Shown: positions 1-64,000 of the stretch, one piece after another
Numbering within the stretch: the first letter of the stretch is position 1
Layout of the letters: every line of letters starts with the position of its first letter
IMG/VR virus record: IMGVR_UViG_3300029610_000357
Coordinates: 52,285 to 116,284 of that record
Length of the DNA stretch: 64,000 bases
Source of the DNA: a virus
Taxonomy: Duplodnaviria > Heunggongvirae > Uroviricota > Caudoviricetes
Reading direction: 5' to 3' (one strand)
Made by a program: the position numbers and the translations under genes
The notes under the pieces: generated by a model
Seen by the model: the letters and a program-made list of their open reading frames with translations, nothing else
Databases searched by the model: none
What the model was told of the DNA's origin: nothing

Positions 1-623
1 TTCTTAGTTTCTTCATCCAAAAAGTTAACAAGCTGAGAGTAGAGTAGAGGCATGTCTTTTTCACTTGGGTATTCATCAAATGGATCATACCCAATGATTT
101 TAATGACATCCTTCCTATTTTGTTCATATGCTTCTTTAAGAGCTTCAGCATCGGTATAAATGGATTCTGTTTTCACCTTCGACACATGAGTCATATCTTT
201 AAAAATATCACTATCACGCCAACGCTTGCCATGATACTGATTCAAACCAAGACTTGTTAGATAAACACCCCATATAGTTTTATTTTCTTTCTTTTTACCT
301 CTTTCTGGAGGCTTGTTTGCACTGAATACAGCAGTTTCCCATAAATCTTCATAGAATGGCTTATCTAAATACTCTAAAGCATCTTGAACGCTTTCTCTTG
401 TCTCTCCAAGAAATTCTCCAGCATCAGTTTTTCTACGAGCAACAGCAGTAGAACAATCTTTACAGATTCTTGTAATACCTGTTAAAACTCTAGGATCTGA
501 ACTACTATAGAATTTTGTCTTTGGAAGATCTTTGTTGCAAAAAGGACAGCGAAATGTTTCTTCTTTTTGTGCTTGTACCTTTTTAGCAGAGGATTGTGTA
601 CGGCGCATTGCAGTTTTCGCCAT
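1..623 (-). CDS. partial CDS, zinc-ribbon protein of unknown function (C-terminus lies beyond left edge)
   Basis: Own minus-strand translation from ATG 623-621: MAKTAMRRTQSSAKKVQAQKEETFRCPFCNKDL...RICKDCSTAVARRK. Open to nt 1, with a CxxC..CxxC pair. Missing from the ORF track only because it has no stop in the window. Confidence 0.55.
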   Translation of the reverse strand, partial: MAKTAMRRTQSSAKKVQAQKEETFRCPFCNKDLPKTKFYSSSDPRVLTGITRICKDCSTAVARRKTDAGEFLGETRESVQDALEYLDKPFYEDLWETAVFSANKPPERGKKKENKTIWGVYLTSLGLNQYHGKRWRDSDIFKDMTHVSKVKTESIYTDAEALKEAYEQNRKDVIKIIGYDPFDEYPSEKDMPLLYSQLVNFLDEETK

Positions 624-632
624 ATCTTACTC

Positions 633-1835
633 CTAACTTAAATATATTTTTTCAGAAGCGGTTCTACCCTTACCTTCTTCAAAGATCGTAAAGTAGGCAG
701 CAGAATCGCTTGATTGTAAAATTTTCTCAGCGAATGGATCAACACCCATTACACTTGGAACATTAATAACTTCAGCATGACGACCAACATCAGAGCTTTC
801 TAGATGATGTATGTGACCTGCAACCAAGTAGTCTAACTTTACACCATAGAAGTTCTGAAATTTACCATACGCATCTTTAATGTTCTTTTTATCACCATGA
901 AAAGCCAGAACATTGAAACCACAGATGTTTTCATAGATCAATCCAGTGGGATTCTCAATTACCTCAATGTTCGGGTTATTCTCTAATAATATTTTTAACA
1001 TTGCTCTTACTACGATACCAAGATTTTCATGAGTGAAAGTACCCTTAGGCTGTCCAAGCATTCTCAATTCACTATGGTTGCCATCAGTCATGTGGAATTT
1101 GATTCGTGCGTATTGAGACAATTCATTTAACCAATTTGCAAGAAAATATCCATATCTTACAGAGCTATCAATAACTCCATATCGCAATATGAATAATTGT
1201 CCAACTCTCAGAAGACCATCAATAAAGTCTCCAAGAGAGAAGATGTGTAGCTCTGATAGATTATGTTCATCAATCAGGCCAATTGTGTAGCTTAAAAGTT
1301 TATACATTCGATCTTCAAAGATTTCTGGGTTATATGAATTGATAATCTCACCTGAAAGGCCTTTAATTTCAAATTCAACACCATAGTGTTCATCTCCGAA
1401 GAACAAACAACCAGCTTCTCTATTATGAGTTACCGGCAATAAATCTGGAATTATAAAAGGTTCAAGATCTTTCATTGCCGATCCAATCTTTTCAAAGATC
1501 AGATCATCTCGACCAATCTCACGTTTCCATCTGTTTAATTCAAGTTTTTCTGTTTGAACCTGTGTCTTCAAAAGCTCTAACTCTCTAGTTTTAGCTTTCA
1601 CGGCAATAAGTTCACTGCTCTGAGTCATATCAGAAAATACATTTTCATAATATTTCTGAGCGTTTTGATATTCTTTACGATACTTAGACTCCCCATAGTT
1701 GTAACCAAGTTCTTTATTAAGATGTTTGGCTAATTCTTCCCAACTATTGCCTATAATACCGTTACTCTTCATGTCACACAGTCTCCATATGTACTGTTTT
1801 TCGTTTTCGTTTTCCTGTCTGTTTAAATCTACCAA
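633..1835 (-). CDS. calcineurin-like metallophosphoesterase (Mre11/SbcD-type) with N-terminal coiled-coil region
   Basis: Motifs GDEHYG, GDFIDG, GNHS, FHGD, GHIHH in canonical order. Confidence 0.75.
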   Translation of the reverse strand: MVDLNRQENENEKQYIWRLCDMKSNGIIGNSWEELAKHLNKELGYNYGESKYRKEYQNAQKYYENVFSDMTQSSELIAVKAKTRELELLKTQVQTEKLELNRWKREIGRDDLIFEKIGSAMKDLEPFIIPDLLPVTHNREAGCLFFGDEHYGVEFEIKGLSGEIINSYNPEIFEDRMYKLLSYTIGLIDEHNLSELHIFSLGDFIDGLLRVGQLFILRYGVIDSSVRYGYFLANWLNELSQYARIKFHMTDGNHSELRMLGQPKGTFTHENLGIVVRAMLKILLENNPNIEVIENPTGLIYENICGFNVLAFHGDKKNIKDAYGKFQNFYGVKLDYLVAGHIHHLESSDVGRHAEVINVPSVMGVDPFAEKILQSSDSAAYFTIFEEGKGRTASEKIYLS

Positions 1836-1841
1836 TGTGTC

Positions 1842-2252
1842 TTAACCCTCCCAATCTTCGTTTACCAGTTCCTTAAATCTATCAGTGAATTTACCATATG
1901 GTTGTAGTTTTGCAGGAACTGTAATAGGTTCTCTGTTCCTTGGATCAACCAATTCCTTTTCAGGAATATACCGAGATCCCAGTACAATACCAGAAGCGAG
2001 AGAAATCTCAGTGTCTTCAGCATCATTAGTTTCTTTCATAATCTTCATAACACAATCAGGAATAGCATCTAACACGATTTTACAATCACCCTTAGTGAAA
2101 CCTGTTGCATCAGAGACCATTGAAACAAGATCACGTTGTTTGTGTTTAAAATAATCTCTTTTTTTCTTTTTCAATTTTCCAGCACCATCCTTTTTATCAT
2201 TTCTCCGAGTTACAGTCCGTGCTTGCTGCTCATAATGAGTCAGCGTACACAT
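1842..2252 (-). CDS. HU/IHF-like DNA-binding protein with basic N-terminal extension
   Basis: C-terminal ~90 aa follow the HU pattern (DLVSMVSDATGFTKGDCKIVLDAI ... PRNREPITVPAKLQPYGKF). Confidence 0.55.
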   Translation of the reverse strand: MCTLTHYEQQARTVTRRNDKKDGAGKLKKKKRDYFKHKQRDLVSMVSDATGFTKGDCKIVLDAIPDCVMKIMKETNDAEDTEISLASGIVLGSRYIPEKELVDPRNREPITVPAKLQPYGKFTDRFKELVNEDWEG

Positions 2253-2262
2253 TTGGACATAG

Positions 2263-2335
<73 letters not shown>

Positions 2336-2519
2336 ACAAAAAGAGTACATTGTAACTACCAACAATGTACTCAAACTTAGAAAAGAGGTATAAATTATGA
2401 TTCCTACAAGAAATCTTAATAGCTTTGTAAATCTTTCTGAGGTATGAAACAACAGTAGAAAAGCGCAATAATCAAAACTTCACAAGAAAGGAGATAATAT
2501 GATTCCTCAGAAAGATTAA

Positions 2520-2591
2520 CAGGGATAACTGGATTTGAACCAGTGAATACAGCAGTCAAAGTGCTGTGCCTTACCGCTTGGCGATATCCCT
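2520..2591 (-). tRNA. tRNA-Gln(UUG)
   Basis: Acceptor AGGGATA/TATCCCT, anticodon arm CAGCA-CTTTGAC-TGCTG, T-arm ACTGG-TTCAAAT-CCAGT. Confidence 0.9.
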
Positions 2592-3204
2592 ATATGTATT
2601 TTAATTTTAAAGCAGGTCTTCACCTTACAGTCATTTGTGGAATAGTTTGTTCTGCAACATAGTAGATAAGTCTGAGCTTCGAGGAGCGACCTCTAACTTC
2701 TTACCTAAGTCTAAAAGACCAGTTCTATGACATGATCAATACATGCAATGTCAACCCACCATTCAGAATTAAGTTTTATTGTTATATACTCTATTAGCAT
2801 ATATATTCATTTTGAATTTGAACTTGCCCTTAACTGACTTGAGCGACATACCAGCGACTTTTCTTATACACTGTCTTTTGAACAGCTTCACATCAAACTA
2901 CATTATTTGGCTTTTCCACCTTTTACGTACCTGCCAGAGTACGCATTGAAGTGGATTATTCTCCACAGGAGCGTCTATTGTTGTAGCGAAAAGTTCTGTG
3001 CGTTAACCAGACCAAAATGCTGCACAATATCCATTTGCTTGAGAGTTTCTCTCTTGTCCATATCAGATCACTCCGACATAAAAAGAGACACAAAGAACGT
3101 ATCCGTACAATGTATCTCTCCAATTCGACATATGTGCCTAGAATATCTCTCGGACTCATGGCATTGAGTTTTATAACCGAGTTGCTTATGTTTTAAAATA
3201 CAAA
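2592..3204 (-). other. 613-nt ORF-free spacer inside the tRNA array (possible co-transcribed structured RNA)
   Basis: Flanked directly by tRNA-Gln and tRNA-Trp. Only short overlapping shadow ORFs without RBS, and no tRNA fold found by eye. Confidence 0.3.
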
Positions 3205-3276
3205 CACCCTAAGCTGGATTTGAACCAGCACGAACGGTTTTGGAGACCGTCATTCTACCAACTAAATTATTAGGGC
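3205..3276 (-). tRNA. tRNA-Trp(CCA)
   Basis: Acceptor GCCCTAA/TTAGGGT, anticodon arm ACGGT-CTCCAAA-ACCGT, T-arm GCTGG-TTCAAAT-CCAGC. Confidence 0.85.
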
Positions 3277-3283
3277 GATATTA

Positions 3284-3357
3284 CTGACATGACAGGACTC
3301 GAACCTGCAACACCAACGTCCGTAGCGTTGTGCTCTGTCCAGTTGAGCTACATGTCA
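3284..3357 (-). tRNA. tRNA-Arg(ACG)
   Basis: Acceptor TGACATG/CATGTCA, D-arm GCTC..GAGC, anticodon arm CAACG-CTACGGA-CGTTG, T-loop TTCGAGT. Confidence 0.9.
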
Positions 3358-3570
3358 ATAACGAATATGTATTTACCTCTCATACGTACACACTGGCGAG
3401 ACAATACATATTTCTAAAAAGCAACAGTGTGTAAGTATTGCTTTTCTAGGGCGAACTGAAGTGATGAACTCCATCAGAATATCAGAAGAGGTATACATTC
3501 CAATATCCACCAACCATCAGGGTGTTCGCATATTTTTTGGTTAATCTATCGTATAGTTACTAACCTAATC

Positions 3571-3656
3571 ATCCCTGTTGAGGGAATCGAACCCACTCGT
3601 GACCGAAGCCGCAAAATTTACAGTTTTGCCTGTCTCCTTAGCAGTATAAACAGGGA
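3571..3656 (-). tRNA. tRNA-Tyr(GUA), type II with long variable arm
   Basis: Acceptor TCCCTGT/ACAGGGA, anticodon arm GCAAAA-CTGTAAA-TTTTGC, variable arm GGCTTCGGTCAC, T-loop TTCGATT. Confidence 0.8.
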
Positions 3657-3695
3657 TATTAGCCCACAAGTCCGAAGAACATTGTAGGACAAACA

Positions 3696-3770
3696 TCACA
3701 CCAACGAGAGTCGAACTCGTATTGCATCCGTGAAAGGGATGTGTCCTAAAACCATTTAGACGATGGTGCG
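3696..3770 (-). tRNA. tRNA-Glu(UUC)
   Basis: Acceptor CGCACCA/TGGTGTG, Glu-type D-arm GTCT..AGGAC, anticodon arm CATCC-CTTTCAC-GGATG, T-arm ACGAG-TTCGACT-CTCGT. Confidence 0.85.
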
Positions 3771-3776
3771 ATTTAG

Positions 3777-3868
3777 CGTACGGACTGGGCTACGACCCCA
3801 GGATACACATGTTCGTATGTATACAGGATTAGCAATCCTGCGCATTAAACCAGCTCTGCCACCCGTAC
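3777..3868 (-). tRNA. tRNA-Ser(GCU), type II
   Basis: Acceptor GTACGGG/TCCGTAC, anticodon arm CAGGA-TTGCTAA-TCCTG, 22-nt variable arm, T-arm CTGGG-GTCGTAG-CCCAG (non-canonical T-loop). Confidence 0.8.
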
Positions 3869-4201
3869 ATAATTTTTTGTAGACCACTTTTAATCAAAGA
3901 TTCACTTCCAAACCACATGAGTCAAATTATCGTTAAGCTTCTACACGTCTTGTCTCTTGTACTTCGAAACAAGCATTCTCCGATTTATGGTTTCTTTTGC
4001 TGTTCAGTAGCTAATCTACTGCAAACAATTGACTCACCAACAACTTCCGCAGAAGCATTGGATCTTCTTTTTGTTGGGCACGCAAGGTGCAATGTTTTGC
4101 CTGTTGTCAGCAGACACTACTACATATGTGTCTATGAGTTGCTGACAATATTTAATGACCTATAGGCGATATTTCTTACGTGTGATAACATTAGCTTTTT
4201 G

Positions 4202-4591
4202 TTATTTTACCACATATACTTTACTGTACTTTTTGCCGAATCTCTTGACCTGTGAGTGAGAAGAGAAGTACATGTCGATATGTTTTCCTCTTACTCCGCC
4301 ACCAACGTCTTCCGCTGTATACAGATGTCCATTGATTCTGACCTTAGTACCTAATTTAATTTTTCTCCTATCAACAGAAATGGTTCTGCCTTGTTTTGCT
4401 CTGCGACCTGAAGCAGTTCGGGTTCCCCAACCACCAGAACATGACCGACAACCGCAGTATGCAGTAATCTTGTATGTTCCCAAACATTTAACTTTTTTAT
4501 TTTTCGCAGAGACAGCAGTAGAAGTAGTGAACCCTCCAACTGCCAATAGCATTGCCATTAACAGTGCGATCATTGAAATTTTCTTTTTCAT
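4202..4591 (-). CDS. secreted 3D-domain protein (cell-wall binding/lytic-transglycosylase-like)
   Basis: Signal peptide MKKKISMIALLMAMLLAVGG..AVSA. 3D-domain pattern YKITAYC..G..TASG...ISVD...LGT.V...G..YTAEDVGGGV.G.HIDMYF. Confidence 0.7.
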   Translation of the reverse strand: MKKKISMIALLMAMLLAVGGFTTSTAVSAKNKKVKCLGTYKITAYCGCRSCSGGWGTRTASGRRAKQGRTISVDRRKIKLGTKVRINGHLYTAEDVGGGVRGKHIDMYFSSHSQVKRFGKKYSKVYVVK

Positions 4592-4794
4592 GTTTATCTC
4601 CTTTGGTTGCTTTTACAAGTTTCCTCTGGAGGTCTATATATGTTATGGACAGTTGCAAGTCTCGGATGTCATCTCTGATTTTTGTTTTTAGCATAGACCT
4701 CGGAACCTACGAAGCGAATATTCTTTGTTGAAACAGCGTAGGCGTGAATCTTTGATCCACTGGCATTTTGAGATTTTATCTGTCCGAATAACCA

Positions 4795-4917
4795 ATTATT
4801 TATTCTTGGAATCTTTTTTGATCTGCTGGCGTTTCTTGAATGGAACTGGTTTCAATCCCCATGCAGTTCTTAAATCTTCCAGTGAGTTGTAATGTTCAGT
4901 TACTGTATTCCTTTTCA
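4795..4917 (-). CDS. small ORF (40 aa) directly downstream of structured element copy 1
   Basis: Own translation MKRNTVTEHYNSLEDLRTAWGLKPVPFKKRQQIKKDSKNK*. AGGAAGGA RBS 8 nt upstream. Confidence 0.3.
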
Positions 4918-4920
4918 TTG

Positions 4921-5017
4921 CTTATATCCTTCCTTTCATATATCACTATTTTACCACCCCTTCAAAACACTAGGTTTTACCTAGGTTTCTGAGGGGTATT
5001 TAATGTGGTAATTCTGC
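4921..5017 (-). ncRNA. conserved structured element, copy 1 of 3
   Basis: Minus sense: TTACCAC-ATTAAATA-CCCCTCAGAAAC..hairpin..GTTTTGAAGGGG-TGGTAAAATAGTGATATATG-AAGGAAGGA. Homologous to 5107-5202 and 47683-47772. Confidence 0.45.
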
Positions 5018-5106
5018 TCACCACTCAAAATTTTACCTTGAAATACACTTTTTAGTATATATAATTAACTCTTATTTCCTTTTCGAAAATCTGATCTTTT
5101 GAGCAT

Positions 5107-5202
5107 TTCCTTATCCTTCCTTCCATATATCACTATTTTACCACCCCCTGAAGAACGTAGGCAGAACCTAGCGTTTTCAGGGTCAATTAATGTGGTAATT
5201 CT
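5107..5202 (-). ncRNA. conserved structured element, copy 2 of 3
   Basis: Minus sense: TTACCAC-ATTAATTGA-CCCTGAAAACGCTAGG-TTCTG-CCTACGTTCTTCAGGG-G-GTGGTAAAATAGTGATATATGGAAGGAAGGATAAGG. Confidence 0.45.
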
Positions 5203-5213
5203 TTTTGCTGGCC

Positions 5214-6068
5214 TTATTTTTTGTCAGAATTATAGTATTTGGTATATCTATTTAACTGCATTTCACTCTTACAAGAAGTACAATACTGTCTAAGCCGTCC
5301 TTTACGATGCTTTTTCTTTTTTGAGATGTCTCTAAAAGGTTCTCCACAACAGGAGCATACAGAAATCTCAGGATATCCAATAAAGTGAAGGTATCTGTTC
5401 CCAAGATTCTTGAAGTCTGTAATCTCAAGAGCAACATCTCCTGAATCGACAAGAATATCTACAGAGAAGTTTAAGCTATTAACTTTCTTGCTCATTGTTA
5501 TACAATCGCTTCTGAACAGCCTGCCGATTATTTGGCATCTACGTTCTCTTGTACCTACTGTATTACCCAATGAGAATAAATATTTGTAGTCTGTATTCAC
5601 CCAATTATTGTTTTGAGGATTCAGAGCATTATAATACTTGGCCAAGCAAAGAGCAGTGAAGAGAATCTTTTGATCTCTAAGATTCTCTAACCCATTTATG
5701 GTTTCCATTTCAGACTCATAGATCGGCAGTGAATCAATTTCCACAAGAGGATACTTTTTAGCTTTGTGAATGATCTCATCAATGCATGAATACCATTTAG
5801 CTTCTCTGTAGCTCTCACAGGACTCTTTTAAGAACTCATTGATAGTTTTATATACCTGTGCAGGTTCTAAGCCTTTCTCGTGGATGTAATACTTTGCAAG
5901 CAGGGTAGCAGTATATGGGATACTGCTTTCCAACTCTTTTGTTTCTAAAATTTTTTCTACCAGTGTTTTTTCATTCAGTACGATATTAATAACAATCAGC
6001 CTCCTCAAACATAGATGATTCAATTTGTTTAATAGTTTCAATGACGAAAGAATCTCCGTCATATTCAA
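5214..6068 (-). CDS. hypothetical protein with C-terminal zinc ribbon (CSCCG..CTSC); start uncertain
   Basis: ORF track. The 5' 83 nt overlap the upstream gene, so the true start may be internal. Confidence 0.5.
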   Translation of the reverse strand: MNMTEILSSLKLLNKLNHLCLRRLIVINIVLNEKTLVEKILETKELESSIPYTATLLAKYYIHEKGLEPAQVYKTINEFLKESCESYREAKWYSCIDEIIHKAKKYPLVEIDSLPIYESEMETINGLENLRDQKILFTALCLAKYYNALNPQNNNWVNTDYKYLFSLGNTVGTRERRCQIIGRLFRSDCITMSKKVNSLNFSVDILVDSGDVALEITDFKNLGNRYLHFIGYPEISVCSCCGEPFRDISKKKKHRKGRLRQYCTSCKSEMQLNRYTKYYNSDKK

Positions 6069-7128
6069 AATCTCCTGATTCAGCTCTTACAGGATAAGAG
6101 ATCTGGTGATAGTTTCTCTCTAAGAGTCTTTGGACAAGGATGTCTCCAAACATGTCCCATACAAACTGCTTACTCTTGCCATTGGTATAGCAGAGGTCAA
6201 GAAGAATGTCACAAGCTTTCTCAGGATCAGGAACAGCAGTGGCAACAGCTTCTCTGAACAACATGACTCGGTTATTGATGATGTCTGTTACATTTAGTCC
6301 AAAGACACCCCGGCCATTGATTAGAGCATTCAGGGTTTTCATTTTCTTTGAATACTCGCTGTATAACTTCTTAAGAGCATAATAATCATTCTTGTTGTAC
6401 TCATGATCTCTTTTGAGAATGGAGTAATCAAAATCTGTTTGTGTATTCAACTTCTTTAAGTAGCCATCAAACTCATCCTCAAAGAGCTTACAGATTCGAT
6501 TCATTACACAAGGCCCTGTACCTACAGGTAAGAACTTATAGTAGTGATCTAAGAATTCTGCTTCATCCTCTGTGATAGGTTCTGTATCAGCTTTCTTGAG
6601 CAATTCATCAATCGTGCATCCAAACCAGATAATACATTTATCGTTTGAAGCTTTCACATAATTTGTGTAATCCTTTCTCAGGTGAGAGTAAATGTAGATC
6701 ATGAAGTATGGTTTCTTGTCAGCTACGATTCTCTGATTGAATTCTTTTCGCTTACGATCCTTTGATGAGTCTTCAGGATGGATGTTGTTGTCTTTTCTGT
6801 TATACCAGTAAGATGGGATAGGTTTACACACAATGCCCTTCAATTTGTCAATCGAATTTTGTTGGTATAGCTGACCGCAAATGATTCTGTAATCCAGTTC
6901 TTTAAACTCATCACTGTCAGGAGAGTAATGAGACTGTACTTCAAACTGAGAAGTGATGATGTTTGTTGTGAAGCCAATTTCGTCTCCAAAGGCATCCTTG
7001 TAAGCTTTTAAAATGTCTTTTCGTTTAGGGACAATCTTGTTAGCTTTGCGTTGAGCACAAATGATTGATGGAAGAGGACGATTGTTTTCAACAAGTATTC
7101 TATTGTTAGTTGTGAAGAAGAGGTCTCC
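5986..7128 (-). CDS. YonO-like single-subunit two-barrel RNA polymerase candidate, exon 2
   Basis: Frame stays open upstream of the track start. Own translation from 7128 gives GDLFFTTNNRILVENNRPLPSIICAQRKANKIVPKRKD...LKGIVCKPIPSYWY. Length is 1143 nt (381 codons), joining in frame to exon 1. Confidence 0.6.
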   Translation of the reverse strand, partial: GDLFFTTNNRILVENNRPLPSIICAQRKANKIVPKRKDILKAYKDAFGDEIGFTTNIITSQFEVQSHYSPDSDEFKELDYRIICGQLYQQNSIDKLKGIVCKPIPSYWYNRKDNNIHPEDSSKDRKRKEFNQRIVADKKPYFMIYIYSHLRKDYTNYVKASNDKCIIWFGCTIDELLKKADTEPITEDEAEFLDHYYKFLPVGTGPCVMNRICKLFEDEFDGYLKKLNTQTDFDYSILKRDHEYNKNDYYALKKLYSEYSKKMKTLNALINGRGVFGLNVTDIINNRVMLFREAVATAVPDPEKACDILLDLCYTNGKSKQFVWDMFGDILVQRLLERNYHQISYPVRAESGDFEYDGDSFVIETIKQIESSMFEEADCY

Positions 7129-7464
7129 CGATGTACCCTCGGTTTCCCGATATTTATGGAGAAAGGGGACTAGACTATATCATTACACAGCATAGGTCTT
7201 ACACTGTGATGCTCGGCACTTCCCTTGGGGAGTTTCACCCTTTTGGTACTCTACTTGCTACCGATACCGTATTCCTCGAATATCAGTGCTTTGGATAGTC
7301 GTTTGACTTTCAATTTCTGCTTAGCACAGGATTACCACCGGCATTACCCGCTGAGGCTCCCCTGTTAGCATATGCGTTAACTTCCATTTCCTGAAGCTAC
7401 TGTACGTCACATATACACCTTACATTTGTAAGTTCACCGAGTTTTACTTCGACCAAGTAAACTA
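7129..7464 (-). ncRNA. group I self-splicing intron, ORF-less (336 nt)
   Basis: 5' exon ends UUCGAU. The intron guide GUCGAA (11 nt in) pairs with it, giving a U.G wobble at the splice site. The intron ends ..GGUACAUCG (terminal G). It contains GAUAUAGUCUAGUCC and is homologous to the intron at 56040-56387. Confidence 0.7.
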
Positions 7465-9114
7465 ATCGAAGTCGCAACCGTTAAGTGATTCACATGTATT
7501 ATCCCAATCATTGATCACACAAATGGATGGGAGATACTGGAACCAGTATGAAAGCTGCTCATTGTTCTTCACTTTAAGATTGACGATGTTATAATGGCTT
7601 GTCATTGGAGCTCTGAAGCAAGCTACTTCATCAACCTGTCTATCGATCCAATGCTTGTGATACATTTCTCCTGCTTTAAGCAATCCTGTAACTTCAAGTC
7701 CAAACATGGATTGCATGAGAGCATATGGATCACCAGCAACGATTGAATAATTACCTTTCACTTTGATGCGTCCGATCTTAGCATCTTGGATTCGTTTCTT
7801 GATGAGAGAATGAATCTTAGATCGAATGAAAGGATCTTTGATCATCTCAGGTTCAGCTATGAGTGCCTGAATGTATGTAAAAGCATCTGACTGTAAGATG
7901 TTCTTCTCAGTCATATTCTTACCTCGCAGGAAGAGCAGAGTCTTTCTGTAATCCATCCCAAGAATGTCTTTGATCTCTTTTATGGTTGGCTCACAAAGCT
8001 CTCTTATTTGGTCGTCTGTAAGATAATAGCTCTGTAAGAACTGATAGTTAAGATTCCTTTCAGTATCACATTCTTGTTCGGCTGTTTTGGCAAGAGCAAA
8101 GTGATAATCATACTTCTCAATGTTCTCTAAGTAGTCTTCCATAGAGTCATATGCATCCCATAGCTTAAACATAGATGTTGTAAGTATCACCTGAGCGTCT
8201 CTAACGTCCCTAGGATGGCCCCAAGCATCAATAATGGTATAAGTCTTAGCTACGTCCTCTGCAAAGGCTCTAAAGTCCATACAGTGAAGCATACCTTTAC
8301 AGAATGGCCATCCTCTCATGTTGCCAGATGGAAGAGGAGTATCATAATCTCCATTCAGTTCACCATTCCATTGTCTTGCAAGTTCTGGAAGAACTAATCC
8401 TTCTCCATCAGACCCATTGTGTACAAACTCTTGATCATCAAGAAGAGTTACTTCTGGTTCATCTGAGTTTGTATCATCCACATAAAGAGCTTGTCCCTTA
8501 AAGATCGTCTCACAGTCTTGTACAACAATCACTCCTGATGGTGGAGTAACAACTGTAGAAGAAGAGCAGAAGAGTGCTTTGTACGCTCCGAGCTTGTTTG
8601 GTATGATCGGAACTTCTTTATTCCTCCCGGCATCTACTTTCTCACAGAGAGCATCGTATACATTGTCACTGACAAAGATTACAACACTGTTCTTTAAGCC
8701 TCCTGTGGTTCCTAAGAAGAGATTGTAGTGGAGATCATTTACAATGAATCCATGCTTGCTGCAGTAGTCATAATCTTTCTTTGTGTCGAAGACCACTGTG
8801 AGGTAGTCTGTTTGGAATCGACATTTGTACAGATCATTGTAGAGTAGTGAGATAAGTTCTTTGCTTCCTCTGTTGGCTGAAAGCTCTTTGATCTTCTTTC
8901 GGATTCTTTTTGCTCTTATGTCTGAATCATAGTCATGGATCAATGAGTCAATTGTTCTTAATGCTTCAGAACTTGAAAGAGTAATAATGTCGTCTCCATT
9001 CTCCCTCGCTTCATTGAGTGGTAGAGAAAGTTTCCACTTCGCCTTTCTTAATCGGCTGCTGTGTAGTTTGTAAATATATTTCTGACTCGTTTTTTGCTTA
9101 GAAATAATGATCAC
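7465..9114 (-). CDS. YonO-like single-subunit two-barrel RNA polymerase candidate, exon 1
   Basis: 550 codons ending ...CESLNGCDFD. Splicing to exon 2 restores NGCDFDGD, resembling the NADFDGD/DxDGD metal-binding motif of two-barrel RNAPs. Confidence 0.6.
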
Positions 9115-9228
9115 TCCTTTTTTGATTTTTTATGTGTTGAGTGGAGAGAAGTTTTTGTAATTTTTAGCCTCTCCAAAACTTAACCTCTTAGTATAAAAAT
9201 TTCGGCGTCCATAATTTAAGTAATATTC

Positions 9229-9251
9229 TTAATGTTACTACGTAACATTAA
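9229..9251. promoter_or_regulatory. perfect 10-bp inverted repeat TTAATGTTAC-tac-GTAACATTAA in AT-rich leader of the RNAP gene
   Basis: Read directly. A half-site-like TTAATGTTAAT recurs at ~9281. Confidence 0.35.
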
Positions 9252-9340
9252 AAATATTATTAAATCATTTAATTTCTTTTTAATGTTAATTACTATTTAA
9301 TATTTAATTAATACATATCCTTATATTTATATACGGTTTT

Positions 9341-9374
9341 AAAAAAGACACGCTTTTATGCGGGTTTAAGATCC
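9341..9374 (-). promoter_or_regulatory. conserved 33-nt box, copy 1 (AAAAAAGACACGCTTTTATGCGGGTTTAAGATCC)
   Basis: Near-identical to 11324-11356. Minus sense contains CGCATAAAAG, resembling the ATCATAAA boxes of the right arm. Confidence 0.35.
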
Positions 9375-10502
9375 AATTCGGGGGATAAAACTGGGACCCA
9401 TGATCCAGTGCTTTTTGCCTCCTTGAAAGAGCATATCAACGACTTTTCGAACATCTGTTCCATAGCGAGCATATCTTTTTGACCAAAATTCTGTAGTAGA
9501 TAATTCATATACAGAAGTTAATGAATCGATTACGTCTTGAGGAGTTCCTTCTGGGAATTCTTTTAGACAACTGTAATAAGCTGTAAGATTTTTAATCAAC
9601 TCTTCCTTCTTTGACTGAGCATTTTTTAAAACTTTTGGTTTAAAAATTTGTTGAATTCTTTTCTGATAAGTATAGAATTCGTACTCTCTTAAGTAGCTGT
9701 GCTCATCTGGATAAAGATACTCAGGCTCGATCACATACTTAAAATAAAGTTTGGAAAACTCCTTATGAGATTTAAGTGCCTTTAGGAATTTTGGATAAAC
9801 TTCTGGATATAATCTCACAGTTGTAATGTCAAGATCGTGTTTTGGTATGCGGAGACTATCACATAAAGTATCTTCATAAATCTTACGTTCTTTTTCTGTG
9901 AGATCTCTGAGTGGTTCGAATGGACTGCTGCCACATACGATTCGTTTTTTCTGTCTGATGATTCCTCTATTTTCCATACTTACAAGCAGATTATAAAATC
10001 GTCCATGTGCTAAATTCTGCATACTCTCATAAGCTGTGTCGAAGTATGTACCAGGATATTTATCAAACTTATCAAGGTCGTAATCTTTCTTCTTTGCTGG
10101 AATGAGTCCAAGCACTTCACACCATTTGTTCTTATCCCAATTTTCATTGATGTGGTTGTCTAAGATATGGATGATCATCATTTCCATCATATAGTTGATT
10201 CCCATGAAAGGACTTCTAAGTTCCCAAGAGAATGGGTTCTCAATATATTCACCTTTGATCTTTGTGATTTTAATCTGACCATCTTTCTGCTTCTTTGTAC
10301 ATATGAAGTGATCAAGATTTGCTTTGTGGACTGCATAGTGACTCTTTCTGCCTTCTTTATCGATTCCAACTAATTGAAGAATGTCTGAGTACTTGTTGTA
10401 CTTGTGGCCTTCTTTCAGATTGGATAAATCGAAGAGATGTTGTTTTTCTTTCATGAACCAGAATTGTTCAGCTAAGTAATCGTTTCTTTCTTGTATCGTC
10501 AT
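9366..10502 (-). CDS. hypothetical protein (378 aa)
   Basis: ORF track. AGGAGG RBS (plus-strand CCTCCT at 10510-10515). No motif recognised. Confidence 0.6.
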   Translation of the reverse strand: MTIQERNDYLAEQFWFMKEKQHLFDLSNLKEGHKYNKYSDILQLVGIDKEGRKSHYAVHKANLDHFICTKKQKDGQIKITKIKGEYIENPFSWELRSPFMGINYMMEMMIIHILDNHINENWDKNKWCEVLGLIPAKKKDYDLDKFDKYPGTYFDTAYESMQNLAHGRFYNLLVSMENRGIIRQKKRIVCGSSPFEPLRDLTEKERKIYEDTLCDSLRIPKHDLDITTVRLYPEVYPKFLKALKSHKEFSKLYFKYVIEPEYLYPDEHSYLREYEFYTYQKRIQQIFKPKVLKNAQSKKEELIKNLTAYYSCLKEFPEGTPQDVIDSLTSVYELSTTEFWSKRYARYGTDVRKVVDMLFQGGKKHWIMGPSFIPRIGS

Positions 10503-11060
10503 TTTTGACCTCCTTTTTGCTGTTTCTTTTTGTTAATTCAATGAAAAAATGCATTTGTCTGAGTAATGACACTTTTCTTTCGATAAATTCACATTACCAC
10601 AGATGTAGAGTAAAATCAATAGTTTTCTGAAGAAAAAATAAAATTGTGCGAGCAATGACACTTTTTATTTCATTTAAGTACGTTTAAGGAGGCTTAGACT
10701 GGGATTTTTATGTCAAGTGTTTTTTGGAAATTTCTTAAAATAGTGCTTTCTTTGGCTGTTTTACTTGGTTTGTTCTGGATTTTTCTTTGACTTGTTGTAC
10801 TTAGATGGGTAGAAATATGGCTGTTTTATGCGATTGTACAAAAATAAAATAAATTAATTCTTTATATGCTAAAGTATTGACTTTTGAAAAATCAAGTGTT
10901 TTTTGAAAGAAATTTAAAAAAATTTTTACCGTGTGGAATTCTCAGAGAAGGGGTTTGCATTTATATAAGAAGAGCTTGGTTTTTGAAAAAATTTCAGAGA
11001 GATGGGTTTATAGCAGAACAGGTGTTCTATATTTTAGAGTGTGTTAAGAGGTGCGTTTCT

Positions 11061-11167
11061 GGGGAAAGTTTTTATGAGGGGGAGGGGTGTATGTGGGGGT
11101 GTTTGGAAAGAAATGTTGGGGATGTTTTTAGGGGGTTTTGAGGGGGTTAAATGGCGTAGATGTGGGG
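11061..11167 (+). repeat. cluster of nine G4-G5 tracts (G-quadruplex-prone)
   Basis: GGGG/GGGGG runs at 11061, 11078, 11084, 11095, 11118, 11131, 11142, 11164 and others, within ~107 nt of an otherwise AT-rich genome. Confidence 0.6.
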
Positions 11168-11323
11168 TGGAGAAACGTCTGGCTGAACTTGTGGTATAGA
11201 ATTACCAGCTATACAAATATCAGCAAAACTGCGATTTAAAAATAGTTTTAAGTAGCCCCCTAAACACTTGTAAAAGTCCGTAAATAACTATTTACTTGCG
11301 TTTTTGATCAGAAATAGATAGTC

Positions 11324-11356
11324 AAAAAAGCACGTATTTATGCGGGTTTGAGACCG
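11324..11356 (-). promoter_or_regulatory. conserved 33-nt box, copy 2 (AAAAAAGCACGTATTTATGCGGGTTTGAGACCG)
   Basis: Direct repeat of 9341-9374. Confidence 0.35.
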
Positions 11357-12327
11357 TTTGAAAAGATTTTTAAAAATAATTTTTTTAGGGTATTGCAATA
11401 TTTTCGTGGGCATGGTCTTATACAGTTGTTCAAACGAACAGGGAACTTGATAAAACAACAACCGGCAAGGGTTGTAAAACGTGCTTGCCAATATTTCAAC
11501 ATAAAAAGGGGGTAGCCCTACCCCTGTATAAAAATTGGGCGTGTACCTTGATAACTGAATAAGTCTGAATCCGTTCGGCAAGTCTCCGAACAGGTTCAAA
11601 AAATCAGTTTCTTTGGAAACTGAACGACAGGCTAAAACTCTGCCCTGTTACTCATTCGTGACAGGCAGACAAGTAAACCTTTGACTTATTGCCTGTACCC
11701 AATGTCACACGAACGTGGTACAGGATTTATAAGAAGTCGTTGCAAGTCCAAAGAAGTGTAGCAGATTTTTTGAATCGGTTCGCAAAAATACAGGTAGTGA
11801 CAGCCTGTAGACAAACTACCAAACAGACGAAAGACTTCCTAAACGATATATTTTATATTGCTTAGTATAGTCGATATGACAGGGTGTCAAACATTGACGG
11901 TTGACCCAAAACACGTTCACATACTATAAGTCCCTGTGGTGGTGGGGTCCTGTCTTTCAAGTGTTTGAGAAGCGTTGTTGTTGACACTATAACAGAGTAC
12001 CGCCCACGGTAGAAAGTTCTAACAGGCACGACAACGGCTCTCATTCGAGCTGGGTATATTGTGCATTGAATACTACTACTTATCTAGTTCAACGGTAGGA
12101 GACTAGACTCTGTGAAATAATAGGCTATGACAGGTGCAACCCCTGTATAGTATCGAGTGAGTGCATGAACACTTGCGAGCGGTCAAAAGTCCCTTTAGGG
12201 ATAATATTAGAACTCTGTGAGTTCATTAGAATACACCTAACAGGTGTGGTCTAATGAGTTCATAGGAACTCAATGCAACAAATACATATTTTTTAGGGTA
12301 CGACTGTATCCGGAATAGGAGTTTATC

Positions 12328-13305
12328 ATGAGTAGAAAATCAACAAAAACAACAACAGTAGCAAACATTACACTACCAGTCCGTAAAATGGACTTCACAG
12401 AAGCAACTAAAGAATTCCGTACTCTTTGTCGCAATTTCTACACAGATTTTGAGAAAGTCGCAGAGAACAGGGAAGCTCTACGAGCAGAGAAAACAGAGTG
12501 TGAAGAACACTTTGACACTCGAGTAAACAATGCTTTTGACGTATCCGAACCTGTGGATACAGACAAAGAATTACCAGCGGAGTATGCAGACCTTAGGAAT
12601 ATTCTAGAAAAATATTCTGTAATACAGGCTACAGGTCTGCTTTCTAAGGAAGATAATGACTATCTTTCTGCACTTTGCGATAAGTGGAAAAAAGCTGACG
12701 CAAAGATTAGAAACTTAAAAAATCCAGTGCCTGAGAAGTCTCTAGTTGTAGATGCAATCTATGACCTATACAAGGGATGCTCTACAGATATGAGTGAAAA
12801 CCGTGACGGCTACGCTCGTAAAGTCAAGGGGTTCTTTGAATCTAAAGGCATGACACTAACTTCTTATGGTTGGGATGTGTTCAATGCTTCCATTGGGTTC
12901 AATGTGAATAATGACAAAAACTTCTTAGAGACAGGTAAGTTCTTCAACCCTATCAAAAAGAGCAAGTTTGTAGAAAGATTCTATATGTTCTTCTGTGAGG
13001 GGTTTGTAAGTGCAGATTGCTTCCCTAAGACTAAGAAAGCACGTCATGTAGATGCAGAAGAACAGGCACCAGTGGCACCTCAGAAAGTTGAAACACCTGA
13101 GGAAGTACATGAAAAGTGTGCAGACGCTCGTGCTGAAATCTCAGCTCAGAAACTGGGTACAACTGAGTCCAAACCAATGGACAAAATGACAGTGGCAGAG
13201 TTACGTACTTTCATTAAGAAACATGATACAACTGCCAAAGTATCTAAGTTGAAAAAAGCTGACTTAGTAGCTATGGCTACAAAGTTCACAAATGTAGCAG
13301 CTTAA
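12328..13305 (+). CDS. hypothetical protein with C-terminal SAP/HeH (Rho-N-like) motif
   Basis: First gene of the rightward arm. GGAG RBS. C-terminus MTVAELRTFIKKHDTTAKVSKLKKADLVAMATKF. Confidence 0.6.
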   Translation: MSRKSTKTTTVANITLPVRKMDFTEATKEFRTLCRNFYTDFEKVAENREALRAEKTECEEHFDTRVNNAFDVSEPVDTDKELPAEYADLRNILEKYSVIQATGLLSKEDNDYLSALCDKWKKADAKIRNLKNPVPEKSLVVDAIYDLYKGCSTDMSENRDGYARKVKGFFESKGMTLTSYGWDVFNASIGFNVNNDKNFLETGKFFNPIKKSKFVERFYMFFCEGFVSADCFPKTKKARHVDAEEQAPVAPQKVETPEEVHEKCADARAEISAQKLGTTESKPMDKMTVAELRTFIKKHDTTAKVSKLKKADLVAMATKFTNVAA

Positions 13306-13317
13306 TCTTACACAAAT

Positions 13318-13338
13318 AAATACCCATAGTGGGTATTT
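13318..13338 (+). terminator. palindromic hairpin AAATACCCA-tag-TGGGTATTT after the gene end (weak U-tract)
   Basis: Read directly, 13 nt after the stop. Confidence 0.35.
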
Positions 13339-13344
13339 GTATAA

Positions 13345-13415
13345 GCCTGAGTGGGTACTCACTTCCAACACCTCCGAAGTGAGTACGTCACAGGGTTCGA
13401 CTCCCTGTACAGGTT
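13345..13415 (+). ncRNA. tRNA-like element: long hairpin plus canonical T-arm and acceptor-like stem
   Basis: GCCTGAG..GTACTCACTTC-caacacctcc-GAAGTGAGTAC..CAGGG-TTCGACT-CCCTG-TACAGGT. No D-arm or 7-nt anticodon loop. Confidence 0.35.
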
Positions 13416-13466
13416 ATAACTATCAATTTTGAATTGGGTACGATTGTGCCCAGAAAGGGGTATACC

Positions 13467-13763
13467 ATGATGTATACAAACAATTCAACAAATGACACGA
13501 TGCACGAAAACTACGTCAACAGCTTACAGGCAGATATTGACAAGCTCAAAGCAACTCTGCCAACAATTACAGACACCTATAAAAAAGACCAATGTATTAA
13601 ATACATTAAGGCTTTACAGGAAGAGAAACAGGAATGTAAATACGAAACCTGTGCACTCTGTGGTGGAATCTGTGACCGTTGTTACTACACAGAAGCCTGT
13701 GAACGCTACAATGGAACAGGAACGGAAACACCAGTAGTCCGCAATGGGTTTGTAATTGGATAA
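13467..13763 (+). CDS. small Cys-rich protein
   Basis: ATG 13467 follows a GGGG RBS. CALCGGICDRCYYTEAC. Confidence 0.5.
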   Translation: MMYTNNSTNDTMHENYVNSLQADIDKLKATLPTITDTYKKDQCIKYIKALQEEKQECKYETCALCGGICDRCYYTEACERYNGTGTETPVVRNGFVIG

Positions 13764-13775
13764 GGGGGTATAACC

Positions 13776-14078
13776 ATGAGTAAGAAAGTTAAAGTAGCTG
13801 TCTGTAAAGGCAGACACGAAATCCCACAGGCAATAGATGGGGCAATCTTTGAACAGACAATAACGGAAATGGATCCATTTAGTCTGTTATTAGAAGCATC
13901 AAAGAGATTGTTCTCTGACTTTGCTTTACGTAGTGGAGATAGAGTAGACCTGTATGTAACAGGTCTAACAATGGCGACTCTAGCCATAGTAAATGCTTGT
14001 CTTTCGACAGGCATAAGGATTGTATGCTATCACTATGATAGAGAAACAGGGAAATATATCCCACAGCCTATGCTGTAA
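13776..14078 (+). CDS. hypothetical protein (100 aa)
   Basis: ORF track; RBS GGGGG. Confidence 0.55.
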   Translation: MSKKVKVAVCKGRHEIPQAIDGAIFEQTITEMDPFSLLLEASKRLFSDFALRSGDRVDLYVTGLTMATLAIVNACLSTGIRIVCYHYDRETGKYIPQPML

Positions 14079-14103
14079 GACAAACTAAAACAGAAACCAA
14101 AAA

Positions 14104-14136
14104 AGCACGGAAGATAAAATAATTCCGTGCTTTTTC
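14104..14136 (+). terminator. rho-independent terminator
   Basis: AGCACGGA-loop-TCCGTGCT followed by TTTTT. Confidence 0.85.
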
Positions 14137-14160
14137 TATGCTTAAAGAAAGGAAATCAAA

Positions 14161-14448
14161 ATGAAAAAAATCAAAGCATTTTTAAAAGACAGAACAATAG
14201 AAATCATTGGATGCTCTCTAATGATTGTAGCAGTAGTTGGTTGTTATTTAATTGGGCCAAACACTCGCACAATCACAGGCACATACAACAACGGAACCAT
14301 CACGACCAAAGATGGAAACGTATGGAAAGTGTCTAATCACAACGGAATCAGCACAAACAAATCTGTTAAAGTATCTGTCAAGTTTGATACAAAAGGAACT
14401 GACAGCGTACTTGATGACGAAATTGTAGAAATCACAGAAATCAGATAG
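14161..14448 (+). CDS. membrane-anchored small protein
   Basis: One N-terminal TM helix (IEIIGCSLMIVAVVGCYLIG). Confidence 0.6.
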   Translation: MKKIKAFLKDRTIEIIGCSLMIVAVVGCYLIGPNTRTITGTYNNGTITTKDGNVWKVSNHNGISTNKSVKVSVKFDTKGTDSVLDDEIVEITEIR

Positions 14449-14468
14449 AAAAGAAAGGAAAAACAATC

Positions 14469-14948
14469 ATGAAAAAATATACAGCAACATCACAGGCAAT
14501 TAACTATGCAACAAAACACTTGTTAGACAGACCAGGGACATGGGCATCTGCGGAAACTGGAAAGATGGTAACTCGTTGGGATGATGAGCTTAAGTTTGAA
14601 TGTGAGTCAGATAAAGGAGTATTCTACACCGACAATATCATGGAAGCTGTAGGTTGGCTGTACGCAGAGCAAGACCCATATAAAGAAGAAAGCAAACCAG
14701 AATCAGAAGTAAAATTCACAACAGAAGCGAGTGTACAGGTTACAGATGAGTACATTGAGAAAGCGAAAAGGGAAGCCAAAAGAGAAATCTTGGAACATTT
14801 ACAGGCTCATTTAGATGTAATGGCACAGCAGTCTTGGGAACTTTACATAGACGAAGGTGTAGAACAAGGGAATGATATGCACTTAGGAGAGCAGAGAGCC
14901 TTTGCAATGACGCTCGCACAGGTAAACACAATTCTTAAAAACTTATAG
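14469..14948 (+). CDS. hypothetical protein
   Basis: ORF track. Shares the motif E.IE.AKREA..E.L with the next gene. Confidence 0.6.
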   Translation: MKKYTATSQAINYATKHLLDRPGTWASAETGKMVTRWDDELKFECESDKGVFYTDNIMEAVGWLYAEQDPYKEESKPESEVKFTTEASVQVTDEYIEKAKREAKREILEHLQAHLDVMAQQSWELYIDEGVEQGNDMHLGEQRAFAMTLAQVNTILKNL

Positions 14949-14965
14949 GAAAGGAAACTAAGACC

Positions 14966-15517
14966 ATGAGAACAAAAAGAGAATTAATGACAGAAATTTT
15001 AGAAACAGCTGTAATCGAATCTGTAAAATCAGATTGTGAAGTTGTCCATTACGATGTAGAAGTACACGGGGAGATGCACAGATTACAAGTAATTACAGGT
15101 CAATTTTTTGTTGAGTTTCATCATCTGGAAGATGGAGAGTATAACTACAATTGTCCACACTTAGTCTATACTTTCGATCCATGGGAAATCGAAGAAGCGT
15201 TGGATACTTTCTTTATGATGGATGGAGAAACAGGAGAACTTCATGTTGACGAAAGCAAAATCGAACTTGGTATTGACTCTGATTTTACACCAGAAGCGAA
15301 ACCAGAAATCACACGAGAAGATATCGAGGAAGCGAAAAGAGAAGCACAAATTGAGATGCTTCATCGTATTAAAACCTATAGCCTTTCTGTAAGTTTTGAA
15401 AACGCAAAGAACCTCAACAAAACAGGGAACTGCTTTTATGATGGTAAAATAGAAGCATATAAAGACATTAATGAAATGTGTGAAGCTTTGCTATACCGAT
15501 TAGGAGAAGAAGATTAA
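14966..15517 (+). CDS. hypothetical protein (distant paralog of 14469..14948)
   Basis: EDIEEAKREAQIEMLHRI versus EYIEKAKREAKREILEHL. Confidence 0.6.
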   Translation: MRTKRELMTEILETAVIESVKSDCEVVHYDVEVHGEMHRLQVITGQFFVEFHHLEDGEYNYNCPHLVYTFDPWEIEEALDTFFMMDGETGELHVDESKIELGIDSDFTPEAKPEITREDIEEAKREAQIEMLHRIKTYSLSVSFENAKNLNKTGNCFYDGKIEAYKDINEMCEALLYRLGEED

Positions 15518-15594
15518 AGCAAATCAATACATAGAGGGGTAGTGATTTGATATATATCTAGTACAAATTATATATATTTGTAGCTAGAAAATCA

Positions 15595-15633
15595 GCCTTA
15601 GATAGCCAGTAAAGGAAATCTAAGGCTTTTTTT
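15595..15633 (+). terminator. rho-independent terminator
   Basis: AGCCTTAGAT-loop-ATCTAAGGCT followed by TTTTTTT. Confidence 0.85.
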
Positions 15634-15685
15634 GTATCTATAAATATATTAATTCTTGTGGATGCACAAGAGAAAGGAAGAGCCT

Positions 15686-15958
15686 ATGGGATTAACAAAA
15701 AAAGAAATCTGTGAACGCTCAGAAACCATTGCATATTACAGTGGTTTATGTGGCGTAGAAGTGAAACAAATTACTTATGGAATTGAAGACTACATGTACT
15801 GTGAGTCTGGAGCTTGGGGTGGTGGTAAGAGCTATCACAAACTGAAAATCCAGACAGACATCAAAGGAAATATGTTCGTTAAATTACACGGGTATAGACT
15901 ATTCTTAGATGAATTCATTCGTACAGGAAAGGAACAGACAAAGCTATGGGAACAATAA
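15686..15958 (+). CDS. hypothetical protein
   Basis: ATG 15686 after a GGAAG RBS. The track start at 15656 is less likely. Confidence 0.5.
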   Translation: MGLTKKEICERSETIAYYSGLCGVEVKQITYGIEDYMYCESGAWGGGKSYHKLKIQTDIKGNMFVKLHGYRLFLDEFIRTGKEQTKLWEQ

Positions 15959-16233
15959 CATCTTTAACATTGTTTGAACAACAATGTATGGAACAAAAGA
16001 TATTCAAACTGAAAACACTAAAAGATTTTGGTCATGCAACTTACAAAGGATTTACACTTCGCAATGGTTATAGATACGGAATCACAGAGGAAGACGGAAT
16101 CCATGTTGCGACTTCAAACTGGCAGCAAGGGAATTTCATTTACATGTACTTCTACAATGAATTAACAAACCAGTGGGAAGGATTGTGGATTGACTTAGAA
16201 GACGTAGAAATTGTGGAAGAGAAAGGAAATTAA
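15946..16233 (+). CDS. hypothetical protein
   Basis: ORF track; overlapping (coupled) start. Confidence 0.5.
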   Translation: MGTITSLTLFEQQCMEQKIFKLKTLKDFGHATYKGFTLRNGYRYGITEEDGIHVATSNWQQGNFIYMYFYNELTNQWEGLWIDLEDVEIVEEKGN

Positions 16234-16234
16234 G

Positions 16235-16675
16235 ATGGAAATTATAATTATTGCAAGTGCACTTTTTGGGATTATGACCGGATGGGTGTTAGGATACTCA
16301 ATTAAAGAAGCTGAGGTAAAAGATACAAAGAACTTAGTCGATAATCTGAACAAGTTAACCAGCAAAATAACCGAAGTCGAAAAGGAACTGGCAGAAACCA
16401 AAAAGGAAAGAGATTACGAAAAAAGCATGAACATTCATTGGTTCAATGAATATGAAAGAATACGAGAAAAACATTATAGAGAAATGTCAAAACTCCGCCA
16501 GCAAACGGACTTTTTCGCAGCTGATGGAATAGACAAGTTTGTGGAAATGCGAAAACTAAAAAGCAAATGTTCAGAAGCTGTCAAGTATGCTATGAAAATG
16601 TCTCATCCAGACAACAATGGAAACGCCGAAGACTTTATGAAGTTCAGAAAGCTTTATAAAGAAATAACAGAATAG
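16235..16675 (+). CDS. membrane-anchored coiled-coil protein with C-terminal J-domain-like HPD segment
   Basis: TM helix, then VKYAMKMSHPDNNGNAEDFMKFRKLYKEI. Paralog of 40360..40794. Confidence 0.55.
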   Translation: MEIIIIASALFGIMTGWVLGYSIKEAEVKDTKNLVDNLNKLTSKITEVEKELAETKKERDYEKSMNIHWFNEYERIREKHYREMSKLRQQTDFFAADGIDKFVEMRKLKSKCSEAVKYAMKMSHPDNNGNAEDFMKFRKLYKEITE

Positions 16676-16687
16676 GAAGTGAAACAT

Positions 16688-16984
16688 ATGTGGGAAATTG
16701 GAGATAGAGTGGTTGTTACTAAAGCCCCAGGTAGAACAATTGTAGCTAAGCTAGGCTACAAGGGAACAGTTATTGATGTAGTAGATACAAGCGTACTTGT
16801 TGAATTTGATAAATACATTGGTGGACATAGTGGAAGTTGGAGTTCTCGTAACGGAAAGTTCGGACATTGTTATTGGCTACATCAGCTTGACGATGCAGAC
16901 ACAATTGGGGCTTATGTAGACTTTGCTTTAAGAGAAGAAGACTGTGTGTGTAAGAAAATCAAAAGAAAAAACAACTTCTACTAA
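16688..16984 (+). CDS. KNNYY-tail family member 1 (group A)
   Basis: MWEIGDRVVV...VEFDKYIGGHSG...; ends KRKNNFY*. ATG 16688 preferred over GTG 16679. Confidence 0.8.
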   Translation: MWEIGDRVVVTKAPGRTIVAKLGYKGTVIDVVDTSVLVEFDKYIGGHSGSWSSRNGKFGHCYWLHQLDDADTIGAYVDFALREEDCVCKKIKRKNNFY

Positions 16985-17002
16985 AAGAAAGGCAAGGTAA
17001 AC

Positions 17003-17302
17003 ATGAGAGAACTTAAACTTGAAGATTGTAAAGTTGGGATGACTCTTAAGCTAAAGGAAGATTGTCCTTTTAGAAAGTATTGGGAAATAGATCCTAAGGA
17101 ACCGGTAAAGTGCATTGTCGTAGCAATGAACAGGAGTCGAAAAGATAACATTTTTGTAGATATCTACTATGAACATGAGCGAAAATGTACCCCAAAGAAT
17201 TGGTATTTCTATACAGAGGATTCATTAATAGACACTAACGATGATGAACTAATCTCAAAAAACTTAGAGTATCCGAACAAGCGAAAGAACAATTATTACT
17301 AA
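17003..17302 (+). CDS. KNNYY-tail family member 2 (group B)
   Basis: LKLEDCKVGMTLKLKEDCPF; ends KRKNNYY*. Confidence 0.8.
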   Translation: MRELKLEDCKVGMTLKLKEDCPFRKYWEIDPKEPVKCIVVAMNRSRKDNIFVDIYYEHERKCTPKNWYFYTEDSLIDTNDDELISKNLEYPNKRKNNYY

Positions 17303-17312
17303 GAGGTGTAAT

Positions 17313-17639
17313 ATGCAGAAAGAAAGAGAAATTCAATTTGAAGATTGTCATATTGGCGATGTTTTTAAGTTAGATAGACGCTCGCCATGGGTTATGGAAT
17401 GGATAATGGAATCAAATGGATACATCCCTAGAGAAGAAATCACAGCAGAGATTGTACATATGATAAATAATGGTGACATCAAAGAAGTTGGAATAAATGT
17501 TTATATAGGTAAAGCTTCATATGATCATTATGATACTTCTTATCTCCGAGAGGGAAGTAGGTATAAGGAAGACAATCTTGAAATGAATCTTAAAATGAAA
17601 AATCGTATCAAAGCAGGAAGAAAGAACAATTATTATTAG
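17313..17639 (+). CDS. KNNYY-tail family member 3 (group B)
   Basis: IQFEDCHIGDVFKLDRRSPW; ends GRKNNYY*. Confidence 0.8.
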   Translation: MQKEREIQFEDCHIGDVFKLDRRSPWVMEWIMESNGYIPREEITAEIVHMINNGDIKEVGINVYIGKASYDHYDTSYLREGSRYKEDNLEMNLKMKNRIKAGRKNNYY

Positions 17640-17649
17640 GAGTGGTTAT

Positions 17650-17958
17650 ATGAAGACAAAAGAAAGGGGAATTCGATTCGAAGATTGCCATGTTGGAGAT
17701 GTACTTAGGTTAAAAACAAGATGTCCTTTTGTGGACTTTTACCTTACATCTGAAGGAATTCCTGTGGCAAAAGAAGATAAGGTCACCGCAACAGTAGTTC
17801 ATAAAGGAAAAAATATTCTTGATGTAATAGTACATGTAAATGGAAAAAGATGTGCACTATATTGGGATTGTTGGCTTGCAAGTCCTACGGCTTATCGTGA
17901 ACATAATCTTCACATTAATGTCGATTCAAAGATTAATCGAAAGAACAACTATTATTAG
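17650..17958 (+). CDS. KNNYY-tail family member 4 (group B)
   Basis: IRFEDCHVGDVLRLKTRCPF; ends NRKNNYY*. Confidence 0.8.
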   Translation: MKTKERGIRFEDCHVGDVLRLKTRCPFVDFYLTSEGIPVAKEDKVTATVVHKGKNILDVIVHVNGKRCALYWDCWLASPTAYREHNLHINVDSKINRKNNYY

Positions 17959-17983
17959 ATATAAGAGAAAGGAAAATAAGGCT

Positions 17984-18277
17984 ATGGGATATTTTAAAGT
18001 AGGAGATAGAGTAGAAGTTATTAAAAGCCATACCGAGGATTCATGTATTGATCACTATGCTCCTGTAGGGCTTAAAGGAACTGTAGTTTATACAGAACCG
18101 AGACATTTGACAAAGCAAATAGCTGTTGAGTTTGATAAGTCTTTTAAAGAAGGACACGGTTGTGATGGAAAAGTAAGAGGTAAGCGAGGGCAGTGGTATG
18201 AATATGATCCACATTCCAATATATATTGGAAAAATTGCTTAAAAATCTTATCCAAAAAGAAAAACAACTATTACTAA
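17984..18277 (+). CDS. KNNYY-tail family member 5 (group A)
   Basis: MGYFKVGDRVEVIK...VEFDKSFKEGHG; ends KKKNNYY*. ATG 17984 after an AGGAAA RBS; the track start at 17840 overlaps the previous gene. Confidence 0.75.
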   Translation: MGYFKVGDRVEVIKSHTEDSCIDHYAPVGLKGTVVYTEPRHLTKQIAVEFDKSFKEGHGCDGKVRGKRGQWYEYDPHSNIYWKNCLKILSKKKNNYY

Positions 18278-18324
18278 AGGTATTTCAAAATCAGTGGAGT
18301 GATTTTTGTTAATACATGAAGAAA

Positions 18325-18349
18325 GGCGGGATTTATTCCCGTCTTTTTT
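18325..18349 (+). terminator. rho-independent terminator splitting the array
   Basis: GGCGGGA-tttat-TCCCGTC followed by TTTTTT. Confidence 0.75.
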
Positions 18350-18370
18350 CAAAACAGAAAGGAAATTAAG

Positions 18371-18766
18371 ATGAGCAAATTTAGATATTTAAATGAAGAA
18401 GAAACAAAAGTGTTATTACAGGTAACAGAATGGTTAGATAATCATTTCTTTAGTCCAGAAAATAAATTCGATGAAGAATATTTTGAGAAATACATGAGAG
18501 CAATCATTGACAACACAAGAGAAATGTACGAAGCGGTATACATTTGTGTGAACACAAAACCTGTAACTGTAATGATTTATGACTATGTGCTTGACATTAT
18601 TATTGCTGATGCACGAGTTGACAAAGAAGATAGAGAGATTGTAGAGATTGCCTTTACAACTTGGTTAATAAACATGACAGATAAACCATTTGAAAAGATT
18701 TTTGAATGGATGATTGAAGAAAGTTACAGGGGAAGAAAAGGAAGAGAGGATGAAGATAATGAATAG
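18371..18766 (+). CDS. hypothetical protein (no KNNYY tail)
   Basis: ORF track. Confidence 0.55.
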   Translation: MSKFRYLNEEETKVLLQVTEWLDNHFFSPENKFDEEYFEKYMRAIIDNTREMYEAVYICVNTKPVTVMIYDYVLDIIIADARVDKEDREIVEIAFTTWLINMTDKPFEKIFEWMIEESYRGRKGREDEDNE

Positions 18767-18902
18767 ATTTGAAACAGTAATGAAGTTAATTTGTTGGATT
18801 GCAGCAGTGACATTGGCATGGATGCACGTTTCAATTGTTGCAGTGATTGCACTTGCATTGGTTGGAACTTTTGGAAGCGAGGTTGATTTGAGTGCAAAGT
18901 AG
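18759..18902 (+). CDS. small membrane protein (47 aa)
   Basis: MNRFETVMKLICWIAAVTLAWMHVSIVAVIALALVGTF; two hydrophobic helices. Confidence 0.4.
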   Translation: MNRFETVMKLICWIAAVTLAWMHVSIVAVIALALVGTFGSEVDLSAK

Positions 18903-19212
18903 AGAAACGAGAAGAAAAGTACACTTTGGAGATTGTCATGTAGGCGATATTTTTAAGATAAGTTTGGATAGTCCTTGGTATGAGAAAGTAGGTCAATACC
19001 AATTTGAATTTAGTAGCGTTACTCTGTTCACCACACTAACAGTCAAAGTAGAAAAAATAAAACCAAGAGATGGAACCGTTTTAACACGCTTTTATATTGG
19101 TAATACACCAACAGAGTATAAATGGTGGTTTTTTAGAACTCCAGGGTCTGATATAGAAGCACTATCAGATAATCTTGAGTTTCTACCAAAGAGAAAGAAT
19201 AACTACTGGTAA
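18892..19212 (+). CDS. KNNYY-tail family member 6 (group B)
   Basis: GTG start. VHFGDCHVGDIFKISLDSPW; ends KRKNNYW*. Confidence 0.7.
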   Translation: MQSRETRRKVHFGDCHVGDIFKISLDSPWYEKVGQYQFEFSSVTLFTTLTVKVEKIKPRDGTVLTRFYIGNTPTEYKWWFFRTPGSDIEALSDNLEFLPKRKNNYW

Positions 19213-19226
19213 AGAGAGGTGTGAGG

Positions 19227-19544
19227 ATGGAAGAGAAAAGAGAAGTATGCTTCGATGATTGCGAAGTTGGCATGTTTTTTAGGATTGATAAAGACTGTCC
19301 ATGGATGTATGACAATGAGTGGATGGATGGTTTTGATACATTGACAAACGCAGATGAGTTAAAAGTTAAAATTATCGATAAAGATGCTGATGATAGCAGT
19401 GTTGAGATAGAATTTTGGGCAGATGGTCAAAAGACAGATATAACAGATTGGCTCTATCAGTTTGAAGACGATCCAGAAGACAGAATTGGAAATAACCTTG
19501 AGTTTATATTAAAGAGGAAAAATAGAAAAAATAACTATTGGTGA
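19227..19544 (+). CDS. KNNYY-tail family member 7 (group B)
   Basis: MEEKREVCFDDCEVGMFFRIDKDCPW; ends NRKNNYW*. Confidence 0.8.
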   Translation: MEEKREVCFDDCEVGMFFRIDKDCPWMYDNEWMDGFDTLTNADELKVKIIDKDADDSSVEIEFWADGQKTDITDWLYQFEDDPEDRIGNNLEFILKRKNRKNNYW

Positions 19545-19554
19545 GGTGGTGTAA

Positions 19555-19815
19555 ATGGATAATGAATTAAAAATTGGAATGAAGTTCTTAGAAGTAAAAA
19601 CCGGAATTGTCTGGAAGCTTACAGATATGAATTTTATACAAGAAGGGTTTTATATAATAGACAAATCATTGTGTTTTCAAGCTGTACGTATAAATACAGA
19701 CGAGGATGATGTATGGAGAAGTACATCGTCAATGATACCTAAGACAATGCTCGAAAGAAGATTGAAAAAAGGCGAATGGAAACAAATAAACAATAGAAAA
19801 AACAATTACTATTGA
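19555..19815 (+). CDS. KNNYY-tail family member 8 (group C)
   Basis: Ends NRKNNYY*. Confidence 0.8.
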   Translation: MDNELKIGMKFLEVKTGIVWKLTDMNFIQEGFYIIDKSLCFQAVRINTDEDDVWRSTSSMIPKTMLERRLKKGEWKQINNRKNNYY

Positions 19816-19837
19816 TTAATAGTAGAAAGGACATATT

Positions 19838-20977
19838 ATGGAGGATTTAAGATTAGTAACAACAGAAGAATTTAATGGAGTTGATTGCAACTTTTACAAG
19901 GCAGATAGTAACATGTGGATGACCAGAGGGCAGATTGGTAAAGCTTTAGGATATCACAACCCAAGGATTGCAATCGGGAAAATACATACTGCACATAGAG
20001 ATAGACTTGATCCACTTTCAGTTGATACCAATTTAGGGTCTACTGATGGAAAAGAATATTCTACTTATATATATAATGAAAGAGGCATCTTTGAAATCTG
20101 TAGATGGTCGAGACAGCCAAAAGCAAATGAATTTATGGATTGGGTATGGGACATTATAGAAGCTTACAGACATGGAGAATTCCAGAGAAAGCCTAGGGAA
20201 ACAGCCATTACACCTGTTGAGAAATTCTTAGATGGAATGCAGAATATGTTCTTAGAAATGAGAGAAGAGAACAAAATATTCAAAGATACTGTGTTGAAGA
20301 TTTTAGAATCTCAGCAAGGACAGGAAGTACAAAAACCTGTTGAAAAACTTGAAGCTCAAGAGAAAACTGTTAATCAAGTAAAAACAAAAGCAGCTGTTAA
20401 GCCAGTTGTTAAGATTGAAAACCCTAGATTAGACACTTGGAAGTTCGAAATTGGTACTAAAGCAGCTTATATTGTTTTTAATGGAAATGAATATAAAACA
20501 AAAGGAAAAGTATTCTCAGCATGTTATTCAAAAATGAAGAATGTGTATGGAATTTGTTGGTCACAGGAAAATAAAGAATACAGAAGAGCTTTCGGATTAG
20601 AATCTCAGAGAGGTAGATTAAGTACTTTAGATGTTGTATTCAATGATGAAAATTTGAAAGACCTGTTTGACAGTATTCTTGATGGAATATATGAAAACAC
20701 AAAAAGAAAAGCTATAAAGAAAAATACGGGAACCAATCCAGAAAAAGATTGGCAATATTATAAAGAAAAGATTCAAAAACTTTGTGAGCAAACAGGCAAC
20801 AAAAGTTTAGGCGGAAGCTCTATTTACTCAGGAATCATTAGAAAGATGGATGTAGACTGGAGCAAGTATGAAACAAACAAAAAGAAAACTGAATTAGTTA
20901 GAAAGTATCCAGAGTTATTTGCAGAGTTCTCTAAGACAGCGGATAAATATTTAGAGGAGAAGTTAAATGAGTATTAA
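19838..20977 (+). CDS. Bro-N-like DNA-binding domain protein interrupting the array
   Basis: N-terminus FNGVDCNFYKADSNMWMTRGQIGKALGYHNPRIAIGKIH resembles the Bro-N/antirepressor pattern. Confidence 0.5.
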   Translation: MEDLRLVTTEEFNGVDCNFYKADSNMWMTRGQIGKALGYHNPRIAIGKIHTAHRDRLDPLSVDTNLGSTDGKEYSTYIYNERGIFEICRWSRQPKANEFMDWVWDIIEAYRHGEFQRKPRETAITPVEKFLDGMQNMFLEMREENKIFKDTVLKILESQQGQEVQKPVEKLEAQEKTVNQVKTKAAVKPVVKIENPRLDTWKFEIGTKAAYIVFNGNEYKTKGKVFSACYSKMKNVYGICWSQENKEYRRAFGLESQRGRLSTLDVVFNDENLKDLFDSILDGIYENTKRKAIKKNTGTNPEKDWQYYKEKIQKLCEQTGNKSLGGSSIYSGIIRKMDVDWSKYETNKKKTELVRKYPELFAEFSKTADKYLEEKLNEY

Positions 20978-21086
20978 AATTTTAGGGCTTCGTCAAGATT
21001 GCTACAAAGTAATCATTGATGGAGTCCTTTTTAAATTCCCAACAGAACAAGAGTTTTTGGAATTCTTAGAGGAGATTGAGATATGA
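20967..21086 (+). CDS. small ORF (39 aa), coupled at both ends
   Basis: Own translation MSIKILGLRQDCYKVIIDGVLFKFPTEQEFLEFLEEIEI*. ATGA overlap with the next gene. Confidence 0.35.
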   Translation: MSIKILGLRQDCYKVIIDGVLFKFPTEQEFLEFLEEIEI

Positions 21087-21361
21087 GTTTTAGATTTGAA
21101 GTAGGTCAAGAGTTGGAATTACACAATAACTTGACGGATATGAAAGTTTACATGAGATCGGGAACGGTTGTTCGTATCTTAAGTAGAAAAACAAGAATGG
21201 ATCATACACAAGAGGTTGAGAGAAATCGTTACAAGATTGCATATGAATTTCATACAAATTTTTTGAAAATTGGAGATGGTTGTTGCCACTCTGGAAAAGA
21301 CTTTGTCTGGGAAGAAGATTTAATTAGAGCTGTCGGTCAACGGAAAAATAATTATTATTGA
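21083..21361 (+). CDS. KNNYY-tail family member 9 (group E singleton)
   Basis: Ends QRKNNYY*. Confidence 0.8.
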   Translation: MSFRFEVGQELELHNNLTDMKVYMRSGTVVRILSRKTRMDHTQEVERNRYKIAYEFHTNFLKIGDGCCHSGKDFVWEEDLIRAVGQRKNNYY

Positions 21362-21373
21362 GAGGTGATTAAA

Positions 21374-21643
21374 ATGTGGAAAGTTGGAGATAGAGTCGTA
21401 ATTATTCAAGATACTAGGAGACCTTTAAAATCCTTTGTAGGCTTTAAAGGAACTGTTAACTTTGTAGAAGAGGATGGGATAGGTGTAGCTTTTGACAAAT
21501 ATGTAAACGGTCATATGTTAGGAGGGAGTTGCCAAGACGGTCATGGATGGTATTTGTCCACAGACGGAGAGAACGAAAACGAAGCCGAAGCAAATGGAGT
21601 AAGAGTCAAGAAAATTAACAACAGAAAAAATAATTATTGGTAG
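21374..21643 (+). CDS. KNNYY-tail family member 10 (group A)
   Basis: MWKVGDRVVII...VAFDKYVNGH; ends NRKNNYW*. Confidence 0.8.
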   Translation: MWKVGDRVVIIQDTRRPLKSFVGFKGTVNFVEEDGIGVAFDKYVNGHMLGGSCQDGHGWYLSTDGENENEAEANGVRVKKINNRKNNYW

Positions 21644-21652
21644 GTGATAGGA

Positions 21653-21925
21653 ATGTGGGAAAAAGGTACAAGGGTTAGAATTATAAAATCAAATAGATCT
21701 ACAACACCAGTTGGTATCATAGGTACTGTGGTTTACATACGTAAGGATAAAAACGATCGTTTTATAGTAGAGTTTGACGAACCCATGGATGGGAATACCT
21801 TAACTGTTCTTTGTGATTGCAAACCGAACTGCTGGTGGTGGTTTGATAATGTTCCGGGGAGAGTTGTTGAAACAGATGGTATAACAATTGAAAAAATAGG
21901 AAAAAGAAAAAACAATTATTACTAA
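21653..21925 (+). CDS. KNNYY-tail family member 11 (group A)
   Basis: MWEKGTRVRII...VEFDEPMDG; ends KRKNNYY*. Confidence 0.8.
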   Translation: MWEKGTRVRIIKSNRSTTPVGIIGTVVYIRKDKNDRFIVEFDEPMDGNTLTVLCDCKPNCWWWFDNVPGRVVETDGITIEKIGKRKNNYY

Positions 21926-21937
21926 GGTGGTGAGAAT

Positions 21938-22249
21938 ATGTGGGAGATTGGAGATAGAGTGGCTGTTACAGACTTGGGCAAAGCCTCACAAGAGGATTTT
22001 GGAGTTGAAATAAAGGTTGGATACAAAGGAACTATTATCAACTTTTTAAAGGTTGCTGCCCCATGAAGTCCTGATGAGATAATTAAATTCTTAGTAGAGT
22101 TTGACGAATCCATGGGTGGACATAGTGGAAATGGAGCTTATGAAGGAAAGCGGGGACATTGTTGGTGGTTTGATTATTGTTTAGAAAAGGTTACTATCAC
22201 AGATGGCATAAGCATTGAGCAAGTCAAAAGGAAAAATAATTTTTACTAA
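21938..22249 (+). pseudogene. KNNYY-tail family member 12 (group A) with one in-frame TGA at 22064-22066
   Basis: Own translation MWEIGDRVAVTDLGK...KVAAP*SPDEIIKFLVEFDESMGGHSGNG...VKRKNNFY*. Family features are intact on both sides of the stop. Confidence 0.55.
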
Positions 22250-22261
22250 GGGGTGATTAAA

Positions 22262-22495
22262 ATGTGGGAAGTAGGTGACAGAGTAGTAGTTACTCGTGGA
22301 ATTAAAGCTAGTAGCGTATTTGAGACTAAAGCGAAAGGGACAGTCATTGCTATAGATGCGGAATTTACAATACCCGTATTGGTTGAAATAGATGGAACAG
22401 GAACAAGTATGTGGTTCTATGAAAATGGTGATGATTTAATCTGGGGCGGCATTACTTGCACACGAGCAAAAAAGAGAAAAAACAATTATTATTGA
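22262..22495 (+). CDS. KNNYY-tail family member 13 (group A)
   Basis: MWEVGDRVVVTRG; ends KRKNNYY*. Confidence 0.8.
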   Translation: MWEVGDRVVVTRGIKASSVFETKAKGTVIAIDAEFTIPVLVEIDGTGTSMWFYENGDDLIWGGITCTRAKKRKNNYY

Positions 22496-22511
22496 GAAAG
22501 GATGATGACAG

Positions 22512-22799
22512 GTGTTTAAGGTTGGAGATAGGATCGTATTAACAGAAGAAAGCCGCCAACATTGCAATATATTTGATGAACATCCGGGAGATATCGCAAC
22601 GGTTATTAGAGTTTCGCAAGTAACGAATGAACATGGTTATGAATGTGTTTTAGAATTTGATAAACATATTGGTGGACATGATGGATTAATCGATGCTAGA
22701 GGCAAGAACGGTCATTGTGTTATCTATTATTTTTGTTCAACACAGTGGGATAAGTATTTTAGGAAAATCCAAACCAAACGTAAGAATAACTATTATTGA
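22512..22799 (+). CDS. KNNYY-tail family member 14 (group A)
   Basis: GTG start. FKVGDRIVL...LEFDKHIGGHDG; ends KRKNNYY*. Confidence 0.75.
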   Translation: MFKVGDRIVLTEESRQHCNIFDEHPGDIATVIRVSQVTNEHGYECVLEFDKHIGGHDGLIDARGKNGHCVIYYFCSTQWDKYFRKIQTKRKNNYY

Positions 22800-22814
22800 G
22801 AAAGAGGTGATCGT

Positions 22815-23132
22815 ATGCCAGAGGATGTAAAGTACCGTCCAGTTCCTAAAGGATATAAAGGTGTTTTTAGACTAAGAAAAGATATAATATCCTTAAACAA
22901 TGAATTTTATGGGGCATGGGGCATTATAGACGACAAATTTTTAATCGATGAAGATTATTATAATGAAGAAAATGAATTTAAGGGAGATCCTAGTCATGTA
23001 ATTCGAGCAAGTTTTTACCCTAGCCTTTTAGATCTGCAAAGAGGTGAAAATCTTATTAGAGAAGTAGGAAGAGTGTCTGGGACAGAAAAGTGTTGTTATA
23101 TTCCTTTTAAAAGAAAAAATAATTACTATTAA
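22815..23132 (+). CDS. KNNYY-tail family member 15 (group D)
   Basis: KYRPVPKGYKGVFRLRKD; ends KRKNNYY*. Confidence 0.8.
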   Translation: MPEDVKYRPVPKGYKGVFRLRKDIISLNNEFYGAWGIIDDKFLIDEDYYNEENEFKGDPSHVIRASFYPSLLDLQRGENLIREVGRVSGTEKCCYIPFKRKNNYY

Positions 23133-23147
23133 GAAAGAGGTGATCAA

Positions 23148-23462
23148 ATGGAGAATGATGGTAAATATCCTCCAGTACCTAAAGGATACAAGGGTATTTT
23201 TAGAGTTAGACCTGATATGATAGAGTCAAATAATGTGTTCTATGGAGCATATGGTATTACAGGAAAAGGTATTATAGAAGACAGTGATTATTTAGAAGAC
23301 CAAGGAGAATTTACAGGAAATCCACATCATATAATTAAAGCCATTTTTTATCAAACCTATGAAGACTTAAAGAGCAGAGAATGTATGATACAGGGAAGGC
23401 CTGTTAAAATAAGAGAATGCTTGCTTTATCCAGTATCCAACAAGAAGAACAATTACTGGTAG
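23148..23462 (+). CDS. KNNYY-tail family member 16 (group D)
   Basis: KYPPVPKGYKGIFRVRPD; ends NKKNNYW*. Confidence 0.8.
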   Translation: MENDGKYPPVPKGYKGIFRVRPDMIESNNVFYGAYGITGKGIIEDSDYLEDQGEFTGNPHHIIKAIFYQTYEDLKSRECMIQGRPVKIRECLLYPVSNKKNNYW

Positions 23463-23472
23463 GTGGTTTAAG

Positions 23473-23742
23473 ATGATAGAAGCAAAAGATATTAAAGAGG
23501 GTATGAAAATTAAGTATGAAGGCTGGGAATGGACTATAACAAAAGTGTTTGCAAAATATAATAATGTCTTGGATCTTCGGAATGGTTATACTAAAAAAAT
23601 CATTGATCAAGATAGTTCATTGATTTGGATTGAAGCATCGAAGAGACGCTTTGTGCCTGAATCAATGACTATGGAATGGTTCTTTAAAGAACTGAAATAT
23701 GGAACAATAAAGATTTTAAATCGTAAAAATAATTATTATTGA
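23473..23742 (+). CDS. KNNYY-tail family member 17 (group C)
   Basis: IKEGMKIKYEGWEWTITKV; ends NRKNNYY*. Confidence 0.8.
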   Translation: MIEAKDIKEGMKIKYEGWEWTITKVFAKYNNVLDLRNGYTKKIIDQDSSLIWIEASKRRFVPESMTMEWFFKELKYGTIKILNRKNNYY

Positions 23743-23748
23743 GGTGAT

Positions 23749-24039
23749 ATGATGTATTTAGAAGACATTAAAGTTGGTCAGAGAGTGAATTATCGAGGTC
23801 ATTCCTATACAATAACTAAAAATGTTGTAAAGCGATGGAAAACAATAAGCCCCCATTCCTTATATTCATACATTAAGATAAGTACAAATTATTATAGATC
23901 ACGAATGTATTTCCAAAGAGTGGAAGACAAAAGTGAATCAGTTGACGGATTTTGGTTATTATATGACGAGATTGAAGAAAAAATGGATCGAGGGCTTATT
24001 AAATTTTTGAACATGTCAAAGAAAAATAATTATTATTAA
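23749..24039 (+). CDS. KNNYY-tail family member 18 (group C)
   Basis: IKVGQRVNYRGHSYTITKN; ends SKKNNYY*. Confidence 0.8.
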   Translation: MMYLEDIKVGQRVNYRGHSYTITKNVVKRWKTISPHSLYSYIKISTNYYRSRMYFQRVEDKSESVDGFWLLYDEIEEKMDRGLIKFLNMSKKNNYY

Positions 24040-24054
24040 AGAGGGTGTTACAAA

Positions 24055-25347
24055 GTGAACGAGATCAATAAAAGGAAATTAGAACTGTTCATGGATGATC
24101 AGCTATGGAGACAAAATATCACACATCAGCAAAGCAAAGGTGTACATAGAGATGTATTAAGAATTGTATGTGATCCAGAATACAAAGCACGGCTTTTAGG
24201 AATGATCTGGGATGGTAATTACAAAATTGCACCTCCGTATGTAGTAGAAATTCCTAAAGACAATGGAAAAGTAAGAGAAGTGTATGTTAATCAGCCAATT
24301 GACAGATTTGTTATGACACAAATCAATTATGTTTATATGCAATTATATGGTCATATGATTCATCCAAGATGTGTGTCTTATCAGAAAGGAATTGGAGTTA
24401 AAAATATCGTAGATGATATTTGTATGGAGCTTAAGAAACATCAAGGAGCTGTTGGGTATAAGGTAGACATTAGTAAGTATTTTGACAGTGTAAGCCGTGA
24501 GGTACTTAATGAAATGATTGATAAAATTGATACAGGAAGTCCTATTGATCAGATTGTAAGAGATTATTATATGGATGATTGTATCATTGATCAGAAAAGA
24601 AATGTTATTGAGAAATACAAAAGTATGACTCAAGGTTGTGCAGTGTCTACATTCTTTGCCAATTGTGTTTTAAGAGATGTAGACGAAGAGTTAAGCAAGA
24701 TGGATATTATTTATTACAGATATTCAGATGATATCTTGATGGTTGGTAAGGATGCAGATAAGGCTTTGAAGATGTTAGGAGAGATGTTAGAAACAAAAGG
24801 ACTTACATTAAATCCCAAAAAGGTAGAAACAGTCAGTACAGATCAATGGTTTACATTCTTAGGAGTGCGAATTAATGGACAGAAGAGAAGTTTTTCTGAA
24901 AAGAGCTTAAAGGAATTTCAGAAACACATTAGAGAATATGTAAATAAGAAAGCAGGAATTGGTAGCGTAAAAGTTGCAATCAGACAAATTAATAAATATC
25001 TGTATTTGAATTTCTTAAGGAATCCGAATGAGTTTGGTTGGGCTGAGTATTTCTTTAGTATTGTGAATGTCGAAGATGATATTAAGACATTAGATATGTG
25101 GATTAAAGATACACTCAGAGGTTTGTATACTGGTAAGAGAAAGGTTGGTGGTCTTGGTGTAAATAAAGTAACTGATGAATGTGGAGTATTAAGAGGGAAA
25201 GGAAAAAACGTAAGTGCAAATCTTGGTAAAACAAGAAGCGATAAAGACATTTTAGAAGAAGCAGGATATATCAGCATGAATGAAATGTATCATCAGTTTA
25301 GATACAGTAAAGAATTGTACAGGGCTTCATTGACGGCTTTATCTTAA
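24055..25347 (+). CDS. reverse transcriptase (stand-alone, class unassigned)
   Basis: RT motifs IPKDNGKVREVY, YKVDISKYFDSV, QGCAVSTFFANCVL, YYRYSDDILMVG (YxDD), LTLNPKKVE, FTFLGVRI, plus a ~140-aa C-terminal extension. GTG start 15 nt after the last KNNYY gene. Confidence 0.9.
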   Translation: MNEINKRKLELFMDDQLWRQNITHQQSKGVHRDVLRIVCDPEYKARLLGMIWDGNYKIAPPYVVEIPKDNGKVREVYVNQPIDRFVMTQINYVYMQLYGHMIHPRCVSYQKGIGVKNIVDDICMELKKHQGAVGYKVDISKYFDSVSREVLNEMIDKIDTGSPIDQIVRDYYMDDCIIDQKRNVIEKYKSMTQGCAVSTFFANCVLRDVDEELSKMDIIYYRYSDDILMVGKDADKALKMLGEMLETKGLTLNPKKVETVSTDQWFTFLGVRINGQKRSFSEKSLKEFQKHIREYVNKKAGIGSVKVAIRQINKYLYLNFLRNPNEFGWAEYFFSIVNVEDDIKTLDMWIKDTLRGLYTGKRKVGGLGVNKVTDECGVLRGKGKNVSANLGKTRSDKDILEEAGYISMNEMYHQFRYSKELYRASLTALS

Positions 25348-25403
25348 GTCAAACCTAACACGAGGTACTTATGTGAGATGTTATAAGTCAAATTAGATCA
25401 CTA

Positions 25404-25480
25404 GGAAGCTCTGGTGATTCCATGCATGGTTGATAACCAGCATTCCATCACCACTTCTTCCCAGATCTTATCATCATAAA
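25404..25480 (+). other. hairpin-box module A1: ~58-nt imperfect hairpin followed by ATCATAAA
   Basis: GGAAG-ctc-TGGTGA..ATGC-a-TGGTT-gat-AACCA-GCAT..TCACCA-ctt-CTTCC, then ATCATAAA at 25473-25480. Confidence 0.5.
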
Positions 25481-25563
25481 GGGAATTTAGAAACGTGTTA
25501 TTAACATGAACATAAGAAAGTTACTATGGACGTTGTATGTGAGACAATGGAATTACATATAAG

Positions 25564-25640
25564 GCGCGTTGAAGCTGCAGGATGACTGGCAATACATTGA
25601 CCAAGTCATCCCTGCAGCTCAACCGCTTTATAATCATAAA
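25564..25640 (+). other. hairpin-box module A2
   Basis: GCGCGTTGAAGCTGCAGGATGACTGG-loop-CCAAGTCATCCCTGCAGCTCAACCGC, then ATCATAAA at 25633-25640. Confidence 0.55.
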
Positions 25641-25721
25641 AGAATAAAGGAACATAGCATTATTGTGAGCATACAAACAAGCTAACATGGGCTAAACATA
25701 CGAGACGTTGAATCATACATA

Positions 25722-25815
25722 ATAAGGGCACAGCTGCCTTATGCAGCGGGAAATTAGTCTCCTCGACAATAATTTCACCGCTGCCACAGGCGTGCGTGCC
25801 CTTATTAATCATAAA
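25722..25815 (+). other. hairpin-box module A3
   Basis: ATAAGGGCAC...GCAGCGGGAAATT-loop-AATTTCACCGCTGC...GTGCCCTTAT, then ATCATAAACCAATAGAGAAA at 25808. Confidence 0.55.
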
Positions 25816-25864
25816 CCAATAGAGAAAACATGTCGCCAATGTAGAGTATGTAGAAAGGAAAATC

Positions 25865-26401
25865 ATGAAAAGTTTATTTAAAGTATTGTATGAGCTGTCA
25901 CAAGGAAATACCTTAATGATTAATAGTTGCATGTCTTTTAGAATGACAACTGATCTATACAAAAGACAAGTGAGATTTAAGAAGTATAAGGTTGTTGATC
26001 AAGGAAGCGTAGTAAGTGATGTGACATTGTGTAGTGGAGAAGTTATTGAGTATGATGACTTAATAAAGGAAGGAGATTTAGATTTTATATTGCCAACTGA
26101 ATTAAATGAAAAAGAAAATCCATATGAGGTTATTGAATACCTGTATGGATTATTTTATTGCTCAGTTCCTGATAGATCTGCTGTTCAAAAGAAACAAAAT
26201 TTTATAGCAAAAGGATTAAATGATTTTGGGGCAAATGATTTTACAGGAATGAGAAGAAGTGAAATTCAGCCATTGTTAGAGCTCTATGTGTTACTCGCTG
26301 GAATGAAAGGATGGATCACTTGGAAAGATGATAAGTTGTTCTTTTGGAAAGGTGGACATAAGAGTTTGTATATATATAGAAAATGGATTTTAGGTTATTA
26401 G
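25865..26401 (+). CDS. hypothetical protein
   Basis: ORF track; AGGAAA RBS. Confidence 0.5.
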   Translation: MKSLFKVLYELSQGNTLMINSCMSFRMTTDLYKRQVRFKKYKVVDQGSVVSDVTLCSGEVIEYDDLIKEGDLDFILPTELNEKENPYEVIEYLYGLFYCSVPDRSAVQKKQNFIAKGLNDFGANDFTGMRRSEIQPLLELYVLLAGMKGWITWKDDKLFFWKGGHKSLYIYRKWILGY

Positions 26402-26418
26402 GAAAGGAAGAATGTAAA

Positions 26419-27180
26419 ATGAATGTAGAAAAGAGTTTAGAAAAAGCAGGAGTAGACACAAAGAAATATCCTTCATTAGCTATGCAGAATATTTTAGGAT
26501 ATCAAGGGAAAGCGTTTGCAGAAAATTCATACCTGTATAAAAAGATTATGGAAGATGGACATGTGTTTAATCCTTATATACACAGAAGATGGCTTCCATA
26601 TCAGTTTATGAATGCTGTCCATTGGACAAGACGGTATTATGTAGAGACTATTGGTTATGTAAAGATGCTTGAAAAAGAATTGATGCGTGGCAATAATGTA
26701 GATAATTGGAAATATATGTACGATAAATTTGGAAAAGAGCTTAATGCTTTATATACACTCTCAAAAAGAGATAAAAAAGCGTATAAAGAAAGATGGGCTG
26801 CTTTTGGAAGGTTAGAAATTTTGAATTATTTTTCTCAAGGGTTTGATTGTATAGGGATAAATCAGAATACATTCTTGGAAATGAAAAATTTATTAGCGGA
26901 TGAAAGATTTGAAGCTGAACGATATTGGCGATATACTAATTGTTTATTGTATAAACAGTCACAATTTAGAAAAGATTTGGTAACAACAACTTTCCATTCA
27001 GGAATTTATTTTACATTAAAACACATTATGATGTTTGATTATGACAAATTACATATGTCTTCATCCCAAAAAGAAAGCCTAAAACGAATTAGAGAAGACT
27101 TAATTAATGGAGATTTCAATTATGAGCAGGCTTTTACAATTATTGAAGATTACGTAGCAAGATATTACAATCCAAGATAG
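26419..27180 (+). CDS. hypothetical protein
   Basis: ATG 26419 after a GGAAAGGAAG RBS. Confidence 0.55.
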   Translation: MNVEKSLEKAGVDTKKYPSLAMQNILGYQGKAFAENSYLYKKIMEDGHVFNPYIHRRWLPYQFMNAVHWTRRYYVETIGYVKMLEKELMRGNNVDNWKYMYDKFGKELNALYTLSKRDKKAYKERWAAFGRLEILNYFSQGFDCIGINQNTFLEMKNLLADERFEAERYWRYTNCLLYKQSQFRKDLVTTTFHSGIYFTLKHIMMFDYDKLHMSSSQKESLKRIREDLINGDFNYEQAFTIIEDYVARYYNPR

Positions 27181-27193
27181 AGAGGGGAATTAT

Positions 27194-27691
27194 ATGCCAG
27201 AAGAAGTAAAGAAATTAACTATTAAAGAAGCAGATGAGTTTATTAAAAAGAAAGTAATCGGAGTTCTCATAAAAGCAGATGTAACAATAATAGTAAATGA
27301 ATTAGAAGCTATTTATGGAGATTCGTTAGCAAATGGAACGGTTGGAGATTCGTTTTATATTTATAACTGTCCAGAAAATTATGATGAATCAGATTATGAA
27401 GAGCTTGAGTATATTGACTATGATGATATGTGTGAAGATGATATTCGTGAAGAGAGAGCTGAAGCAGGAGATTTCAATCTTAAAGTATATAAGTGGTTCA
27501 TTGTTGATCCAAGATTTACAGAATTATTAAAAGATTTAGGAGAGATAGTTGCTCCAGATATTAACCTTTGGGGATGTTGTGAAGACATTGAAGACGCAAG
27601 CGAAGCAACTGTAATTGAAGAATTTTTTGAGAGAATGCAGATTCTGTATGGACAAAAGAATGCAATTATTACAGAAAAATTGAGTGCCTAA
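27194..27691 (+). CDS. acidic hypothetical protein
   Basis: ORF track; D/E-rich. Confidence 0.55.
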   Translation: MPEEVKKLTIKEADEFIKKKVIGVLIKADVTIIVNELEAIYGDSLANGTVGDSFYIYNCPENYDESDYEELEYIDYDDMCEDDIREERAEAGDFNLKVYKWFIVDPRFTELLKDLGEIVAPDINLWGCCEDIEDASEATVIEEFFERMQILYGQKNAIITEKLSA

Positions 27692-27743
27692 ACCAACAAA
27701 AGGGAGATGTACCCTTTGTAGAAATACTTATCATCAACCATCA

Positions 27744-27859
27744 AAGAAGGAGGATCTTCAGAACCCTCCGCATTGATTACGCTAAACATCACTTCGTAAT
27801 GATTTAGCAGCATCAACTGCGAGAGGAGTTCATGAAGATCCTCCTTCTTGAATCATAAA
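27744..27859 (+). other. hairpin-box module B1
   Basis: 17-bp perfect outer stem AAGAAGGAGGATCTTCA/TGAAGATCCTCCTTCTT enclosing further pairing, then ATCATAAATACATAGAGG at 27852. Confidence 0.55.
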
Positions 27860-27955
27860 TACATAGAGGAATACATCGAAGATAAGTTGTTCTACATTTT
27901 TTTTGCAAGAGATATACTTGCTGATTTAATGAATTGTGTTTGAATCACTCACATA

Positions 27956-28076
27956 ATCAGGAGAAAGGAGGCATAATCTCATCTCCTTCACTGGCAAGCC
28001 AGGAAGGACTTGATGAGATTACACTCCGCTGCGGCGTCATTGTGCCTCCATACTCCTGATCATGTTTGATCATAAA
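27956..28076 (+). other. hairpin-box module B2
   Basis: ATCAGGAG..GGAGGCA-TAATCTCATC..GATGAGATTA..TGCCTCC..CTCCTGAT, then ATCATAAACCAATAGAGAAA at 28069. The box plus 12 nt are identical to A3. Confidence 0.55.
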
Positions 28077-28149
28077 CCAATAGAGAAATATATCACCTCA
28101 CAATGAGTTAAATCTGTAACTATTAATTTACATAGAAAAGGAGAAACAG

Positions 28150-28722
28150 ATGAAAGCGATTTTTAAAGGAGAAACGGTTGTAAGAACTAAATTAACATTA
28201 GATACTGGGCTTGAGAAATTAGATGGATCTGATGTTAGGTATTTTGTAAGAGAGCCTAAACTGATACATGAGTGTACGAATGAAGATTGGGGGATTGTGT
28301 TAGAAAAAGATCTTTCATTCAATAAGATTATGCTTATTAATTCTTATATCGATGAAGTAGTTTTAGATGGAATTACACTTGAGTTTCCAGATATTGTATA
28401 TCTTAATCTTGAAGAAGATAAAGTAATTTTTGAAGTTGGTGGTTCTTATACAATTAAAGATAAAGACGAGGAAGAGAAAATTGAAACATACCACAAGCTT
28501 ATGGAAGCTTACAATAAGCAAGTAAGAACTAGAGAAGAGAACGAAGATGATTGCTGTGGTTGTGGATTCTGCTCAAAAGAGGGTGACTTCTCTGGAGAGG
28601 AATATGATGAAATAAAAGGGTTCAATGAAGAGGACATTGAAAAGAAAGCAATGGATGATCTAGATGATCTAAATGAAATTCTTACAGCATTCTTTGGGGA
28701 TGTTCCGGGATTCAAGTGTTAG
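28150..28722 (+). CDS. acidic hypothetical protein
   Basis: ORF track; GGAGAAA RBS. Confidence 0.55.
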   Translation: MKAIFKGETVVRTKLTLDTGLEKLDGSDVRYFVREPKLIHECTNEDWGIVLEKDLSFNKIMLINSYIDEVVLDGITLEFPDIVYLNLEEDKVIFEVGGSYTIKDKDEEEKIETYHKLMEAYNKQVRTREENEDDCCGCGFCSKEGDFSGEEYDEIKGFNEEDIEKKAMDDLDDLNEILTAFFGDVPGFKC

Positions 28723-28740
28723 TTAAAGATTGATATTGAG

Positions 28741-28769
28741 AGAGACACTTCGTATGAGGTGTCTCTTTT
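28741..28769 (+). terminator. rho-independent terminator
   Basis: AGAGACAC-loop-GTGTCTCT followed by TTT. Confidence 0.7.
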
Positions 28770-28807
28770 AGTATATAAATTTTTTAGAAAGGAGATGAAA
28801 AAGGAAG

Positions 28808-29596
28808 ATGGCAACAGAGTTTGACAAACGAATGAAAGCTTATGAATGTGTCTCAAGACAGTACTTAACAAGAAGAGTACCAGTTGCGATCAGAGTAGAT
28901 GGAAAGGCATTTCATACATTCACTAGAGGGTTTCAGAAACCGTTCGATGAAGTGCTTAGCAATGCAATGCAGGCCACAATGATGAAAATGTGTAGACAGA
29001 TTCAAGGTTGTGTGTTTGCTTACACACAGAGTGATGAAATTACATTTATTCTTATCGATTATCAGAAGCTAAATTCTGATGGCTGGTTTAACTACCGTAC
29101 TGATAAGATGTGTAGCATTGCAGCGAGTATGGCTACTATGGAGTTCAATAAGGTATTTAGTGCTTTTGTTTATGGATTTAAGGTAAACAAGGGAGAAGAC
29201 ATATCAAGTGAAGATATGGAAGTGCTTAAAGCCTATGAGAAATCTAAAGAACGTGGAGCTATGTTTGATGCTAGAGCATTTTCAATTCCAAAAGAAGAAG
29301 TTACGAATCTAATTTATTGGAGACAGCAAGACGCTATGAGGAATGCAGTTCAGATGGTTGGACAAGCATTTTATTCCCACAAAGAGCTTCAGGGTGTTAA
29401 TTGTGAGATGCTTAAAGAAATGTTACTGGCTGATAAGGGAATTGATTGGGATAAGATTCCTGTGAAATATCAGAGAGGTAGCTGTTGTGTCAAGGTTGAT
29501 GGTGAATGGACTATTGACAATAACATTTCTATCTTCAGAGGTAGTGACAGAGAGCAAATTGATAAGCTTGTGTTTGTTGAGAGTGAAGAGAACTGA
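28808..29596 (+). CDS. Thg1-like protein (tRNA-His guanylyltransferase family, 3'-5' polymerase)
   Basis: FDKRMKAYE...PVAIRVDGKAFHTFTRGFQKPFD...AYTQSDEITFIL matches the Thg1 catalytic pattern (RxDG..F, SDE). Confidence 0.75.
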   Translation: MATEFDKRMKAYECVSRQYLTRRVPVAIRVDGKAFHTFTRGFQKPFDEVLSNAMQATMMKMCRQIQGCVFAYTQSDEITFILIDYQKLNSDGWFNYRTDKMCSIAASMATMEFNKVFSAFVYGFKVNKGEDISSEDMEVLKAYEKSKERGAMFDARAFSIPKEEVTNLIYWRQQDAMRNAVQMVGQAFYSHKELQGVNCEMLKEMLLADKGIDWDKIPVKYQRGSCCVKVDGEWTIDNNISIFRGSDREQIDKLVFVESEEN

Positions 29597-29665
29597 GCGT
29601 CTGATTAGACGTGCAGATATAGAAATGAACTGTCGCAGAGTTGCGACGGTTGGAAAGGAGAAGGG

Positions 29666-29827
29666 ATGGAAATAAAAGGTGACACTATAAAAACCGTAAA
29701 AGAAGTAAATCCAAGTAAGTTTGAAGAAGAAGTTTCTAATTTGATTAATAAAGGATACAAATTAGAAGCTTCTTCTTGTAATAGTACTTATTGGAAAGCT
29801 ATTTTAGTTTTAGAGAGAAAGGAGTAG
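29666..29827 (+). CDS. small ORF (53 aa)
   Basis: Own translation MEIKGDTIKTVKEVNPSKFEEEVSNLINKGYKLEASSCNSTYWKAILVLERKE*; strong GGAAAGGAGAAGGG RBS. Confidence 0.45.
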   Translation: MEIKGDTIKTVKEVNPSKFEEEVSNLINKGYKLEASSCNSTYWKAILVLERKE

Positions 29828-29829
29828 AG

Positions 29830-30573
29830 ATGAATGAAGTAGAAACAAAAGAGATCCCGTTTTATGGAGATACGCTTTTAGGTGTAAAAGATGAGGATGG
29901 AGAAGTTTGGTTGGCAATCAGAAGCACATGTATACAGCTAGGGTTTAATGAAAGACGAGCAAGGGCACAAAGAGAGAAAATTCAAGCTGACAAAGTCTTA
30001 TCCAAAGGTGGCCGAAATTTTGGCCTCCTTACAGCAGGGGGTAAACAAGAAACATTTTGCTTACATGAAACATATGTGCCACTTTGGTTAGCTAAAATTA
30101 CATTAACCAAAAAGATGGAAGAGGATATTCCCAATGTTGTTGAAAAGCTAGAAAGATATCAACTTGAAGCAAGAGATGTTTTACATAGGGAAATGTATGG
30201 CACAGAAGAACAGAAAGAAAAGCTTCACAATAACCTAGGTTTGCAAGGAGAGATTATACAACTAAAAGATGCTGTAGATTCTGTAACTGAACAGCTTAAA
30301 GATCAAACAGAGAGATTAGATTTAGTAATGAACAATATGACTATTGATACTAAAAAGCAGAGTCGTATTCAAAAGGCCGCAAAGGAAAGAGTAAGTGAAT
30401 TACTTGGTGGAGCTCATTCAGGACTGTATAAAGCTAAAGGTGCTTTGTATTTTGCAAATCTGTGGCATCAATTGAGATTAGAATTTGAATGTGGAACTTA
30501 TAAAGATCTTAGTCCAAACGATTTTGATGATGCTATGAGCTTTATTCAGAGTTGGACATATGTAGAAAGGTAG
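29830..30573 (+). CDS. antirepressor-like protein (P22 AR N-terminal-like plus ORF6C-like C-terminal domain)
   Basis: IPFYGDTLLGVKDEDGEVWLAIRSTCIQLGF. The C-terminus RVSELLGGAHSGLYKAKGALYFANLWHQLRLEFECG is paralogous to 36072..36815. Confidence 0.55.
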   Translation: MNEVETKEIPFYGDTLLGVKDEDGEVWLAIRSTCIQLGFNERRARAQREKIQADKVLSKGGRNFGLLTAGGKQETFCLHETYVPLWLAKITLTKKMEEDIPNVVEKLERYQLEARDVLHREMYGTEEQKEKLHNNLGLQGEIIQLKDAVDSVTEQLKDQTERLDLVMNNMTIDTKKQSRIQKAAKERVSELLGGAHSGLYKAKGALYFANLWHQLRLEFECGTYKDLSPNDFDDAMSFIQSWTYVER

Positions 30574-30584
30574 AGGGAAGAAAG

Positions 30585-31553
30585 ATGAGAACAATTACAA
30601 ATACACATACAGGAAAAATTATTTCTGATACAGATTTAACATTGGAATATCTTTATGTTGGAGATTATGGAAAAGAAAATAACATTAAAGCAGATTTTCT
30701 TGGATATAACAAACGTATTGAGAAAGTAGAACATAAACCTGTTAATGTAAAAGAAAAATTAGTTGTTACTGTTTCTTCCCAGAAAGGTTGTCCAATGCAT
30801 TGTAATTTCTGTGATTGTCCTAAGCTTGGATTTAAAGGAAATGCATCTTTAGCTGAGCTCATGGCTGAAATCACATCTGGAATCGCTTTATCTGGAGTAA
30901 AAGATGGAGAACGACTAAATGCGCATTATGCCAGAATGGGTGAACCTACATTTAATCCAAATGTAATTGTTTCTGCAAGACAGGTTGCTCTAATGTTGGC
31001 TGATCCTGATGGAGATATTCATTTTGATACATATCACCCTGTTGTTTCTACAATGATGCCAAAAGCAAATCAGAACTTGAAAGCGTTTTTATTCAAATGG
31101 ATAGCAACAGGTTTCCAATACGGTGGAGAAGATGGTTTCGGTCTTCAGTTTTCTATCAATACATTAGATGAAGAACAGCGAAATGAAATGTTTAGAGAAT
31201 GTTCTTTGTCGTTAGAAGAAATTGGAGCTATTATTGACGATCTTCCAATGCCAAAGAAACGCAAATATACATTAAATTTTGCAGTTACATCTGAAAGCAA
31301 CTTGGATGTTGATTTAATGAACAAGTATTTTGACAAAGAAAAGTGCATTGTTAAGATTACTCCAATTCATGAAACAGTTGAAGCTGTCGATGAAGGTTAT
31401 GAGATTGTTACAGATTTTGATGTTTATGAAAAATTTGAACAGCCTTTAGTAGAAGACGGTTGGGATGTAATTGTATTTGTTCCATCAAAAGAAGAAGATG
31501 CAGACAGAATTACATGTGGAAATTCATTGATTGCATTGAACAAAGATGAATAG
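30585..31553 (+). CDS. radical SAM enzyme, RlmN/Cfr-like RNA methyltransferase
   Basis: VSSQKGCPMHCNFCDCPKLGFKGNASLAEL (CxxxCxxC in RlmN-like context), MGEPTFNPN, C-terminal ITCGNSL (compare aaCGQL). Confidence 0.55.
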   Translation: MRTITNTHTGKIISDTDLTLEYLYVGDYGKENNIKADFLGYNKRIEKVEHKPVNVKEKLVVTVSSQKGCPMHCNFCDCPKLGFKGNASLAELMAEITSGIALSGVKDGERLNAHYARMGEPTFNPNVIVSARQVALMLADPDGDIHFDTYHPVVSTMMPKANQNLKAFLFKWIATGFQYGGEDGFGLQFSINTLDEEQRNEMFRECSLSLEEIGAIIDDLPMPKKRKYTLNFAVTSESNLDVDLMNKYFDKEKCIVKITPIHETVEAVDEGYEIVTDFDVYEKFEQPLVEDGWDVIVFVPSKEEDADRITCGNSLIALNKDE

Positions 31554-31574
31554 AAAGGTAGAGGAAGTTTAGAA

Positions 31575-32450
31575 ATGTTAATGTTTTTTAGAGTGTTGTT
31601 AATTGTTGCAACCATTGTGTTAATTGTTGTTGGGTGTTTTGATTCCAATAAAGAGGAATCAAAGGAATCCAAGAAAGGTGCTTTATGGGCTTTAGTTCCT
31701 ATTGTGATTTTTGTACTTACATTGTGTGTTGTATATGTACCATCTAATAATGTAGGAATCCGTTGGTCAGCGTTCAGTGGAACTAGCAGCAAGACATTAA
31801 ACGAAGGAATTACATTCAAAAGTCCAATTGATAAGGTATTTCTTATTCCAACCACTGTAGAAGAGAGAACAATCAAAAACGTAAATGTGCAGACTAAAGA
31901 TGCACAGTTTGTCAGAGCTGAAGTGAATGTCAAGTTCCGTGTTAATCAGAAAGACGCCTTTAAGGTATACAAGAGATACACAACACTTGACAACCTAAAG
32001 CAGAATATCATTAGCAACTATGCACAGAAGAGTATTGAAACAGTTGTAACTCAGTACAATGTGATTGACACTCTTGGAGCTAAGAAAAATGAAATCTACG
32101 CCTTAGCTACAAAAGATTTACAGAACATGCTTAAAGATGAGGGTGTTGAGCTTGTGCAGCTGACTATCAAAGACATGAACGCAGGTAGTGAGATTGAAAA
32201 AGCGATCGCTGATGAGGCAGTTGCCAAGAAACGTGTAGAAACAGCAGAGCAGAATCGTCTTAAAGCTAAGAAAGATGCTGAGACTAAGGTAGTTAATGCT
32301 AAAGCAGAGGCAGATGCAAACAAAATCTTAGAGAAACAGTTGACAAATAAAATCTTAATTCAGCAGTGGATTGAGAAATGGAACGGAGAAGTTCCTAAAG
32401 TATCCGGAGATAGTAAATCTATGATTAATATTCAGGATCTCTTGAATTAG
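31575..32450 (+). CDS. SPFH/band-7 (prohibitin/HflK-like) membrane protein
   Basis: N-terminal TM helices, then VGIRWSAFSG..LNEGITFKSPIDKV..V.TKD.Q.V...V.V.FRV and a coiled-coil tail. Confidence 0.7.
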   Translation: MLMFFRVLLIVATIVLIVVGCFDSNKEESKESKKGALWALVPIVIFVLTLCVVYVPSNNVGIRWSAFSGTSSKTLNEGITFKSPIDKVFLIPTTVEERTIKNVNVQTKDAQFVRAEVNVKFRVNQKDAFKVYKRYTTLDNLKQNIISNYAQKSIETVVTQYNVIDTLGAKKNEIYALATKDLQNMLKDEGVELVQLTIKDMNAGSEIEKAIADEAVAKKRVETAEQNRLKAKKDAETKVVNAKAEADANKILEKQLTNKILIQQWIEKWNGEVPKVSGDSKSMINIQDLLN

Positions 32451-32481
32451 TATTAAGCCGGCTCGTAAGAGCTGGCATCTT

Positions 32482-32631
32482 GGGGACATAGCTTAATAGG
32501 TAAAGCAAAACTATATTTTTCCATAAAGAACTTAAAACTAAAATTTTCATATTAAATATAAACATTTTGTACCTCCCTATTGTAATAAAATAACACTTAT
32601 ATTTATGTGGGTTCGAGTCCCACTGTCCCCA
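32482..32631 (+). tRNA. tRNA-like gene interrupted by a ~75-nt AT-rich insertion; anticodon unresolved
   Basis: GGGGACA-TA-GCTT-AATAGGTA-AAGC ... GTGGG-TTCGAGT-CCCAC-TGTCCCC-A. Acceptor, D- and T-arms are perfect, but no 5-7-5 anticodon arm can be drawn. Confidence 0.45.
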
Positions 32632-32672
32632 TTGTAGTTTTAAATAAGGAAGTAAAGAAAGGAAGTAGAAGT

Positions 32673-32912
32673 ATGTTAATTGTAAACCAGAAGAAATCTG
32701 AAGTCTATAATATACAGATGATGAAATGCTTGTATGTATCTCATTCTGGAGATTGGTTTTTTATCAACATGGATCTTTTAGGAGAAGAAAATGTAACCTT
32801 AGGGGATTTTAGTTCATATGAAAAAGCGAATGAGGTGTTACTTAAATTTGTAGATGAATATAAGAACCGTATTCCAGATCAGAATACGGTTTTTTACATA
32901 CCAGAAAAGTAA
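32673..32912 (+). CDS. hypothetical protein
   Basis: ATG 32673 after an AGGAAG RBS. The track start at 32607 lies inside the tRNA-like element. Confidence 0.5.
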   Translation: MLIVNQKKSEVYNIQMMKCLYVSHSGDWFFINMDLLGEENVTLGDFSSYEKANEVLLKFVDEYKNRIPDQNTVFYIPEK

Positions 32913-32922
32913 AGGTGAGGTT

Positions 32923-33390
32923 ATGAAGAAATTAGAATATAAAAAATATTATCATTTGATTTATAAAAGACGAAATGGAGACTTAACCTTGCAGCCATCA
33001 ACAATAGATTATGATGACTCAATGTGTCATGCAGAGGATATGTGCGAGTGTATGATATTCTGTGGGTTTTATGATAGTTGTCTAAATGTTGAAAAAGCAT
33101 GGAATACCATAAAGGAATTTGAAGGACAGAAGTTTACATGGAAAGATGTGGTAGAAATCAATGGAAAACACTATGCGGAGGAATTTCCAATTTCAGGGCT
33201 AATGGATAGTGAGGATGTTTATCAGATTGATGATTTCTTAGAGTCTGTTGGAAGGAAATATAATGTATATCCGGGAAACATTAAGACGTATATGATGGAC
33301 GGAATTGCTTTCGATCCTAAAGAAGTAGAGTTTGGTGCTGAAAGTTGCGGATGCTATATCAATGGAATTCCTGAAGAATGTTATGAGTAA
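32923..33390 (+). CDS. hypothetical protein
   Basis: ATG 32923 after an AGGTGAGG RBS. Confidence 0.55.
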   Translation: MKKLEYKKYYHLIYKRRNGDLTLQPSTIDYDDSMCHAEDMCECMIFCGFYDSCLNVEKAWNTIKEFEGQKFTWKDVVEINGKHYAEEFPISGLMDSEDVYQIDDFLESVGRKYNVYPGNIKTYMMDGIAFDPKEVEFGAESCGCYINGIPEECYE

Positions 33391-33403
33391 AGGAGTGAAA
33401 GCA

Positions 33404-33460
33404 ATGGAAATGATTGAAATTGAGATTAAGCCAGAGACAAGAGAACAGTGCAATAATTAG
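33404..33460 (+). CDS. micro-ORF, 18 aa, MEMIEIEIKPETREQCNN
   Basis: AGGAG RBS 8 nt upstream. Paralog at 33777-33821 differs by synonymous changes plus an in-frame 6-nt indel. Confidence 0.45.
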   Translation: MEMIEIEIKPETREQCNN

Positions 33461-33472
33461 AGAGGAGAATTT

Positions 33473-33772
33473 ATGAGCGTAAGGGAGCTTTTAGATAAAG
33501 TAATTGAGTTAAATGTAAAATTTTTAGAGAAACAGATAAAAGGGGAAATTGATCATAGCTTTAGAGATCCTGATACTATTTTAGCAGATCTTATGGATGA
33601 TCAAGACTTTGAAGTAAATGGAACAGCAATTGAATTGTTTTCAATTTACAGAGATCAAGAGAATGGACATGAGACTTTTAATGACATGTTCAGATTCTTT
33701 ACAGGAAAGGAATTCGAAGATTATTTGAAAGAGTGTAAAGAAGTTTTAGAGCATGAGATTGATCAAAACTAG
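33473..33772 (+). CDS. acidic helical hypothetical protein (99 aa)
   Basis: ORF track; GAGAGGAG RBS. Confidence 0.55.
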   Translation: MSVRELLDKVIELNVKFLEKQIKGEIDHSFRDPDTILADLMDDQDFEVNGTAIELFSIYRDQENGHETFNDMFRFFTGKEFEDYLKECKEVLEHEIDQN

Positions 33773-33776
33773 AAGA

Positions 33777-33821
33777 GTGATCGAAATTAAATCAGAGATA
33801 AGAGAACAGTGTAATAATTAG
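33777..33821 (+). CDS. micro-ORF, 14 aa, (V/M)IEIKSEIREQCNN
   Basis: GTG start with a weak RBS. 3' 40 nt nearly identical to 33421-33470. Confidence 0.35.
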   Translation: MIEIKSEIREQCNN

Positions 33822-33834
33822 AGAGGAGGACACT

Positions 33835-34746
33835 ATGGATAGAACAGACCAAACAGCAATTATGGAATCCGATGCAGTAGATTTGAATCAGCTAAAACAC
33901 AAAATTTATCAAGAAGCAATTAGAGATATCGGCCAATCAGGATATGAAGCCCATATGCGTGATTTATTTGGTCGTCCAGTACTTGATTTTGCAAAAACAC
34001 TTGTTATAAATCTTCCGGGTTCCTGTTATGCAAATTGTCCTTATTGTATTGATAAAGGCTTACGCAAAAATGTTATGGACTATGATGATTTTCTCGAAAC
34101 ATGTGAGATTGTATTGAAAGAAAAACATGATTTTAATGAAGTTTCTATTACGGGAGGGAGTTTACCTTCTGACAAATTTAATGAGTTGATAGACATTATA
34201 CAGAAGTATTGTCCAGATGTAAAAATCACATGGAATACAAATGGGGCAAACATAAATAGTTCATACAACATATCGCACATTAAGTATATTAACCTACATA
34301 GAAATTCAGCAGATGATAAGACCAATAAAGAACTATTTTATACTGACACAGAAATCATATCCATTGAAGATTTTAAGCAGTTTGCTGAGAATAAGCTTTG
34401 TATAAGAGTAACTGTTGATAAGGATTTTGATATAGATGAGTATGTAAAATATAAAACCCCAATGTATCTTAATCGTTTGTTGCCAGGTAATACTGAGACA
34501 GAAAAGGTATTTAATAAGGTAAAAACAGCTATTAACATTACTGAAGATACCGATGTGCGTCGAAGAAATCATTACATAAATGGAATATATAAAGATATTC
34601 CTGTTAGATTATGTGTTGGAGATCATCTTGCAAAGCATGTACCCAATAAATATCCCGCATGGCTTAATGTAGTTATTATCCATCGTAGTGGAGTGGTTGC
34701 AGGGTCTTGGTATGAAGATGATAAGTTTTTATATAAAAGGAAGTAG
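33835..34746 (+). CDS. radical SAM domain protein (family unassigned, no SPASM-type Cys clusters)
   Basis: LPGSCYANCPYCIDK (CxxxCxxC), VSITGGS (GGE-like). Confidence 0.65.
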   Translation: MDRTDQTAIMESDAVDLNQLKHKIYQEAIRDIGQSGYEAHMRDLFGRPVLDFAKTLVINLPGSCYANCPYCIDKGLRKNVMDYDDFLETCEIVLKEKHDFNEVSITGGSLPSDKFNELIDIIQKYCPDVKITWNTNGANINSSYNISHIKYINLHRNSADDKTNKELFYTDTEIISIEDFKQFAENKLCIRVTVDKDFDIDEYVKYKTPMYLNRLLPGNTETEKVFNKVKTAINITEDTDVRRRNHYINGIYKDIPVRLCVGDHLAKHVPNKYPAWLNVVIIHRSGVVAGSWYEDDKFLYKRK

Positions 34747-34751
34747 TCAAA

Positions 34752-34988
34752 ATGAATAAATTACATGAACGTGCCTATTGTCAAGAATGTGGAAAGTTTG
34801 TTGAGTATGACATTCGTGATGAAATAGTAGAAGAGAACTTCCATGGAACTATAGTTCATTTCCCTTTTAAGGTTGGTCGCTGTAGAGAATGTGGAGCAGA
34901 GATTGCAACAGACAATGGATACAACTTTAGAAGAGGAGATGCAGTGTGGGAAGCTTATAAGAAACTGAAAGGAGAATTCATAAGATGA
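34752..34988 (+). CDS. YgiT/MqsA-type zinc-ribbon protein
   Basis: CQECG...FHGTIVHFPFKVGRCRECGAEI. Paralogous architecture to 39146..39373. Confidence 0.5.
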   Translation: MNKLHERAYCQECGKFVEYDIRDEIVEENFHGTIVHFPFKVGRCRECGAEIATDNGYNFRRGDAVWEAYKKLKGEFIR

Positions 34989-35016
34989 GGTATCAGATGC
35001 GTACCTCATCTTTTTT
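34986..35016 (+). terminator. rho-independent terminator
   Basis: TGAGGTA-loop-TACCTCA followed by TCTTTTTT. Confidence 0.8.
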
Positions 35017-35065
35017 CTAACGTCGCAATTTGCGACTTTAGGCTATCAGAAAGGAAAATTTACAT

Positions 35066-35656
35066 ATGAGTAGAGTAAAAGAAATCAAAAAGCAGACAGA
35101 TAACAAGTTTTTGAATCTGTATGACTATACTGTGGTCGATAAGAATGGAAATGAGCATCCATATTATGTAGCTAGCAGACATAATGAAGAAGAGTTGGTA
35201 GCTAAAGTAGGAGAGCCTAAAGCAGACGCAGTGCTAATGTATGCTTATTATGGTGAGGAAAGAGATAAGTTGGTATTGATCAGACAGTTTAGATATCCAG
35301 TAAATGATTACATATATGAACTTCCTGCGGGTCTTGTAGATGAGGGAGAGACAGTTGTAGAAGCTGCAATTAGAGAAATGAAAGAAGAAACCGGTTTAGA
35401 CTTTAAGCCATGTGATGATATGTCTGGATTAAATAGACCGTGTTTTTCAAGTGCTGGTATGACAGATGAATGTGTTAGTACTGTGTATGGGATTGCAACT
35501 GGTGAGATTGATTTAAGTAAGTTAGAAGCGAATGAAGATTTGACAGTACAGATCGTAGATGTGGATGAAGCAGTGAGGATATTAGCAGAAGAGAAGTTGG
35601 GAATCAGGACTTATTATCTTCTATTGTTGTTTATTGCTGGGTCTAAGAATAGATAG
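35066..35656 (+). CDS. Nudix hydrolase (ADP-ribose pyrophosphatase-like)
   Basis: Nudix box GLVDEGETVVEAAIREMKEETGL. Confidence 0.85.
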   Translation: MSRVKEIKKQTDNKFLNLYDYTVVDKNGNEHPYYVASRHNEEELVAKVGEPKADAVLMYAYYGEERDKLVLIRQFRYPVNDYIYELPAGLVDEGETVVEAAIREMKEETGLDFKPCDDMSGLNRPCFSSAGMTDECVSTVYGIATGEIDLSKLEANEDLTVQIVDVDEAVRILAEEKLGIRTYYLLLLFIAGSKNR

Positions 35657-35669
35657 GAGCGAGTATATT

Positions 35670-36056
35670 ATGAGATGTTATGTAACAGGAAAAGCAAAAA
35701 CAACTGCAAATATGATAGCTATAGACTTTATTGAAGCTAGAAGAGGCGAGGAATTATTTGTCTTAGATTGGGATGAAACAGAATTAGGATTTGATACTGA
35801 TTGTGATGAACACGGATTTAAAAAGTTTTCAGGCAGACTAAAGGGAATTAAATTTAATGACCAGTATGCGAATGGTAAAATTGATGAAATTCGAGGAGCA
35901 CAATTATCTGATGTTCAGTTTTATATTCCAGATTGTACAAATACAGTAAAAGACATTAGCTTCGATAGTGTGCAGCTAGATGATGAAGGCGACTTATATG
36001 ATTTCTGCGTTGATAATCCGTATGAGAATATAATTTATACAATATGCCACGAATAG
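35670..36056 (+). CDS. hypothetical protein
   Basis: ATG 35670 after a GGAGCGAG RBS. Confidence 0.5.
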   Translation: MRCYVTGKAKTTANMIAIDFIEARRGEELFVLDWDETELGFDTDCDEHGFKKFSGRLKGIKFNDQYANGKIDEIRGAQLSDVQFYIPDCTNTVKDISFDSVQLDDEGDLYDFCVDNPYENIIYTICHE

Positions 36057-36071
36057 GAAGGAGATTTACAT

Positions 36072-36815
36072 ATGGCAGAGTTAGTTAAAGTAGAACAGAA
36101 ATCAGAATCAGATCAGTTACAACAGATGGTATTTGATAATGCTGATTTTGGAGAAGTGAGAACGGTTGTTATTGATGGTGATCCGTGGTTTGTTGGGAAA
36201 GATGTGGCCGAGTGTTTGGGTTATACGAATCCAAGTAAAGCATTGGCAGATCATGTTGATGACGATGATAAACTCAATAACAAAACGTTATCGAGTTTAG
36301 GACAACGTGGTGGCTGGCTTATCAACGAGTCAGGTATGTATGCATTGATCTTTGGAAGCAAGTTAGAGAAAGCGAGAGAATTCAAGAGATGGGTAACTTC
36401 AGAAGTGCTTCCAACATTAAGGAAAACAGGACATTATGAAGTTGCGGCGGATCAGAGTGTTAACCAACTTTTAGCAGAGTTTGGAGATTTTAAGGTTACA
36501 TATGTTCAGCAGATGGTCGAATTTAAAGACGCTTTAGAAAAGCAAACAAAGGCATTTGACAAGAGTATTTCAAACATGACTCTTTCAACAACTCAGCAAA
36601 ATAAAGTACATAGAGCAGTTAAAGATAGAGTGGGTTCACTGTTAGGTGGTGCCCACTCTGATTTATATAAAGAGAAAAGCAGAATGTATTTTGCTAATCT
36701 CTGGAATGATCTTAAGGCTGAGTTTGAGTGCGGTAGTAGATGGCAGGATCTGAATCCAGCTTATATGGAAGAAGCTATGAGTTGGATTAGATATTGGAAC
36801 TATGAAGGGAGATAA
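36072..36815 (+). CDS. Bro-N domain antirepressor-like protein with ORF6C-like C-terminus
   Basis: FGEVRTVVIDGDPWFVGKDVAECLGYTNPSKALADHV is the classic Bro-N pattern. Confidence 0.75.
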   Translation: MAELVKVEQKSESDQLQQMVFDNADFGEVRTVVIDGDPWFVGKDVAECLGYTNPSKALADHVDDDDKLNNKTLSSLGQRGGWLINESGMYALIFGSKLEKAREFKRWVTSEVLPTLRKTGHYEVAADQSVNQLLAEFGDFKVTYVQQMVEFKDALEKQTKAFDKSISNMTLSTTQQNKVHRAVKDRVGSLLGGAHSDLYKEKSRMYFANLWNDLKAEFECGSRWQDLNPAYMEEAMSWIRYWNYEGR

Positions 36816-36818
36816 GTT

Positions 36819-37097
36819 ATGACCAATGAAATGAAAGAAATGAAAATCTGGATTTCACAGCGAGATAAGAAGTATAGATATATGTTGTTAGATCGTATGA
36901 GATCAGATTGTGAGTACTACTTAAACGGTCATAAATGTGTTAATCATTTGTGGAGCAAGACGGAAGAAGAACAGATTGATTATATGCTGTTCATTTGGGA
37001 TTTGTTCACAGAAAACGAAAAGCCTGAATGGTTAAGTAGAGAGCAGATCATTGAGTTTGGAAAAAGAATGGGAGTAGAGGTGAAAGAAAATGAGTGA
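36819..37097 (+). CDS. hypothetical protein
   Basis: ORF track. Confidence 0.55.
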   Translation: MTNEMKEMKIWISQRDKKYRYMLLDRMRSDCEYYLNGHKCVNHLWSKTEEEQIDYMLFIWDLFTENEKPEWLSREQIIEFGKRMGVEVKENE

Positions 37098-37605
37098 GAA
37101 TATTACGATTAATCTTGAGGGGTTGAGTAAAGAAGAGAGAGAGCAATTGTTAGGACTGGTTGAGAAAGCTAAGAGGCCTAAAAAGATTTGGAAACCTGAA
37201 TACGGAGACTGGTATTGGTATATAAGTAGTGATGGACAAGTTTATAACTGTGAATGGGAAAATGATCGTATAGACCAGGGAAGATATTCTATGGGGAATT
37301 GCTTCAGAACTAAAGAAGAAGCAGAATTTGCAGGAGAAAAACAGAAAGTTAAGACCGAGCTTCAGAGATATGCTGACGAACACAATGATCCAAATCTTGA
37401 AGAATGGAATGTGAAAAATTGGCACTATTGTATTGAATATCTCCCAAAATGCGACGCACTAGAAATTGTGAGTATGTGTTCCAGAAGAATGGAATCCGTC
37501 ACATATTTCACATCTGAAAACATAGCAGAAGATGCAATGAAGGAAATTGGGAAAAAACGCATCATGAAATATCTATTTGATGTTGATTGTGAGGTGGATG
37601 AATGA
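37090..37605 (+). CDS. hypothetical protein
   Basis: ORF track; overlapping starts. Confidence 0.55.
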   Translation: MSENITINLEGLSKEEREQLLGLVEKAKRPKKIWKPEYGDWYWYISSDGQVYNCEWENDRIDQGRYSMGNCFRTKEEAEFAGEKQKVKTELQRYADEHNDPNLEEWNVKNWHYCIEYLPKCDALEIVSMCSRRMESVTYFTSENIAEDAMKEIGKKRIMKYLFDVDCEVDE

Positions 37606-37925
37606 GTACATATAAAATCGGAGAAATATTAGTATCACAAAGAGAAACAGAAGTTGAAACAATTTTTGGACGAAAAGAGGTAATCCCTAAAGGAAACAAA
37701 ATTATTATTACAGCTCATAAGCTTGGGCATCATATTAGGAACGGCATGAAACAGCCTTTGCAAAAGGATGCTGTTGTAAAAGGTTATGACACAGAAGGGC
37801 TTGCAGAGTATTTGTTTACGTGTATGAAAAGTCATCTTCCGATGGATGATATGATGTATGATTATGACTTAACAGAAGAGGATATCAAAGAAGTTATTGA
37901 AGAAGCATTGGATGAGATTTTTTAG
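37602..37925 (+). CDS. hypothetical protein
   Basis: ORF track. Confidence 0.55.
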   Translation: MSTYKIGEILVSQRETEVETIFGRKEVIPKGNKIIITAHKLGHHIRNGMKQPLQKDAVVKGYDTEGLAEYLFTCMKSHLPMDDMMYDYDLTEEDIKEVIEEALDEIF

Positions 37926-37941
37926 AAGAGGTGGTTAGGAA

Positions 37942-38337
37942 ATGATAACTGTATTGATCATGTTTTCGATTGTGATAGTGTATGTAATTATTTATAAAAC
38001 AAATCATTATTTACTAACACATAAAGAATCACCATGGACATATCCAAGATTACATAAATGCAGATGTGGTGGAAAGCCACAAGTTAAATGGTCTTATAGT
38101 CCAGATTTTAATTATGAAACACATAAATTATGTGGGTTGAGAGGAATATATGAAGTTAAAATCAATTGCCCAAAATGTGGCTTTTCTGTAACAGTAAATA
38201 GGCATTACGATTTATCAACTAAGGGGAACAATTTTAAAACAATTCCCGATCCAGGAAGTATTAATAGGGCAAATATGAAAGCGATAAGAGCATGGAATGA
38301 AACAAGTCCAGAAAAATGTGAGGAGTGTGACCGATGA
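37942..38337 (+). CDS. Lar-like restriction-alleviation zinc-ribbon protein with N-terminal TM helix
   Basis: CRCGGKPQVKW...CPKCGFSV...AIRAWNE resembles the Lar family pattern (C..CG...C..CG...A...WN). Confidence 0.5.
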   Translation: MITVLIMFSIVIVYVIIYKTNHYLLTHKESPWTYPRLHKCRCGGKPQVKWSYSPDFNYETHKLCGLRGIYEVKINCPKCGFSVTVNRHYDLSTKGNNFKTIPDPGSINRANMKAIRAWNETSPEKCEECDR

Positions 38338-38612
38338 AAAAGAAATTGTTAGTTTGTTGTATGGCGACAATTATGGGATGTATGTTAGCAGGGTGTGACG
38401 ATGGCTCATCGTATTATGACGAAAATGGAATCAATAAGACATTTACAATGGAAGACATTAATGGAGAGTTAAAATATGATACTCAAACAAAGATTGTTTA
38501 CTACAGGTATGTAGGAGGGCATGTAGGTTATATGTGTCCATATATCAGTAAAGATGGCCAATATTGTAAGTATGAAGATGGTAAAGTTATTCCTTTAGAG
38601 AAAGGAGAGTAA
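38334..38612 (+). CDS. lipoprotein
   Basis: Signal peptide with lipobox MLAGC. Confidence 0.7.
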   Translation: MKKKLLVCCMATIMGCMLAGCDDGSSYYDENGINKTFTMEDINGELKYDTQTKIVYYRYVGGHVGYMCPYISKDGQYCKYEDGKVIPLEKGE

Positions 38613-38614
38613 TT

Positions 38615-38968
38615 GTGGAAAATAAGAAATTAGATAAGTTCAATATGAAATATCCAGTGATTGTATTTCACGATAAGACACCTAAAGAAATTCCATACAT
38701 AGCCTATATTCCGTATTTCCTATGTAATACACAGGGGAAAACTGAAAAAGAATTGGAGCTTATGGTAGATGATCTTATTAAGATGTGTTTAGAAGAAGAT
38801 CACTGGCAGTTACCAAATTATGCAGATCCTGATATTAGCGATTGGGAATTAAAACAAATTGCAGACAATTCCCTTAAGGATCAGGGAGTGACTGAGGAAG
38901 AAAGAAAACAAATTGAAGTATCTGTTTGGTGGTATGAAGTGAAAACAGAGCTTAGAAAGGAACGATGA
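38615..38968 (+). CDS. hypothetical protein
   Basis: ORF track (GTG start). Confidence 0.5.
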   Translation: MENKKLDKFNMKYPVIVFHDKTPKEIPYIAYIPYFLCNTQGKTEKELELMVDDLIKMCLEEDHWQLPNYADPDISDWELKQIADNSLKDQGVTEEERKQIEVSVWWYEVKTELRKER

Positions 38969-38969
38969 G

Positions 38970-39146
38970 ATGGAAGTGATGTTTTACATATTATGGGTTT
39001 TTGGATTGATCGCAGCTTTGTGTGTGATTATTGGAATCCCATACATGTTAATTTACAACTATAAGAGAATCAGAGCTATTGACAAGAAACTTGATGGGAT
39101 GCTTAGGGGATTAAGCATTATGTTTGGTGAAGGAGATGATGAATAA
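38970..39146 (+). CDS. small membrane protein (58 aa)
   Basis: Own translation MEVMFYILWVFGLIAALCVIIGIPYMLIYNYKRIRAIDKKL...; its stop overlaps the next ATG. Confidence 0.45.
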   Translation: MEVMFYILWVFGLIAALCVIIGIPYMLIYNYKRIRAIDKKLDGMLRGLSIMFGEGDDE

Positions 39147-39373
39147 TGGAAGAAAAATTATTATGTTCTCATTGTCGTGAAAGAGTGCCTTATGAGACTT
39201 TTTCCAAAGAAACAACTGAAGTAATAAAGGGAATAGAAGTTACTTACACAGAAAACTATGGTGTTTGTAAAATTTGTGGACATCGAATCTTTGTTCCAGA
39301 GTTTGAGGATGACAACATGGAAAGATTAGATGAAGCTTATTGGAGAGAAGCAAAAAAGAAAAGGAGTGAATAA
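39146..39373 (+). CDS. YgiT/MqsA-type zinc-ribbon protein
   Basis: CSHCRERV...GIEVTYTENYGVCKICGHRI. Confidence 0.5.
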   Translation: MEEKLLCSHCRERVPYETFSKETTEVIKGIEVTYTENYGVCKICGHRIFVPEFEDDNMERLDEAYWREAKKKRSE

Positions 39374-39375
39374 TA

Positions 39376-39942
39376 ATGAAACCATATGATACAGGACTTG
39401 TTTGCGGAAGATTCCAGACATTTCATAAAGGACATGAGAGACTGGTTGATACCGGTCTTTTATTATGTGACCGTTTATTAATTTTAATTGGATCAGCACA
39501 AGAGTGTGGGACAGAAAGGAATCCATTCAACATTAACACAAGAACAAAAATTCTAAAGGAGATCTATGGAGACCGACCAGAAGTAATGATCTATGGATTA
39601 GCTGATATGACAGATGAAAATGATATCTGTCCTGAGTGGGGTAAATATTTATTAAACAATGTAGATCGTTATATCCACAAGAACCCCGAGATTATGATTT
39701 ATGGGAACGATGAAAGTCGAAGTGGTTGGTTTGACAAGAAAGACTTAGCTAATACGGCAGAGCTGATCGTAAATAGACAGGACTTGCCAATCAGTGCAAC
39801 TATGGTAAGAGAAGCTATGGCAAAAGATGATCGCAAGAAATGGATGAGTTTAGTGAATCCAAGATTACATAAAATGTATGATGAGCTGCGAGCAGAACTT
39901 ATGAGTGTGCCATTTTATCAGGAGTTGAATAAAGGAGAGTGA
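39376..39942 (+). CDS. nicotinamide-nucleotide adenylyltransferase (NadM/archaeal-type NMNAT)
   Basis: GRFQTFHKGH ((H/T)xGH nucleotidyltransferase motif) and ISATMVRE (ISxTxxR). Confidence 0.8.
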   Translation: MKPYDTGLVCGRFQTFHKGHERLVDTGLLLCDRLLILIGSAQECGTERNPFNINTRTKILKEIYGDRPEVMIYGLADMTDENDICPEWGKYLLNNVDRYIHKNPEIMIYGNDESRSGWFDKKDLANTAELIVNRQDLPISATMVREAMAKDDRKKWMSLVNPRLHKMYDELRAELMSVPFYQELNKGE

Positions 39943-39946
39943 TATA

Positions 39947-40354
39947 ATGAATGATTTTAGAATAGGAGATAAGGTATATTTTCATCCATACTGTTATGAT
40001 GATTATAGCATTAAATATGGCACGATTTCTAGATTTGAACAATCGTTAGACCCAGAAAGGCAATATGCAATTATATCATGTAAAAGAGGAGAGGGCCAGG
40101 ATAAGTATCATATGTTTCCTGAGGATTTATATCGTACAAAGGGAAAAGTAGAAGAAATTCTAAAACAGGAGTTTCGCACCAGAGTAGATGAAGTTAAAAA
40201 AGATATTCACACATTAGAGGATCTTTTGAATTTTTTATATGACAATGATGTTGCTATTGACATAGATGAGGACGATGATTATACAGATTGGGTAGATCGT
40301 GTTGCTGTTCAAGAATTAGCAAAAGAAATCTGTGGGATTGAATTAGGAGAGTAG
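39947..40354 (+). CDS. hypothetical protein
   Basis: ORF track. Confidence 0.55.
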   Translation: MNDFRIGDKVYFHPYCYDDYSIKYGTISRFEQSLDPERQYAIISCKRGEGQDKYHMFPEDLYRTKGKVEEILKQEFRTRVDEVKKDIHTLEDLLNFLYDNDVAIDIDEDDDYTDWVDRVAVQELAKEICGIELGE

Positions 40355-40359
40355 TACTT

Positions 40360-40794
40360 ATGAGCTCATTAGATGTTATTTATTTCCTAGTACTGCTCGG
40401 TACGGGATTTGTCTTAGGTTGGGGTTTTCATCTTATTAAAACAGAAAATGAGATGGAAGCAGATATAGGAGATATAGAAGATATAGAAGAACAATACGAA
40501 AGAAAACTTGAATATGCAGAGTATGAAATATCCACATTAAGACGAGAAAATCATAAATTACAAATTCGTGTAAGTGTTTTAAGGGATGATATCATAGCGC
40601 TTAAAACAGAAAGACTCGCAGATATCCAACGACATAAAACATTTGTGGAGGAAACAAAGAAATGGAAGTCTAAACAAATGTCGCCAGAAGTTAAAGAAGT
40701 GGTTAAATATGCTATGAAATCAGCGCATCCTGACAATGGTGGAGATGTAAAAGATTTTATGAAGTTTAGAGAGCTGTATAACAAGATTAAGTAA
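40360..40794 (+). CDS. membrane-anchored coiled-coil protein with J-domain-like HPD segment (paralog of 16235..16675)
   Basis: VKYAMKSAHPDNGGDVKDFMKFRELYNKI. Confidence 0.55.
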   Translation: MSSLDVIYFLVLLGTGFVLGWGFHLIKTENEMEADIGDIEDIEEQYERKLEYAEYEISTLRRENHKLQIRVSVLRDDIIALKTERLADIQRHKTFVEETKKWKSKQMSPEVKEVVKYAMKSAHPDNGGDVKDFMKFRELYNKIK

Positions 40795-40856
40795 ATACAT
40801 AAAGAAACTAATCGAGTATCAGATTTAGGATACAAGGCAGTATTAATCACATAGAG

Positions 40857-40936
40857 ATACGAAGACCCCGGCGACTGGAATCTACCACAGGAAACATTCC
40901 AAGTCGCCAGTCTTCGTATGGCTCTAAGATCATAAA
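40857..40936 (+). other. hairpin-box module C
   Basis: ATACGAAGAC..GCGACT-TGGAAT-loop-ATTCCA-AGTCGCC-GTCTTCGTAT, then ATCATAAA at 40929-40936. Confidence 0.55.
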
Positions 40937-40997
40937 TGAAATAAAGCAAGATACTATACTGATGAGTATTCTATTTAAAAGAAAAGGAGATTACATA

Positions 40998-42167
40998 ATG
41001 AGAGTAGTAGAATCAGGAAGAAAATACAAATTTTACAATAACGCAATTACAACATATGAGCAGTTGCCAGCAAAAACATATAGGGTAGCTTTTAATGATC
41101 AGGAAGGTTTTTCATTGGTTGAAACACATGACTTAGAAATGACAGAAACAAAAGTTTATGGTCAACATTTAGAAAAAGTAGATAAGGTTCTAAATGCATT
41201 AGATAAGATGAAACGTAATTTAGGAGTGATCTTAAGTGGTGACAAAGGAATTGGTAAGTCATTGTTCTCTAAGATGTTAGGAATCAAAGCGAAAGAAAGT
41301 GGAGTGCCAGTTATCTTAGTAGACGAGTATATTCCAGGAATTGCAAATTTCTTAGACGATATTGAACAGACTGTAATGGTATTGTTTGATGAATACGACA
41401 AGACTTTTGATGAAAACAAATATAATTGTCAGGCAGAAATGCTGTCATTGTTTGATGGGATGAGTGCAGGCAAAAAGCTATTTGTTATTACTTGTAATAA
41501 GATTGATGAGCTAAGTTCCTTCTTATTAAATAGACCAGGAAGATTTCATTATCATTTTAGATTTGCTTACCCTACAGTAGATGAGATTCAAGCATATATG
41601 GAAGACAAACTTGAAGAACAGTACTATGGAGAAATTGAAAATGTAATTGCCTTTAGTCTACGAATGAAATTGAATTATGATTGTCTTAGAGCAATTGCAT
41701 TTGAGCTAAATACTGGGTCAAGCTTTAAAGAGGCGATTGAGGATCTTAATATTTTAAGAATGTATAGTACCGAATATATAGATATCGTTGTTGAATTTGA
41801 AAATGGGAAAATATTAGAAGGAAGTGTACCAGAAAATGAACTATATGACGGTTCAGGATATGATATGGATTTGCATATTCCTTTGACTATTTCTAAATTA
41901 TACAATGATAGAGACATTGGAGAAATGAGATTAAATTTCACAGACAATTACGTAGATCCTGAGGAAAAATTAATTATGTTTAATTTTGAAGGTAATGAAG
42001 TCAAATTTTATGATACTTATACACCACATAAAATGCCAGATGAGGCCAAGTCTGAGGTTGCTAGAGAAATTACTAAAATTATTGAGGAAAATTATTCAGA
42101 ACAGCAGGTTAAACGTATTTTTATGGCACCAAAAGAAAACAAAGATGAATATAGATTTTTTGGTTAG
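40998..42167 (+). CDS. AAA+ ATPase
   Basis: Walker A GDKGIGKS, Walker B VMVLFDEYD. ATG 40998 after an AAAGGAG RBS. Confidence 0.7.
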   Translation: MRVVESGRKYKFYNNAITTYEQLPAKTYRVAFNDQEGFSLVETHDLEMTETKVYGQHLEKVDKVLNALDKMKRNLGVILSGDKGIGKSLFSKMLGIKAKESGVPVILVDEYIPGIANFLDDIEQTVMVLFDEYDKTFDENKYNCQAEMLSLFDGMSAGKKLFVITCNKIDELSSFLLNRPGRFHYHFRFAYPTVDEIQAYMEDKLEEQYYGEIENVIAFSLRMKLNYDCLRAIAFELNTGSSFKEAIEDLNILRMYSTEYIDIVVEFENGKILEGSVPENELYDGSGYDMDLHIPLTISKLYNDRDIGEMRLNFTDNYVDPEEKLIMFNFEGNEVKFYDTYTPHKMPDEAKSEVAREITKIIEENYSEQQVKRIFMAPKENKDEYRFFG

Positions 42168-42181
42168 AGAGGAGTGATTGA

Positions 42182-43096
42182 ATGAAGTGTTTTTATCATT
42201 TAGATTTAGATGGGAAGTGTGCGGGCTATTTAGTATGGCATTATGCTTGTTTAGGAGAGGAAGATGAAAACCCAGAGAATTTTATTAAGATTAATTATGG
42301 CATGGAGTTTCCATTAGACAAAATTAAAAGAGATGAAAGAGTGTTTATTGTTGATTTTAGCATTGAACCGGAAGATATGAAAGAACTCTTAAAAATTACA
42401 AAAAATGTAGTTTGGATTGATCATCATAAAACGACTATTGAAAAATATAAGGATTTTGAAAGCTATATTCCAGGGATAAGAATGACAGGGCCTGGAATAT
42501 CAGGGGCTTCATTGACATGGTGGTATTTCAATAATAATGCTCTCTTCGATGGAATGGAAAGGGTACAAGGGTTACAGCCAAAAGAAGATGAAGATTGGGA
42601 TGAAGATATGCCCCTTGCTCTTTTATTAGTAGCTGACTGGGATACATGGACATTCAATTATAGAGAGGAAACTAAATACTTTCATACAGCATTTGAAATG
42701 TTGGAATATGAGCCTTGGCAATTTGGCGAATGGTTCGAGCTTATAAAAGATCCTTATGTTCTTATTGAGCAAGGACGACTTCTTTATAAGTACAAACAGA
42801 AACAGGCAGAAGAATATATCAGTTCAAAGGGATTCGCTGTAGAGTTTGAGGGATATAAGTGTTTCGCTGTGAATCATGGATTGATTAATTCAGATTTCTT
42901 CGAGTCAGTTGATGATAAGTATGATATCTATATTGGATTTGCTTATAATGGTGGAAGCAAGAGATGGAGCTATAGCTTGAGAGCTGCGAATGATGATGTG
43001 GACGTAAGTGAGATCGCTATTAAGTACGGTGGTGGCGGACACAAAGGAGCTGCAGGATTCGCAAGTGATAAGTATGTTTTAGGAGAGATGAGCTAA
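42182..43096 (+). CDS. DHH/DHHA1 phosphoesterase (NrnA/RecJ-like)
   Basis: HLDLDG, VWIDHHKT (DHH), GGGGHKGAAG (DHHA1). Confidence 0.8.
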   Translation: MKCFYHLDLDGKCAGYLVWHYACLGEEDENPENFIKINYGMEFPLDKIKRDERVFIVDFSIEPEDMKELLKITKNVVWIDHHKTTIEKYKDFESYIPGIRMTGPGISGASLTWWYFNNNALFDGMERVQGLQPKEDEDWDEDMPLALLLVADWDTWTFNYREETKYFHTAFEMLEYEPWQFGEWFELIKDPYVLIEQGRLLYKYKQKQAEEYISSKGFAVEFEGYKCFAVNHGLINSDFFESVDDKYDIYIGFAYNGGSKRWSYSLRAANDDVDVSEIAIKYGGGGHKGAAGFASDKYVLGEMS

Positions 43097-43626
43097 TGAA
43101 AAAGTTAAATGATGAACAGAGGAAGTTGATTGAAGATAACTACAAGTTGATTAGGTTCCTATATAGAAGAAGTTATACTAGAGTGTGCTCTTGGGAGGTC
43201 TTTCAAGGGTTAGGACATGAAGCAATATGTAAAGCTGCTTTAGGATATGATCCTTCAAAAGGCAAGTTTACTACATATTTTACTTGGAAAATTAAACAAG
43301 CAATTGAACATTATTTTCGCTGTAACAACTATGATGTTCGAAAAGCCAATGATGGAGCAATGTCACTATATACACCACTTGAAGATTGTAAGAAGAAGGA
43401 AATAACCATATTAGATACATTACAAGCAAGCGATAATATCGCAGATACGGTAACAGAAGAAATTTATTGGAAAGAAAAGATAAGTAAATTACCCGATAAA
43501 ATTAAAAAGATGATCCAATTGACTTATGAAGGATACGGGCGAGAAGAGGTTGCCAAGAAGTTAAATGTCAGTAGATCTCTTGTTAGTGTGCGTATCATTG
43601 AATTTAAAAAGTCCATGGGGTATTAG
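43096..43626 (+). CDS. sigma-70 family RNA polymerase sigma factor
   Basis: Region 2-like FTTYFTWKIKQAIEHYFR and region 4 HTH REEVAKKLNVSRSLVSVRI. Confidence 0.65.
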   Translation: MKKLNDEQRKLIEDNYKLIRFLYRRSYTRVCSWEVFQGLGHEAICKAALGYDPSKGKFTTYFTWKIKQAIEHYFRCNNYDVRKANDGAMSLYTPLEDCKKKEITILDTLQASDNIADTVTEEIYWKEKISKLPDKIKKMIQLTYEGYGREEVAKKLNVSRSLVSVRIIEFKKSMGY

Positions 43627-43644
43627 AAAGGGGAGATGTGAAGA

Positions 43645-44109
43645 ATGGGTTTTTATCAGTATGGTCGTTATTGGGAGAACACGGAAGATGCTCACAATAG
43701 TGACTATTGGAAACACGAGGCAGCAAAAGATTTAAGAAGAAAGGGGATTGAGTGTATCTGGTTTGGTGTAGACAATAGAACACCTGAGATGTGGGCAGAA
43801 ATACAGGAAGACATTGCCAGAGAAGAAAGAGAAAAAGAAGAAGACCGCAAATATATGGAAGAGCATATTGGAGAATATATATGGGCTTTTATTAAAGGAA
43901 TTGTTATAGTCTGTACGTTCCCTTGTTTGTGCTGGCTATACTTAGGTGTTAGGTATGGCCATATGAACTACCAACAAAAAAATGCGTATAAGCTGGCTTG
44001 GGTGTTTAGTTTATTAGCATTAATATTTGGCCCTGTAGGATTTATGATGGTGTTTACACTGTTTGGATTGTATATCATCTTTGATGCAGGGCATGGGATG
44101 ATGCCATAG
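43645..44109 (+). CDS. membrane protein
   Basis: Two C-terminal TM helices. Confidence 0.55.
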   Translation: MGFYQYGRYWENTEDAHNSDYWKHEAAKDLRRKGIECIWFGVDNRTPEMWAEIQEDIAREEREKEEDRKYMEEHIGEYIWAFIKGIVIVCTFPCLCWLYLGVRYGHMNYQQKNAYKLAWVFSLLALIFGPVGFMMVFTLFGLYIIFDAGHGMMP

Positions 44110-44124
44110 AAAGGAGACGATTAA

Positions 44125-45114
44125 GTGAGCAATAGGGAAGGACACGAACAAGAAATTGAAGCAAAGACCAGAGAAAAACTTAAGGATTTGCCAGACTATT
44201 TGAACCAGTTCTATTATAGAATGACAGCAAATGGAATGCAGGCAACTACGAAAAGAAGTTACATTGGTTATTGTGTAAATTTCTTAAAGTATTTTTCTCC
44301 TGATTTGAGCATAGATCCAAACGATATAACAGATAGTGATATTGACAAATATATGGATTCAATCACTTATATAAATGGTAAGAAAGCTTCGGTGTCTAGT
44401 AGGGCAACGAAGCTTTCTGCTTTAAAAACATTCTTTGGATTTATGAAAGAAAGGGGAATTATAGAAAGAGATCCAACTAAAAGTATTAGGCCACCTAAGA
44501 ATAAAGGACTTAATCCTGTTGTATACTTAACAGAAACAGAAATTAAGATGGTTGAGCACACAATTCGTACTGGAGCAGGATCTCATAAAGCAAAAGCCAA
44601 ACAAAAGAAATGGCGGAATAGAGATTTAGCCATTTACTTTTTATTCTTATCAACCGGGATAAGGGTAGAAGCCTTGTCTGAGATTGATGTCGAAGACATT
44701 GACTTTCACGATAAAAAACTAATTGTTATAGACAAAGGTGAGAAAGAAATAATACATTTTTTGTCTGACCAGTTGATAGAATATATACAGATTTGGCTCG
44801 AAGATAGAGAAAAGTTTTTAACAGAAAAAGATAAAGAAGAAAAAGCGTTATTTCTTAACACTTCTTTAAACAGGTTGGGAGCAACAGGTATAAGAAGAAT
44901 GATAAAGAAATATACAGCAAATTTAGATAAAAAAATCACTCCACATAAATTGAGAAGTACATTTGCAACTATGATTTATCAAAAGACAGGGGACATTTAT
45001 TTAGCTTCTCAGATGATAGCTCATGAAAATATTAACACAACAAAGCGATATGCGGCTTGTGTCGAAGAGAGCAAGAGAGAAGCATCAGATATGATAGGAG
45101 ATGTCCTTTTTTAA
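44125..45114 (+). CDS. tyrosine recombinase/integrase (XerC/D-like)
   Basis: N-terminal SAM-like domain; TGIRVEAL, HKLRSTFAT, AHENINTTKRY (R..H.R..Y). Confidence 0.9.
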   Translation: MSNREGHEQEIEAKTREKLKDLPDYLNQFYYRMTANGMQATTKRSYIGYCVNFLKYFSPDLSIDPNDITDSDIDKYMDSITYINGKKASVSSRATKLSALKTFFGFMKERGIIERDPTKSIRPPKNKGLNPVVYLTETEIKMVEHTIRTGAGSHKAKAKQKKWRNRDLAIYFLFLSTGIRVEALSEIDVEDIDFHDKKLIVIDKGEKEIIHFLSDQLIEYIQIWLEDREKFLTEKDKEEKALFLNTSLNRLGATGIRRMIKKYTANLDKKITPHKLRSTFATMIYQKTGDIYLASQMIAHENINTTKRYAACVEESKREASDMIGDVLF

Positions 45115-45130
45115 TAAGGAGGAGTGCTTT

Positions 45131-45472
45131 ATGTGCATGAGGGGAGATATTTATTGTGTTGAATTAAAGAGTTATGAAAAACACGTACAAAAAGGAAAGC
45201 GACCAGTATTGGTCATAAGTAATAACAAAAACAACTTTAATAGTCCAGTAGTTACCGTGGTGCCTTTTACATCTGTAACAAAGAAAATGGATTTGGATAC
45301 ACATGTAGTTATTTATAAGAGCTTTGGATTACGATTGGATTCTATGGCTCTTGGTGAACAGATTATGCCTATCGATAAAAGCAGGCTTACAGAAGATAAT
45401 TTGATAGGTCACATAGACGACAAAAGGCTTTTAGAGAAAATAAAAGAAGCATGTATTTGCCAGATTTCATAG
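45131..45472 (+). CDS. mazF: PemK/MazF-family toxin (endoribonuclease)
   Basis: RGDIYCVEL...KRPVLVISNN..N....VVTVVPFTS. Confidence 0.8.
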   Translation: MCMRGDIYCVELKSYEKHVQKGKRPVLVISNNKNNFNSPVVTVVPFTSVTKKMDLDTHVVIYKSFGLRLDSMALGEQIMPIDKSRLTEDNLIGHIDDKRLLEKIKEACICQIS

Positions 45473-45528
45473 AATCATTATAAATTATATGGTAAGATAA
45501 GAAAAGATATATAGAAAGTTGGTGGAAC

Positions 45529-46323
45529 ATGATTATTACAGAGACCAATAATGAAACAATTGTAGAAAATTTGAAAAAGCTTCTTGAATACAGGGTTGGG
45601 TTGACAAAGTATTTAAGAAAAATAGTTAGTAATTTTGATATAGACTTGGTTAGATTGTCACAAATTGTATCAGGTCAGGTTAAGCTAAATGAAATAACAT
45701 TATATGAATATTATGCAATTTGTTGGGGATTCATAGCTTTTAATAAAGAAAGACATAACTTTTTTAAGACTATTGATCTAAAAGAAGCGACTATTGATTT
45801 AAGTTCAAAAACAATAAAGATTTCTCACCATGTAGAAAAGAATAGAATATTAGAGGTTGTGCCTCAAAAGTATTACACAATCAGATCTTCTATTAAAGAA
45901 TTAAATATGTTGACTCATAATGGACTGATAAAAGAAACAGATGTTATAAAACAAACATTGATATCTCATGATGGTAGATCAGGGTCTTTAGGTTATGGAA
46001 GCAAACGTAGCATAGATGAAATCAGGAATATGATACTAAAGGGAACATATTGGAGTGTTCCAATCACCATAGGCACAATTAAGAATGACATCAAAATAGA
46101 AAATGGTGATTTGGTAATTGCCGGAACCTATGAAATAATAGATGGATACCATACTTTCATGGCATTTAAGGGAATCAGCGAAGAAAAGGATTTTCCAGTA
46201 ATATTAAATGTAGTAAAGCTAGAAGATCAGAATGAAATGGAAAGCATCATTCTTCAAATGGATCATAAAAATACTGTTTGGAAAAATAGTTATGCAAAGA
46301 AAGGGGATTCCTATGGAGAATAA
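45529..46323 (+). CDS. ParB/DGQHR-like domain protein with N-terminal HTH-like region
   Basis: YEIIDGYHTFMAF resembles the DGxHR core. Weak call. Confidence 0.35.
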   Translation: MIITETNNETIVENLKKLLEYRVGLTKYLRKIVSNFDIDLVRLSQIVSGQVKLNEITLYEYYAICWGFIAFNKERHNFFKTIDLKEATIDLSSKTIKISHHVEKNRILEVVPQKYYTIRSSIKELNMLTHNGLIKETDVIKQTLISHDGRSGSLGYGSKRSIDEIRNMILKGTYWSVPITIGTIKNDIKIENGDLVIAGTYEIIDGYHTFMAFKGISEEKDFPVILNVVKLEDQNEMESIILQMDHKNTVWKNSYAKKGDSYGE

Positions 46324-47179
46324 GACTTTTATTGATCAGATGGGAGAGAATGGATACACAATTAATGATGTAACATTCTTTTTAGATATGGTTAAATTAT
46401 ACGAAGAACATTACCAGATGTCTATTGCAGAGTTTGATATAAATAAAATCAACAGTATGCTTAATATTTTAAGTCCTAAAAATTCATTAGAAATCAATGG
46501 TCTAAAAGGCTTGTTGGAGTGCTATTTTAAATATCTAAACGCAAGTATGAAATTCAATCCAAAGGATATAAAGATTCAAATTCCTTACTATCTTATGTGT
46601 GAAGATAAAATACAAAGCGAAGAAGAGATTTTAAGCCAGATTCGCAAGTTGGATAATCCAATAGATAAAGTTATCTTGGCATGTCCTTATTATGGGATAG
46701 GTGGGACAGGTATGAGTGAGCTTTTAGGAATAATGAGCTATGATATGGACTATGAAAATAATCAGGTTGCTGTGTATAAACAAAAAATTGATCCAAACAA
46801 AAGAGTGGTTATTGATTTACCAAAGGAAACAATTTTATGGATGAAAGAGGCTATAGAATGTGTTGAATGTAATGGAGAAATGTTTATACAAGATGATCAT
46901 CTCATTAAGAAAAGAGCTACAAGCAAAGGAGATGATCGAAAAAAATGGGTTGATCAAAGAATGAAGCGAATCAATGAAGAGTTAGGCACTCAGTATTCAT
47001 TTGCGTTATTGAGGAGAACAGGATTGATCAATTCTTTTAGAGCTGCGGCAGAACAATATCATATCAACTTGGATGCGATACTTAATTCAGAAATTGGTGT
47101 GAAGATTATGACACAATACTCGTATCAGACTCGAAGAAAGGCAGTGTTGTTAAATAAATACAAAGAATATGTTGATTAA
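46313..47179 (+). CDS. hypothetical protein
   Basis: ATG 46313 preferred over the track start. Confidence 0.5.
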   Translation: MENKTFIDQMGENGYTINDVTFFLDMVKLYEEHYQMSIAEFDINKINSMLNILSPKNSLEINGLKGLLECYFKYLNASMKFNPKDIKIQIPYYLMCEDKIQSEEEILSQIRKLDNPIDKVILACPYYGIGGTGMSELLGIMSYDMDYENNQVAVYKQKIDPNKRVVIDLPKETILWMKEAIECVECNGEMFIQDDHLIKKRATSKGDDRKKWVDQRMKRINEELGTQYSFALLRRTGLINSFRAAAEQYHINLDAILNSEIGVKIMTQYSYQTRRKAVLLNKYKEYVD

Positions 47180-47182
47180 CTT

Positions 47183-47214
47183 GGAAGTGGTAAATATTAC
47201 CACTTCCTTTTTTT
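47183..47214 (+). terminator. rho-independent terminator
   Basis: GGAAGTGGTAA-at-TTACCACTTCC followed by TTTTTTT. Confidence 0.9.
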
Positions 47215-47291
47215 ATGCAAAATGCTTCACAATATGAATGGAACATGGTAATATATAAAAAGAACATACGTTCGATAGGAGGTGCTACGAT

Positions 47292-47672
47292 ATGAAAGAA
47301 GCAAAAATAAACATCAGAGTGGTAACAGAAGAGGGGGACTACATTGTCGCTGGAAATGTTAGCACAGATTTTAAATTAGCTGCACAAATAAAACGATTAT
47401 ATAATGAAGTTTTATCTGAAAGCGAATTGGTCAAAGTTAAATATAAAAGTGAGGATGATAGTGTTCTAGTTGAACAGGATTATTATTATCCAACTATTAA
47501 TATAGAAGAGAACATTGTAAGTATATTTGATTCAAGAGGCGGAAAAGATATGTCAATCCAATTGCCCGCAATAACAGATATGATTTTTAAAGAAGGAAAT
47601 GGGCGTTTTGATTATACTATAACATTAAAATTACATAGTGGTAAGATTATTTTTAGTGGAATTTTAGAATAG
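47292..47672 (+). CDS. hypothetical protein
   Basis: ORF track; GGAGG RBS. Confidence 0.6.
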   Translation: MKEAKINIRVVTEEGDYIVAGNVSTDFKLAAQIKRLYNEVLSESELVKVKYKSEDDSVLVEQDYYYPTINIEENIVSIFDSRGGKDMSIQLPAITDMIFKEGNGRFDYTITLKLHSGKIIFSGILE

Positions 47673-47682
47673 TCGAGCAGAC

Positions 47683-47772
47683 TTCCCACATTAATTGAAG
47701 CTGAATATCGTAGGCACAGCCTAGTGTTTTATGGGGGTAGTAAAATACTCATATATGCATAGAAGGATAAGG
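47683..47772 (+). ncRNA. conserved structured element, copy 3 of 3
   Basis: CCCACATTAATTGAAGCTGAATATCGTAGG-cacag-CCTAGTGTTTTATGGGGGTAGTAAAATACTCATATATGCATAGAAGGATAAGG. Followed by hairpin AGCAGTCATGAA-ttgt-TCATGGCTGCT plus T-run (47781-47812). Confidence 0.45.
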
Positions 47773-47938
47773 CAACAACAAGCAGTCATGAATTGTTCAT
47801 GGCTGCTTTTGTTATATAAAAATTTATTTTAAAGAAAGGAGACAAAAGAAATGAAAAGGAACAAAGCAAGAGGTTCAGTCCCAATTGGAGACTAAGCAGA
47901 AGGAAATTCTTAATGGTAACCAATCGGGGATTGGAACA

Positions 47939-48136
47939 ATGATGGATAGCACAAGAGTAATTAAACCAAGTGTAAATTATCGATACAAAAAGAAATGGCA
48001 GTGCAAAAAATGTGGTCATATCTTTAGAGCTGGAGAAGCTCATAAAAAGTATCGTAATTATGCAGGTATTCAATTATTTGATATGTGCTGCCCAGAGTGC
48101 GAATCAAATAATTTGTACTCAATGATTCATAACTAA
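47939..48136 (+). CDS. zinc-ribbon protein
   Basis: CKKCGHIF...CCPECES. Confidence 0.5.
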   Translation: MMDSTRVIKPSVNYRYKKKWQCKKCGHIFRAGEAHKKYRNYAGIQLFDMCCPECESNNLYSMIHN

Positions 48137-48167
48137 AAACTATTTAAGAAACAAGGAGAAAAAATTA

Positions 48168-49079
48168 ATGGAACAAACAACAATCTTTTTAAGTCAGGCA
48201 ACAGCAAAAGCTTACACAGAAGGAATTCTATCTGAAATCAAACTTGAAATTGTGAAAGATGAGAAAGATGGAGGAAATAAAGTAGAAGGATACATCACAA
48301 TTAAGACAGATGATATCAATTATACTACTTACAATATTACTGCAAAAGCTACAACAAAAGCAGGTAAGCCAAGTAAATCTTATGAAAATCTGGTTGCATT
48401 TATGGAAAGAGCTCACTCTATCGCTGAAGTTGGAGAAGAGGAAGCTACAAAAGTAAGAGTTAATGGACAGGTAAATCCATGGACATCTTTTAACCAGATG
48501 GGTGCAAAAACTCATAAAGTAGGATACAAAACGGGATTTGTTTCAATTATCTCAGAACTAAAAGATCCACGTAGCACATTTGAAGTTGAGTGTTTCGTTC
48601 AGAGTGTTGATGATGAGTTTGATAAAGAAACTCAGGTTCCAACAGGAAGAGCAATTTTACATACGTTATTACCTATTTACAACAATGGAATTGAGCCATT
48701 AGATATTGTGGTACCTCAGGAATATGCAATGGCTTGTAAGCAGCTGTTTACTCAGCCAGGATGTCAGAGTGCCCATATTATGGGGAATATTGGCAATACA
48801 AAAGAAGAAAAGAAAACTACAGTTGAATATCAGATTGGAGGAGCTGTAACAAAAACTCAGACAAAAAATGTTAATGAGCTTATCTTAACACATGCGGGAA
48901 CAATGGAACAGCAGTATGAGTTGGAAACAATCCAGAGAGCAATTGCTGAATATGATCTTGTCCTTGAATCCAAAAAGAAACGTGCAATGGAAAGCAATAA
49001 AGCAGGTGGCAATAAGACTGTTGGTGGAACAACAATTGGTGCTAGTGCAGCCGCTGGACATAGAAACTTTGGATTTTAG
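48168..49079 (+). CDS. hypothetical protein, possibly ssDNA-binding partner of the downstream ATPase
   Basis: Position only, upstream of the Sak4-like ATPase. No motif recognised. Confidence 0.5.
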   Translation: MEQTTIFLSQATAKAYTEGILSEIKLEIVKDEKDGGNKVEGYITIKTDDINYTTYNITAKATTKAGKPSKSYENLVAFMERAHSIAEVGEEEATKVRVNGQVNPWTSFNQMGAKTHKVGYKTGFVSIISELKDPRSTFEVECFVQSVDDEFDKETQVPTGRAILHTLLPIYNNGIEPLDIVVPQEYAMACKQLFTQPGCQSAHIMGNIGNTKEEKKTTVEYQIGGAVTKTQTKNVNELILTHAGTMEQQYELETIQRAIAEYDLVLESKKKRAMESNKAGGNKTVGGTTIGASAAAGHRNFGF

Positions 49080-49098
49080 TCAGTAGGAGGATAAGTGA

Positions 49099-50091
49099 AT
49101 GCAGATTTTAGATATTTTTAACCCACAGGTAAGTCAGGTAGCTCATGGTTTAGAAGGAAAAATTATTATGCTTTATGGTGGTAACTCAACTGGTAAAACA
49201 TATCAGTCAGTTAGGATGGACAAACCATTTGTACTGGCGTGTGAATCTGGATTGAATGCTCAGAATGGAGTACCCTATGCAAACATTCATACATGGGCAG
49301 ATTTCTTGAATGTTATCAATCAGCTGACAAACCCAACAACAATTGATAAAGCAAAAGAATTATACTCAACCATTATTATAGATGAAGTTTATGCATCAGC
49401 TCAGTTCTGTCAGACTTACATCTGTAATAAACACAACTCTCCAAGCATTGGAGAAGGAAATGGTGGGTATGGGCTTTGGCAGTACTATGAAACTGAGTAC
49501 TGGAAAGCAGTAAACTCAATTGTATCTTCTGGTTACACAGTAGTATTCATTGCTCATGCATCTGAAAATAAAGATGGAAAGATTATTCCTAAAGGAGATA
49601 AGAGATCTATCACACCAATCATGGATAACTGTGATATTATCGCTTTCTTAAACTCCAATGGAGTAGATGAACATGGTAAAGTTGTTCATTCTTCTGCTTA
49701 CTTTGCAGAGACAGATGCTTACTTTGCAAGAAGCAGATTTGATTACATTGTGCCTTACATTGAAGATTTTACAGCTGAAAATCTAAGCAAAGCTATTCAA
49801 GATGCGATTGAAGCTCAGGAAGAAGCTGAAGGATTCGAAAGTGTATCATATGAAGTTCAGACACAGAATAAAACAATTGATAAGATTCCTTTTGATAAAT
49901 TAAAAGAAGATGTAGTTGCTTTAGGAATGAATTTCTGTGAGGCGGGTCATCAAGAACGTCTACAGGAATTAATTGCTGATTGTCTAGGTGAAGGAAATTC
50001 AGTACAGGAAGCGACAGAGAGACAGTATGAATCATTAGAAATCTTACTGGCTAAATTAGAAGAACAGAAACAGAAGTTAGGTGTAGCTTAG
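49099..50091 (+). CDS. RecA-like NTPase (Sak4/AAA_24-type recombination ATPase)
   Basis: Walker A YGGNSTGKT, Walker B TIIIDEVY. Confidence 0.65.
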   Translation: MQILDIFNPQVSQVAHGLEGKIIMLYGGNSTGKTYQSVRMDKPFVLACESGLNAQNGVPYANIHTWADFLNVINQLTNPTTIDKAKELYSTIIIDEVYASAQFCQTYICNKHNSPSIGEGNGGYGLWQYYETEYWKAVNSIVSSGYTVVFIAHASENKDGKIIPKGDKRSITPIMDNCDIIAFLNSNGVDEHGKVVHSSAYFAETDAYFARSRFDYIVPYIEDFTAENLSKAIQDAIEAQEEAEGFESVSYEVQTQNKTIDKIPFDKLKEDVVALGMNFCEAGHQERLQELIADCLGEGNSVQEATERQYESLEILLAKLEEQKQKLGVA

Positions 50092-50107
50092 GCTACGCTT
50101 TTTTAGT

Positions 50108-50710
50108 TTGGAGGCAAATAGCTTGAGTAAAAGGAAATGTGTTATTTGCTCTAACTGGATAGAAAAAGGAGATGAGACGGTTCCTTATAAGAATCGTCTC
50201 GCCCATGTCCAGTGCTTTAATTCGATGATGAAAATGGCTGTAAAAAGCAATTCTGAGAAGAAAGCAGCTAAGAGTAAAAAGACTAAGAAAATTAATCCTA
50301 AGTCTACGGTCTTGGGAGATTGTTTGACAGAAGAAGAAAGCAAGCAAAAAAGATCCTTGATCAGTTATATTGAAGAGCTGTTTGGTGAAAAAGCAAACGC
50401 TAAGACATATACACAGATCAAAAATCTTATGAGAGATTATCCCTATTTTACTTATGTGGGATTGGAACAATCGATAAGGTTTTTCTATGAGATTAAAGAG
50501 AATCCGATCACTAATCAAGGTTTGGGAATAGTTCCCTATGTCTATGATCAGGCTCAGGAATACTTTAAGAATCTCGGCGAAGTACAGTCCCACAATGCTT
50601 CCATATCAAATGTAAATGAGTTATACACTCATAAAAAAGTGAGAATAGCACCACCTAAGATAGTGGAAGAAGAAAGTATAGAAAGAACTGGAGGTGGTTA
50701 CGATTGGTAG
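50108..50710 (+). CDS. hypothetical zinc-ribbon protein (possible helicase loader); start uncertain
   Basis: CVICSNW..HVQC; position upstream of the helicase. Confidence 0.45.
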   Translation: MEANSLSKRKCVICSNWIEKGDETVPYKNRLAHVQCFNSMMKMAVKSNSEKKAAKSKKTKKINPKSTVLGDCLTEEESKQKRSLISYIEELFGEKANAKTYTQIKNLMRDYPYFTYVGLEQSIRFFYEIKENPITNQGLGIVPYVYDQAQEYFKNLGEVQSHNASISNVNELYTHKKVRIAPPKIVEEESIERTGGGYDW

Positions 50711-52302
50711 GATTAATTAATAAGCGAGCCATTGTACAGGTGTTAGGCTGCTTATTAAATAAACCAGACCTGTTAGATACCTATTATATAGAAGAAATAG
50801 ATGTTGACGAAGACTTTTATGTGTATATTTTGAATACAATTAAAGTTTTACATAAGCAAAATGTACCAGTGATTGATGCATTTGCAATTGATTCTTATCT
50901 ATCGTCTTATGATGCTCAGTATAAGATCTTTTCGATGAATAATGGTGTGGATTACATAGAGAACGCTAAGAAAATAGCTGTTCTTGAGAACTTTGAGTAC
51001 AACTACAAGACTCTTAAGAAGTTCACATTATTGAGATATTACGACTATAAGGGAACTGATATTAAATTCATTTATGATCCAACAAAGTTGAATCCTGAGG
51101 ATCAGGAGAGAGAGACAAGGAAATTAGATGAATATACAGTAGATGAGATTATCGAGCTTGTTGAGCTGGAAATGGTTACAAAGCCTAAGTTACATTTTAA
51201 TACAGTTCAATCAGAACAGGGACAGTTAGCTGGATCTGGACTGAAAGAATTAAAAGAGAAATGGAAACAAGAGCCAGAGTTCGGTATTTCATTACAAAGT
51301 CCAACAATGAACACAATTGCCAGAGGAGCTCGATTGAAAAAGTTTTATTTGAGATCAGGTGGAACAGCCTCAGGTAAAACAAGAATGGCTGTTGGAGATG
51401 TTTGTACGTATTCTGTACCATGGTTTTATGATACTTTCGAGTGCGAATGGAAATTTACAGGTTTCTCAGAGCCAGCTTTGTTTATCTCAACAGAATTAGA
51501 GGCAGATGAGATTCAGAGTATGATCATAGCTTTTGTAAGTGGTGTAAACGAATCTAAAATCTTGGATGGTAAATATTCAGGAGATGAAGAAGAACGTGTA
51601 GATAAAGCTATTCAGTTTATTGAGAGCGCCCCTTTATATATTGAACACATTGATGATTTTGATATTAATGATATTGAGAATCTAATCAAGAGATATAAAA
51701 AAGAAAAGGGTGTGCTGTATGTAAGCTTTGACTACATTCATACATCAGTAAAGTTGATCATGCAAATTGCCAGTATGTCAAAGGGAATGAAATTACAAGA
51801 ACATCAGATCTTATATATGTTTGCTATAAAACTAAAAGAACTCTGCAATAAGTTAGGAGTACATATTGATTCAAGTACACAGCTTAATGGAGAGTATAAA
51901 AATGCAAGAGATAAGGATGAGACTCTCTTGCGAGGCGCAAAAAGTATAGCAGATAAGATAGATATAGGTATTATATCAATGCCTCCGACAAGAGAGGAAC
52001 TCAAAGCAGTAGAACCGATCTTAGAAGACAGAGGCGTAACGATGAATCCAAACTTAATTTACCATATATATAAGGTAAGAAGAGGAAAGATTTCACGAGT
52101 TCGATTGTGGCTTCATGCAGATCTAGGTACATGTAGATCATATGATCTGTTTGTAACAAACAATGACAATGAGCTTATACCAGTCGAACAAATAACAATT
52201 GAAAATGTAGAACAGATTCTTGAAGATAACTCAGTAGAGCATGACGACATTCCATTAAATGAAGAAGAACACGATGAAGCTATTAAGCAGTTTTTCTTTT
52301 AG
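50704..52302 (+). CDS. dnaB: DnaB-like replicative helicase
   Basis: Walker A GGTASGKT, RecA-like core, DnaB-type N-terminal domain. TTG start after GGAGGTGG. Confidence 0.75.
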   Translation: MVGLINKRAIVQVLGCLLNKPDLLDTYYIEEIDVDEDFYVYILNTIKVLHKQNVPVIDAFAIDSYLSSYDAQYKIFSMNNGVDYIENAKKIAVLENFEYNYKTLKKFTLLRYYDYKGTDIKFIYDPTKLNPEDQERETRKLDEYTVDEIIELVELEMVTKPKLHFNTVQSEQGQLAGSGLKELKEKWKQEPEFGISLQSPTMNTIARGARLKKFYLRSGGTASGKTRMAVGDVCTYSVPWFYDTFECEWKFTGFSEPALFISTELEADEIQSMIIAFVSGVNESKILDGKYSGDEEERVDKAIQFIESAPLYIEHIDDFDINDIENLIKRYKKEKGVLYVSFDYIHTSVKLIMQIASMSKGMKLQEHQILYMFAIKLKELCNKLGVHIDSSTQLNGEYKNARDKDETLLRGAKSIADKIDIGIISMPPTREELKAVEPILEDRGVTMNPNLIYHIYKVRRGKISRVRLWLHADLGTCRSYDLFVTNNDNELIPVEQITIENVEQILEDNSVEHDDIPLNEEEHDEAIKQFFF

Positions 52303-52314
52303 GAGGTGTTTAAA

Positions 52315-53421
52315 ATGCAGAGTTTAGATAAGGATTTGATCAAGGAGAGCTTAACTCTTGATGATATTAGAGTAATCCTAAGGGATTTAGGATCGGAAGA
52401 ACCGATCTTAGATGATAAAGGGAATTTAATTGCTCAGACAATATGTCATCATGGAAGCAAATTTAAGCTGTATTATTATCCAGATTCTCGAATGTTTCAT
52501 TGCTACACAGATTGTGGTGACTCATTTGACATTTATGAACTGGTAATTAGAAGCAAAAGAAGTGTAGGTATTACAATATCTTTTCCTCAAGCAGTGAGAT
52601 ACGTAGCAAATATATCTAATTTATTATTGTTTGAGAATGATGAGTTGGAACAATTCAAGGAACAGAAAATAGATGATTGGGGCTGGTTATCTAAGTTTAC
52701 TCAGAAAGAAAAGAAATTTAGAAATCCAGGAGCAATCAGTGAGAATATACTTGAAATGTTTTGTTACAGACCTCATGAATTATGGATTAAAGACAATATT
52801 AGTCCAGAATCCATGAAGAAATTTGAAATTAGCTATTGGGGCAAAGAGAATAAAATAATCATTCCTCATAGAGATATTTGTGGAAATCTAATAGGTATCA
52901 GAGGAAGAAACTTAAATGAAGAAGAATTAGCAGCTGGACGAAAATATATGCCAATTACAGTGGAAGGAAAGACTTTGAAGCATAATTTGGGAGATACATT
53001 ATATGGATTGTATCAAAACAAAGATGCGATTGTTCGGTCTGGAAGATTGTTTTTGGTTGAAAGTGAAAAGTCTGTGTTGCAAATTGAAACAATGTATCCA
53101 GATTATAATTATGCATTGGCGGTATGTGGATCAAATCTGACAGATCATCAATGTGAGATTATAAAAAGCTTAGGTGTTGATCGATGTTATATTGCTTTTG
53201 ATAAGGAATATATCGATCACAAAAGCAAAAGAGCATTGCTGTACTATGAAAAATTGTGCAAGCTTGCTGAGAAACTAAATCCATATATGTCAGTTTACCT
53301 GATTATGGATCGACAGAATTTACTTCAAGAAAAAGATAGTCCTTCTGATAGAGGGAAAGAAATCTTTGAAAAGCTCTTAGATGATAAGATTGAAGTAAAG
53401 CCAAAAGAGAGAAAGGAGTAA
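52315..53421 (+). CDS. dnaG: DNA primase (CHC2 zinc finger plus TOPRIM)
   Basis: CHHGSKFKLYYYPDSRMFHCYTDCG; TOPRIM LVESEKSVL..VCGSN..FDKE. Confidence 0.85.
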   Translation: MQSLDKDLIKESLTLDDIRVILRDLGSEEPILDDKGNLIAQTICHHGSKFKLYYYPDSRMFHCYTDCGDSFDIYELVIRSKRSVGITISFPQAVRYVANISNLLLFENDELEQFKEQKIDDWGWLSKFTQKEKKFRNPGAISENILEMFCYRPHELWIKDNISPESMKKFEISYWGKENKIIIPHRDICGNLIGIRGRNLNEEELAAGRKYMPITVEGKTLKHNLGDTLYGLYQNKDAIVRSGRLFLVESEKSVLQIETMYPDYNYALAVCGSNLTDHQCEIIKSLGVDRCYIAFDKEYIDHKSKRALLYYEKLCKLAEKLNPYMSVYLIMDRQNLLQEKDSPSDRGKEIFEKLLDDKIEVKPKERKE

Positions 53422-53423
53422 CC

Positions 53424-53639
53424 ATGAGAAGATTAGCATTTCTTGATTATGGTACAAAGGTAGTAGATACAGTTACTGGTTATTGCGGTATTGTGACTGC
53501 TGCTGCGCATTATTACGACAAGTGCCCGAATCGGTATTACATTGAAGGTATCGACAGTACAGGGAGACCTTGTGGAGATTGGTTTGATGCAGAAAGATTA
53601 GAAGTAGAAGAGGAAGTAAACAATGATAGTCCAAAATGA
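53424..53639 (+). CDS. hypothetical protein (71 aa)
   Basis: ORF track. Confidence 0.5.
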   Translation: MRRLAFLDYGTKVVDTVTGYCGIVTAAAHYYDKCPNRYYIEGIDSTGRPCGDWFDAERLEVEEEVNNDSPK

Positions 53640-54621
53640 TTTAATTGAATTGATCAAAGACTCTGTAGTGAATATGACCAAAGATGAGGCAAAAGAGTCT
53701 GGGCTACCGCAGTTCAGTTATTCCAAACTTGATGTATTACACCAATGTAACAGAAGATATAAACTGAAATACGTAGACAAAAACTATTCAAAAAGTTCAA
53801 CAATTCCTTTGGAATTTGGTAGTTTATTACATAGAGTTTTAGAAGAAAAAGGAAATATGATTCTCTCTGGGGAAGAAGTTGATTATGGAAAGCTTAGAGA
53901 GATGCTTAATGATGGGGTTCCAGATGAAGAACTCCTTGGAGTTAAGGGTCTTGCAGGTAAATATTTAATGGACTTCTATGAGGGAGATAATGCAACTGGA
54001 AGGAACTATCCTGAAAAGGCATACTTGTTTGAGACACAGGTATTGCTAAGTAGAATGGAATCAGAAGAATGGCATCCGATTTGTACGGAACAGCCATTCT
54101 TTTTTAGTTTCGATGGGAAAATCGTTTTACATGGATTCATTGATAGAGTGGATCAGGATGCAGACGGGAATCTAAAAGTTATTGATTATAAGACATCCAA
54201 GAAGGTGTTTTCAGAAGACAAATTGAAGACTCCATTACAGATGTTTATATATGATCTGGCCTGTTATGCATTGTTTGGTAAGATTCCAGTTGCTCACGAG
54301 TATGACTTTATTTGTATTGATCAACAGGTAACAGAAGAAGATGGTGTGTGTACAAAAGGCTATTTCAAGAGAGGACTTAAGAAATTGAGAAACCTTCTTG
54401 AACATGAGGAACAGATTACAAAAGATAATGATTTTGCTCCAAATGCAACTCCATTATGTTACTGGTGTGATTTTGCAGGTCATACACCGAACGCTGATCC
54501 GACATTGAAAGGTATGTGTCCTTATTATTCTTTATGGACACCCACCCAGAAGACGTTTAAGGTTAATGCTCGGTATGAAGAGAAGCAAGATATTAGTTCA
54601 AATAGAAAGTTTATTTTCTAG
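53623..54621 (+). CDS. PD-(D/E)xK nuclease, Cas4/RecB-like with C-terminal Cys cluster
   Basis: GFIDRVD...VIDYKTSK; CYWCDF...CPYY. Confidence 0.8.
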   Translation: MIVQNDLIELIKDSVVNMTKDEAKESGLPQFSYSKLDVLHQCNRRYKLKYVDKNYSKSSTIPLEFGSLLHRVLEEKGNMILSGEEVDYGKLREMLNDGVPDEELLGVKGLAGKYLMDFYEGDNATGRNYPEKAYLFETQVLLSRMESEEWHPICTEQPFFFSFDGKIVLHGFIDRVDQDADGNLKVIDYKTSKKVFSEDKLKTPLQMFIYDLACYALFGKIPVAHEYDFICIDQQVTEEDGVCTKGYFKRGLKKLRNLLEHEEQITKDNDFAPNATPLCYWCDFAGHTPNADPTLKGMCPYYSLWTPTQKTFKVNARYEEKQDISSNRKFIF

Positions 54622-54629
54622 GAGATAGC

Positions 54630-56039
54630 ATGACAGATTTAGAATTTTATTCATTACACAATCATACTGAATATTCAAATATAAGGTTAATTGATTGTAT
54701 CAATAAGATTCCTATGTTAATCAAAAGAGCGGTTAAATTGGGCATGAAAGGAATTGCGATCACTGATCATGAAACATTAAGTGGTCATATTCAGGCAATG
54801 ATTTATGTCCGTGATGAGAAAAAGAAAGGTAACATTCCCAAGGATTTTAAATTGATTCTTGGGAATGAAATCTATCTAGTCAATGGAACCGCAGATTACA
54901 TAAAGGAAAATTTTAAAGCTGGAGATGGGAAGTTGTTTTATCATTACATTCTTTTAGCAAAGGATGAAATTGGTCATAGACAGCTTAGAGAATTGAGTTC
55001 AAATGCATGGGACAGATCTTTTCAAACAGGAAAAATGACAAGAGTTCCAACTGAGAAATCAGACCTTGAGAAGATCATAAGAAAAGAACCGGGTCATTTG
55101 ATTGCATCGACAGCTTGCTTAGGCGGAGAGCTTCCTACTTTGATTATGCAGATGGAAGAAGCTCAAAGTGAACTGGAAGTATATGAAGCCAAATGTAAAA
55201 TTGATGATTTCGTTCGATGGAACATTGATTTGTTTGGTGAAGATTTCTTTTTTGAAATGCAACCGGGAGCATCTGAAGAACAAGAAAAGGTTAATAAATG
55301 GTTACTTAAATTGTCAAAAGTTTATGGTGTTAAGTGTATCATAACAACCGATTCACATTATTTATCTAAGAATTCTCAGATGATTCATAAAGCGTATTTG
55401 CAAAGTAAAGAGGAAGAAAGAGAAGTAGATGATTTCTATCAGACTACATATTTAATGGAAATTCCAGAAATGTACGATTACATGAAGTACTTTGACGAAG
55501 AAACTATAGCAGAAGCTATCAACAATACAGCGATCATTGGAAACAAGATTAAAGAGTATTCATTAAGTTGTTCTACGATCGTCCCTGAAGCAGAAGTACC
55601 AAAATTTGAAGTAGAAAATTATTTTGAAAAATATTATCAGAGATTTACAACACTGCAGGAATACGCAAATAGCAGCAACATCTATGACAGATATCTGTTG
55701 TACTTAATTGAAAAGGGATATCAGAAGAAAGAAATTCATGCAAAAGTTCGCAGGAATGACTTTACCGAAGAGCAAAAAGTGGAACGAATAGCTATTGAAT
55801 TACAAGAGATGGCATTGGTTACAGAGAAGATTAAGTCAAGTATTTCTTCCTATTATATATCAACCTTAGAACTAATCAATATCATGTGGAAAGAGGGAGA
55901 TAGCTTGGTAGGGGTAGCCAGAGGATCAGTTACTGGTATGTATACAATGTATTTAATTGATTTAATACAAATGAATCCTTTAGATTGGGGATTGCCTCAT
56001 TGGAGACATATTTCCCATGAGAAAGCAGAGTTATCGGAT
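54630..56039 (+). CDS. dnaE: DNA polymerase III alpha (DnaE-like), exon 1 (PHP domain)
   Basis: FYSLHNHTEYS..., ITDHETLSG. The exon ends ...HEKAELSD; the track ORF continues into the intron and stops. Confidence 0.85.
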
Positions 56040-56387
56040 TTGAAAAAGTCCGCTTATATAGTGATATATATGACAAAATGTGGTGAACCCATAAATATGG
56101 GGTGTGCGTAAGTGCTAACGGTATCAGTTAAATAAGGCAAGGCTCGAATACGCTGACTAAGAGAACCTACGGTCTTGAAAGAGATAGCAGGCAATACCGT
56201 GCTAAGTAAAGAAGTGTAACGACTAAATTGGACAAACTTATAAAACTGTCCTAAGAGGAATAAGGTGAAAGTCCTTATCTGTAGTGCCACACACGAGAAA
56301 TCCTTGTATAAGCAAGCCAATGGATTAACATTGGGTGATGAGATAGTCTAGTCCGTACAGAAATATCACGAAAGTGACGGTAGATCG
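56040..56387 (+). ncRNA. group I self-splicing intron, ORF-less (348 nt)
   Basis: 5' exon CGGAU pairs with the intron guide GUCCG (10 nt in), giving a U.G wobble at the splice site. The intron ends GGUAGAUCG and contains GAGAUAGUCUAGUCC. Joining 56039/56388 restores ELSD-VDIDS (the PDIDID region) in frame with 56559..58961. Confidence 0.75.
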
Positions 56388-58961
56388 GTTGATATTGATT
56401 CACAAAAGAATCGTAGAGAACAAATTATCTCTGCTGTAAAAGATCGAAAAGGAGAAAGAAGAGTATTAAATTGTTGTACATTCAAAACAGAAGGTAGCAA
56501 ATCGGCTATTTTAACTTCATGTAGAGCTTTAGGAATTGATCCAGATACTTCTAGTTATTTGGCTGGAATGGTACCAGTAACAAGAGGTGCTACATGGAGT
56601 TTACATGATTGTATATACGGAAACGAAGAAAAAGAACGAGAAGCAGTGCCGGGGTTTGAGAATGAAATGAGAAGTCATGATCAATTACTTGACATTGCAA
56701 TGGGAATTGAAGGACTAATTTGTGGAAGATCTATTCATGCTTCTGCAGTGTATGTCTTTAATGAAGATTTTATTGCTCATAATGCTCGAATGAAAGCCCC
56801 AAATGGAGTGTTAACAACTCAGTTTAATATGGCTGATTCAGATGAATGTGGTGGGTTAAAGATGGATTTCTTAACGATTGAAGCGCTTGACAAGATCCGC
56901 CTGACAATGGAACAGCTCATTGATGCAGGGTATATGGAATGGCAAGGATCATTAAGAGAAACATATGATAAATATCTTCATCCAGATGTTCTTGATTATG
57001 AAACTAGAGAAATGTGGGATTGGGTAGCAGAAAACAAAGTTGTGGATCTGTTTCAGTTTAATACACAGACAGGATTACAGGCAGCAAGACGTATCCAACC
57101 TCATAGCTTGGAAGAATTGGCTGCAGCAAACTCTATTATGAGACTTATGGTAACAGAAGAGGGAGCTGAACAGCCGATTGATACTTATATTAGATTTAAA
57201 AATGATATTGGCCAATGGTATGACTTGATGAGAACGAAGTATCATTTGACTGATCATGAAATTGAAATTTTAGAGAAATACCTTAAATCCAATTATGGTG
57301 TAGGTGATACTCAGGAAATTGTAATGGAAATCAGTATGGATAAAGAGATTGCTGATTTTAGTGTTGCTGATAGCAATAAGCTGAGGAAAAGTATTGCAAA
57401 GAAGAAACCAGCTTTACAGCAAGCAATGAAAGAGCAATTTTTTGAGAGGGGAAAAGAAAACCATGCTTCAGATAATCTGTTGAACTACGTTTGGAAAGAA
57501 GTTGTAGGGAAACAGCTTGGGTATTCCTTTTCTAAGAATCATACCTATCCATACAGTGCTATAGGATTGCAGGAGTTAAATCTTGCATATCATTATCCGA
57601 TTATTTATTGGAATACAGCTTGCTTAACCGTAAATGCAGGAGCTGATGAAGAATCTAAAGGATCTAAGCAGTCTACAGATTACGGAAAAGTAGCAACGTC
57701 TATAGCACAAATGCAGAAGAGAGGTATTAAAATTCAAGCTCCACTGATTAACAAAGCGGAATTAGGATTTAAAGCCGATGAAGAGAACAATGCAATCTTA
57801 TTTGCATTAAAGAGTATTTCAGGAATCGGTGATGATGTAGTAGAAATTATAAGACAAGCAAGGCCATTCGCTTCATTTGAAGATTTTTATGAAAGAATGG
57901 TTGCCACAAAGCTAGTCAAAACAGGTCAGGTAATTCAGTTGATTAAAGCAGGTTGCTTTGATGAATTTGATGAAAACAGAGTAGATTTGCTTTATACGAT
58001 CGTAAGATTATGTAAATGTAATCTAATCTCAAGTCTGACTAAATCACAATTGAATCGTATGCAGGAATTACAATTTATGTATCCAGAGCTTAATCTTATT
58101 CCAGATGAAGTTTTAGATGGAATTCAAGTATACAATTTCTCACAGTATGTAAAAGAATTGAAAGTTGTAAAGAAATATATTGATCCGTCAAGAAAAATGT
58201 TGAAGTGTGGCTATCATGATGAAATCATTGAACTAGATGATAGAGCAATGCAATTTTTCATAAATCACTACACAGAAGATTCCATCTATGACGTTAAAGA
58301 TGAATATTACTTGATTTACAAAAAGAAATTCAATAAAGAAACTGAAAAGAAATTAGAGTCTCTTAGAGAATATCTGGCTAACCCGAATACATTACTTAAG
58401 TATAATAAAGCTCTCGTGAAAGATGAGGCCAAGAAAGTGGTTACAGGAACCACATCTCATATGGAAATGGAATCACTGTGTGTTTATGTACATGAACATG
58501 AATTGGCAGACCTTAACAAAGATGAATTCAATATCGTCAATTTCTTTAATCTTTCAGAAGAACCAGTAGTTGCATCTACGTATAAAAGAAAGGTTAAGAG
58601 GGTTGAGAATGGACAAGAGATTCAAGAAGTCAAAGAGTTCCCTAAGTATTTTATTAGTAAGATCTGGGGAACTGTCTTAGACAAGAATAAGGATCGACAT
58701 ACGGTTACATTATTGACCCCTGAGGGAGTTGTAAATGTGAAATATACCAAAGGAGCTTTCTTACATTATAACAAGAAGACCTCAATAGAAGAGTCTTGGT
58801 TCAAGAGAGGCCAAATAATAATGGTTACTGGGTATCGCAATGGCGATATGTTCAGATGCTATAACTATGGAGACACAATCTTCAAACATACTACATCATT
58901 GATTACAAACATCGGAGAGAAAGGAGTAGAGGTAATGACAGAAAGGATGAGAGAAGCATGA
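56388..58961 (+). CDS. dnaE: DNA polymerase III alpha (DnaE-like), exon 2
   Basis: Own translation from 56388: VDIDSQKNRREQIISAVKDRKGERRVLNCCTFKTEGSKSAIL..., 57 codons upstream of and in frame with the track ORF. Confidence 0.85.
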   Translation, partial: VDIDSQKNRREQIISAVKDRKGERRVLNCCTFKTEGSKSAILTSCRALGIDPDTSSYLAGMVPVTRGATWSLHDCIYGNEEKEREAVPGFENEMRSHDQLLDIAMGIEGLICGRSIHASAVYVFNEDFIAHNARMKAPNGVLTTQFNMADSDECGGLKMDFLTIEALDKIRLTMEQLIDAGYMEWQGSLRETYDKYLHPDVLDYETREMWDWVAENKVVDLFQFNTQTGLQAARRIQPHSLEELAAANSIMRLMVTEEGAEQPIDTYIRFKNDIGQWYDLMRTKYHLTDHEIEILEKYLKSNYGVGDTQEIVMEISMDKEIADFSVADSNKLRKSIAKKKPALQQAMKEQFFERGKENHASDNLLNYVWKEVVGKQLGYSFSKNHTYPYSAIGLQELNLAYHYPIIYWNTACLTVNAGADEESKGSKQSTDYGKVATSIAQMQKRGIKIQAPLINKAELGFKADEENNAILFALKSISGIGDDVVEIIRQARPFASFEDFYERMVATKLVKTGQVIQLIKAGCFDEFDENRVDLLYTIVRLCKCNLISSLTKSQLNRMQELQFMYPELNLIPDEVLDGIQVYNFSQYVKELKVVKKYIDPSRKMLKCGYHDEIIELDDRAMQFFINHYTEDSIYDVKDEYYLIYKKKFNKETEKKLESLREYLANPNTLLKYNKALVKDEAKKVVTGTTSHMEMESLCVYVHEHELADLNKDEFNIVNFFNLSEEPVVASTYKRKVKRVENGQEIQEVKEFPKYFISKIWGTVLDKNKDRHTVTLLTPEGVVNVKYTKGAFLHYNKKTSIEESWFKRGQIIMVTGYRNGDMFRCYNYGDTIFKHTTSLITNIGEKGVEVMTERMREA

Positions 58962-61258
58962 GATGTATAGGAAAAGCAGTTAAAACTATACATAGAAACA
59001 ATGATTCTTATTTTACAATTGCTTCCTTTGATCTTGTAAAAGAGATCGATGGCGAGGTTGAAATTCATCCAATATATAAAACATTTACAGTAGTCGGTAT
59101 CATGCCATATTTAATGGAAGATGCCGACTATGAAATTTCAGCTACTGAAGTAGAAAATAAGAAATATGGAAAGCAGTATCAAGTTAATTCGATCAATTTA
59201 TATTTGCCAAATGGAATTGAAAGTAAAGAAGGTCAAAAAGAATTTTTAGATATTATCTTTACAAAACTTCAGGTAAAAGAAATGTATGAGGCATTAGATG
59301 ATCCATACATGACATTGAAAGATGGTGATATATCTTCATTGGTCAAAGTTAAAAATTGTGGTATGAAGACAGCAGTTGCTTGGATTGATAAGTTCAAAAC
59401 ATATATGCCATTGTCAAACGCAATGAAAGAGCTTAGTGAGTATGGTTTGACAGAAGCGTTATTAAGAAGAATTGTAAATCATTATAAATCATCTGATATT
59501 GCAGTTGAGATCATTCAGAATAAACCATATAAGCTTATTGAAGTCAATGGTGTTGGATGGCACAAGTGCGATGAGATTGCTATGAAAGGTGGCTTAAAGC
59601 CTGATTCACCAGAAAGAATTGGTACTTACATATTATATTATCTTCAAGAGAGAGCGAATGAGGGATATTCATATATTCCTGCGGATGCTAATACAGAGAT
59701 AGAGAATGGTATTGTCTCAAAAACTCAAAAGCCAATCAATTTTATTGATACAATGATAGAGTTTTTTGGAGATGATATTTCAGATGAGGCGCTAAAAGGT
59801 GGTTTAGATTATGTAAATGATCAACTATGGTTTAGTGACGATCGTAAGTTTGTAGGACTAAAAAGGATCTACGATCTAGAAATGAGCGTTGCTGAGAACT
59901 TAATTAGGATAAGAGATGGAGAAAACGATTTCAAGTATTCTAATTGGAAAAACATCATTAAGCAAAAGGAAATTGATCAAGGTTGGGAGTACAATGAACA
60001 ACAGATTGAAGGCATTAAAGCAGTCTTAGAGAATCAAGTAGTTGTTATCACAGGTAAAGCTGGTACTGGTAAATCATCAATTGTAGATGCTATGATCGCT
60101 GTTTTACAAGGTTATTCATATGCACAAACGGCCTTAAGTGGACGAGCTGCAGCAAGAATGGCTGAAATTACACATGAAGAAGGATATACAATCCACCGTT
60201 TGTTAGGATTTCCTAAAGGAGATCGTGATCACGGTGGTTTTGTTTTTCATGAAGATAATAAATTACCAAGAGATATTATCATTCTTGATGAAGTGTCAAT
60301 GGTAGACGGAGAATTGTTTAACAGACTTGTAAAAGCAATTAAAACAGGATCAAAGTTAATCATGTTAGGAGACACAGGACAGCTTGAATGTATTGGTTGC
60401 ATGAATATAGCGGCTGATTTAATTGCATCAAAGGAAATTGTTTCTATTGAATTAAGCCAGATCCATAGGCAGGCTGCTAATTCAGGAATTATTACAGAGA
60501 GCATAAAAGCCAGAGAGGGTATTCAACTTATTGAAAAAGATTGGATTGGAACTGAGGTTAGAGGTAAACTTAATGACTTGGTTTTAGATTGCTTCTCAGA
60601 TAAAAGTAATACGTTTTATAAGGTAATGCAACATGCTTCATCCGAACTTGAAGATGGAACAGACATTATGGATCTTATGGTAATTGCCCCATCTTATAAA
60701 AATGAGTCGGGTGTAGACAATTTAAACGCAGCTTTACAATCGCTTTACAATCCAGATAGTTCTGAAAAGAAGGAAGTGTTTGTACAAAAAAGTTCTAAAG
60801 CTTGGATACTTCGTGAGGGAGATAAGATAATCAATGTGCAGAATGATTATTATGCAAAGAATAAATTTACTGCAGGAATCTTTAATGGAAACATAGGAGT
60901 TGTTAAAAACATTGATATAGATGCTAATACAATTGCTGTTGATTTTCAGGATATTCCGGGAATTATGATTCTTCCAAAGAAAAACTGGAAAGATTTAGAA
61001 CTAGGATATGCAATCACTTGTCATAAAGCACAGGGATCTCAGTGTAAGAAAGTAATTGTTGGGCTAGATTTTGGATCATTCATACAACTTTCAAGAGAAT
61101 GGGTATACACAGCAATGACAAGAGCTATTGATAAATGTTATATGGTTGCACAAAACAATGCCCTTAGGTATGCAGTAAGCAAGAATAGTATTTCTGTAAA
61201 GAGAACTCATTTAGTAAAGCTGTTGGCCTATAAAGCCGCTAATAAATTTTCATTTTAG
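58958..61258 (+). CDS. recD: RecD/TraA-family SF1 helicase
   Basis: Walker A GKAGTGKSS, IIILDEVSMVD, QLECIG, TCHKAQGSQ. Confidence 0.85.
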   Translation: MRCIGKAVKTIHRNNDSYFTIASFDLVKEIDGEVEIHPIYKTFTVVGIMPYLMEDADYEISATEVENKKYGKQYQVNSINLYLPNGIESKEGQKEFLDIIFTKLQVKEMYEALDDPYMTLKDGDISSLVKVKNCGMKTAVAWIDKFKTYMPLSNAMKELSEYGLTEALLRRIVNHYKSSDIAVEIIQNKPYKLIEVNGVGWHKCDEIAMKGGLKPDSPERIGTYILYYLQERANEGYSYIPADANTEIENGIVSKTQKPINFIDTMIEFFGDDISDEALKGGLDYVNDQLWFSDDRKFVGLKRIYDLEMSVAENLIRIRDGENDFKYSNWKNIIKQKEIDQGWEYNEQQIEGIKAVLENQVVVITGKAGTGKSSIVDAMIAVLQGYSYAQTALSGRAAARMAEITHEEGYTIHRLLGFPKGDRDHGGFVFHEDNKLPRDIIILDEVSMVDGELFNRLVKAIKTGSKLIMLGDTGQLECIGCMNIAADLIASKEIVSIELSQIHRQAANSGIITESIKAREGIQLIEKDWIGTEVRGKLNDLVLDCFSDKSNTFYKVMQHASSELEDGTDIMDLMVIAPSYKNESGVDNLNAALQSLYNPDSSEKKEVFVQKSSKAWILREGDKIINVQNDYYAKNKFTAGIFNGNIGVVKNIDIDANTIAVDFQDIPGIMILPKKNWKDLELGYAITCHKAQGSQCKKVIVGLDFGSFIQLSREWVYTAMTRAIDKCYMVAQNNALRYAVSKNSISVKRTHLVKLLAYKAANKFSF

Positions 61259-61270
61259 AGAGGTGATTGT

Positions 61271-61460
61271 ATGAATTATCCCTGAAGAAGTTCTTATATA
61301 TGATCCATTTTGTATTGCTCTAGTATATGATGTCTCATATAAAGAAGTACAAAAAACATTTAATAACTATATTAAAAAATATGGAAATATGCTTTCTCGT
61401 AGAGAAATATATGATCTTGTTTACTCATATGTAAATCTACACAAGGAAGATATGAAATAA
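61271..61460 (+). CDS. small protein needing a +1 shift at CCC-TGA (or non-ATG start)
   Basis: ATG AAT TAT CCC TGA at 61271-61285. The +1 frame is open from 61284 for 58 codons (EEVLIYDPFCIALVYDVSYKEVQKTFNNYIKKYG...). Confidence 0.3.
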
Positions 61461-61485
61461 TTAAATATTTAAGCAAATTAGAGCT

Positions 61486-61511
61486 CGATGTAAATACATC
61501 GGGTTCTTTTT
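61486..61511 (+). terminator. rho-independent terminator
   Basis: CGATGT-aaat-ACATCG followed by GGTTCTTTTTT. Confidence 0.65.
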
Positions 61512-61538
61512 TAATTTACAAAGAAAAGGAGAAGAAAC

Positions 61539-61673
61539 ATGACAACAGAAACAAAAATCACATTATTAAAAAGCAGAGTGGAACTTTTAAAGAGTAGAGG
61601 TACTCAGTGTAGTAGAATCATTGCTAAACTTCAGAGAAAAATTAGAAATCTGGAGGGTTGCGTAAATGATTAA
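61539..61673 (+). CDS. small coiled-coil ORF (44 aa)
   Basis: Own translation MTTETKITLLKSRVELLKSRGTQCSRIIAKLQRKIRNLEGCVND*; AAAGGAGAAG RBS. Confidence 0.45.
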   Translation: MTTETKITLLKSRVELLKSRGTQCSRIIAKLQRKIRNLEGCVND

Positions 61674-62943
61674 GATTGAACATCCAGTATTTCCAAGTCC
61701 AGAGCAAATGGATTTTATTATAGAAGGTATGCGTAACCCTATGGACAGTCATAAATTAAGCGATAGTTTTAAATGTACAGACACTAATGCGTGTCAAGGC
61801 TGCCCCTCAAATGGCGGAGATAGATGCAGATCTTTCAGTCCTATTGGGGGGATGACTTTAGGAGACAAAGATTTTGCTTTAATGGGGAAATTAGCAAAGG
61901 CAGGTAGCGATCATAGAAAGTATCTCCGAATGATGCAGGTGGGAGTAAGAATTACAGCACCCTTGTATTTTTATAAAGAACTAGATACATACAAGGTTGG
62001 TACAGTATGTAATTCATGTAGCACAATGCATAAAATCCAAGCGAAAGAATTTACATTAGATGAATTTAGTTGTGAGCATTTATATTTCAATCCAATTTTG
62101 TGTAATATAGAACATACTATTAAATTGTTAAACGAATGGCGAGTTTTATTTAATTATACGGACGAGCAGCGTAAAGATTACTTTGAACAGAATGGACATC
62201 CAAGAGTATTAACCAAAAAAGAATGTTGGTGGCAGATGATTCAGTTGCTTCCATCAAGTTATAATCAAACACGAAATTATACATTTACATACGAAAATTT
62301 AATCAACATGTACTTCGCAAGGAGAAATCATAAATTGGACGAGTGGAGAATCTTCTGTCAGTGGATGTTAGACAATGTGCCATATTTCAAAGAATTAGTA
62401 GATTACATAGAAAAAGGAGACAACAAAGTGAGCAAAGGAATTAAGTTTAGTTACGTAGGAAAAGATGAAAAAGTTAAATCATTAAAAGAGTTCTTCTCAG
62501 CAGAAGGCTTTGAAATGTCAGATGAGGAATTGGCTGCAATGACTGTAGAACTTCCTAAGAGAGCTACAAAAGGATCTGCAGGATATGATTGCTATAGTCC
62601 AATTGGTTTTTGCTTAGAACCTGGACAGGAAATTAAATTACCTACATTGCTTAAGGCATATATGCCTCAGGATATTTTCTTAGGAGCTTATCCAAGAAGT
62701 GGATTAGGATTTAAGTATTATGCAAGATTAGCTAACACAGTTGGTATCGTTGACAGCGACTATGCTGATAATGAAGGCAATGAGGGTCATATCTTTGTAA
62801 AGATCAGAAATGAAGGAGACAAGCCTATGAGTATTAATCCGGGAGATGGTATTTGTCAGTTTATTTTCCAGAAGTATTTCACGACAGAAGATGATGAATC
62901 TGAAGGAACTAGAGAAGGTGGTTTTGGTAGCACAGATAAATAG
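61666..62943 (+). CDS. dut: fusion: ThyX-like (Thy1-fold) N-terminal domain plus trimeric dUTPase C-terminal domain
   Basis: dUTPase motifs KGSAGYD, PRSGLG, GIVDSDY, GDGICQ, REGGFGST. The N-terminal 260 aa resemble ThyX topology but lack a clear RHRxxS motif. Confidence 0.7.
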   Translation: MIKIEHPVFPSPEQMDFIIEGMRNPMDSHKLSDSFKCTDTNACQGCPSNGGDRCRSFSPIGGMTLGDKDFALMGKLAKAGSDHRKYLRMMQVGVRITAPLYFYKELDTYKVGTVCNSCSTMHKIQAKEFTLDEFSCEHLYFNPILCNIEHTIKLLNEWRVLFNYTDEQRKDYFEQNGHPRVLTKKECWWQMIQLLPSSYNQTRNYTFTYENLINMYFARRNHKLDEWRIFCQWMLDNVPYFKELVDYIEKGDNKVSKGIKFSYVGKDEKVKSLKEFFSAEGFEMSDEELAAMTVELPKRATKGSAGYDCYSPIGFCLEPGQEIKLPTLLKAYMPQDIFLGAYPRSGLGFKYYARLANTVGIVDSDYADNEGNEGHIFVKIRNEGDKPMSINPGDGICQFIFQKYFTTEDDESEGTREGGFGSTDK

Positions 62944-62955
62944 GAGGTATTTTCA

Positions 62956-63498
62956 ATGATAATGAAAAAATTAATTATTGCAGGAGTTATTACTATTACA
63001 TTAACGTGTGCAGCATCTTTTTATGCTTTCGCATCACCAGAGACAAAGAAAGTGGGTAAATCAACTGAAACCTCTGCCAAGGTTACAGCGGTTGCCACAA
63101 CAGAAGCAACAACTGAGCAAAAGAAAAAATCAAAAACAGTTGACGAAGTAAAATTTCAGAATGAAACAAAAGAAGAATCATTAAATAATACGCCTAAAGA
63201 ATCAACTGAGGGAATCGATAGAGATGAATTTGAGAATCCTGATGAATATGAAGATGATTCTTTAGAAAGATGTGATCATGACTGGGATACCAGTATTGCA
63301 TACGATTCTGAAAAAGGATACGTATGGGAAAAAACTTGTAATAAGTGCCATAGTGTTGTAACTGAGCCAGCAACACAGGAAGAGTATGAGAAATATGAAC
63401 CTAAATATGACGATTCTGACAGTGAATATGTTGATGACGAGTCTACAGAAGCAGTAAAAGAATCTACAGAAGAGGTATCAAATGAAGAACTTAAATAG
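62956..63498 (+). CDS. secreted/anchored acidic protein
   Basis: N-terminal signal/TM; T/E-rich linker; CDHDW..CNKCH. Confidence 0.55.
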   Translation: MIMKKLIIAGVITITLTCAASFYAFASPETKKVGKSTETSAKVTAVATTEATTEQKKKSKTVDEVKFQNETKEESLNNTPKESTEGIDRDEFENPDEYEDDSLERCDHDWDTSIAYDSEKGYVWEKTCNKCHSVVTEPATQEEYEKYEPKYDDSDSEYVDDESTEAVKESTEEVSNEELK

Positions 63499-63694
63499 AA
63501 ATGATATCCATATAGGCTGTGCTATGGCTCTAGTTTTAGGAATCATTTGGATATTAATCTGGTTTGCAATCTATTCTATATTAGCAGCAGGAATGTTGTG
63601 GGTACTTACATTGATTGCACCAACTGTTACATTTTCAATTAAATTTGTACTTATAGTCGGAGTGTTGTTAGCAATCCTTCGATTTATTTTGTAA
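63482..63694 (+). CDS. small membrane protein (2 TM)
   Basis: ORF track; hydrophobic. Confidence 0.55.
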   Translation: MKNLNRNDIHIGCAMALVLGIIWILIWFAIYSILAAGMLWVLTLIAPTVTFSIKFVLIVGVLLAILRFIL

Positions 63695-63709
63695 GAAAGA
63701 AGTGATCAA

Positions 63710-63982
63710 GTGCTCAAGATCAAAAAGGCACATAAAGACAAAGATGAATGGATTTTATACAATCCAGACAACTTTGCATTACATACACATTGTAGAAGTT
63801 TCAGGGTCGCTTTGAGCATTAAAAAGAATGTAGAGAAGAAGCGATTACCAAGAAGCAGGAATTTAAGGACATTAGAGAGTCACAGGAGAGTAACAGGTAA
63901 TCGCAAATACATTCGTCAATTGGATGCACTAATAGAAGAAGTTAAAAGTGAGAAAGGAGAAAAAAAGAATGATAATTGCTAG
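63710..63982 (+). CDS. basic hypothetical protein
   Basis: ORF track (GTG start). Confidence 0.5.
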   Translation: MLKIKKAHKDKDEWILYNPDNFALHTHCRSFRVALSIKKNVEKKRLPRSRNLRTLESHRRVTGNRKYIRQLDALIEEVKSEKGEKKNDNC

Positions 63983-64000
63983 CGTAATTAATATTATCGC

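What the first reader, a model, noticed from the sequence alone, without database searches (positions are those of the whole stretch)
25348..25864. Three tandem long-hairpin plus ATCATAAA-box modules immediately downstream of the RT
This 517-nt ORF-free stretch holds three long, GC-enriched, bulged hairpins of 58-85 nt (25404-25461, 25564-25626, 25722-25806). Their stem sequences are unrelated, yet each is followed within 1-12 nt by ATCATAAA (25473, 25633, 25808). The stems are much longer than needed for an intrinsic terminator, and the trailing sequence is not a U-tract. The units could be promoter-to-hairpin delimited small RNAs of ~150-170 nt, recognition sites for the phage sigma factor or YonO-like RNAP, or template/primer RNAs for the RT.
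Basis: seen in the sequence. Interest (0 to 1): 0.7.

Follow-up and report, generated by a model that had tools for sequence, protein, structure and literature searches.

The report
Hairpin module array of a phage reverse transcriptase
The three hairpins are real and form the non-coding array that accompanies a phage-encoded UG27-type reverse transcriptase, a region already predicted in 2022, and its hairpins appear built to fold in the antisense (possibly copied-DNA) form.

Summary
Window 25348-25864 holds three long hairpins (z -4.9 to -9.9), each followed by ATCATAAA.

The gene upstream is a UG27-group UG/Abi reverse transcriptase (PADLOC E 3e-168). Mestre et al. 2022 already predicted a putative, unvalidated ncRNA with three long stem-loops between UG27 RTs and the next gene. 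This is a new member of a known kind.

What I add:
- **Unit structure.** The array is built from a repeated unit of about 150-200 nt: often a small hairpin, then a two-part closing stem, a long variable hairpin and a single-stranded conserved box of about 30 nt.
- **Copy number.** The window has six units: three after the RT, two after three accessory ORFs, and one 15 kb away. Other UG27 loci have 1-8 after the RT.
- **Selection on structure.** About 15 compensatory double changes occur among 93-99 % identical relatives. Cognate flanks pair far better than non-cognate ones (p 1e-9).
- **Strand asymmetry.** The long hairpins fold better as the minus strand in 49 of 57 cases, while the flanks fold better as the plus strand.

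I infer a plus-sense RNA scaffold whose hairpin is copied by the RT into minus-sense DNA hairpins. That step is not shown. Rivals are antisense RNAs, RNase III sites and DNA-level elements.

The parts
24055..25347 (+). Reverse transcriptase gene (430 aa), UG27 group of UG/Abi RTs, with the catalytic YSDD motif conserved
   Evidence: Pfam RVT_1 E 6.9e-21. PADLOC RT_UG27 E 3.2e-168 over 5-428 of the protein, next best UG26 at 5.9e-51. Y223-S224-D225-D226 are invariant in 16 homologues.
25353..25516 (+). Module 1. Small hairpin 25353-25366; closing stem CTTATG/TGAG/ATGTTA (25368-25383) pairing with TAACAT/GAA/CATAAG (25502-25516); long hairpin 25395-25468; box from 25473
   Evidence: Hairpin z -4.9. 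The stem is hypervariable but keeps pairing in close relatives. Box HMM E 9.9e-5. The closing stem is read from the sequence; it appears in the flank-only fold but not in the full-unit minimum-energy folds or the RNAalifold consensus, and its shuffle z is only -1.1.
25533..25676 (+). Module 2. Closing stem TTGTATG/TGAG/ACAAT (25533-25548) pairing with ATTGT/GAG/CATACAA (25662-25676); long hairpin 25558-25632; box from 25633
   Evidence: Hairpin z -8.7. The closing stem is recovered in the fold of the whole stretch and by RNAalifold. Box HMM E 2.2e-4.
25680..25851 (+). Module 3. Small hairpin 25680-25693; closing stem ACATAC/GAG/ACGTTG (25696-25710) pairing with CAATGT/AGA/GTATGT (25837-25851); long hairpin 25720-25807; box from 25808
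   Evidence: Hairpin z -9.9. Inverted repeat I6. RNAalifold keeps both helices, and a G.U to A-U change in P1b occurs in two relatives. A G-C to A-T compensatory change occurs at 25727/25800. Box HMM E 5.1e-4.
25865..26401 (+). Accessory ORF 1 (178 aa), conserved directly after the array in relatives; no known fold
26383..27180 (+). Accessory ORF 2 (265 aa), all-helical; no known fold
   Evidence: 12 homologues found. AF2 pLDDT 74.7. No Foldseek PDB match at E <= 0.001.
27194..27691 (+). Accessory ORF 3 (165 aa), unknown function
   Evidence: No Pfam or PHROG hit. An ORF of similar size follows at the same position in L029 and L031.
27699..27896 (+). Module 4. Small hairpin 27699-27717; closing stem TGTAGA..CTTATC pairing with GATAAG..TCTACA; long hairpin 27741-27851; box from 27852
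   Evidence: The 110 nt upstream of the box (window 27742-27853) fold at -58.2 kcal/mol. Closing helix z -2.9. Two compensatory changes, at 27776/27813 and 27782/27807. Box HMM E 0.0023.
27905..28114 (+). Module 5. Small hairpin 27905-27921; closing stem GATTTAAT..ATTGTG pairing with CACAAT-GAG-TTAAATC; branched long hairpin 27944-28063; box from 28069
   Evidence: Closing helix z -3.0. Compensatory changes at 27988/28004 and in the basal stem. Box HMM E 3.3e-5.
40800..40985 (+). Module 6, a remote copy upstream of the AAA-ATPase/replication gene block. Long hairpin 40852-40926; box from 40929. Outer boundaries are approximate.
   Evidence: Sequence read. The 110 nt upstream of the box fold at -39.6 kcal/mol. 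Seven compensatory changes in relatives L023-L028. Box HMM E 0.0039. Flank duplex z -2.3.

Best explanation
The stretch is the non-coding array of a phage-encoded UG27 reverse-transcriptase system. It is not three separate hairpins. It is three tandem copies of one structured module of about 150-170 nt.

Each module has, in order:
- often a small hairpin;
- a two-part closing stem with a purine-rich internal loop;
- a short linker;
- a long hairpin of 60-125 nt with free sequence but conserved pairing;
- a single-stranded conserved box of about 30 nt (ATCATAAA-N2-3-AATARAG-RAA-YRYRYC).

Two more modules follow the three accessory ORFs, and a sixth lies 15 kb downstream.

Proposed mechanism:
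1. The array is transcribed in the sense of the RT operon.
2. Each module folds through its closing stem.
3. The RT recognises the conserved box and closing stem.
4. The RT copies the long hairpin into minus-sense single-stranded DNA, which itself folds into a hairpin, in a retron-msDNA-like way.

Shown here: the identity of the RT, the module anatomy, its conservation at UG27 loci, selection on pairing, and the opposite strand preference of hairpins and flanks. Inferred: transcription in the sense direction, RT binding, cDNA synthesis, and any downstream role such as anti-defence or replication.
For: - **RT family.** PADLOC RT_UG27 E 3.2e-168; the YSDD motif is invariant.
- **Literature.** UG27 RTs are phage-encoded and have a putative ncRNA with three long stem-loops between the RT and the next gene (PMC9226505).
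- **Conservation at UG27 loci.** Modules follow the RT gene in contigs with RT identity of 85, 70, 55, 52, 50 and 45 % and in IMG/VR contigs at 52-37 %. One of these is a phage with markedly more G+C-rich sequence, carrying 8 modules. A second array after the accessory ORFs recurs in L029, L031, L033, L037, L054 and L056.
- **Box specificity.** A box HMM finds exactly six hits in the 64 kb, all on the plus strand (E <= 0.004; the next hit has E 4).
- **Selection on pairing.** About 15 distinct compensatory double changes occur among 93-99 % identical relatives.
- **Closing stem.** Cognate flank duplexes average -18.4 kcal/mol against -11.8 for non-cognate ones; median rank 3.6 %, p 1e-9, n = 57. 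Shuffle z averages -2.05.
- **Strand signature of the hairpins.** They are more stable as the minus strand in 25/28 (p 7e-5) and 24/29 (p 2e-5). G.T pairs number 17 and 22 on the plus strand against 49 and 47 on the minus strand.
- **Strand signature of the flanks.** They are more stable as the plus strand in 21 of 28, with 6 minus and 1 tie (p 0.0014).
- **DNA folding.** All six hairpins fold as minus-strand DNA with z -4.5 to -11.
- **Contrast.** SPbeta, which has no UG27 RT, has no window at or below -30 kcal/mol.
- **Weak hint.** A September 2026 preprint mentions UG27 74 times and cDNA 24 times, and has 'DNA hairpin' in its abstract. I know only term counts; the text was not readable.
Against: - No expression, cDNA or binding data exist for this locus. 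All steps after folding are inference.
- The strand asymmetry is statistical. Antisense RNA or single-stranded genomic DNA would explain it equally well, and an unrecognised mutational bias cannot be ruled out. Single substitutions among close relatives give G.T and A.C about equally.
- Module 6 lies 15 kb from the RT, so not every copy is RT-adjacent.
- In the window's clade, the box read on the minus strand looks like a sigma-A promoter. That favours the antisense-RNA rival.
- UG/Abi RTs studied so far use diverse priming modes. Nothing here identifies a primer.
- A flanking direct repeat that might support template jumping is not above control.
- Several of the most distant loci (RT 35-37 % identical, L055-L062) show no clear array directly after the RT.
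Confidence: 0.6

Rival explanations
1. Antisense small RNAs. On the minus strand each box would be a host sigma-A promoter (TTGACA-like, 16-17 nt, TATGAT). It would fire into the long hairpin and produce minus-sense RNAs that begin with a stable hairpin and regulate or stabilise something in the RT operon.
For: - The hairpins fold better in the minus sense.
- The promoter scan flags three boxes on the minus strand: GCGACA-17-TATGAT at 25836-25808, ATAACA-17-TATGAT at 25501-25473 and GTGATA-16-TATGAT at 28096-28069.
- In relatives the -35 position reads TTGACA (L029) or ATGACA (L031) at the right spacing (my reading of the sequences).
Against: - A closing helix encloses the box and the hairpin. 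A transcript starting inside the box could not contain both of its arms.
- The flanks prefer the plus sense.
- Transcription starting about 7 nt after TATGAT would cut off the conserved basal pairs of the stems.
- In other clades the box becomes ATCTAAA, ATCGTAAA or ATGAAAC with different spacing, and it loses a usable -10/-35 geometry.
- No terminator follows the hairpin on the minus strand.
- Overall promoter-like hits in the region equal the shuffle expectation, 17 against 17.3.
Confidence: 0.12
2. RNase III-type processing or stabiliser sites in the polycistronic early mRNA. The model is the intercistronic hairpins of T7 early RNA or the Bs-RNase III sites of SP82 (both cited from my own knowledge). 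Cleavage would separate and stabilise the RT message and the downstream messages.
For: - The stems are long, bulged double-stranded helices of 25-45 bp in the sense strand between cistrons.
- No U-tract follows them.
- The 5' arms are purine-rich and Shine-Dalgarno-like (sequence).
Against: - The hairpins are optimised for the opposite strand: A.C mismatches outnumber G.U about 2.5 to 1 in the sense strand.
- Up to 8 tandem copies occur with no cistron between them.
- The modules track the UG27 RT locus rather than operon boundaries in general. Most other intergenic gaps of the window lack them.
- The conserved closing helix and the 30-nt box are not needed for RNase III.
Confidence: 0.1
3. 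DNA-level elements. The hairpins would be extruded from single-stranded minus-strand genomic DNA and serve as single-strand initiation or priming signals, or as structure-specific recombination sites in the manner of integron attC sites.
For: - The minus-strand preference with G.T pairs fits DNA as well as RNA.
- Variable stems combined with short conserved flanking sequences resemble attC logic.
- One module sits just upstream of the replication gene block.
Against: - The flanks and closing stem prefer the plus strand.
- No recombinase or integrase gene lies next to the arrays.
- The arrays contain no gene cassettes.
- The tight linkage to an RT gene across divergent phages is left unexplained.
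Confidence: 0.08
4. Promoters or terminators for a phage-specific transcription apparatus (YonO-like RNAP or a phage sigma factor).
For: - A YonO-like gene appears to be present at 5986-9114 on the minus strand; it matches phrog_8308, an unannotated family of YonO-like length (847 positions). This is an inference from gene length and the SPbeta-like context.
- The YonO promoter is unknown (PMC5467207).
- The box is a long conserved motif.
Against: - The boxes lie in early, sense-strand operons. In SPbeta, YonO transcribes the late operon.
- Tandem copies have nothing to transcribe between them.
- SPbeta has no comparable hairpin between 50 and 134 kb.
- Its repeated regulatory element SPBRE is a different sequence without hairpins.
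- The motif follows the RT in other phage lineages.
Confidence: 0.04

Closest known systems
UG27 RT-associated putative ncRNA (Mestre et al. 2022, NAR 50:6084, PMC9226505)
   Same: - The RT group is the same (PADLOC RT_UG27).
- The setting is phage-encoded.
- The position is the same: the intergenic region between the RT and the next conserved gene.
- It is described as having three long stem-loops.
- The accessory proteins have no recognisable domains.
   Different: The paper, as far as I could read it, describes one ncRNA with three stem-loops and calls it unvalidated. Here the region resolves into a variable number (1-8) of repeated self-contained modules. Each has a closing stem and a conserved single-stranded box. 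Further arrays lie after the accessory genes and one lies 15 kb away. The hairpins show an antisense folding preference. I could not see Supplementary Figure S6, so the overlap in detail is unknown.
Retron msr-msd ncRNA and msDNA
   Same: - An RT gene sits next to a structured ncRNA.
- Flanking inverted repeats close the unit, like a1/a2.
- A long hairpin has free sequence but conserved pairing, like the msd stem.
- The proposed product is a single-stranded DNA hairpin.
   Different: - The RT is not a retron RT (retron profiles E 1e-16 against 3e-168 for UG27).
- The ncRNA lies downstream of the RT, not upstream.
- The units are tandemly repeated.
- No branching G can be identified.
- The element is in a phage rather than a host defence island.
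DRT2 (UG2) and DRT9 (UG28) ncRNA-templated defence RTs
   Same: They are Class 2 UG/Abi RTs, the closest solved relatives by sequence (9ioa E 7e-14; Drt9 E 1.5e-28). They act on a dedicated structured ncRNA encoded next to the gene.
   Different: - Their ncRNAs are single, lie upstream of the RT, and are conserved in sequence (PMC9226505).
- From my own knowledge, their products are concatemeric or homopolymeric cDNA.
- They are host defence systems, whereas UG27 shows no defence-island enrichment.
Intercistronic RNase III sites of phage early mRNAs (T7; SP82 in Bacillus)
   Same: Long bulged hairpins without U-tracts lie between cistrons in the sense strand of early operons.
   Different: - Those are single sites between genes with no linked RT.
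- The hairpins here occur in tandem arrays of up to 8 with no cistron between them.
- Each has a closing helix and a 30-nt conserved box.
- They fold better as the antisense strand.
SPbeta repeated element SPBRE (operator of the MrpR repressor)
   Same: It is a repeated motif in intergenic regions of the early operons of an SPbeta-type phage (PMC10516654).
   Different: SPBRE has the core AATATGTATA and overlaps sigma-A promoters. It has no adjacent long hairpins and no sequence similarity to the box.

Membership tests
UG27 reverse-transcriptase system (UG/Abi Class 2) | RT matches the UG27 profile better than any other RT group | tested here: met
   PADLOC RT_UG27 E 3.2e-168, 558 bits, covering 5-428 of 430 aa. 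The next best is UG26 at 5.9e-51.
UG27 reverse-transcriptase system (UG/Abi Class 2) | Encoded in a phage genome | tested here: met
   The window is a distant SPbeta-like phage. Its PolIII alpha is 43 % identical to YorL. It also has DnaB, RecD2 and dUTPase genes, a probable YonO-like gene (match to phrog_8308, unannotated) and anti-repressor genes. Near-identical IMG/VR contigs are 70-134 kb long.
UG27 reverse-transcriptase system (UG/Abi Class 2) | Structured non-coding region with long stem-loops between the RT and the next conserved gene | tested here: met
   Three hairpins with z -4.9 to -9.9. The feature is conserved in most of the UG27 loci examined.
UG27 reverse-transcriptase system (UG/Abi Class 2) | Associated protein clusters 337 and 346 (and 336) of Mestre et al. 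| not testable with these tools
   The cluster profiles are not available here. ORFs of similar size follow the RT at the same position in most relatives examined, but not in L033/L034. They have no known domain or fold, which agrees with the paper's description.
Retron | RT of the retron clade | tested here: not met
   The best retron profile is RT_Ec107-like at E 1e-16, and NCBIfam retron_St85_RT scores 72.9 bits against a cutoff of 235.
Retron | ncRNA upstream of the RT, closed by a1/a2 repeats, with a long msd hairpin | tested here: inconclusive
   A closing helix and a long hairpin are present. The array lies downstream of the RT, however, and is multi-copy.
Retron | 2'-5' branched priming from a conserved G; msDNA product | not testable with these tools
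   This needs biochemistry. The 5' internal loop often contains G (TGAG, GAG) but not always (AATA in module 4).
Intrinsic (rho-independent) terminator | GC-rich stem followed directly by a U-tract | tested here: not met
   The stems are followed by AUCAUAAA. The scan finds no plus-strand terminator in 24800-28400. Canonical terminators exist elsewhere in the window.
Sigma-A promoter (box read on the minus strand) | -35 and -10 hexamers at 16-18 nt spacing, conserved wherever the element is conserved | tested here: inconclusive
   TATGAT is invariant in the window's clade, with -35 matches of 2-6 out of 6 (sequences). The geometry is lost in the ATCTAAA and ATGAAAC clades.
Any Rfam family | Match to a curated covariance model | tested here: not met
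   No family at E < 0.01 in 23500-27500; only chance miRNA and snoRNA hits well below their gathering scores. The whole-window gathering search finds nothing here.

The most novel reading that the evidence does not exclude
A phage reverse transcriptase uses a tandem array of self-contained RNA modules as templates. From them it makes a repertoire of different minus-sense single-stranded DNA hairpins, in effect a phage-borne multi-retron. The hairpin sequences diversify quickly under pairing constraint. The products would act in trans, for example as decoys for host nucleases or DNA-sensing defences (many stems carry GATC), or as replication primers.
Probability: 0.35. Interest if true: 0.85.

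Novelty: new member of a known kind. Interest (0 to 1): 0.5.

Why it matters
UG27 is the one large UG/Abi RT group that lives in phages rather than in host defence islands. Its function is not established in the literature I could read.

If the modules are RT templates that yield DNA hairpins, phages would have their own msDNA-like effectors. The variable-copy array would be a compact and evolvable way to encode many of them.

The module definition given here (closing stem, hairpin, box) and the opposite strand preferences of scaffold and hairpin turn a vague 'three stem-loops' annotation into specific, cheap experiments. These are strand-specific RNA and ssDNA sequencing, an RT active-site mutant, and single-module in vitro assays.

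For annotation, the result shows that these hairpins should not be called terminators, promoters or small-RNA genes.

Tried and rejected
- **SPBRE analogue.** I derived the SPbeta SPBRE core (AATATGTATA within TAGACA-N17-TATAAT promoters) from the ten MrpR-bound regions. It has no similarity to the box and no hairpins.
- **Plus-strand sigma-A promoter in the box.** The hexamers are poor, and hits in the region equal the shuffle expectation.
- **Intrinsic terminators.** There is no U-tract.
- **Known RNA families.** None matched.
- **DGR-type mutagenesis.** Substitutions in the hypervariable hairpin 1 are not adenine-specific.
- **Mini-ORFs starting in the box.** The spacing to the Shine-Dalgarno-like purines is too short, and the frames are not conserved (reading).
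- **Direct repeat (AATCA) flanking the hairpin as a template-jump signal.** The mean longest shared word is 4.35, against 4.21 +/- 0.13 for mismatched partners, so it is not significant.
- **GenBank phages.** There is no DNA match to 24000-26500.
- **Genome-contig scan with the RT.** It returned only one cyanobacterial RT at 22 % identity.
- **Degenerate box search in viral contigs.** It added only chance hits outside the same species.
- **Fold searches for two accessory proteins.** They gave no match.
- **The 2026 preprint.** It could not be opened under three forms of its identifier.
- **RNAalifold on close relatives.** It gives little covariation (1 pair) because those sequences are 97 % identical and hairpin 1 aligns poorly. 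The compensatory changes were therefore counted per module.
Full report
**1.

- **Hairpins.** The stretch 25348-25864 holds three long bulged hairpins. With their basal pairs they span 25395-25468, 25558-25632 and 25720-25807.
- **Stability.** As RNA they fold at -25.3, -41.9 and -50.7 kcal/mol. The z-scores against dinucleotide shuffles are -4.9, -8.7 and -9.9, and none of 200 shuffles does as well. The whole 517 nt has z -9.6.
- **Rank.** In a sliding 90-nt fold of all 64 kb (mean -13.8, sd 5.0 kcal/mol), only 12 places reach -32 kcal/mol. Hairpins 2 and 3 are among them.
- **Motif.** ATCATAAA starts at 25473, 25633 and 25808. The window holds 17 copies against 9.1 expected.
- **Not terminators.** No U-tract follows the stems. 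The phage uses ordinary U-tract terminators elsewhere, and the terminator scan flags none of these hairpins.
- **Composition.** The hairpins have about 47 % GC in a genome of about 34 %.

**2. The same thing occurs elsewhere in the window**

- **Three further copies.** A long unrelated hairpin followed by ATCATAAA occurs at 27741-27851 (box from 27852), 27944-28063 (box from 28069) and 40852-40926 (box from 40929).
- **Box HMM.** The box extends to about 30 nt: ATCATAAA-N2-3-AATARAG-RAA-YRYRYC. An HMM of the box finds exactly these six sites in the 64 kb, all on the plus strand (E 3e-5 to 4e-3). The next hit has E = 4. The six window boxes were part of the HMM's training set, so their scores are partly circular.
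- **Layout.** The window has three modules after the RT and two after the next three ORFs. One further module lies upstream of the AAA-ATPase/replication block.

**3. Context**

- **The phage.** The window is a distant SPbeta-like phage. Its PolIII alpha is 43 % identical to SPbeta YorL. It also has DnaB, RecD2 and dUTPase genes and anti-repressor and Thg1-like genes. A gene at 5986-9114 (minus strand) matches phrog_8308, an unannotated family of YonO-like length; I read it as YonO-like.
- **SPbeta lacks the hairpins.** SPbeta has no 90-nt window at or below -30 kcal/mol between 50 and 134 kb. Its repeated regulatory element SPBRE, the operator of MrpR (PMC10516654), is a different sequence that overlaps sigma-A promoters.
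- **The RT.** ORF 24055-25347 is an RT of the UG27 group: PADLOC E 3.2e-168 over the full length, with UG26 next at 6e-51. The YSDD motif is invariant among homologues.

**4. Literature**

- **Mestre et al. 2022** (PMC9226505) report three things. UG27 RTs are mostly encoded in predicted phages. They associate with protein clusters that have no known domains.
- **A September 2026 preprint** (10.64898/2026.09.22.753630) mentions UG27 74 times, 'UG27 ncRNA' 11 times, cDNA 24 times and hairpin 33 times. It has 'DNA hairpin' in its abstract. I could not open it, so these are term counts only.

**5. Relatives**

- **Close relatives.** Ten IMG/VR contigs from one metagenome are 93-99 % identical to the window.
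- **Graded relatives.** RT homologues led to contigs with RT identity of 85, 70, 55, 52, 50 and 45 %. An RT profile led to IMG/VR contigs at 52-35 %.
- **Modules follow the RT.** In most of these contigs the RT gene is followed by tandem long hairpins with unrelated sequences, each followed by a lineage-specific version of the box:
  - ATCATAAA..AATAAAGAAAC
  - ATCTAAA..ATAAAG or ATCTAAA..TACAATAA
  - ATCGTAAA..GAAG
  - ATGAAAC..TAKAGAAAYG

- **Copy number.** The count after the RT is 1, 2, 2, 2, 3, 4, 5 or 8.
- **Second array.** A second array after the accessory ORFs recurs in L029, L031, L033, L037, L054 and L056. Modules 4 and 5 of the window therefore belong to the system.
- **Weaker cases.** Several of the 35-37 % loci show weaker or no arrays directly after the RT.

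**6. Module anatomy**

- **Closing stem.** Folding each unit with its flanks shows a recurrent two-part closing helix: 6-8 bp, a 2-4-nt purine-rich internal loop such as TGAG/GAA or GAG/AGA, then 5-8 bp. It encloses the linker, the long hairpin and the unpaired box. A small 4-6-bp hairpin often precedes it.
- **Window examples.**

| Module | 5' arm | 3' arm |
|---|---|---|
| 1 | CTTATG-TGAG-ATGTTA | TAACAT-GAA-CATAAG |
| 2 | TTGTATG-TGAG-ACAAT | ATTGT-GAG-CATACAA |
| 3 | ACATAC-GAG-ACGTTG | CAATGT-AGA-GTATGT |

- **Module 1 is the weakest case.** Its closing stem shows up only when the flanks are folded alone, not in the full-unit folds or the RNAalifold consensus. Its shuffle z is -1.1.
- **The helix differs in sequence from module to module.** Against shuffles the flank duplex has mean z -2.05, with 15 of 28 below -2.
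- **Cognate versus non-cognate flanks.** Cognate flanks average -18.4 kcal/mol and non-cognate flanks -11.8 kcal/mol. The median rank is 3.6 %, Wilcoxon p is 1e-9, n = 57, and both subsets behave alike.
- **RNAalifold.** On nine close relatives it recovers the closing helices and long hairpins of modules 2 and 3.

**7. Selection on pairing**

- Among the 93-99 % identical relatives the spacers are almost invariant, but several stems vary. About 15 distinct double substitutions keep Watson-Crick pairs. Examples are 27782/27807 C-G to T-A, 27776/27813 A-T to T-A, 27988/28004 T-A to C-G, 25727/25800 G-C to A-T and seven in module 6.
- Hairpin 1 is hypervariable yet folds in every variant.
- The stems share one sequence trait. 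GATC is 3.3-fold enriched (35 against 10 expected, z 7.9, present in 17 of 28 hairpins), often as AGGATC in the lower stem.

**8. Strand signature**

| Set | Hairpins more stable as minus strand | Wilcoxon p | G.T pairs, plus vs minus | Binomial p |
|---|---|---|---|---|
| First set | 25 of 28 | 7e-5 | 17 vs 49 | 1e-4 |
| Independent set (more distant loci) | 24 of 29 | 2e-5 | 22 vs 47 | 0.0035 |

- **Flanks.** The flanks and closing stems show the opposite preference. The plus strand is more stable in 21 of 28, with 6 minus and 1 tie (p 0.0014), and G.U pairs number 52 against 33.
- **DNA folding.** All six window hairpins also fold strongly as minus-strand DNA, with z -4.5 to -11.
- **Caveat.** Single substitutions among close relatives give G.T and A.C about equally. 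The asymmetry is therefore a long-term, family-wide signal. It is not proof.

**9. Interpretation**

- **What fits best.** The scaffold (closing stem, small hairpin, box) fits a plus-sense RNA made with the RT operon. The long hairpin appears to matter in its complementary form. With an RT next door, the simplest reading is that the RT copies each module into a minus-sense DNA hairpin, as retron RTs make msDNA.
- **What is missing.** This last step is inference. No primer, start site or product is shown.
- **Antisense-RNA rival.** It has real support in the window's clade. There the reverse-complemented box reads TTGACA-like, then 16-17 nt, then TATGAT. It conflicts with the closing helix that spans the box. 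It also conflicts with the loss of promoter geometry in other clades.
- **RNase III sites.** They conflict with the strand signature, the tandem copies and the RT linkage.
- **DNA-level elements.** Priming signals or attC-like sites fit the minus-strand preference, but not the plus-strand scaffold or the RT linkage.
- **Phage RNAP or sigma sites.** These have no support.

**10. Accessory proteins**

- **ORF 26383-27180.** It is all-helical (pLDDT 74.7) with no Foldseek match.
- **Families.** None of the three ORFs has a Pfam or PHROG family. This matches the 2022 description and gives no mechanistic clue.

**11. Verdict**

The finding is real and is the UG27-associated non-coding region. That makes it a new member of a known, but functionally unsolved, kind.

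The additions made here are the modular unit, the closing stem, the extended box, the variable copy number, the extra arrays, the rapid compensated evolution and the opposite strand preferences. They may or may not already be in the 2026 preprint, which I could not read.

Noticed in passing
window 2594-3205 (-), with tRNA genes at 2262-3868 (-): A full-length ROOL RNA (Rfam RF03087, 306 bits, E 2e-69) sits inside an array of seven tRNA genes (Thr, Gln, Trp, Arg, Tyr, Glu, Ser) on the late-gene side of the phage.
   Followed up: partly
window 32482-32631 (+): Rfam matches a complete tRNA model across 150 nt, so this is a tRNA gene interrupted by an insert of about 78 nt. ARAGORN does not call it. 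It lies in the 32451-32606 gap of the early operon.
   Followed up: no
window 54630-58961 (+), gap 56112-56558: The PolIII alpha homologue is split into a PHP/N-terminal ORF (54630-56111) and a finger/HHH ORF (56559-58961). A 447-nt non-coding, visibly structured gap separates them, which suggests an intron. No Rfam family reaches its gathering score there.
   Followed up: partly
window 5986-9114 (-): The probable YonO-like RNA polymerase appears as two ORFs: 7462-9114 (550 aa, matching positions 56-552 of the 847-position phrog_8308) and 5986-6843 (285 aa, phrog_35857). Both PHROG families are unannotated, so the YonO assignment is my inference from length and context. The gene may be split or interrupted.
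   Followed up: no
window 21083-24039 (+): A run of about ten small ORFs of 80-105 aa lies directly upstream of the RT. At least two are paralogous (22776-23017 and 23109-23350, about 70 % DNA identity). Relatives carry a ThiF-like gene and two large ORFs in this neighbourhood instead.
   Followed up: no
window 10555-10575 and 10647-10667: A repeated motif, TGTCTGAGTAATGACACTTTT and TGTGCGAGCAATGACACTTTT, lies in the divergent intergenic region between the late (minus) and early (plus) blocks. It is a candidate operator of the lysis-lysogeny switch.
   Followed up: no
window 12181-12270 and 13311-13400 (+): Two further very stable hairpins (-34.6 and -37.5 kcal/mol per 90 nt) have no ATCATAAA box, so they are a different kind of element. 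The second is followed by a tRNA T-arm-like GGTTCGACTCC, which may be an attachment-site remnant.
   Followed up: no
57 module hairpins from the window and loci L029-L056: GATC is enriched 3.3-fold in the long stems, often as AGGATC near the base. CTGCAG, GGATCC and AGATCT also recur. About half of the modules have AAATCA just 5' of the hairpin, echoing the start of the 3' box. The meaning of both traits is unknown.
   Followed up: partly

What the first reader, a model, noticed from the sequence alone, without database searches (positions are those of the whole stretch)
27692..28149. Second cluster of hairpin-box modules; box region identical to module A3
Two more modules lie here (27744-27859 and 27956-28076). 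B2 ends in TGATCATAAACCAATAGAGAAA and A3 ends in TAATCATAAACCAATAGAGAAA, so 20 nt are conserved while the stems differ completely. The 3' strands of A3 and B2 share an internal-loop signature, CCGCTGC..GGCGT..GTGCC. B1 carries a 17-bp perfect outer stem. Conserved flank with free stem sequence points to a structure-plus-box signal rather than a repeat family spread by duplication.
Basis: seen in the sequence. Interest (0 to 1): 0.6.

Follow-up and report, generated by a model that had tools for sequence, protein, structure and literature searches.

The report
Phage reverse-transcriptase hairpin RNA array
The two hairpin-plus-box modules are real and belong to a tandem array of folded non-coding RNA units that accompany a phage-encoded reverse transcriptase of the UG27 group, a system predicted in 2022 whose function is still unknown in the literature I could read.

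Summary
Two long hairpins (27744-27849, 27951-28065) are each followed by the box ATCATAAA-NN-MATAGAG, and 20 nt are identical between B2 and A3. The A3/B2 "internal-loop signature" is not above chance.

The gene just upstream of cluster A (24055-25347) is a UG27 reverse transcriptase. The genes between the clusters match its two known accessory families, 346 and 337. Cluster A is therefore the putative "three stem-loop" ncRNA of Mestre et al. 2022. Cluster B is a second array after the accessory genes, which that paper does not mention.

Each module is the core of a larger unit of about 150-200 nt. A bipartite closing stem (Pa, Pb) and a pseudoknot helix (P1) enclose the hairpin and the single-stranded box. 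All three helices covary across 238 units from about 50 phage loci. A unit after gene 337 is present in 28 of 52 distinct loci.

The box occurs nowhere else in the 64 kb, so it is not a general promoter or terminator signal.

The most likely function is a cis-encoded scaffold and template RNA for the reverse transcriptase. This resembles retron and DRT2 RNAs, with the variable hairpin probably being the part copied. No step of reverse transcription is shown here. It is a new member of a known kind, with architectural detail that may be new.

The parts
24055..25347 (+). Reverse transcriptase gene (430 aa), UG27 group, class 2 UG/Abi
   Evidence: PADLOC RT_UG27 E = 3e-168, 558 bits, full length; the next best model is UG26 at 171 bits. 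Pfam RVT_1. The YSDD motif (residues 223-226) is invariant in 22 homologues.
25356..25516 (+). Unit A1. P1 25356-62/25494-500; Pa 25368-74/25510-16; Pb 25378-83/25502-07; hairpin 25395-25468; box about 25471-25493.
   Evidence: Helix table; box profile hit; weak hairpin, z = -2.3.
25524..25676 (+). Unit A2. P1 25524-28/25653-57; Pa 25533-40/25669-76; Pb 25544-50/25660-66; hairpin 25558-25632; box 25633-25652.
25685..25851 (+). Unit A3. P1 25685-89/25829-33; Pa 25696-701/25846-51; Pb 25705-10/25837-42; hairpin 25720-25807; box 25808-25828.
25865..26401 (+). Accessory gene, RT-associated family 346 (178 aa)
   Evidence: PADLOC RTas346 E = 2.4e-13. An iterated profile finds it next to the RT in 73 of 79 loci.
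26383..27180 (+). Accessory gene, RT-associated family 337 (265 aa)
   Evidence: PADLOC RTas337 E = 5e-10. Found in 67 of 79 loci. The AlphaFold model is all-alpha, pLDDT 75, with no PDB fold match.
27194..27691 (+). Third gene of the block (165 aa). It is clade-specific and lies between gene 337 and cluster B.
   Evidence: No family hit. Present in L001-L010; a gene at the same position is called in L199-L201.
27706..27896 (+). Unit B1, whole
27706..27711 (+). B1 P1a (GATGTA). It pairs with 27872-27877 (TACATC) and forms a pseudoknot because it crosses Pa and Pb.
   Evidence: 100% paired in 9 sequences, with one-sided changes only to G.U.
27717..27732 (+). B1 5' strands of the closing stem: Pa 27717-23 (TGTAGAA) and Pb 27726-32 (ACTTATC)
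   Evidence: Helix 2 is 99.2% paired with 2 compensatory pairs.
27744..27849 (+). B1 long variable hairpin, with a 17-bp perfect outer stem
27852..27871 (+). B1 box ATCATAAATACATAGAGGAA, single-stranded between the hairpin and P1b
27872..27896 (+). B1 3' strands: P1b 27872-77, Pb' 27881-87 (GATAAGT), Pa' 27890-96 (TTCTACA)
27911..28114 (+). Unit B2, whole
27911..27938 (+). B2 5' strands: P1a 27911-16 (GATATA), Pa 27923-30 (GATTTAAT), Pb 27933-38 (ATTGTG)
   Evidence: Helices 5 and 6 are 100% paired, with 4 compensatory pairs.
27951..28065 (+). B2 long variable hairpin with an internal bulge (about 28024-28040)
28069..28088 (+). B2 box ATCATAAACCAATAGAGAAA, identical to the A3 box
28089..28114 (+). 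B2 3' strands: P1b 28089-94 (TATATC), Pb' 28099-104 (CACAAT), Pa' 28107-14 (GTTAAATC)

Best explanation
Cluster B consists of two units, B1 (27706-27896) and B2 (27911-28114), of a tandem array of structured non-coding RNAs. The array belongs to a phage UG27 reverse-transcriptase system with this layout: RT, units A1-A3, gene 346, gene 337, a 165-aa gene, units B1-B2.

Each unit is read on the + strand as RNA. It folds into a bipartite closing stem (Pa, Pb) that encloses a short junction, a long imperfect hairpin of free sequence, and a conserved single-stranded box of about 20 nt. A 5-7 bp pseudoknot helix (P1) joins the 5' tail to the stretch just 3' of the box.

Shown here: the architecture, its covariation, its restriction to UG27 loci, and its strand.

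Inferred:
- The conserved junction (box, P1, Pa/Pb) docks the RT.
- The segment between the Pb stem and the P1 pseudoknot is the template.
- My preferred version (about 0.45) is that DNA synthesis starts in or next to the box and copies the variable hairpin into minus-sense single-stranded DNA, one species per unit.
- The alternative (about 0.25) is that only the box is copied, as a short repeat template as in DRT9 and DRT10.
- The biological role for the phage is unknown.

The confidence of 0.8 refers to the units being RT-linked structured RNAs of the UG27 system, not to either version of the template model.
For: - RT identity and accessory genes. Synteny holds in 60-plus loci.
- Mestre et al. 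2022 (PMC9226505) predicted a stem-loop ncRNA in the RT-346 gap of UG27 phages.
- Every locus examined has 1-9 hairpin-plus-box units with a period of about 160-190 nt. All are on the RT strand and all lie after the RT.
- Pa, Pb and P1: cognate against non-cognate complementarity in 238 unique units gives p = 1.8e-52, 6e-42 and 2.4e-30. Control window pairs are weak. All five window units carry all three helices at fixed offsets, each with a different sequence.
- RNAalifold, run on an unfitted MAFFT alignment of 27 post-337 units, recovers Pa and Pb with 11 of 13 pairs compensatory. 94.8% of cells are paired against 80.2% in shuffles (0/500) and 29-45% when the partners are slid.
- Cluster B alignment: 97.1% paired, and 24 pairs with two-sided changes against 5.3 in shuffles (0/500).
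- Strand: in the scaffold helices, one-sided changes go to G.U in + sense. All neighbouring genes are on the + strand.
- A unit after gene 337 is found in 28 of 52 unique loci and in 0 of 48 control segments. Both gaps persist in relatives with 85, 70 and 64% RT identity.
- Template inference: in class 2 UG RTs the template lies between stem anchors or a pseudoknot (DRT10 preprint). In DRT2 the template is the least conserved part of the ncRNA (PMC12039810). Here the hairpin is the least conserved part: pi = 0.033-0.051 against 0.017-0.024 for the scaffold, and it is replaced outright in L199.
- Single mismatches in the hairpins are Y.Y 149 against R.R 66 in + sense, and G.U is about equal to A.C (45 against 51). 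This pattern fits selection acting also on the complementary strand.
Against: - No expression or cDNA data are available. Reverse transcription of these units is pure inference.
- Family-wide wobble counts at helix edges are mixed: Pa 19 G.T against 19 A.C, and P1 is dominated by a conserved A.C.
- No covarying A-B-A' pattern was found inside the box. No direct repeat flanking the hairpin exceeds chance. No start or stop microhomology is therefore demonstrated.
- P1 in the post-337 units is only about 4 bp and could not be put in register on the MAFFT alignment.
- The accessory proteins gave no functional clue.
- A 2026 preprint that mentions UG27 74 times could not be read. It may contradict the details given here.
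Confidence: 0.8

Rival explanations
1. Transcription punctuation: each hairpin is a terminator or attenuator, and the box is a phage or host promoter that drives the next gene or a short RNA.
For: - The last box of each cluster lies 37-61 nt before a gene start.
- B2 can be read as TTGATC-17-TATATC.
- A T8 run follows unit B1.
Against: - No sigma-70-like enrichment: 29 sites against 29.0 expected. No + strand terminator-like site falls inside the clusters.
- The box is absent from the other 60 kb of phage genes.
- The same box core (ATC..TA.AG) is kept in phages with about 34% to about 57% GC in the array. Mestre et al. assign UG27 phages to Bacteroidetes and Firmicutes hosts, whose promoters differ (promoter difference from my own knowledge).
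- The position that would serve as the -10 element is P1b, which covaries with P1a.
- The T run varies in length among close relatives and is absent in L199.
Confidence: 0.04
2. RNA processing or stability elements: RNase III-type sites or protective 3' structures that separate and stabilise the cistrons of the operon, independent of the RT.
For: - The hairpins are long and imperfect and lie between cistrons.
- Units sit 7-14 nt apart, so cleavage between them is plausible.
- This role is compatible with the main explanation as an extra function.
Against: - Within the fetched loci, every box-profile hit lies just after the RT or just after gene 337. The other intergenic gaps of the window have no box-profile hit.
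- Up to 9 tandem copies occur with no cistron between them.
- A conserved single-stranded box plus a pseudoknot is more than a processing site needs.
Confidence: 0.07
3. DNA-level elements: cruciforms, replication or recombination sites, or small mobile palindromic repeats.
For: Long inverted repeats can extrude as cruciforms. Watson-Crick covariation alone does not separate RNA from DNA.
Against: - There is strand asymmetry: Y.Y 149 against R.R 66 mismatches.
- G.U is used in + sense in the scaffold helices.
- A pseudoknot needs a single strand.
- The hairpins share no sequence and have no copies elsewhere in the window.
- Orientation relative to the RT is always the same.
Confidence: 0.03
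4. The functional RNA is antisense. The reverse complement of the box (TATGAT) acts as a -10 element, and hairpin RNAs are made from the minus strand.
For: - Three of five boxes give minus-strand promoter-like matches at 9 of 12 positions.
- The reverse-complement strand of the hairpins folds better in 155 of 228 cases.
Against: - A transcript starting at the box would lack Pa', Pb' and P1b, which covary with partners on the far side of the hairpin.
- The -35-like part is the variable P1b.
- One-sided changes in the scaffold favour G.U in + sense.
- No ORF of 100 aa or more outside a + strand gene lies on the minus strand beyond about 12 kb of the window.
Confidence: 0.04

Closest known systems
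UG27-associated putative ncRNA (Mestre et al., NAR 2022, PMC9226505)
   Same: Same RT group, same accessory families 346 and 337, same phage setting. Long stem-loops lie in the RT-346 gap, which is cluster A here.
   Different: The paper describes one putative ncRNA 'with three long stem-loops' in that gap only, not validated. Here each stem-loop is a self-contained unit closed by Pa/Pb and a pseudoknot. Unit number ranges from 1 to 9. Further units follow gene 337, or here a third gene. The paper's supplementary figure was not available, so the overlap in detail is uncertain.
Retron msr-msd RNA
   Same: A long hairpin of free sequence sits next to a conserved RT-recognition part, and the whole is closed by a terminal inverted repeat (a1/a2 compared with Pa/Pb). 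(Own knowledge of retrons.)
   Different: The RT is not in the retron clade. The units lie downstream of the RT, in tandem arrays. They carry a pseudoknot. No conserved branching G could be identified.
DRT2 (UG2) ncRNA, Wilkinson et al. 2024 (PMC12039810)
   Same: Class 2 UG RT with a pseudoknotted cis ncRNA. The template lies 3' of a stem and 5' of a pseudoknot and is the least conserved part. The variable segment here has the same placement.
   Different: DRT2 has one ncRNA, upstream of the RT, and is a host defence system. Its template encodes a repeat ORF and is flanked by ACA motifs. Here there are multiple units, the system is phage-borne, the variable part is a palindrome, and no flanking microhomology was demonstrated.
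DRT10 (UG17) and DRT9 (UG28) ncRNAs (preprint 10.64898/2026.06.29.735271)
   Same: These are the nearest characterised RT relatives by profile score: UG17 101 bits and Drt9 98 bits. In both, a short single-stranded template is framed by two stem anchors. The box here is likewise framed by the hairpin and P1.
   Different: No A-B-A' covariation was found in the box. No SLATT or other known effector is present. The 5' anchor stem here is 20-45 bp long and hypervariable.

Membership tests
UG27 reverse-transcriptase system | RT belongs to the UG27 group | tested here: met
   PADLOC RT_UG27 558 bits, E = 3e-168, covering residues 5-428 of 430.
UG27 reverse-transcriptase system | Adjacent genes of RT-associated clusters 346 and 337 | tested here: met
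   RTas346 E = 2.4e-13 and RTas337 E = 5e-10. Order RT-346-337 as in most loci.
UG27 reverse-transcriptase system | Structured non-coding region with long stem-loops between the RT and cluster 346 | tested here: met
   Three units at 25356-25851. Described for the family.
UG27 reverse-transcriptase system | Encoded in a phage genome | tested here: met
   Phage replication genes in the window. Identical RT on IMG/VR contigs of 70-134 kb.
UG27 reverse-transcriptase system | RT-dependent DNA made from the ncRNA | not testable with these tools
   Needs sequencing of nucleic acids from infected or expressing cells.
Retron | RT of the retron clade | tested here: not met
   NCBIfam retron_St85_RT 72.9 bits against a cut-off of 235. 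PADLOC retron RT models score at most about 59 bits, against 558 for UG27.
Retron | Single msr-msd RNA upstream of the RT, closed by a1/a2 repeats | tested here: not met
   A closing stem exists (Pa/Pb), but there are 5 units, all downstream of the RT, in two arrays.
Retron | 2'-5' branched msDNA primed from a conserved G | not testable with these tools
   No conserved G follows P1a in all units. The chemistry needs experiment.
DRT2 (UG2) | RT equivalog | tested here: not met
   NCBIfam Drt2 53 bits against a cut-off of 390.
DRT2 (UG2) | Template flanked by repeated trinucleotides for template jumping | tested here: inconclusive
   The direct repeat between J1 and the box start is no longer than chance family-wide: 3.93 against 3.89 nt. 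Repeats of 2-3 nt cannot be tested.
DRT10/DRT9 type (short repeat template) | A-B-A' template between two stem anchors | tested here: inconclusive
   The box is framed by the hairpin and P1. No identity-type covariation appears at any offset.
Intrinsic terminator plus promoter module | U run directly after the stem; -35/-10 hexamers; spread over the genome | tested here: not met
   No + strand terminator-like site in the clusters, and promoter-like sites at the chance level. The box occurs only at the RT locus.
Diversity-generating retroelement | Template and variable repeat pair near the RT | tested here: not met
   No direct repeat of the units occurs elsewhere in the window apart from the 20-nt box. 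The RT's best profile is UG27.
Any Rfam family | Match to a curated covariance model | tested here: not met
   Only sub-threshold microRNA-precursor hits on the hairpins.

The most novel reading that the evidence does not exclude
One phage reverse transcriptase serves a library of independent, pseudoknot-closed template RNAs. There are 1-9 in tandem after the RT, plus one or two more after the accessory genes. Their hairpin cassettes are swapped freely between related phages. Each is copied into its own hairpin single-stranded DNA. This would be a multi-template retroelement: an array organisation with no counterpart among retrons or the single-ncRNA DRT systems. Its products would act on the host, for example as decoys or sponges for DNA-binding defence or repair proteins.
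Probability: 0.3. Interest if true: 0.75.

Novelty: new member of a known kind. Interest (0 to 1): 0.5.

Why it matters
UG27 is a large phage-borne reverse-transcriptase family. Mestre et al. counted 1447 dereplicated gut phage genomes that carry it, and found no defence enrichment for it. I could read no paper that establishes its function.

This analysis turns a vague "stem-loop region" into a defined, testable RNA unit with exact helices, a conserved single-stranded box and a variable cassette. It also shows that units flank the accessory genes on both sides.

That gives precise constructs for RT-binding and cDNA assays. A cultured phage-host pair carries the system: Bacteroides phage BS-TP1 on B. 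salyersiae.

If the hairpins are copied into DNA, this would be a phage counterpart of retron and DRT biology with an array layout.

Tried and rejected
- General promoter or terminator signal: rejected.
- A3/B2 'internal-loop signature': not significant.
- Hairpins as copies of other window sequence, or of each other: none found.
- Site 33314, a 2-mismatch box: it lies inside a coding region with no hairpin, so it is chance.
- A-B-A' repeat inside the box: no covariation.
- Direct repeat flanking the hairpin: at the chance level.
- Strand from wobble pairs in the hairpins: G.T 45 against A.C 51, uninformative. Helix-edge counts were mixed.
- Hypervariability among close relatives: hairpin diversity is only about twice that of the scaffold and similar to the RT gene.
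- Function of gene 337 from its fold: the model is acceptable (pLDDT 75) but no PDB match has E below 1.
- Gene 346: model unusable at pLDDT 39.
- Rfam: no family.
- INPHARED megablast of the locus: no match.
- The window-clade box profile did not reach distant loci. A family profile and per-locus profiles were needed.
- P1 on the post-337 alignment: subclades are out of register, so it was not counted there.
- The 2026 'Minerva' preprint could not be opened. Only term counts were obtained.

Full report
**1. Observation**

The region 27692-28149 is a non-coding gap between a 165-aa ORF (27194-27691) and a 190-aa ORF (28150-28722). It holds two long imperfect hairpins.
- B1 has arms 27744-27760 and 27833-27849, 17/17 complementary, and the stem continues inward.
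- B2 has arms 27951-27977 and 28039-28065.

As RNA they fold far better than dinucleotide shuffles: z = -9.0 and -7.4, with 0 of 200 shuffles as stable. A2 and A3 give z = -8.6. A1 is weak at z = -2.3.

The box ATCATAAANNMATAGAG matches exactly at 25808, 27852 and 28069, and with one mismatch at 25633. All weaker matches are at the chance level. The A3 and B2 boxes are identical over 20 nt.

A profile built from the five boxes finds only those five sites in the 64 kb, all on the + strand.

The five hairpin sequences are no more alike than shuffles. The A3/B2 'signature' CCGCTGC..GGCGT..GTGCC is present but not significant (p = 0.51).

**2. Context**

The window is phage DNA. It encodes a split family-A-type DNA polymerase, a DnaB-like helicase, a primase, a RecD-like helicase, a tRNA cluster and a ROOL RNA. 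It matches IMG/VR contigs of 70-134 kb.

The ORF that ends 8 nt before cluster A (24055-25347) is a reverse transcriptase. It matches the PADLOC UG27 model end to end: E = 3e-168, 558 bits. The next model, UG26, scores 171 bits; UG17/DRT10 scores 101 and Drt9 scores 98. The YSDD catalytic motif is invariant in 22 homologues.

The two ORFs after cluster A match the RT-associated families 346 and 337.

Mestre et al. 2022 (PMC9226505) defined UG27 as a class 2 UG/Abi RT. They found it mostly in gut phages (1447 dereplicated genomes) and always with clusters 346 and 337. They predicted an unvalidated ncRNA 'with three long stem-loops' in the RT-346 gap. Cluster A is that element. Cluster B is not mentioned there.

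**3. The family**

I fetched 79 loci around UG27 RTs, at 36-100% identity. I added three intermediate relatives at 85, 70 and 64% identity.
- The order RT, gap, 346, 337 holds in most loci.
- The gap is 200-1900 nt. It always holds 1-9 long hairpins with a period of about 160-190 nt.
- Each hairpin is followed by a box with the family-wide core ATC-N6-9-TA-N-AG.
- A family profile finds 5-8 boxes per locus in the large, more GC-rich clade of loci L023-L079. All are on the RT strand and inside the gap.

**4. The unit is larger than 'hairpin plus box'**

An alignment-free search looked for complementarity between the 60 nt before and the 60 nt after each hairpin. It shows three long-range helices at fixed positions.
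- Pa lies about -27 and +38 relative to the hairpin.
- Pb lies about -15 and +28.
- P1 lies about -38 and +22.

Flanks from the same unit (cognate) are far more complementary than non-cognate flanks from the same clade. The p-values are 1.8e-52 for Pa, 6e-42 for Pb and 2.4e-30 for P1. Control window combinations are weak (238 unique units).

All five window units carry all three helices, each with a different sequence.

| Unit | P1 | Pa | Pb |
|---|---|---|---|
| A1 | TAACACG/CGTGTTA | CTTATGT/ACATAAG | ATGTTA/TAACAT |
| A2 | CTATG/CATAG | TTGTATGT/GCATACAA | ACAATGG/TTATTGT |
| A3 | ACATG/CATGT | ACATAC/GTATGT | ACGTTG/CAATGT |
| B1 | GATGTA/TACATC | TGTAGAA/TTCTACA | ACTTATC/GATAAGT |
| B2 | GATATA/TATATC | GATTTAAT/GTTAAATC | ATTGTG/CACAAT |

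P1b starts 20-21 nt after the ATC of the box in every unit. Pa and Pb are nested. P1 crosses both, so it is a pseudoknot.

The units are packed wall to wall: 25356-25516, 25524-25676, 25685-25851, and then 27706-27896, 27911-28114.

**5. Formal covariation counts**

Post-337 units. I aligned 27 of them with MAFFT, not fitted to any structure.
- RNAalifold recovers Pa and Pb, with 11 of 13 pairs showing two-sided changes.
- 94.8% of cells are paired against 80.2 ± 1.2% in shuffles (0/500), and against 29-45% when the partners are slid.
- G.U cells in + sense (about 27) far outnumber A.C cells (4), although many of the G.U cells are inherited.

Cluster B. The alignment holds the window, seven close relatives and the 85% relative L199.
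- 97.1% of cells are paired.
- 24 pairs have two-sided changes against 5.3 in shuffles (0/500).
- Both P1 helices are 100% paired.
- In the scaffold helices, one-sided changes go only to G.U in + sense.

Together with the uniform + orientation of the genes, this points to a + sense RNA.

**6. The second cluster is a family feature**

The family box profile hits the + strand 115-133 nt after the stop codon of gene 337 in 28 of 52 distinct loci. It hits 0 of 48 control segments. Per-locus profiles agree for L017, L027, L032, L042, L060 and L073.

In the window's clade an extra gene (165 aa) sits between gene 337 and the units. Relatives at 85, 70 and 64% RT identity keep both gaps, with 2/2/1 units after the RT and 2/1/1 after the third gene. 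They share the same box, ATCATAAA..ATAKAG.

**7. How the parts evolve**

Among close relatives the scaffold is the most constrained part (pi = 0.017-0.024). The hairpins evolve about twice as fast (0.033-0.051), similar to the RT gene (0.040).

Between the window and L199 the scaffolds of B1 and B2 stay about 90% identical, while the hairpin interiors are unalignable.

Single mismatches in 228 hairpins are strongly asymmetric in + sense: Y.Y 149 (C.C 42) against R.R 66 (G.G 7). G.T (45) and A.C (51) are about equal. As a result the reverse complement folds better in 155 of 228 cases. The asymmetry excludes a strand-neutral DNA palindrome. It fits constraints acting on the complementary strand as well. 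This point is unexplained rather than proven.

**8. What it is not**

- Sigma-70-like promoters are at the chance level in 23000-29000 (29 sites against 29.0 expected), and no + strand terminator-like site lies in the clusters.
- In the collection scan, the two longest related contigs returned carry the exact box only at these three sites, though the scan was truncated.
- The 2-mismatch site at 33314 is inside a gene and has no hairpin.
- No Rfam family matches.
- No hairpin sequence recurs elsewhere in the window.

**9. Mechanism (inference)**

In class 2 UG RTs studied so far, a cis ncRNA presents a template framed by stem anchors. In DRT2 the template lies 3' of a stem and 5' of a pseudoknot, and is the least conserved part of the RNA.

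The UG27 unit has the same layout: Pb stem, junction, variable hairpin, conserved box, P1 pseudoknot.

I therefore propose that the RT docks on the conserved junction and copies the enclosed segment.
- Preferred (about 0.45): synthesis runs from the box into the hairpin and gives one hairpin single-stranded DNA per unit.
- Alternative (about 0.25): only the box is copied.

Tests for start or stop microhomology were negative or inconclusive. The accessory proteins gave no clue.

A 2026 preprint that clearly treats UG27 could not be read. Its term counts are hairpin 33, cDNA 24, pseudoknot 12 and ssDNA 5. It did not rank among the top three results of a search that added 'tandem repeat', 'rolling-circle' and 'protein-primed', which suggests it holds few of those terms. 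These counts are only a lead.

**10. Verdict**

The element is the second array of cis-encoded structured RNA units of a phage UG27 reverse-transcriptase system, so it is a new member of a known, still poorly understood kind. Beyond the 2022 description, the following may be new:
- the unit architecture (bipartite closing stem plus pseudoknot);
- the range of 1-9 units;
- the conserved unit or units after the accessory genes;
- the cassette-like behaviour of the hairpin.

I could not check these points against the 2026 preprint.

Noticed in passing
window 2594-3205 (-), with tRNAs at 2262-3868 (-): A full-length ROOL RNA (Rfam RF03087, 306 bits) sits inside a cluster of seven tRNA genes: Thr, Gln, Trp, Arg, Tyr, Glu, Ser.
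   Followed up: no
window 32482-32631 (+): A tRNA gene (Rfam 42.5 bits, E = 5.7e-8) has 93 nt where the model has 15 in the anticodon arm. That is an insertion or intron of about 78 nt. ARAGORN did not call it. A Thg1-like tRNA-His guanylyltransferase gene lies at 28808-29596.
   Followed up: partly
window 54630-56111 and 56559-58961 (+): The DNA polymerase is split into two ORFs separated by about 450 nt. Both match the same PHROG polymerase family, phrog_405. An intron or other intervening element is possible.
   Followed up: no
hairpins of 228 UG27 units (window and L012-L079): Single mismatches are pyrimidine-pyrimidine 149 against purine-purine 66 on the coding-sense strand (C.C 42, G.G 7). 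The reverse complement therefore folds better in 155 of 228 cases. This is unexplained; it may reflect selection on a cDNA copy.
   Followed up: partly
L199:10454-10893 compared with window 27692-28149: At 85% RT identity the scaffolds of B1 and B2 are about 90% identical, but the hairpin interiors cannot be aligned. The hairpins look like exchanged cassettes.
   Followed up: partly
window 27897-27904: A T8 run lies between units B1 and B2. Its length varies among 97-100% relatives (about 2-9 T), and it is absent in L199.
   Followed up: no
window 27747-27753 and 27965-27971: The 5' arms of both B hairpins contain AAGGAGG, a perfect Shine-Dalgarno-like string. In B1 it pairs with CCTCCTT; in B2 the partner strand is GTGCCTCC. 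No start codon follows, so this may be chance in purine-rich arms.
   Followed up: no
L202 (PQ571274.1, Bacteroides phage BS-TP1) 4486-7097: This cultured phage carries a UG27-like RT (38% identity) that is annotated 'tail protein'. A 1349-nt unannotated gap follows it and holds box-like profile hits. It is a usable experimental system.
   Followed up: partly
L051 and L052, 6010-7602: In two loci the RT and family-346 profiles hit the same 530-aa ORF. This suggests an RT-346 fusion, or a missed stop codon.
   Followed up: no
L056, L058, L070: In three loci genes 346 and 337 lie upstream of the RT instead of downstream. A box-like hit still follows the RT.
   Followed up: no

Follow-up and report, generated by a model that had tools for sequence, protein, structure and literature searches.

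It is known that bacterial Thg1-like proteins (TLPs) repair 5'-truncated tRNAs (PMC3061083, PMC4820378), and that HINNLYN, an anticodon-recognition motif, is specific to the Thg1 of eukaryotes (PMC6471195). Thg1 has also been counted among the RNA-repair nucleotidyl transferases of jumbo phages, for which a role in rebuilding tRNA 5' ends after attack by host RNases has already been proposed in print (Iyer et al. 2021, PMC7824862). In that survey, Thg1, the CCA-adding enzyme, tRNA arrays and RlaP, a 3'-nucleotide adder of RNA repair (PMC12776372), are listed as counter-measures to host RNase effectors, and a radical-SAM enzyme has no occurrence in it. The locus described here belongs to a large gut phage (contig of about 190 kb) and was analysed within a window of 64 kb, i.e., the whole stretch of DNA under study; compared with the jumbo-phage repertoire, the window yielded no recognisable RNA ligase, RtcB or Pnkp. 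The locus contains a Thg1-like gene and a gene for a radical-SAM enzyme (Table 1). Both ORFs are confirmed as real, and their assignments lie far beyond chance: profile searches matched them to Thg1 and to the RlmN/Cfr superfamily, and neither was assigned to an unrelated family. The region is part of a variable accessory-gene block, and the best explanation is that the two genes are separate RNA-oriented auxiliary genes rather than one conserved system; a preliminary description of the locus, which had joined them with a tRNA set, is supported in part.

Table 1. Position of the genes and RNA elements of the locus in the window.
Feature	Position	Strand	Remarks
Seven tRNA genes (Thr-UGU, Gln-UUG, Trp-CCA, Arg-ACG, Tyr-GUA, Glu-UUC, Ser-GCU)	2262..3868	-	Array
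ROOL RNA	2594-3205		Embedded in the seven-tRNA array
Terminator-like hairpin	28733..28774	+	19-pair stem, then T-rich tail; just 5' of the Thg1-like gene
Four co-directional ORFs	28808-31553	+	Thg1-like, 53-aa, Ant-like, radical SAM
Thg1-like protein, 262 aa	28808..29596	+	Pfam, PHROG and PDB matches; RBS AAAGGAAG precedes the ATG
Small ORF, 53 aa	29666..29827	+	Weak DUF1737 match
Ant/KilAC-type anti-repressor-like gene	29830..30573 (alternative start 29791)	+	Pfam P22_AR_N 2.1e-17, ORF6C 1.7e-17; PHROG 524/463
Radical-SAM enzyme, PHROG 24834	30585..31553 (alternative TTG 30552)	+	Profile, fold and motif matches
SPFH/Band-7 (prohibitin-like) membrane protein	31575..32450	+	Pfam Band_7 3.3e-28; PHROG 200
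tRNA-like element	32482..32631	+	Rfam RF00005 42.5 bits, E 1.5e-6

The position of the hairpin suggests that the Thg1-like gene opens a new transcription unit; no other plus-strand terminator-like site occurs between the hairpin and the end of the SPFH gene, which begins 22 nt 3' of the radical-SAM gene. SPFH genes are found near the radical-SAM gene in about four lineages, and in the Stenotrophomonas phage BUCTxx99 a prohibitin gene is located 3.3 kb downstream of it. The start of the radical-SAM gene is most likely the ATG rather than the upstream TTG, since GAGGGA precedes the former and the homologous proteins are 320-322 aa long. The anti-repressor-like protein, called as 247 aa in relatives, has no evident link to tRNA biology, and the 53-aa ORF is swapped for a different small gene in one relative. 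Several contigs of the same phage, from metagenomes and IMG/VR, carry the Thg1 and radical-SAM genes together, at 99% conservation.

The Thg1-like protein matched Pfam PF04446 with 110.4 bits (E 7.8e-32; cut-off 29.2) and PHROG 4717 ('tRNA-His guanylyltransferase') with E 2.6e-78, in agreement with the earlier proposal of a Thg1-family polymerase. Its best solved relative is the TLP of Bacillus thuringiensis (BtTLP, 4kgk; 172.8 bits, E 7.8e-50), against 41 bits to an archaeal TLP and 30-38 bits to the Thg1 of yeast, human and Candida, so that, as between Thg1 and TLP, it is placed with the bacterial TLPs. The alignment with BtTLP (PDB 4KGK/4KGM) is full-length and the acidic catalytic motifs are common to both: D31 (IRVDGKAFH) and S75-D76-E77 (TQSDEITF) of the phage protein align with identical BtTLP residues. 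We take D31, D76 and E77 to be the metal-binding carboxylates, matching D29, D76 and E77 of human Thg1. Both proteins lack HINNLYN, that stretch of the phage protein being LIYWRQQDAMRN, as in BtTLP; the phage TLP differs in about 30 extra residues (about 118-150) and in being phage-encoded. Judging from its sequence, the ORF is a genuine Thg1-family 3'-5' polymerase of the bacterial TLP type. While the family and the catalytic residues come from the protein itself, we infer its activity and in vivo role from characterised bacterial TLPs, on which ground the expected activity would be a templated 3'-5' repair of 5'-truncated tRNA (PMC3061083, PMC3701042). The enzyme would activate the 5'-monophosphate of such a tRNA by using ATP or GTP, and would then add nucleotides in the 3'-to-5' direction, with the acceptor stem's 3' strand serving as template; tRNAs that had suffered 5'-end damage in the course of infection might be restored in this way. 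This phage TLP represents another instance of a type of RNA-repair gene already known from large phages.

The set of seven tRNAs to which the two genes had been joined does exist, but about 25 kb separate it from the Thg1/radical-SAM locus, and it is on the opposite strand. The acceptor stems of these tRNAs are normally paired, without 5' mismatches, and therefore there is no sign that they need 5' editing; this, together with the lack of a tRNA-His within the 64-kb window, runs counter to the proposed repair role of the TLP.

As for the second enzyme, Radical_SAM was its sole Pfam match, and its CX3CX2C motif (C69-PMH-C73-NF-C76, in 322-aa numbering) is invariant or near-invariant across the family. 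A family-profile search of the PDB retrieved RlmN (6fz6, E 2.8e-21) and Cfr (1.7e-18) over positions 38-296, the CGQ motif being covered, and the next radical-SAM structure followed at E 0.23. The AlphaFold model (pLDDT 86.7), compared with the PDB by Foldseek, found RlmN at all of ranks 1-9 (E 1e-8, TM 0.53-0.64) and MiaB as the next fold match (4e-4); the top BFVD match was annotated COG0820. Towards the C-terminus, C311-G312 (RITCGNSL) matches the position of the CGQ motif in RlmN and Cfr (RlmN C355/Cfr C338), a Cys-Gly pair that is a conserved catalytic element of these enzymes and whose Cys is kept in 23 of 26 diverse members and in 59 of 59 closer homologs. The phage protein has three motifs in common with E. 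coli RlmN (PDB 3RFA/5HR6) and with Cfr (PDB 9P0P): CX3CX2C, MGEP and a Cys-Gly near the C-terminus. Because significant matches were obtained only to RlmN/Cfr models and structures, the earlier designation 'RlmN/Cfr-like' is true at the superfamily level, and the protein belongs, as sequence and predicted fold indicate, to the RlmN/Cfr superfamily (class A radical-SAM methylases), in which it is divergent and shortened at the N-terminus. It matched PHROG 24834 with E 3.8e-77 (residues 29-327 versus profile positions 22-322 of 336), and it has 5120 database relatives at E ≤ 1e-3. The family, a distinct offshoot of the superfamily, is widespread in unrelated phages without a universal partner gene and was not encountered as a housekeeping gene, occurring in phages, in isochorismatase/TrxR-like operons and in transporter/MTAN fusions.

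The identity of the enzyme as RlmN or Cfr did not stand. Against the curated equivalog cut-offs of 290 bits for RlmN (TIGR00048), 530 for CfrAB (NF000424) and 550 for rSAM_Cfr (TIGR04432), it scored 36.6, 23.7 and 21.6 bits, respectively, and so falls short of them by factors of about 8 to more than 20. The single-sequence RlmN match spans only residues ~55-147, and the matches start at RlmN residue ~87-108, so that the N-terminal helical RNA-binding domain is absent; the radical-SAM core is preceded by only about 55 residues, which the model predicts as beta strands. The resolving Cys located seven residues before the first cluster Cys (RlmN C118/Cfr C105) was found in none of the 26 diverse members, the corresponding column being I, T, N, V, A, S or D, with T62 in the phage protein (alignment to wild-type 3rf9). 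This absence makes a normal RlmN-type reaction cycle on RNA less likely; the C118A mutant of RlmN remains cross-linked to tRNA (title of PDB 5hr6). The phage protein is also strongly acidic (pI 4.8, net charge -19; family median pI 5.6-6.3), and its family forms a separate small cluster of 586 representatives (E ≤ 1e-3) among 1.84 billion proteins. It is hence highly improbable that it works as a functional RlmN or Cfr, methylating A2503 of 23S rRNA (at C2 or C8) and/or A37 of tRNA and altering antibiotic sensitivity, even if no relatives other than RlmN and Cfr are detectable, the methyl-carrying Cys-Gly is conserved and JGI pipelines name close homologs '23S rRNA (adenine2503-C2)-methyltransferase'. 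The sub-cut-off scores, the missing N-terminal domain and the missing C118 equivalent rule out an RlmN or Cfr ortholog, and neither the methylation of A2503 or A37 nor the change of antibiotic sensitivity, both previously put forward for this gene, can be inferred. This abundant phage family is tagged by pipelines as RlmN or '23S rRNA A2503 methyltransferase', a label that could be stretched to Cfr-type resistance; neither the RlmN nor the Cfr-resistance label is justified for it.

The neighbourhood of the radical-SAM family was surveyed at 216 loci in 55 lineages. RlaP, the CCA-adding enzyme, Thg1 or tRNA arrays adjoin the gene in 8 of the 55 lineages: RlaP is near it in five (within 1 kb in four), the CCA-adding enzyme in three and Thg1 in four. 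Metallophos genes occur in four lineages, a tRNA at ≤500 nt in five, and an FMN reductase in three, located 8-21 nt downstream whenever found. The order is radical SAM, RlaP and CCA enzyme in one lineage (L207), and Metallophos, radical SAM, RlaP and CCA enzyme, then a tRNA array, in another (L028); in a third (L219) the radical-SAM gene starts 113 nt after a 21-tRNA array, and in a Stenotrophomonas T5-like phage it lies inside the tRNA array. The suggestion that the phage invests in maintaining tRNAs against host nucleases receives some independent support from these tRNA-repair neighbours and agrees with the published idea on Thg1 (PMC7824862), but it is not supported by the seven tRNAs of the window.

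In the window itself the two genes share the interval, but they are not adjacent, being separated by the anti-repressor-like gene and the 53-aa ORF, and their pairing is not conserved in relatives: the nearest ones, whose radical SAM is 89% identical, have no Thg1 within 10 kb, and the Thg1 loci of other phages have neither such a radical SAM nor, within 10 kb, tRNAs. Moreover, no neighbour family is found in more than 4-5 of the 55 lineages, and the gene content of the region varies even between near-identical relatives. All this would fit unrelated 'moron' cargo in a hypervariable region, without a functional tie among Thg1, radical SAM and tRNAs. We regard such an origin as unlikely, since Thg1, rare in phages, is nevertheless found no more than 10 kb from a gene of the radical-SAM family in four lineages; in one of them (L024) it lies 370 nt upstream, with Thg1 only 50% and radical SAM only 55% identical to those of the window; in addition, RlaP is within 1 kb in four of the five lineages having it, and RNA end repair is the only recurrent neighbour theme apart from DNA methylases and FMN reductase.

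The joint explanation that we favour, and to which we give about an even chance, is that the accessory block carries a TLP gene for tRNA repair and, separately, an RNA-directed radical-SAM enzyme. The latter has retained the [4Fe-4S]/SAM core, as well as the Cys-Gly near the C-terminus by which the methyl is carried in RlmN/Cfr, and for this reason the most likely chemistry would be a radical C-methylation that proceeds through mCys, or else a radical addition of a closely similar kind, for which the FMN reductase adjacent in some phages is a plausible electron donor. In view of its neighbours (RlaP, CCA enzyme, Thg1 and tRNA arrays), the most likely substrate would be RNA and, more specifically, probably tRNA undergoing repair or protection, and not A2503 of 23S rRNA. 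Some observations run counter to a role on RNA: most loci have no RNA-repair or tRNA neighbour; tRNA proximity is weakly enriched after dereplication (4 of 52 clusters versus 2.6% of control ORFs); the protein is acidic and has neither the RlmN N-terminal domain nor the resolving Cys; and its cellular relatives point to small molecules.

These cellular relatives deserve attention in the light of QueL, the known radical-SAM queuine lyase of Clostridioides difficile (Yuan et al. 2019). The gene of QueL (UniProt Q186P0; InterPro label IPR006638) lies next to those of a Q transporter and of a nucleosidase (PMC11477304, PMC11570991), and the functional tie of QueL to an ECF-type transporter of queuosine precursors, as well as to a nucleosidase, is paralleled in relatives of the phage protein (33-39% identity) that are fused to an N-terminal membrane domain above the Pfam QueT threshold (37-40 bits versus 33.7) and to a C-terminal MTA/SAH-nucleosidase-like domain. 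More distant cellular relatives are found in a conserved operon of isochorismatase, TrxR-like flavoprotein and radical SAM, or as radical-SAM/isochorismatase fusions. The phage enzyme, acidic and without an RNA-binding N-terminal domain, might then act on a small molecule, either a 7-deazapurine (e.g., queuine, QueL-like) or another imported metabolite, the proximity of Thg1 being incidental. We hold this to be doubtful. The fusion proteins are merely 33-39% identical to the phage one, and their nucleosidase domain is MTAN-like and therefore may simply remove 5'-deoxyadenosine and SAH. Unlike QueL, the phage radical-SAM genes lack Q-salvage neighbours and a preQ1 riboswitch: no QueT-like or nucleosidase gene was found near stand-alone family members at 173 loci, no preQ1 riboswitch turned up at 13 related loci, nor did one precede the fusion gene, and the window held no recognisable DpdA/TGT-like gene.

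In the radical-SAM family the methyl-carrying Cys is kept and the product-releasing Cys is lost, and therefore it is probable that the substrate, the way in which the reaction is completed, or both, are new. In bacterial Pnkp/Hen1 RNA repair, Hen1, a Rossmann-fold 2'-O-methyltransferase, protects a mended tRNA from renewed cleavage by methylating it at the repair junction. By analogy, a methylase beside end-repair enzymes could play a similar 'immunising' role in phages; the phage enzyme differs from Hen1 in being radical-SAM and not Rossmann-fold, and no Pnkp or ligase partner was seen in the window. According to this scheme, host nucleases would cut tRNAs, RlaP, the CCA enzyme or Thg1 would rebuild their ends, and the radical-SAM enzyme would then protect them. 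PHROG 24834 might in that case be a new branch of mCys-dependent radical-SAM enzymes inside phage tRNA-repair modules, which would block re-cutting either by C-methylating a purine of the repaired tRNA or through a long-lived covalent enzyme-RNA adduct, the latter being conceivable because the resolving Cys is missing. We consider this specific proposal speculative and quite unlikely; if true, PHROG 24834 would be the radical-SAM counterpart of Hen1. The recurrent placement of the family beside RNA-end-repair enzymes offers, in any case, a concrete hypothesis on what a missing step in the counter-defence of phages versus tRNA-cleaving host systems might be.

Finally, two tRNA-like elements had been mentioned for this region, of which one was verified and the second was not identified in the window. 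The verified element, missed by ARAGORN, has an intact acceptor stem, D arm and T arm, with a 93-nt AT-rich insert that replaces the anticodon arm; it is 97% conserved in relatives and confined to this phage species.

The whole window belongs to a phage and encodes a DnaB-like helicase, a primase, a split DNA polymerase, exonucleases, Sak4, integrases, several anti-repressors, a reverse transcriptase and a sigma factor. Metagenomic and IMG/VR contigs as long as 190 kb share its gene order, with 97-100% identity between the proteins. The only DNA-level match to the reference phage collection was that of the Thg1 gene (69-78%); thus, the phage itself is absent from that collection. The interval 28808-31553 consists of four co-directional ORFs, preceded by a terminator-like hairpin; since no other plus-strand terminator-like site was detected downstream of this hairpin before the end of the SPFH gene, the four ORFs and the SPFH gene may represent a single transcription unit. 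The features discussed here are listed in the table.

Features of the window, with strand and main characteristics
Feature	Position	Strand	Characteristics
ROOL RNA	2594-3205	-	Full length; Rfam RF03087, 306 bits (gathering score 99), model positions 1-574
Reverse transcriptase	24055-25347	+	RVT_1; PHROG 1423, E 9e-30
Terminator-like hairpin	28733-28774		5' of the Thg1-like gene
Thg1-like gene	28808-29596	+	262 aa
Small ORF	29666-29827	+	53 aa
Third ORF of the interval	29791/29830-30573	+	About 247 aa
Radical-SAM gene	30552/30585-31553	+	333 or 322 aa
Hydrophobic ORF	32425-32565	-	46 aa, MFIFNMKILVLSSLWKNIVLLYLLSYVPKM...; start context GGGAGG-N6-ATG
tRNA-like element	32482-32631	+	Rfam tRNA, 42.5 bits
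Second radical-SAM gene	33835-34746	+	CX3CX2C; weak MoaA-like N-terminus
NUDIX hydrolase	35066-35656	+
NMNAT-like cytidylyltransferase	39376-39942	+
DHH phosphoesterase	42182-43096	+
DNA polymerase, first ORF	54630-56111	+	N-terminal part of the PHROG 405 polymerase profile
DNA polymerase, second ORF	56559-58961	+	C-terminal part of the PHROG 405 polymerase profile

The co-occurrence of a Thg1-like and an RlmN/Cfr-like gene in this interval, reported in the preliminary description, was confirmed. All tests placed the first gene in the Thg1 family: it matched Pfam Thg1 with 110.4 bits (threshold 29.2) and PHROG 4717, "tRNA-His guanylyltransferase", with an E-value of 2.6e-78. Its top solved relative is the Thg1-like protein (TLP) of Bacillus thuringiensis (BtTLP; PDB 4KGK, E 7.8e-50, 173 bits), to be compared with the 30-41 bits of the eukaryotic Thg1 and archaeal TLP structures. 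The conserved acidic motifs of the family, which hold the catalytic residues, align with D31 and S75-D76-E77. Since BtTLP is the best match and the protein also resembles BtTLP in the region of the eukaryotic HINNLYN motif, it is, judging from its sequence, a bacterial-type TLP. Bacterial TLPs that have been characterised restore tRNAs truncated at the 5' end through templated addition in the 3'-5' direction and do not establish tRNA-His identity (PMC3061083, PMC4820378). This gene is ordinary for large phages and its type was already known: phages of Bacillus, Fusobacterium and Staphylococcus have genes annotated as TLPs, and a comparison of jumbo phages listed Thg1, RlaP and the CCA-adding enzyme as enzymes restoring RNA ends against host RNases (PMC7824862).

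The start of the radical-SAM gene is probably the ATG at 30585, which is preceded by GAGGGA, and the homologs are 320-322 aa long. Used as a single sequence, the protein matched RlmN weakly and over residues ~55-147 alone (E 5e-7 for RlmN in the PDB), with full-length similarity to PHROG 24834, a family of unknown function (E 3.8e-77). When a profile was built from 26 diverse homologs and compared with the PDB, the alignment with RlmN (E 2.8e-21) and Cfr (1.7e-18) spanned the whole of the core, C-terminal CGQ motif included, the next radical-SAM chain having an E-value of 0.23. The fold search carried out with the AlphaFold model (pLDDT 86.7) placed RlmN structures in ranks 1-9 (E ~1e-8, TM 0.53-0.64), followed by MiaB (4e-4), and the top matches in the viral structure library came from an uncultured phage (a "COG0820" protein) and from Pseudomonas phage 201phi2-1 (a radical-SAM protein). 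The kinship with RlmN/Cfr is real and specific at the superfamily level.

The protein shares with RlmN and Cfr the cluster motif and the methyl-carrying Cys-Gly (RlmN C355, Cfr C338), kept as C311-G312; the cysteine is found at this position in 23 of the 26 diverse members and in all of 59 closer ones. On the contrary, at the position of the resolving cysteine (RlmN C118) the protein has a threonine, and none of the 26 members has a cysteine there; according to the title of PDB 5HR6, the C118A variant of E. coli RlmN remains covalently cross-linked to tRNA. The N-terminal helical domain of RlmN is also missing, the core being preceded by ~55 residues predicted to form beta strands in the AlphaFold model. 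A canonical RlmN or Cfr was discarded on the basis of the absence of both features and of scores far below the cut-offs (36.6 bits with TIGR00048, cut-off 290; 23.7 bits with CfrAB, cut-off 530), and a canonical function appears very improbable. With these features missing, neither the methylation of A2503 nor a Cfr-type effect on antibiotic sensitivity, both proposed previously, can be inferred. The gene represents a new variant inside the RlmN/Cfr superfamily, and its current automatic annotation as RlmN is misleading. The family is small (586 representatives with E<=1e-3 among 1.84 billion proteins), no dedicated NCBIfam model exists for it, and its function is experimentally tractable.

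The stand-alone members (40-100% identity) occur in phages or prophages of very different kinds, such as Bacteroides phage Versailles, the crAss-like Kehishuvirus, FelixO1-like Pectobacterium phages, T5-like Stenotrophomonas phages, large Vibrio and Aeromonas phages, a Moorella phage and many gut-metagenome phages. In the GenBank records of Stenotrophomonas phage BUCTxx99 and Xanthomonas phage JGB6, the RlmN-like gene bears the label "prohibitin family protein", apparently by an annotation error; BUCTxx99 does have a genuine prohibitin gene, 3.3 kb downstream of it.

The relatives with ~30% identity are encoded on chromosomes of Elusimicrobia, Thermotogae, Aminicenantes and archaea, in a conserved operon for an isochorismatase-like hydrolase, a thioredoxin-reductase-like flavoprotein and the radical-SAM protein (loci L053-L083, e.g., L055, L065, L076 and L078), of which no published description was found; in P0227 and P0252, the radical-SAM and isochorismatase domains are fused. 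A further group (33-39% identity; proteins P0133, P0141, P0142 and P0161; loci L093 and L094) consists of triple fusions joining an N-terminal QueT-like ECF S-component, the RlmN-like radical-SAM domain and a C-terminal MTA/SAH-nucleosidase-like domain. Metagenome and viral scans for the context of their genes yielded nothing longer than contigs of 1.8-2.5 kb; on the two short contigs that bear this fusion, the flanks appear chromosomal and no riboswitch was detected. The association of the cellular relatives with a transporter, a nucleosidase and an isochorismatase, together with the strongly acidic (pI 4.8, net charge -19) and domain-poor nature of the phage protein, suggests that the latter may act on a small-molecule substrate. 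This is the main alternative to an action on RNA, for which the RNA-related neighbours described below argue, and we consider it unlikely. One candidate version of it is a role similar to that of queuine lyase (QueL), since the triple fusions pointed to queuosine salvage; nevertheless, the indirect tests were negative, with no preQ1 riboswitch in 13 related loci and no QueT-like or nucleosidase gene close to stand-alone members in 173 loci.

In order to identify partners of the gene in phages, its neighbourhoods were analysed in 216 loci, corresponding to ~55 lineages at 75% identity. All-against-all clustering of the neighbours, performed on 47 GTDB loci and later on all 216, disclosed no universal partner. 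RlaP (PF10127) was found in five lineages (in four of them at <1 kb), the CCA-adding enzyme in three and Thg1 in four, i.e., this phage, L024 (370 nt upstream), L113 and L220 (both 7-8 kb away), while a tRNA gene lies within 500 nt in five lineages. The order is radical SAM, RlaP and CCA enzyme in L207, and Metallophos, radical SAM, RlaP, CCA enzyme and then a tRNA array in L028; in L219, the gene begins 113 nt past an array of 21 tRNAs, and in BUCTxx99 it is embedded within a tRNA array. RlaP has been shown to add nucleotides to damaged RNA 3' ends and to be required for heavily damaged tRNA to regain its function (PMC12776372). Other neighbours are a Metallophos phosphoesterase and SPFH (four lineages each), two families of DNA methylases (four lineages each) and an NADPH-dependent FMN reductase (three lineages, L119, L158, L237 and relatives), always located 8-21 nt downstream and plausibly the dedicated electron donor of the radical-SAM enzyme. 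In the light of the RlaP, CCA enzyme, Thg1 and tRNA neighbours, RNA-end repair is the sole recurrent functional theme, DNA methylases and FMN reductase aside, and is represented in 8 of the 55 lineages.

The nearest relatives (89% identity) do not share the pairing of Thg1 with the radical-SAM gene, which is also absent from the other Thg1-bearing phages examined; after dereplication, tRNA proximity weakly exceeds the control (4 of 52 clusters vs. 2.6% of control ORFs). That the two genes are unrelated cargo, brought together by pure chance, is rather improbable in our view, RNA-end repair being recurrent in other lineages. The most likely reading, to which we give about an even chance, is that of two loosely associated RNA-maintenance genes, in which the TLP would rebuild damaged tRNA 5' ends and the radical-SAM enzyme would act on RNA (probably tRNA) by methyl-cysteine chemistry, as part of repair or protection. 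The investment in the translation apparatus proposed in the preliminary description is thus partly supported: the tRNA 5'-end repair type of the TLP is retained and the RlmN/Cfr function is not.

The phage's own tRNAs show no sign of needing the TLP: the acceptor stems of all seven are normally paired, with no mismatch at pairs 1-3 that would call for 5' editing, and none of the seven is a tRNA-His. The apparent 8-bp acceptor stems of five of the seven are compatible with chance. Within the tRNA array, the ROOL RNA is flanked by tRNA-Gln and tRNA-Trp. In the tRNA-like element, which ARAGORN does not call, the acceptor stem, the D arm and the T arm are perfect, and a 93-nt AT-rich insert takes the place of the anticodon arm; the element is 97% conserved in relatives, seen in this phage species alone, and no uninterrupted copy was found. 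The ORF on the opposite strand, which overlaps both the insert and the element's 5' half, could encode a small membrane peptide or be a chance ORF. In related phages harbouring the radical-SAM gene (L021, L143-L145, L153 and L248), the presence of suppressor-type tRNAs, whose anticodon is CUA (called as "Pyl") or UUA ("Stop"), and of tRNAs in which the anticodon loop is odd hints at stop-codon recoding.

The DNA polymerase is apparently split into two ORFs. The reverse transcriptase gene is located among a run of small ORFs; L090-L092 also carry it, and L089 has a different gene in its place. The enzyme is possibly a DGR or defence-type reverse transcriptase. The second radical-SAM protein gave no informative assignment against PDB, PHROG and NCBIfam and belongs to no PHROG; its gene is missing in the near-identical relatives L089-L092 and is thus part of a small accessory island flanked by the SPFH and NUDIX genes. 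The NUDIX, NMNAT-like and DHH genes, upstream of which a ThiF-like gene is present in relatives, may form a nucleotide or NAD-related auxiliary set.
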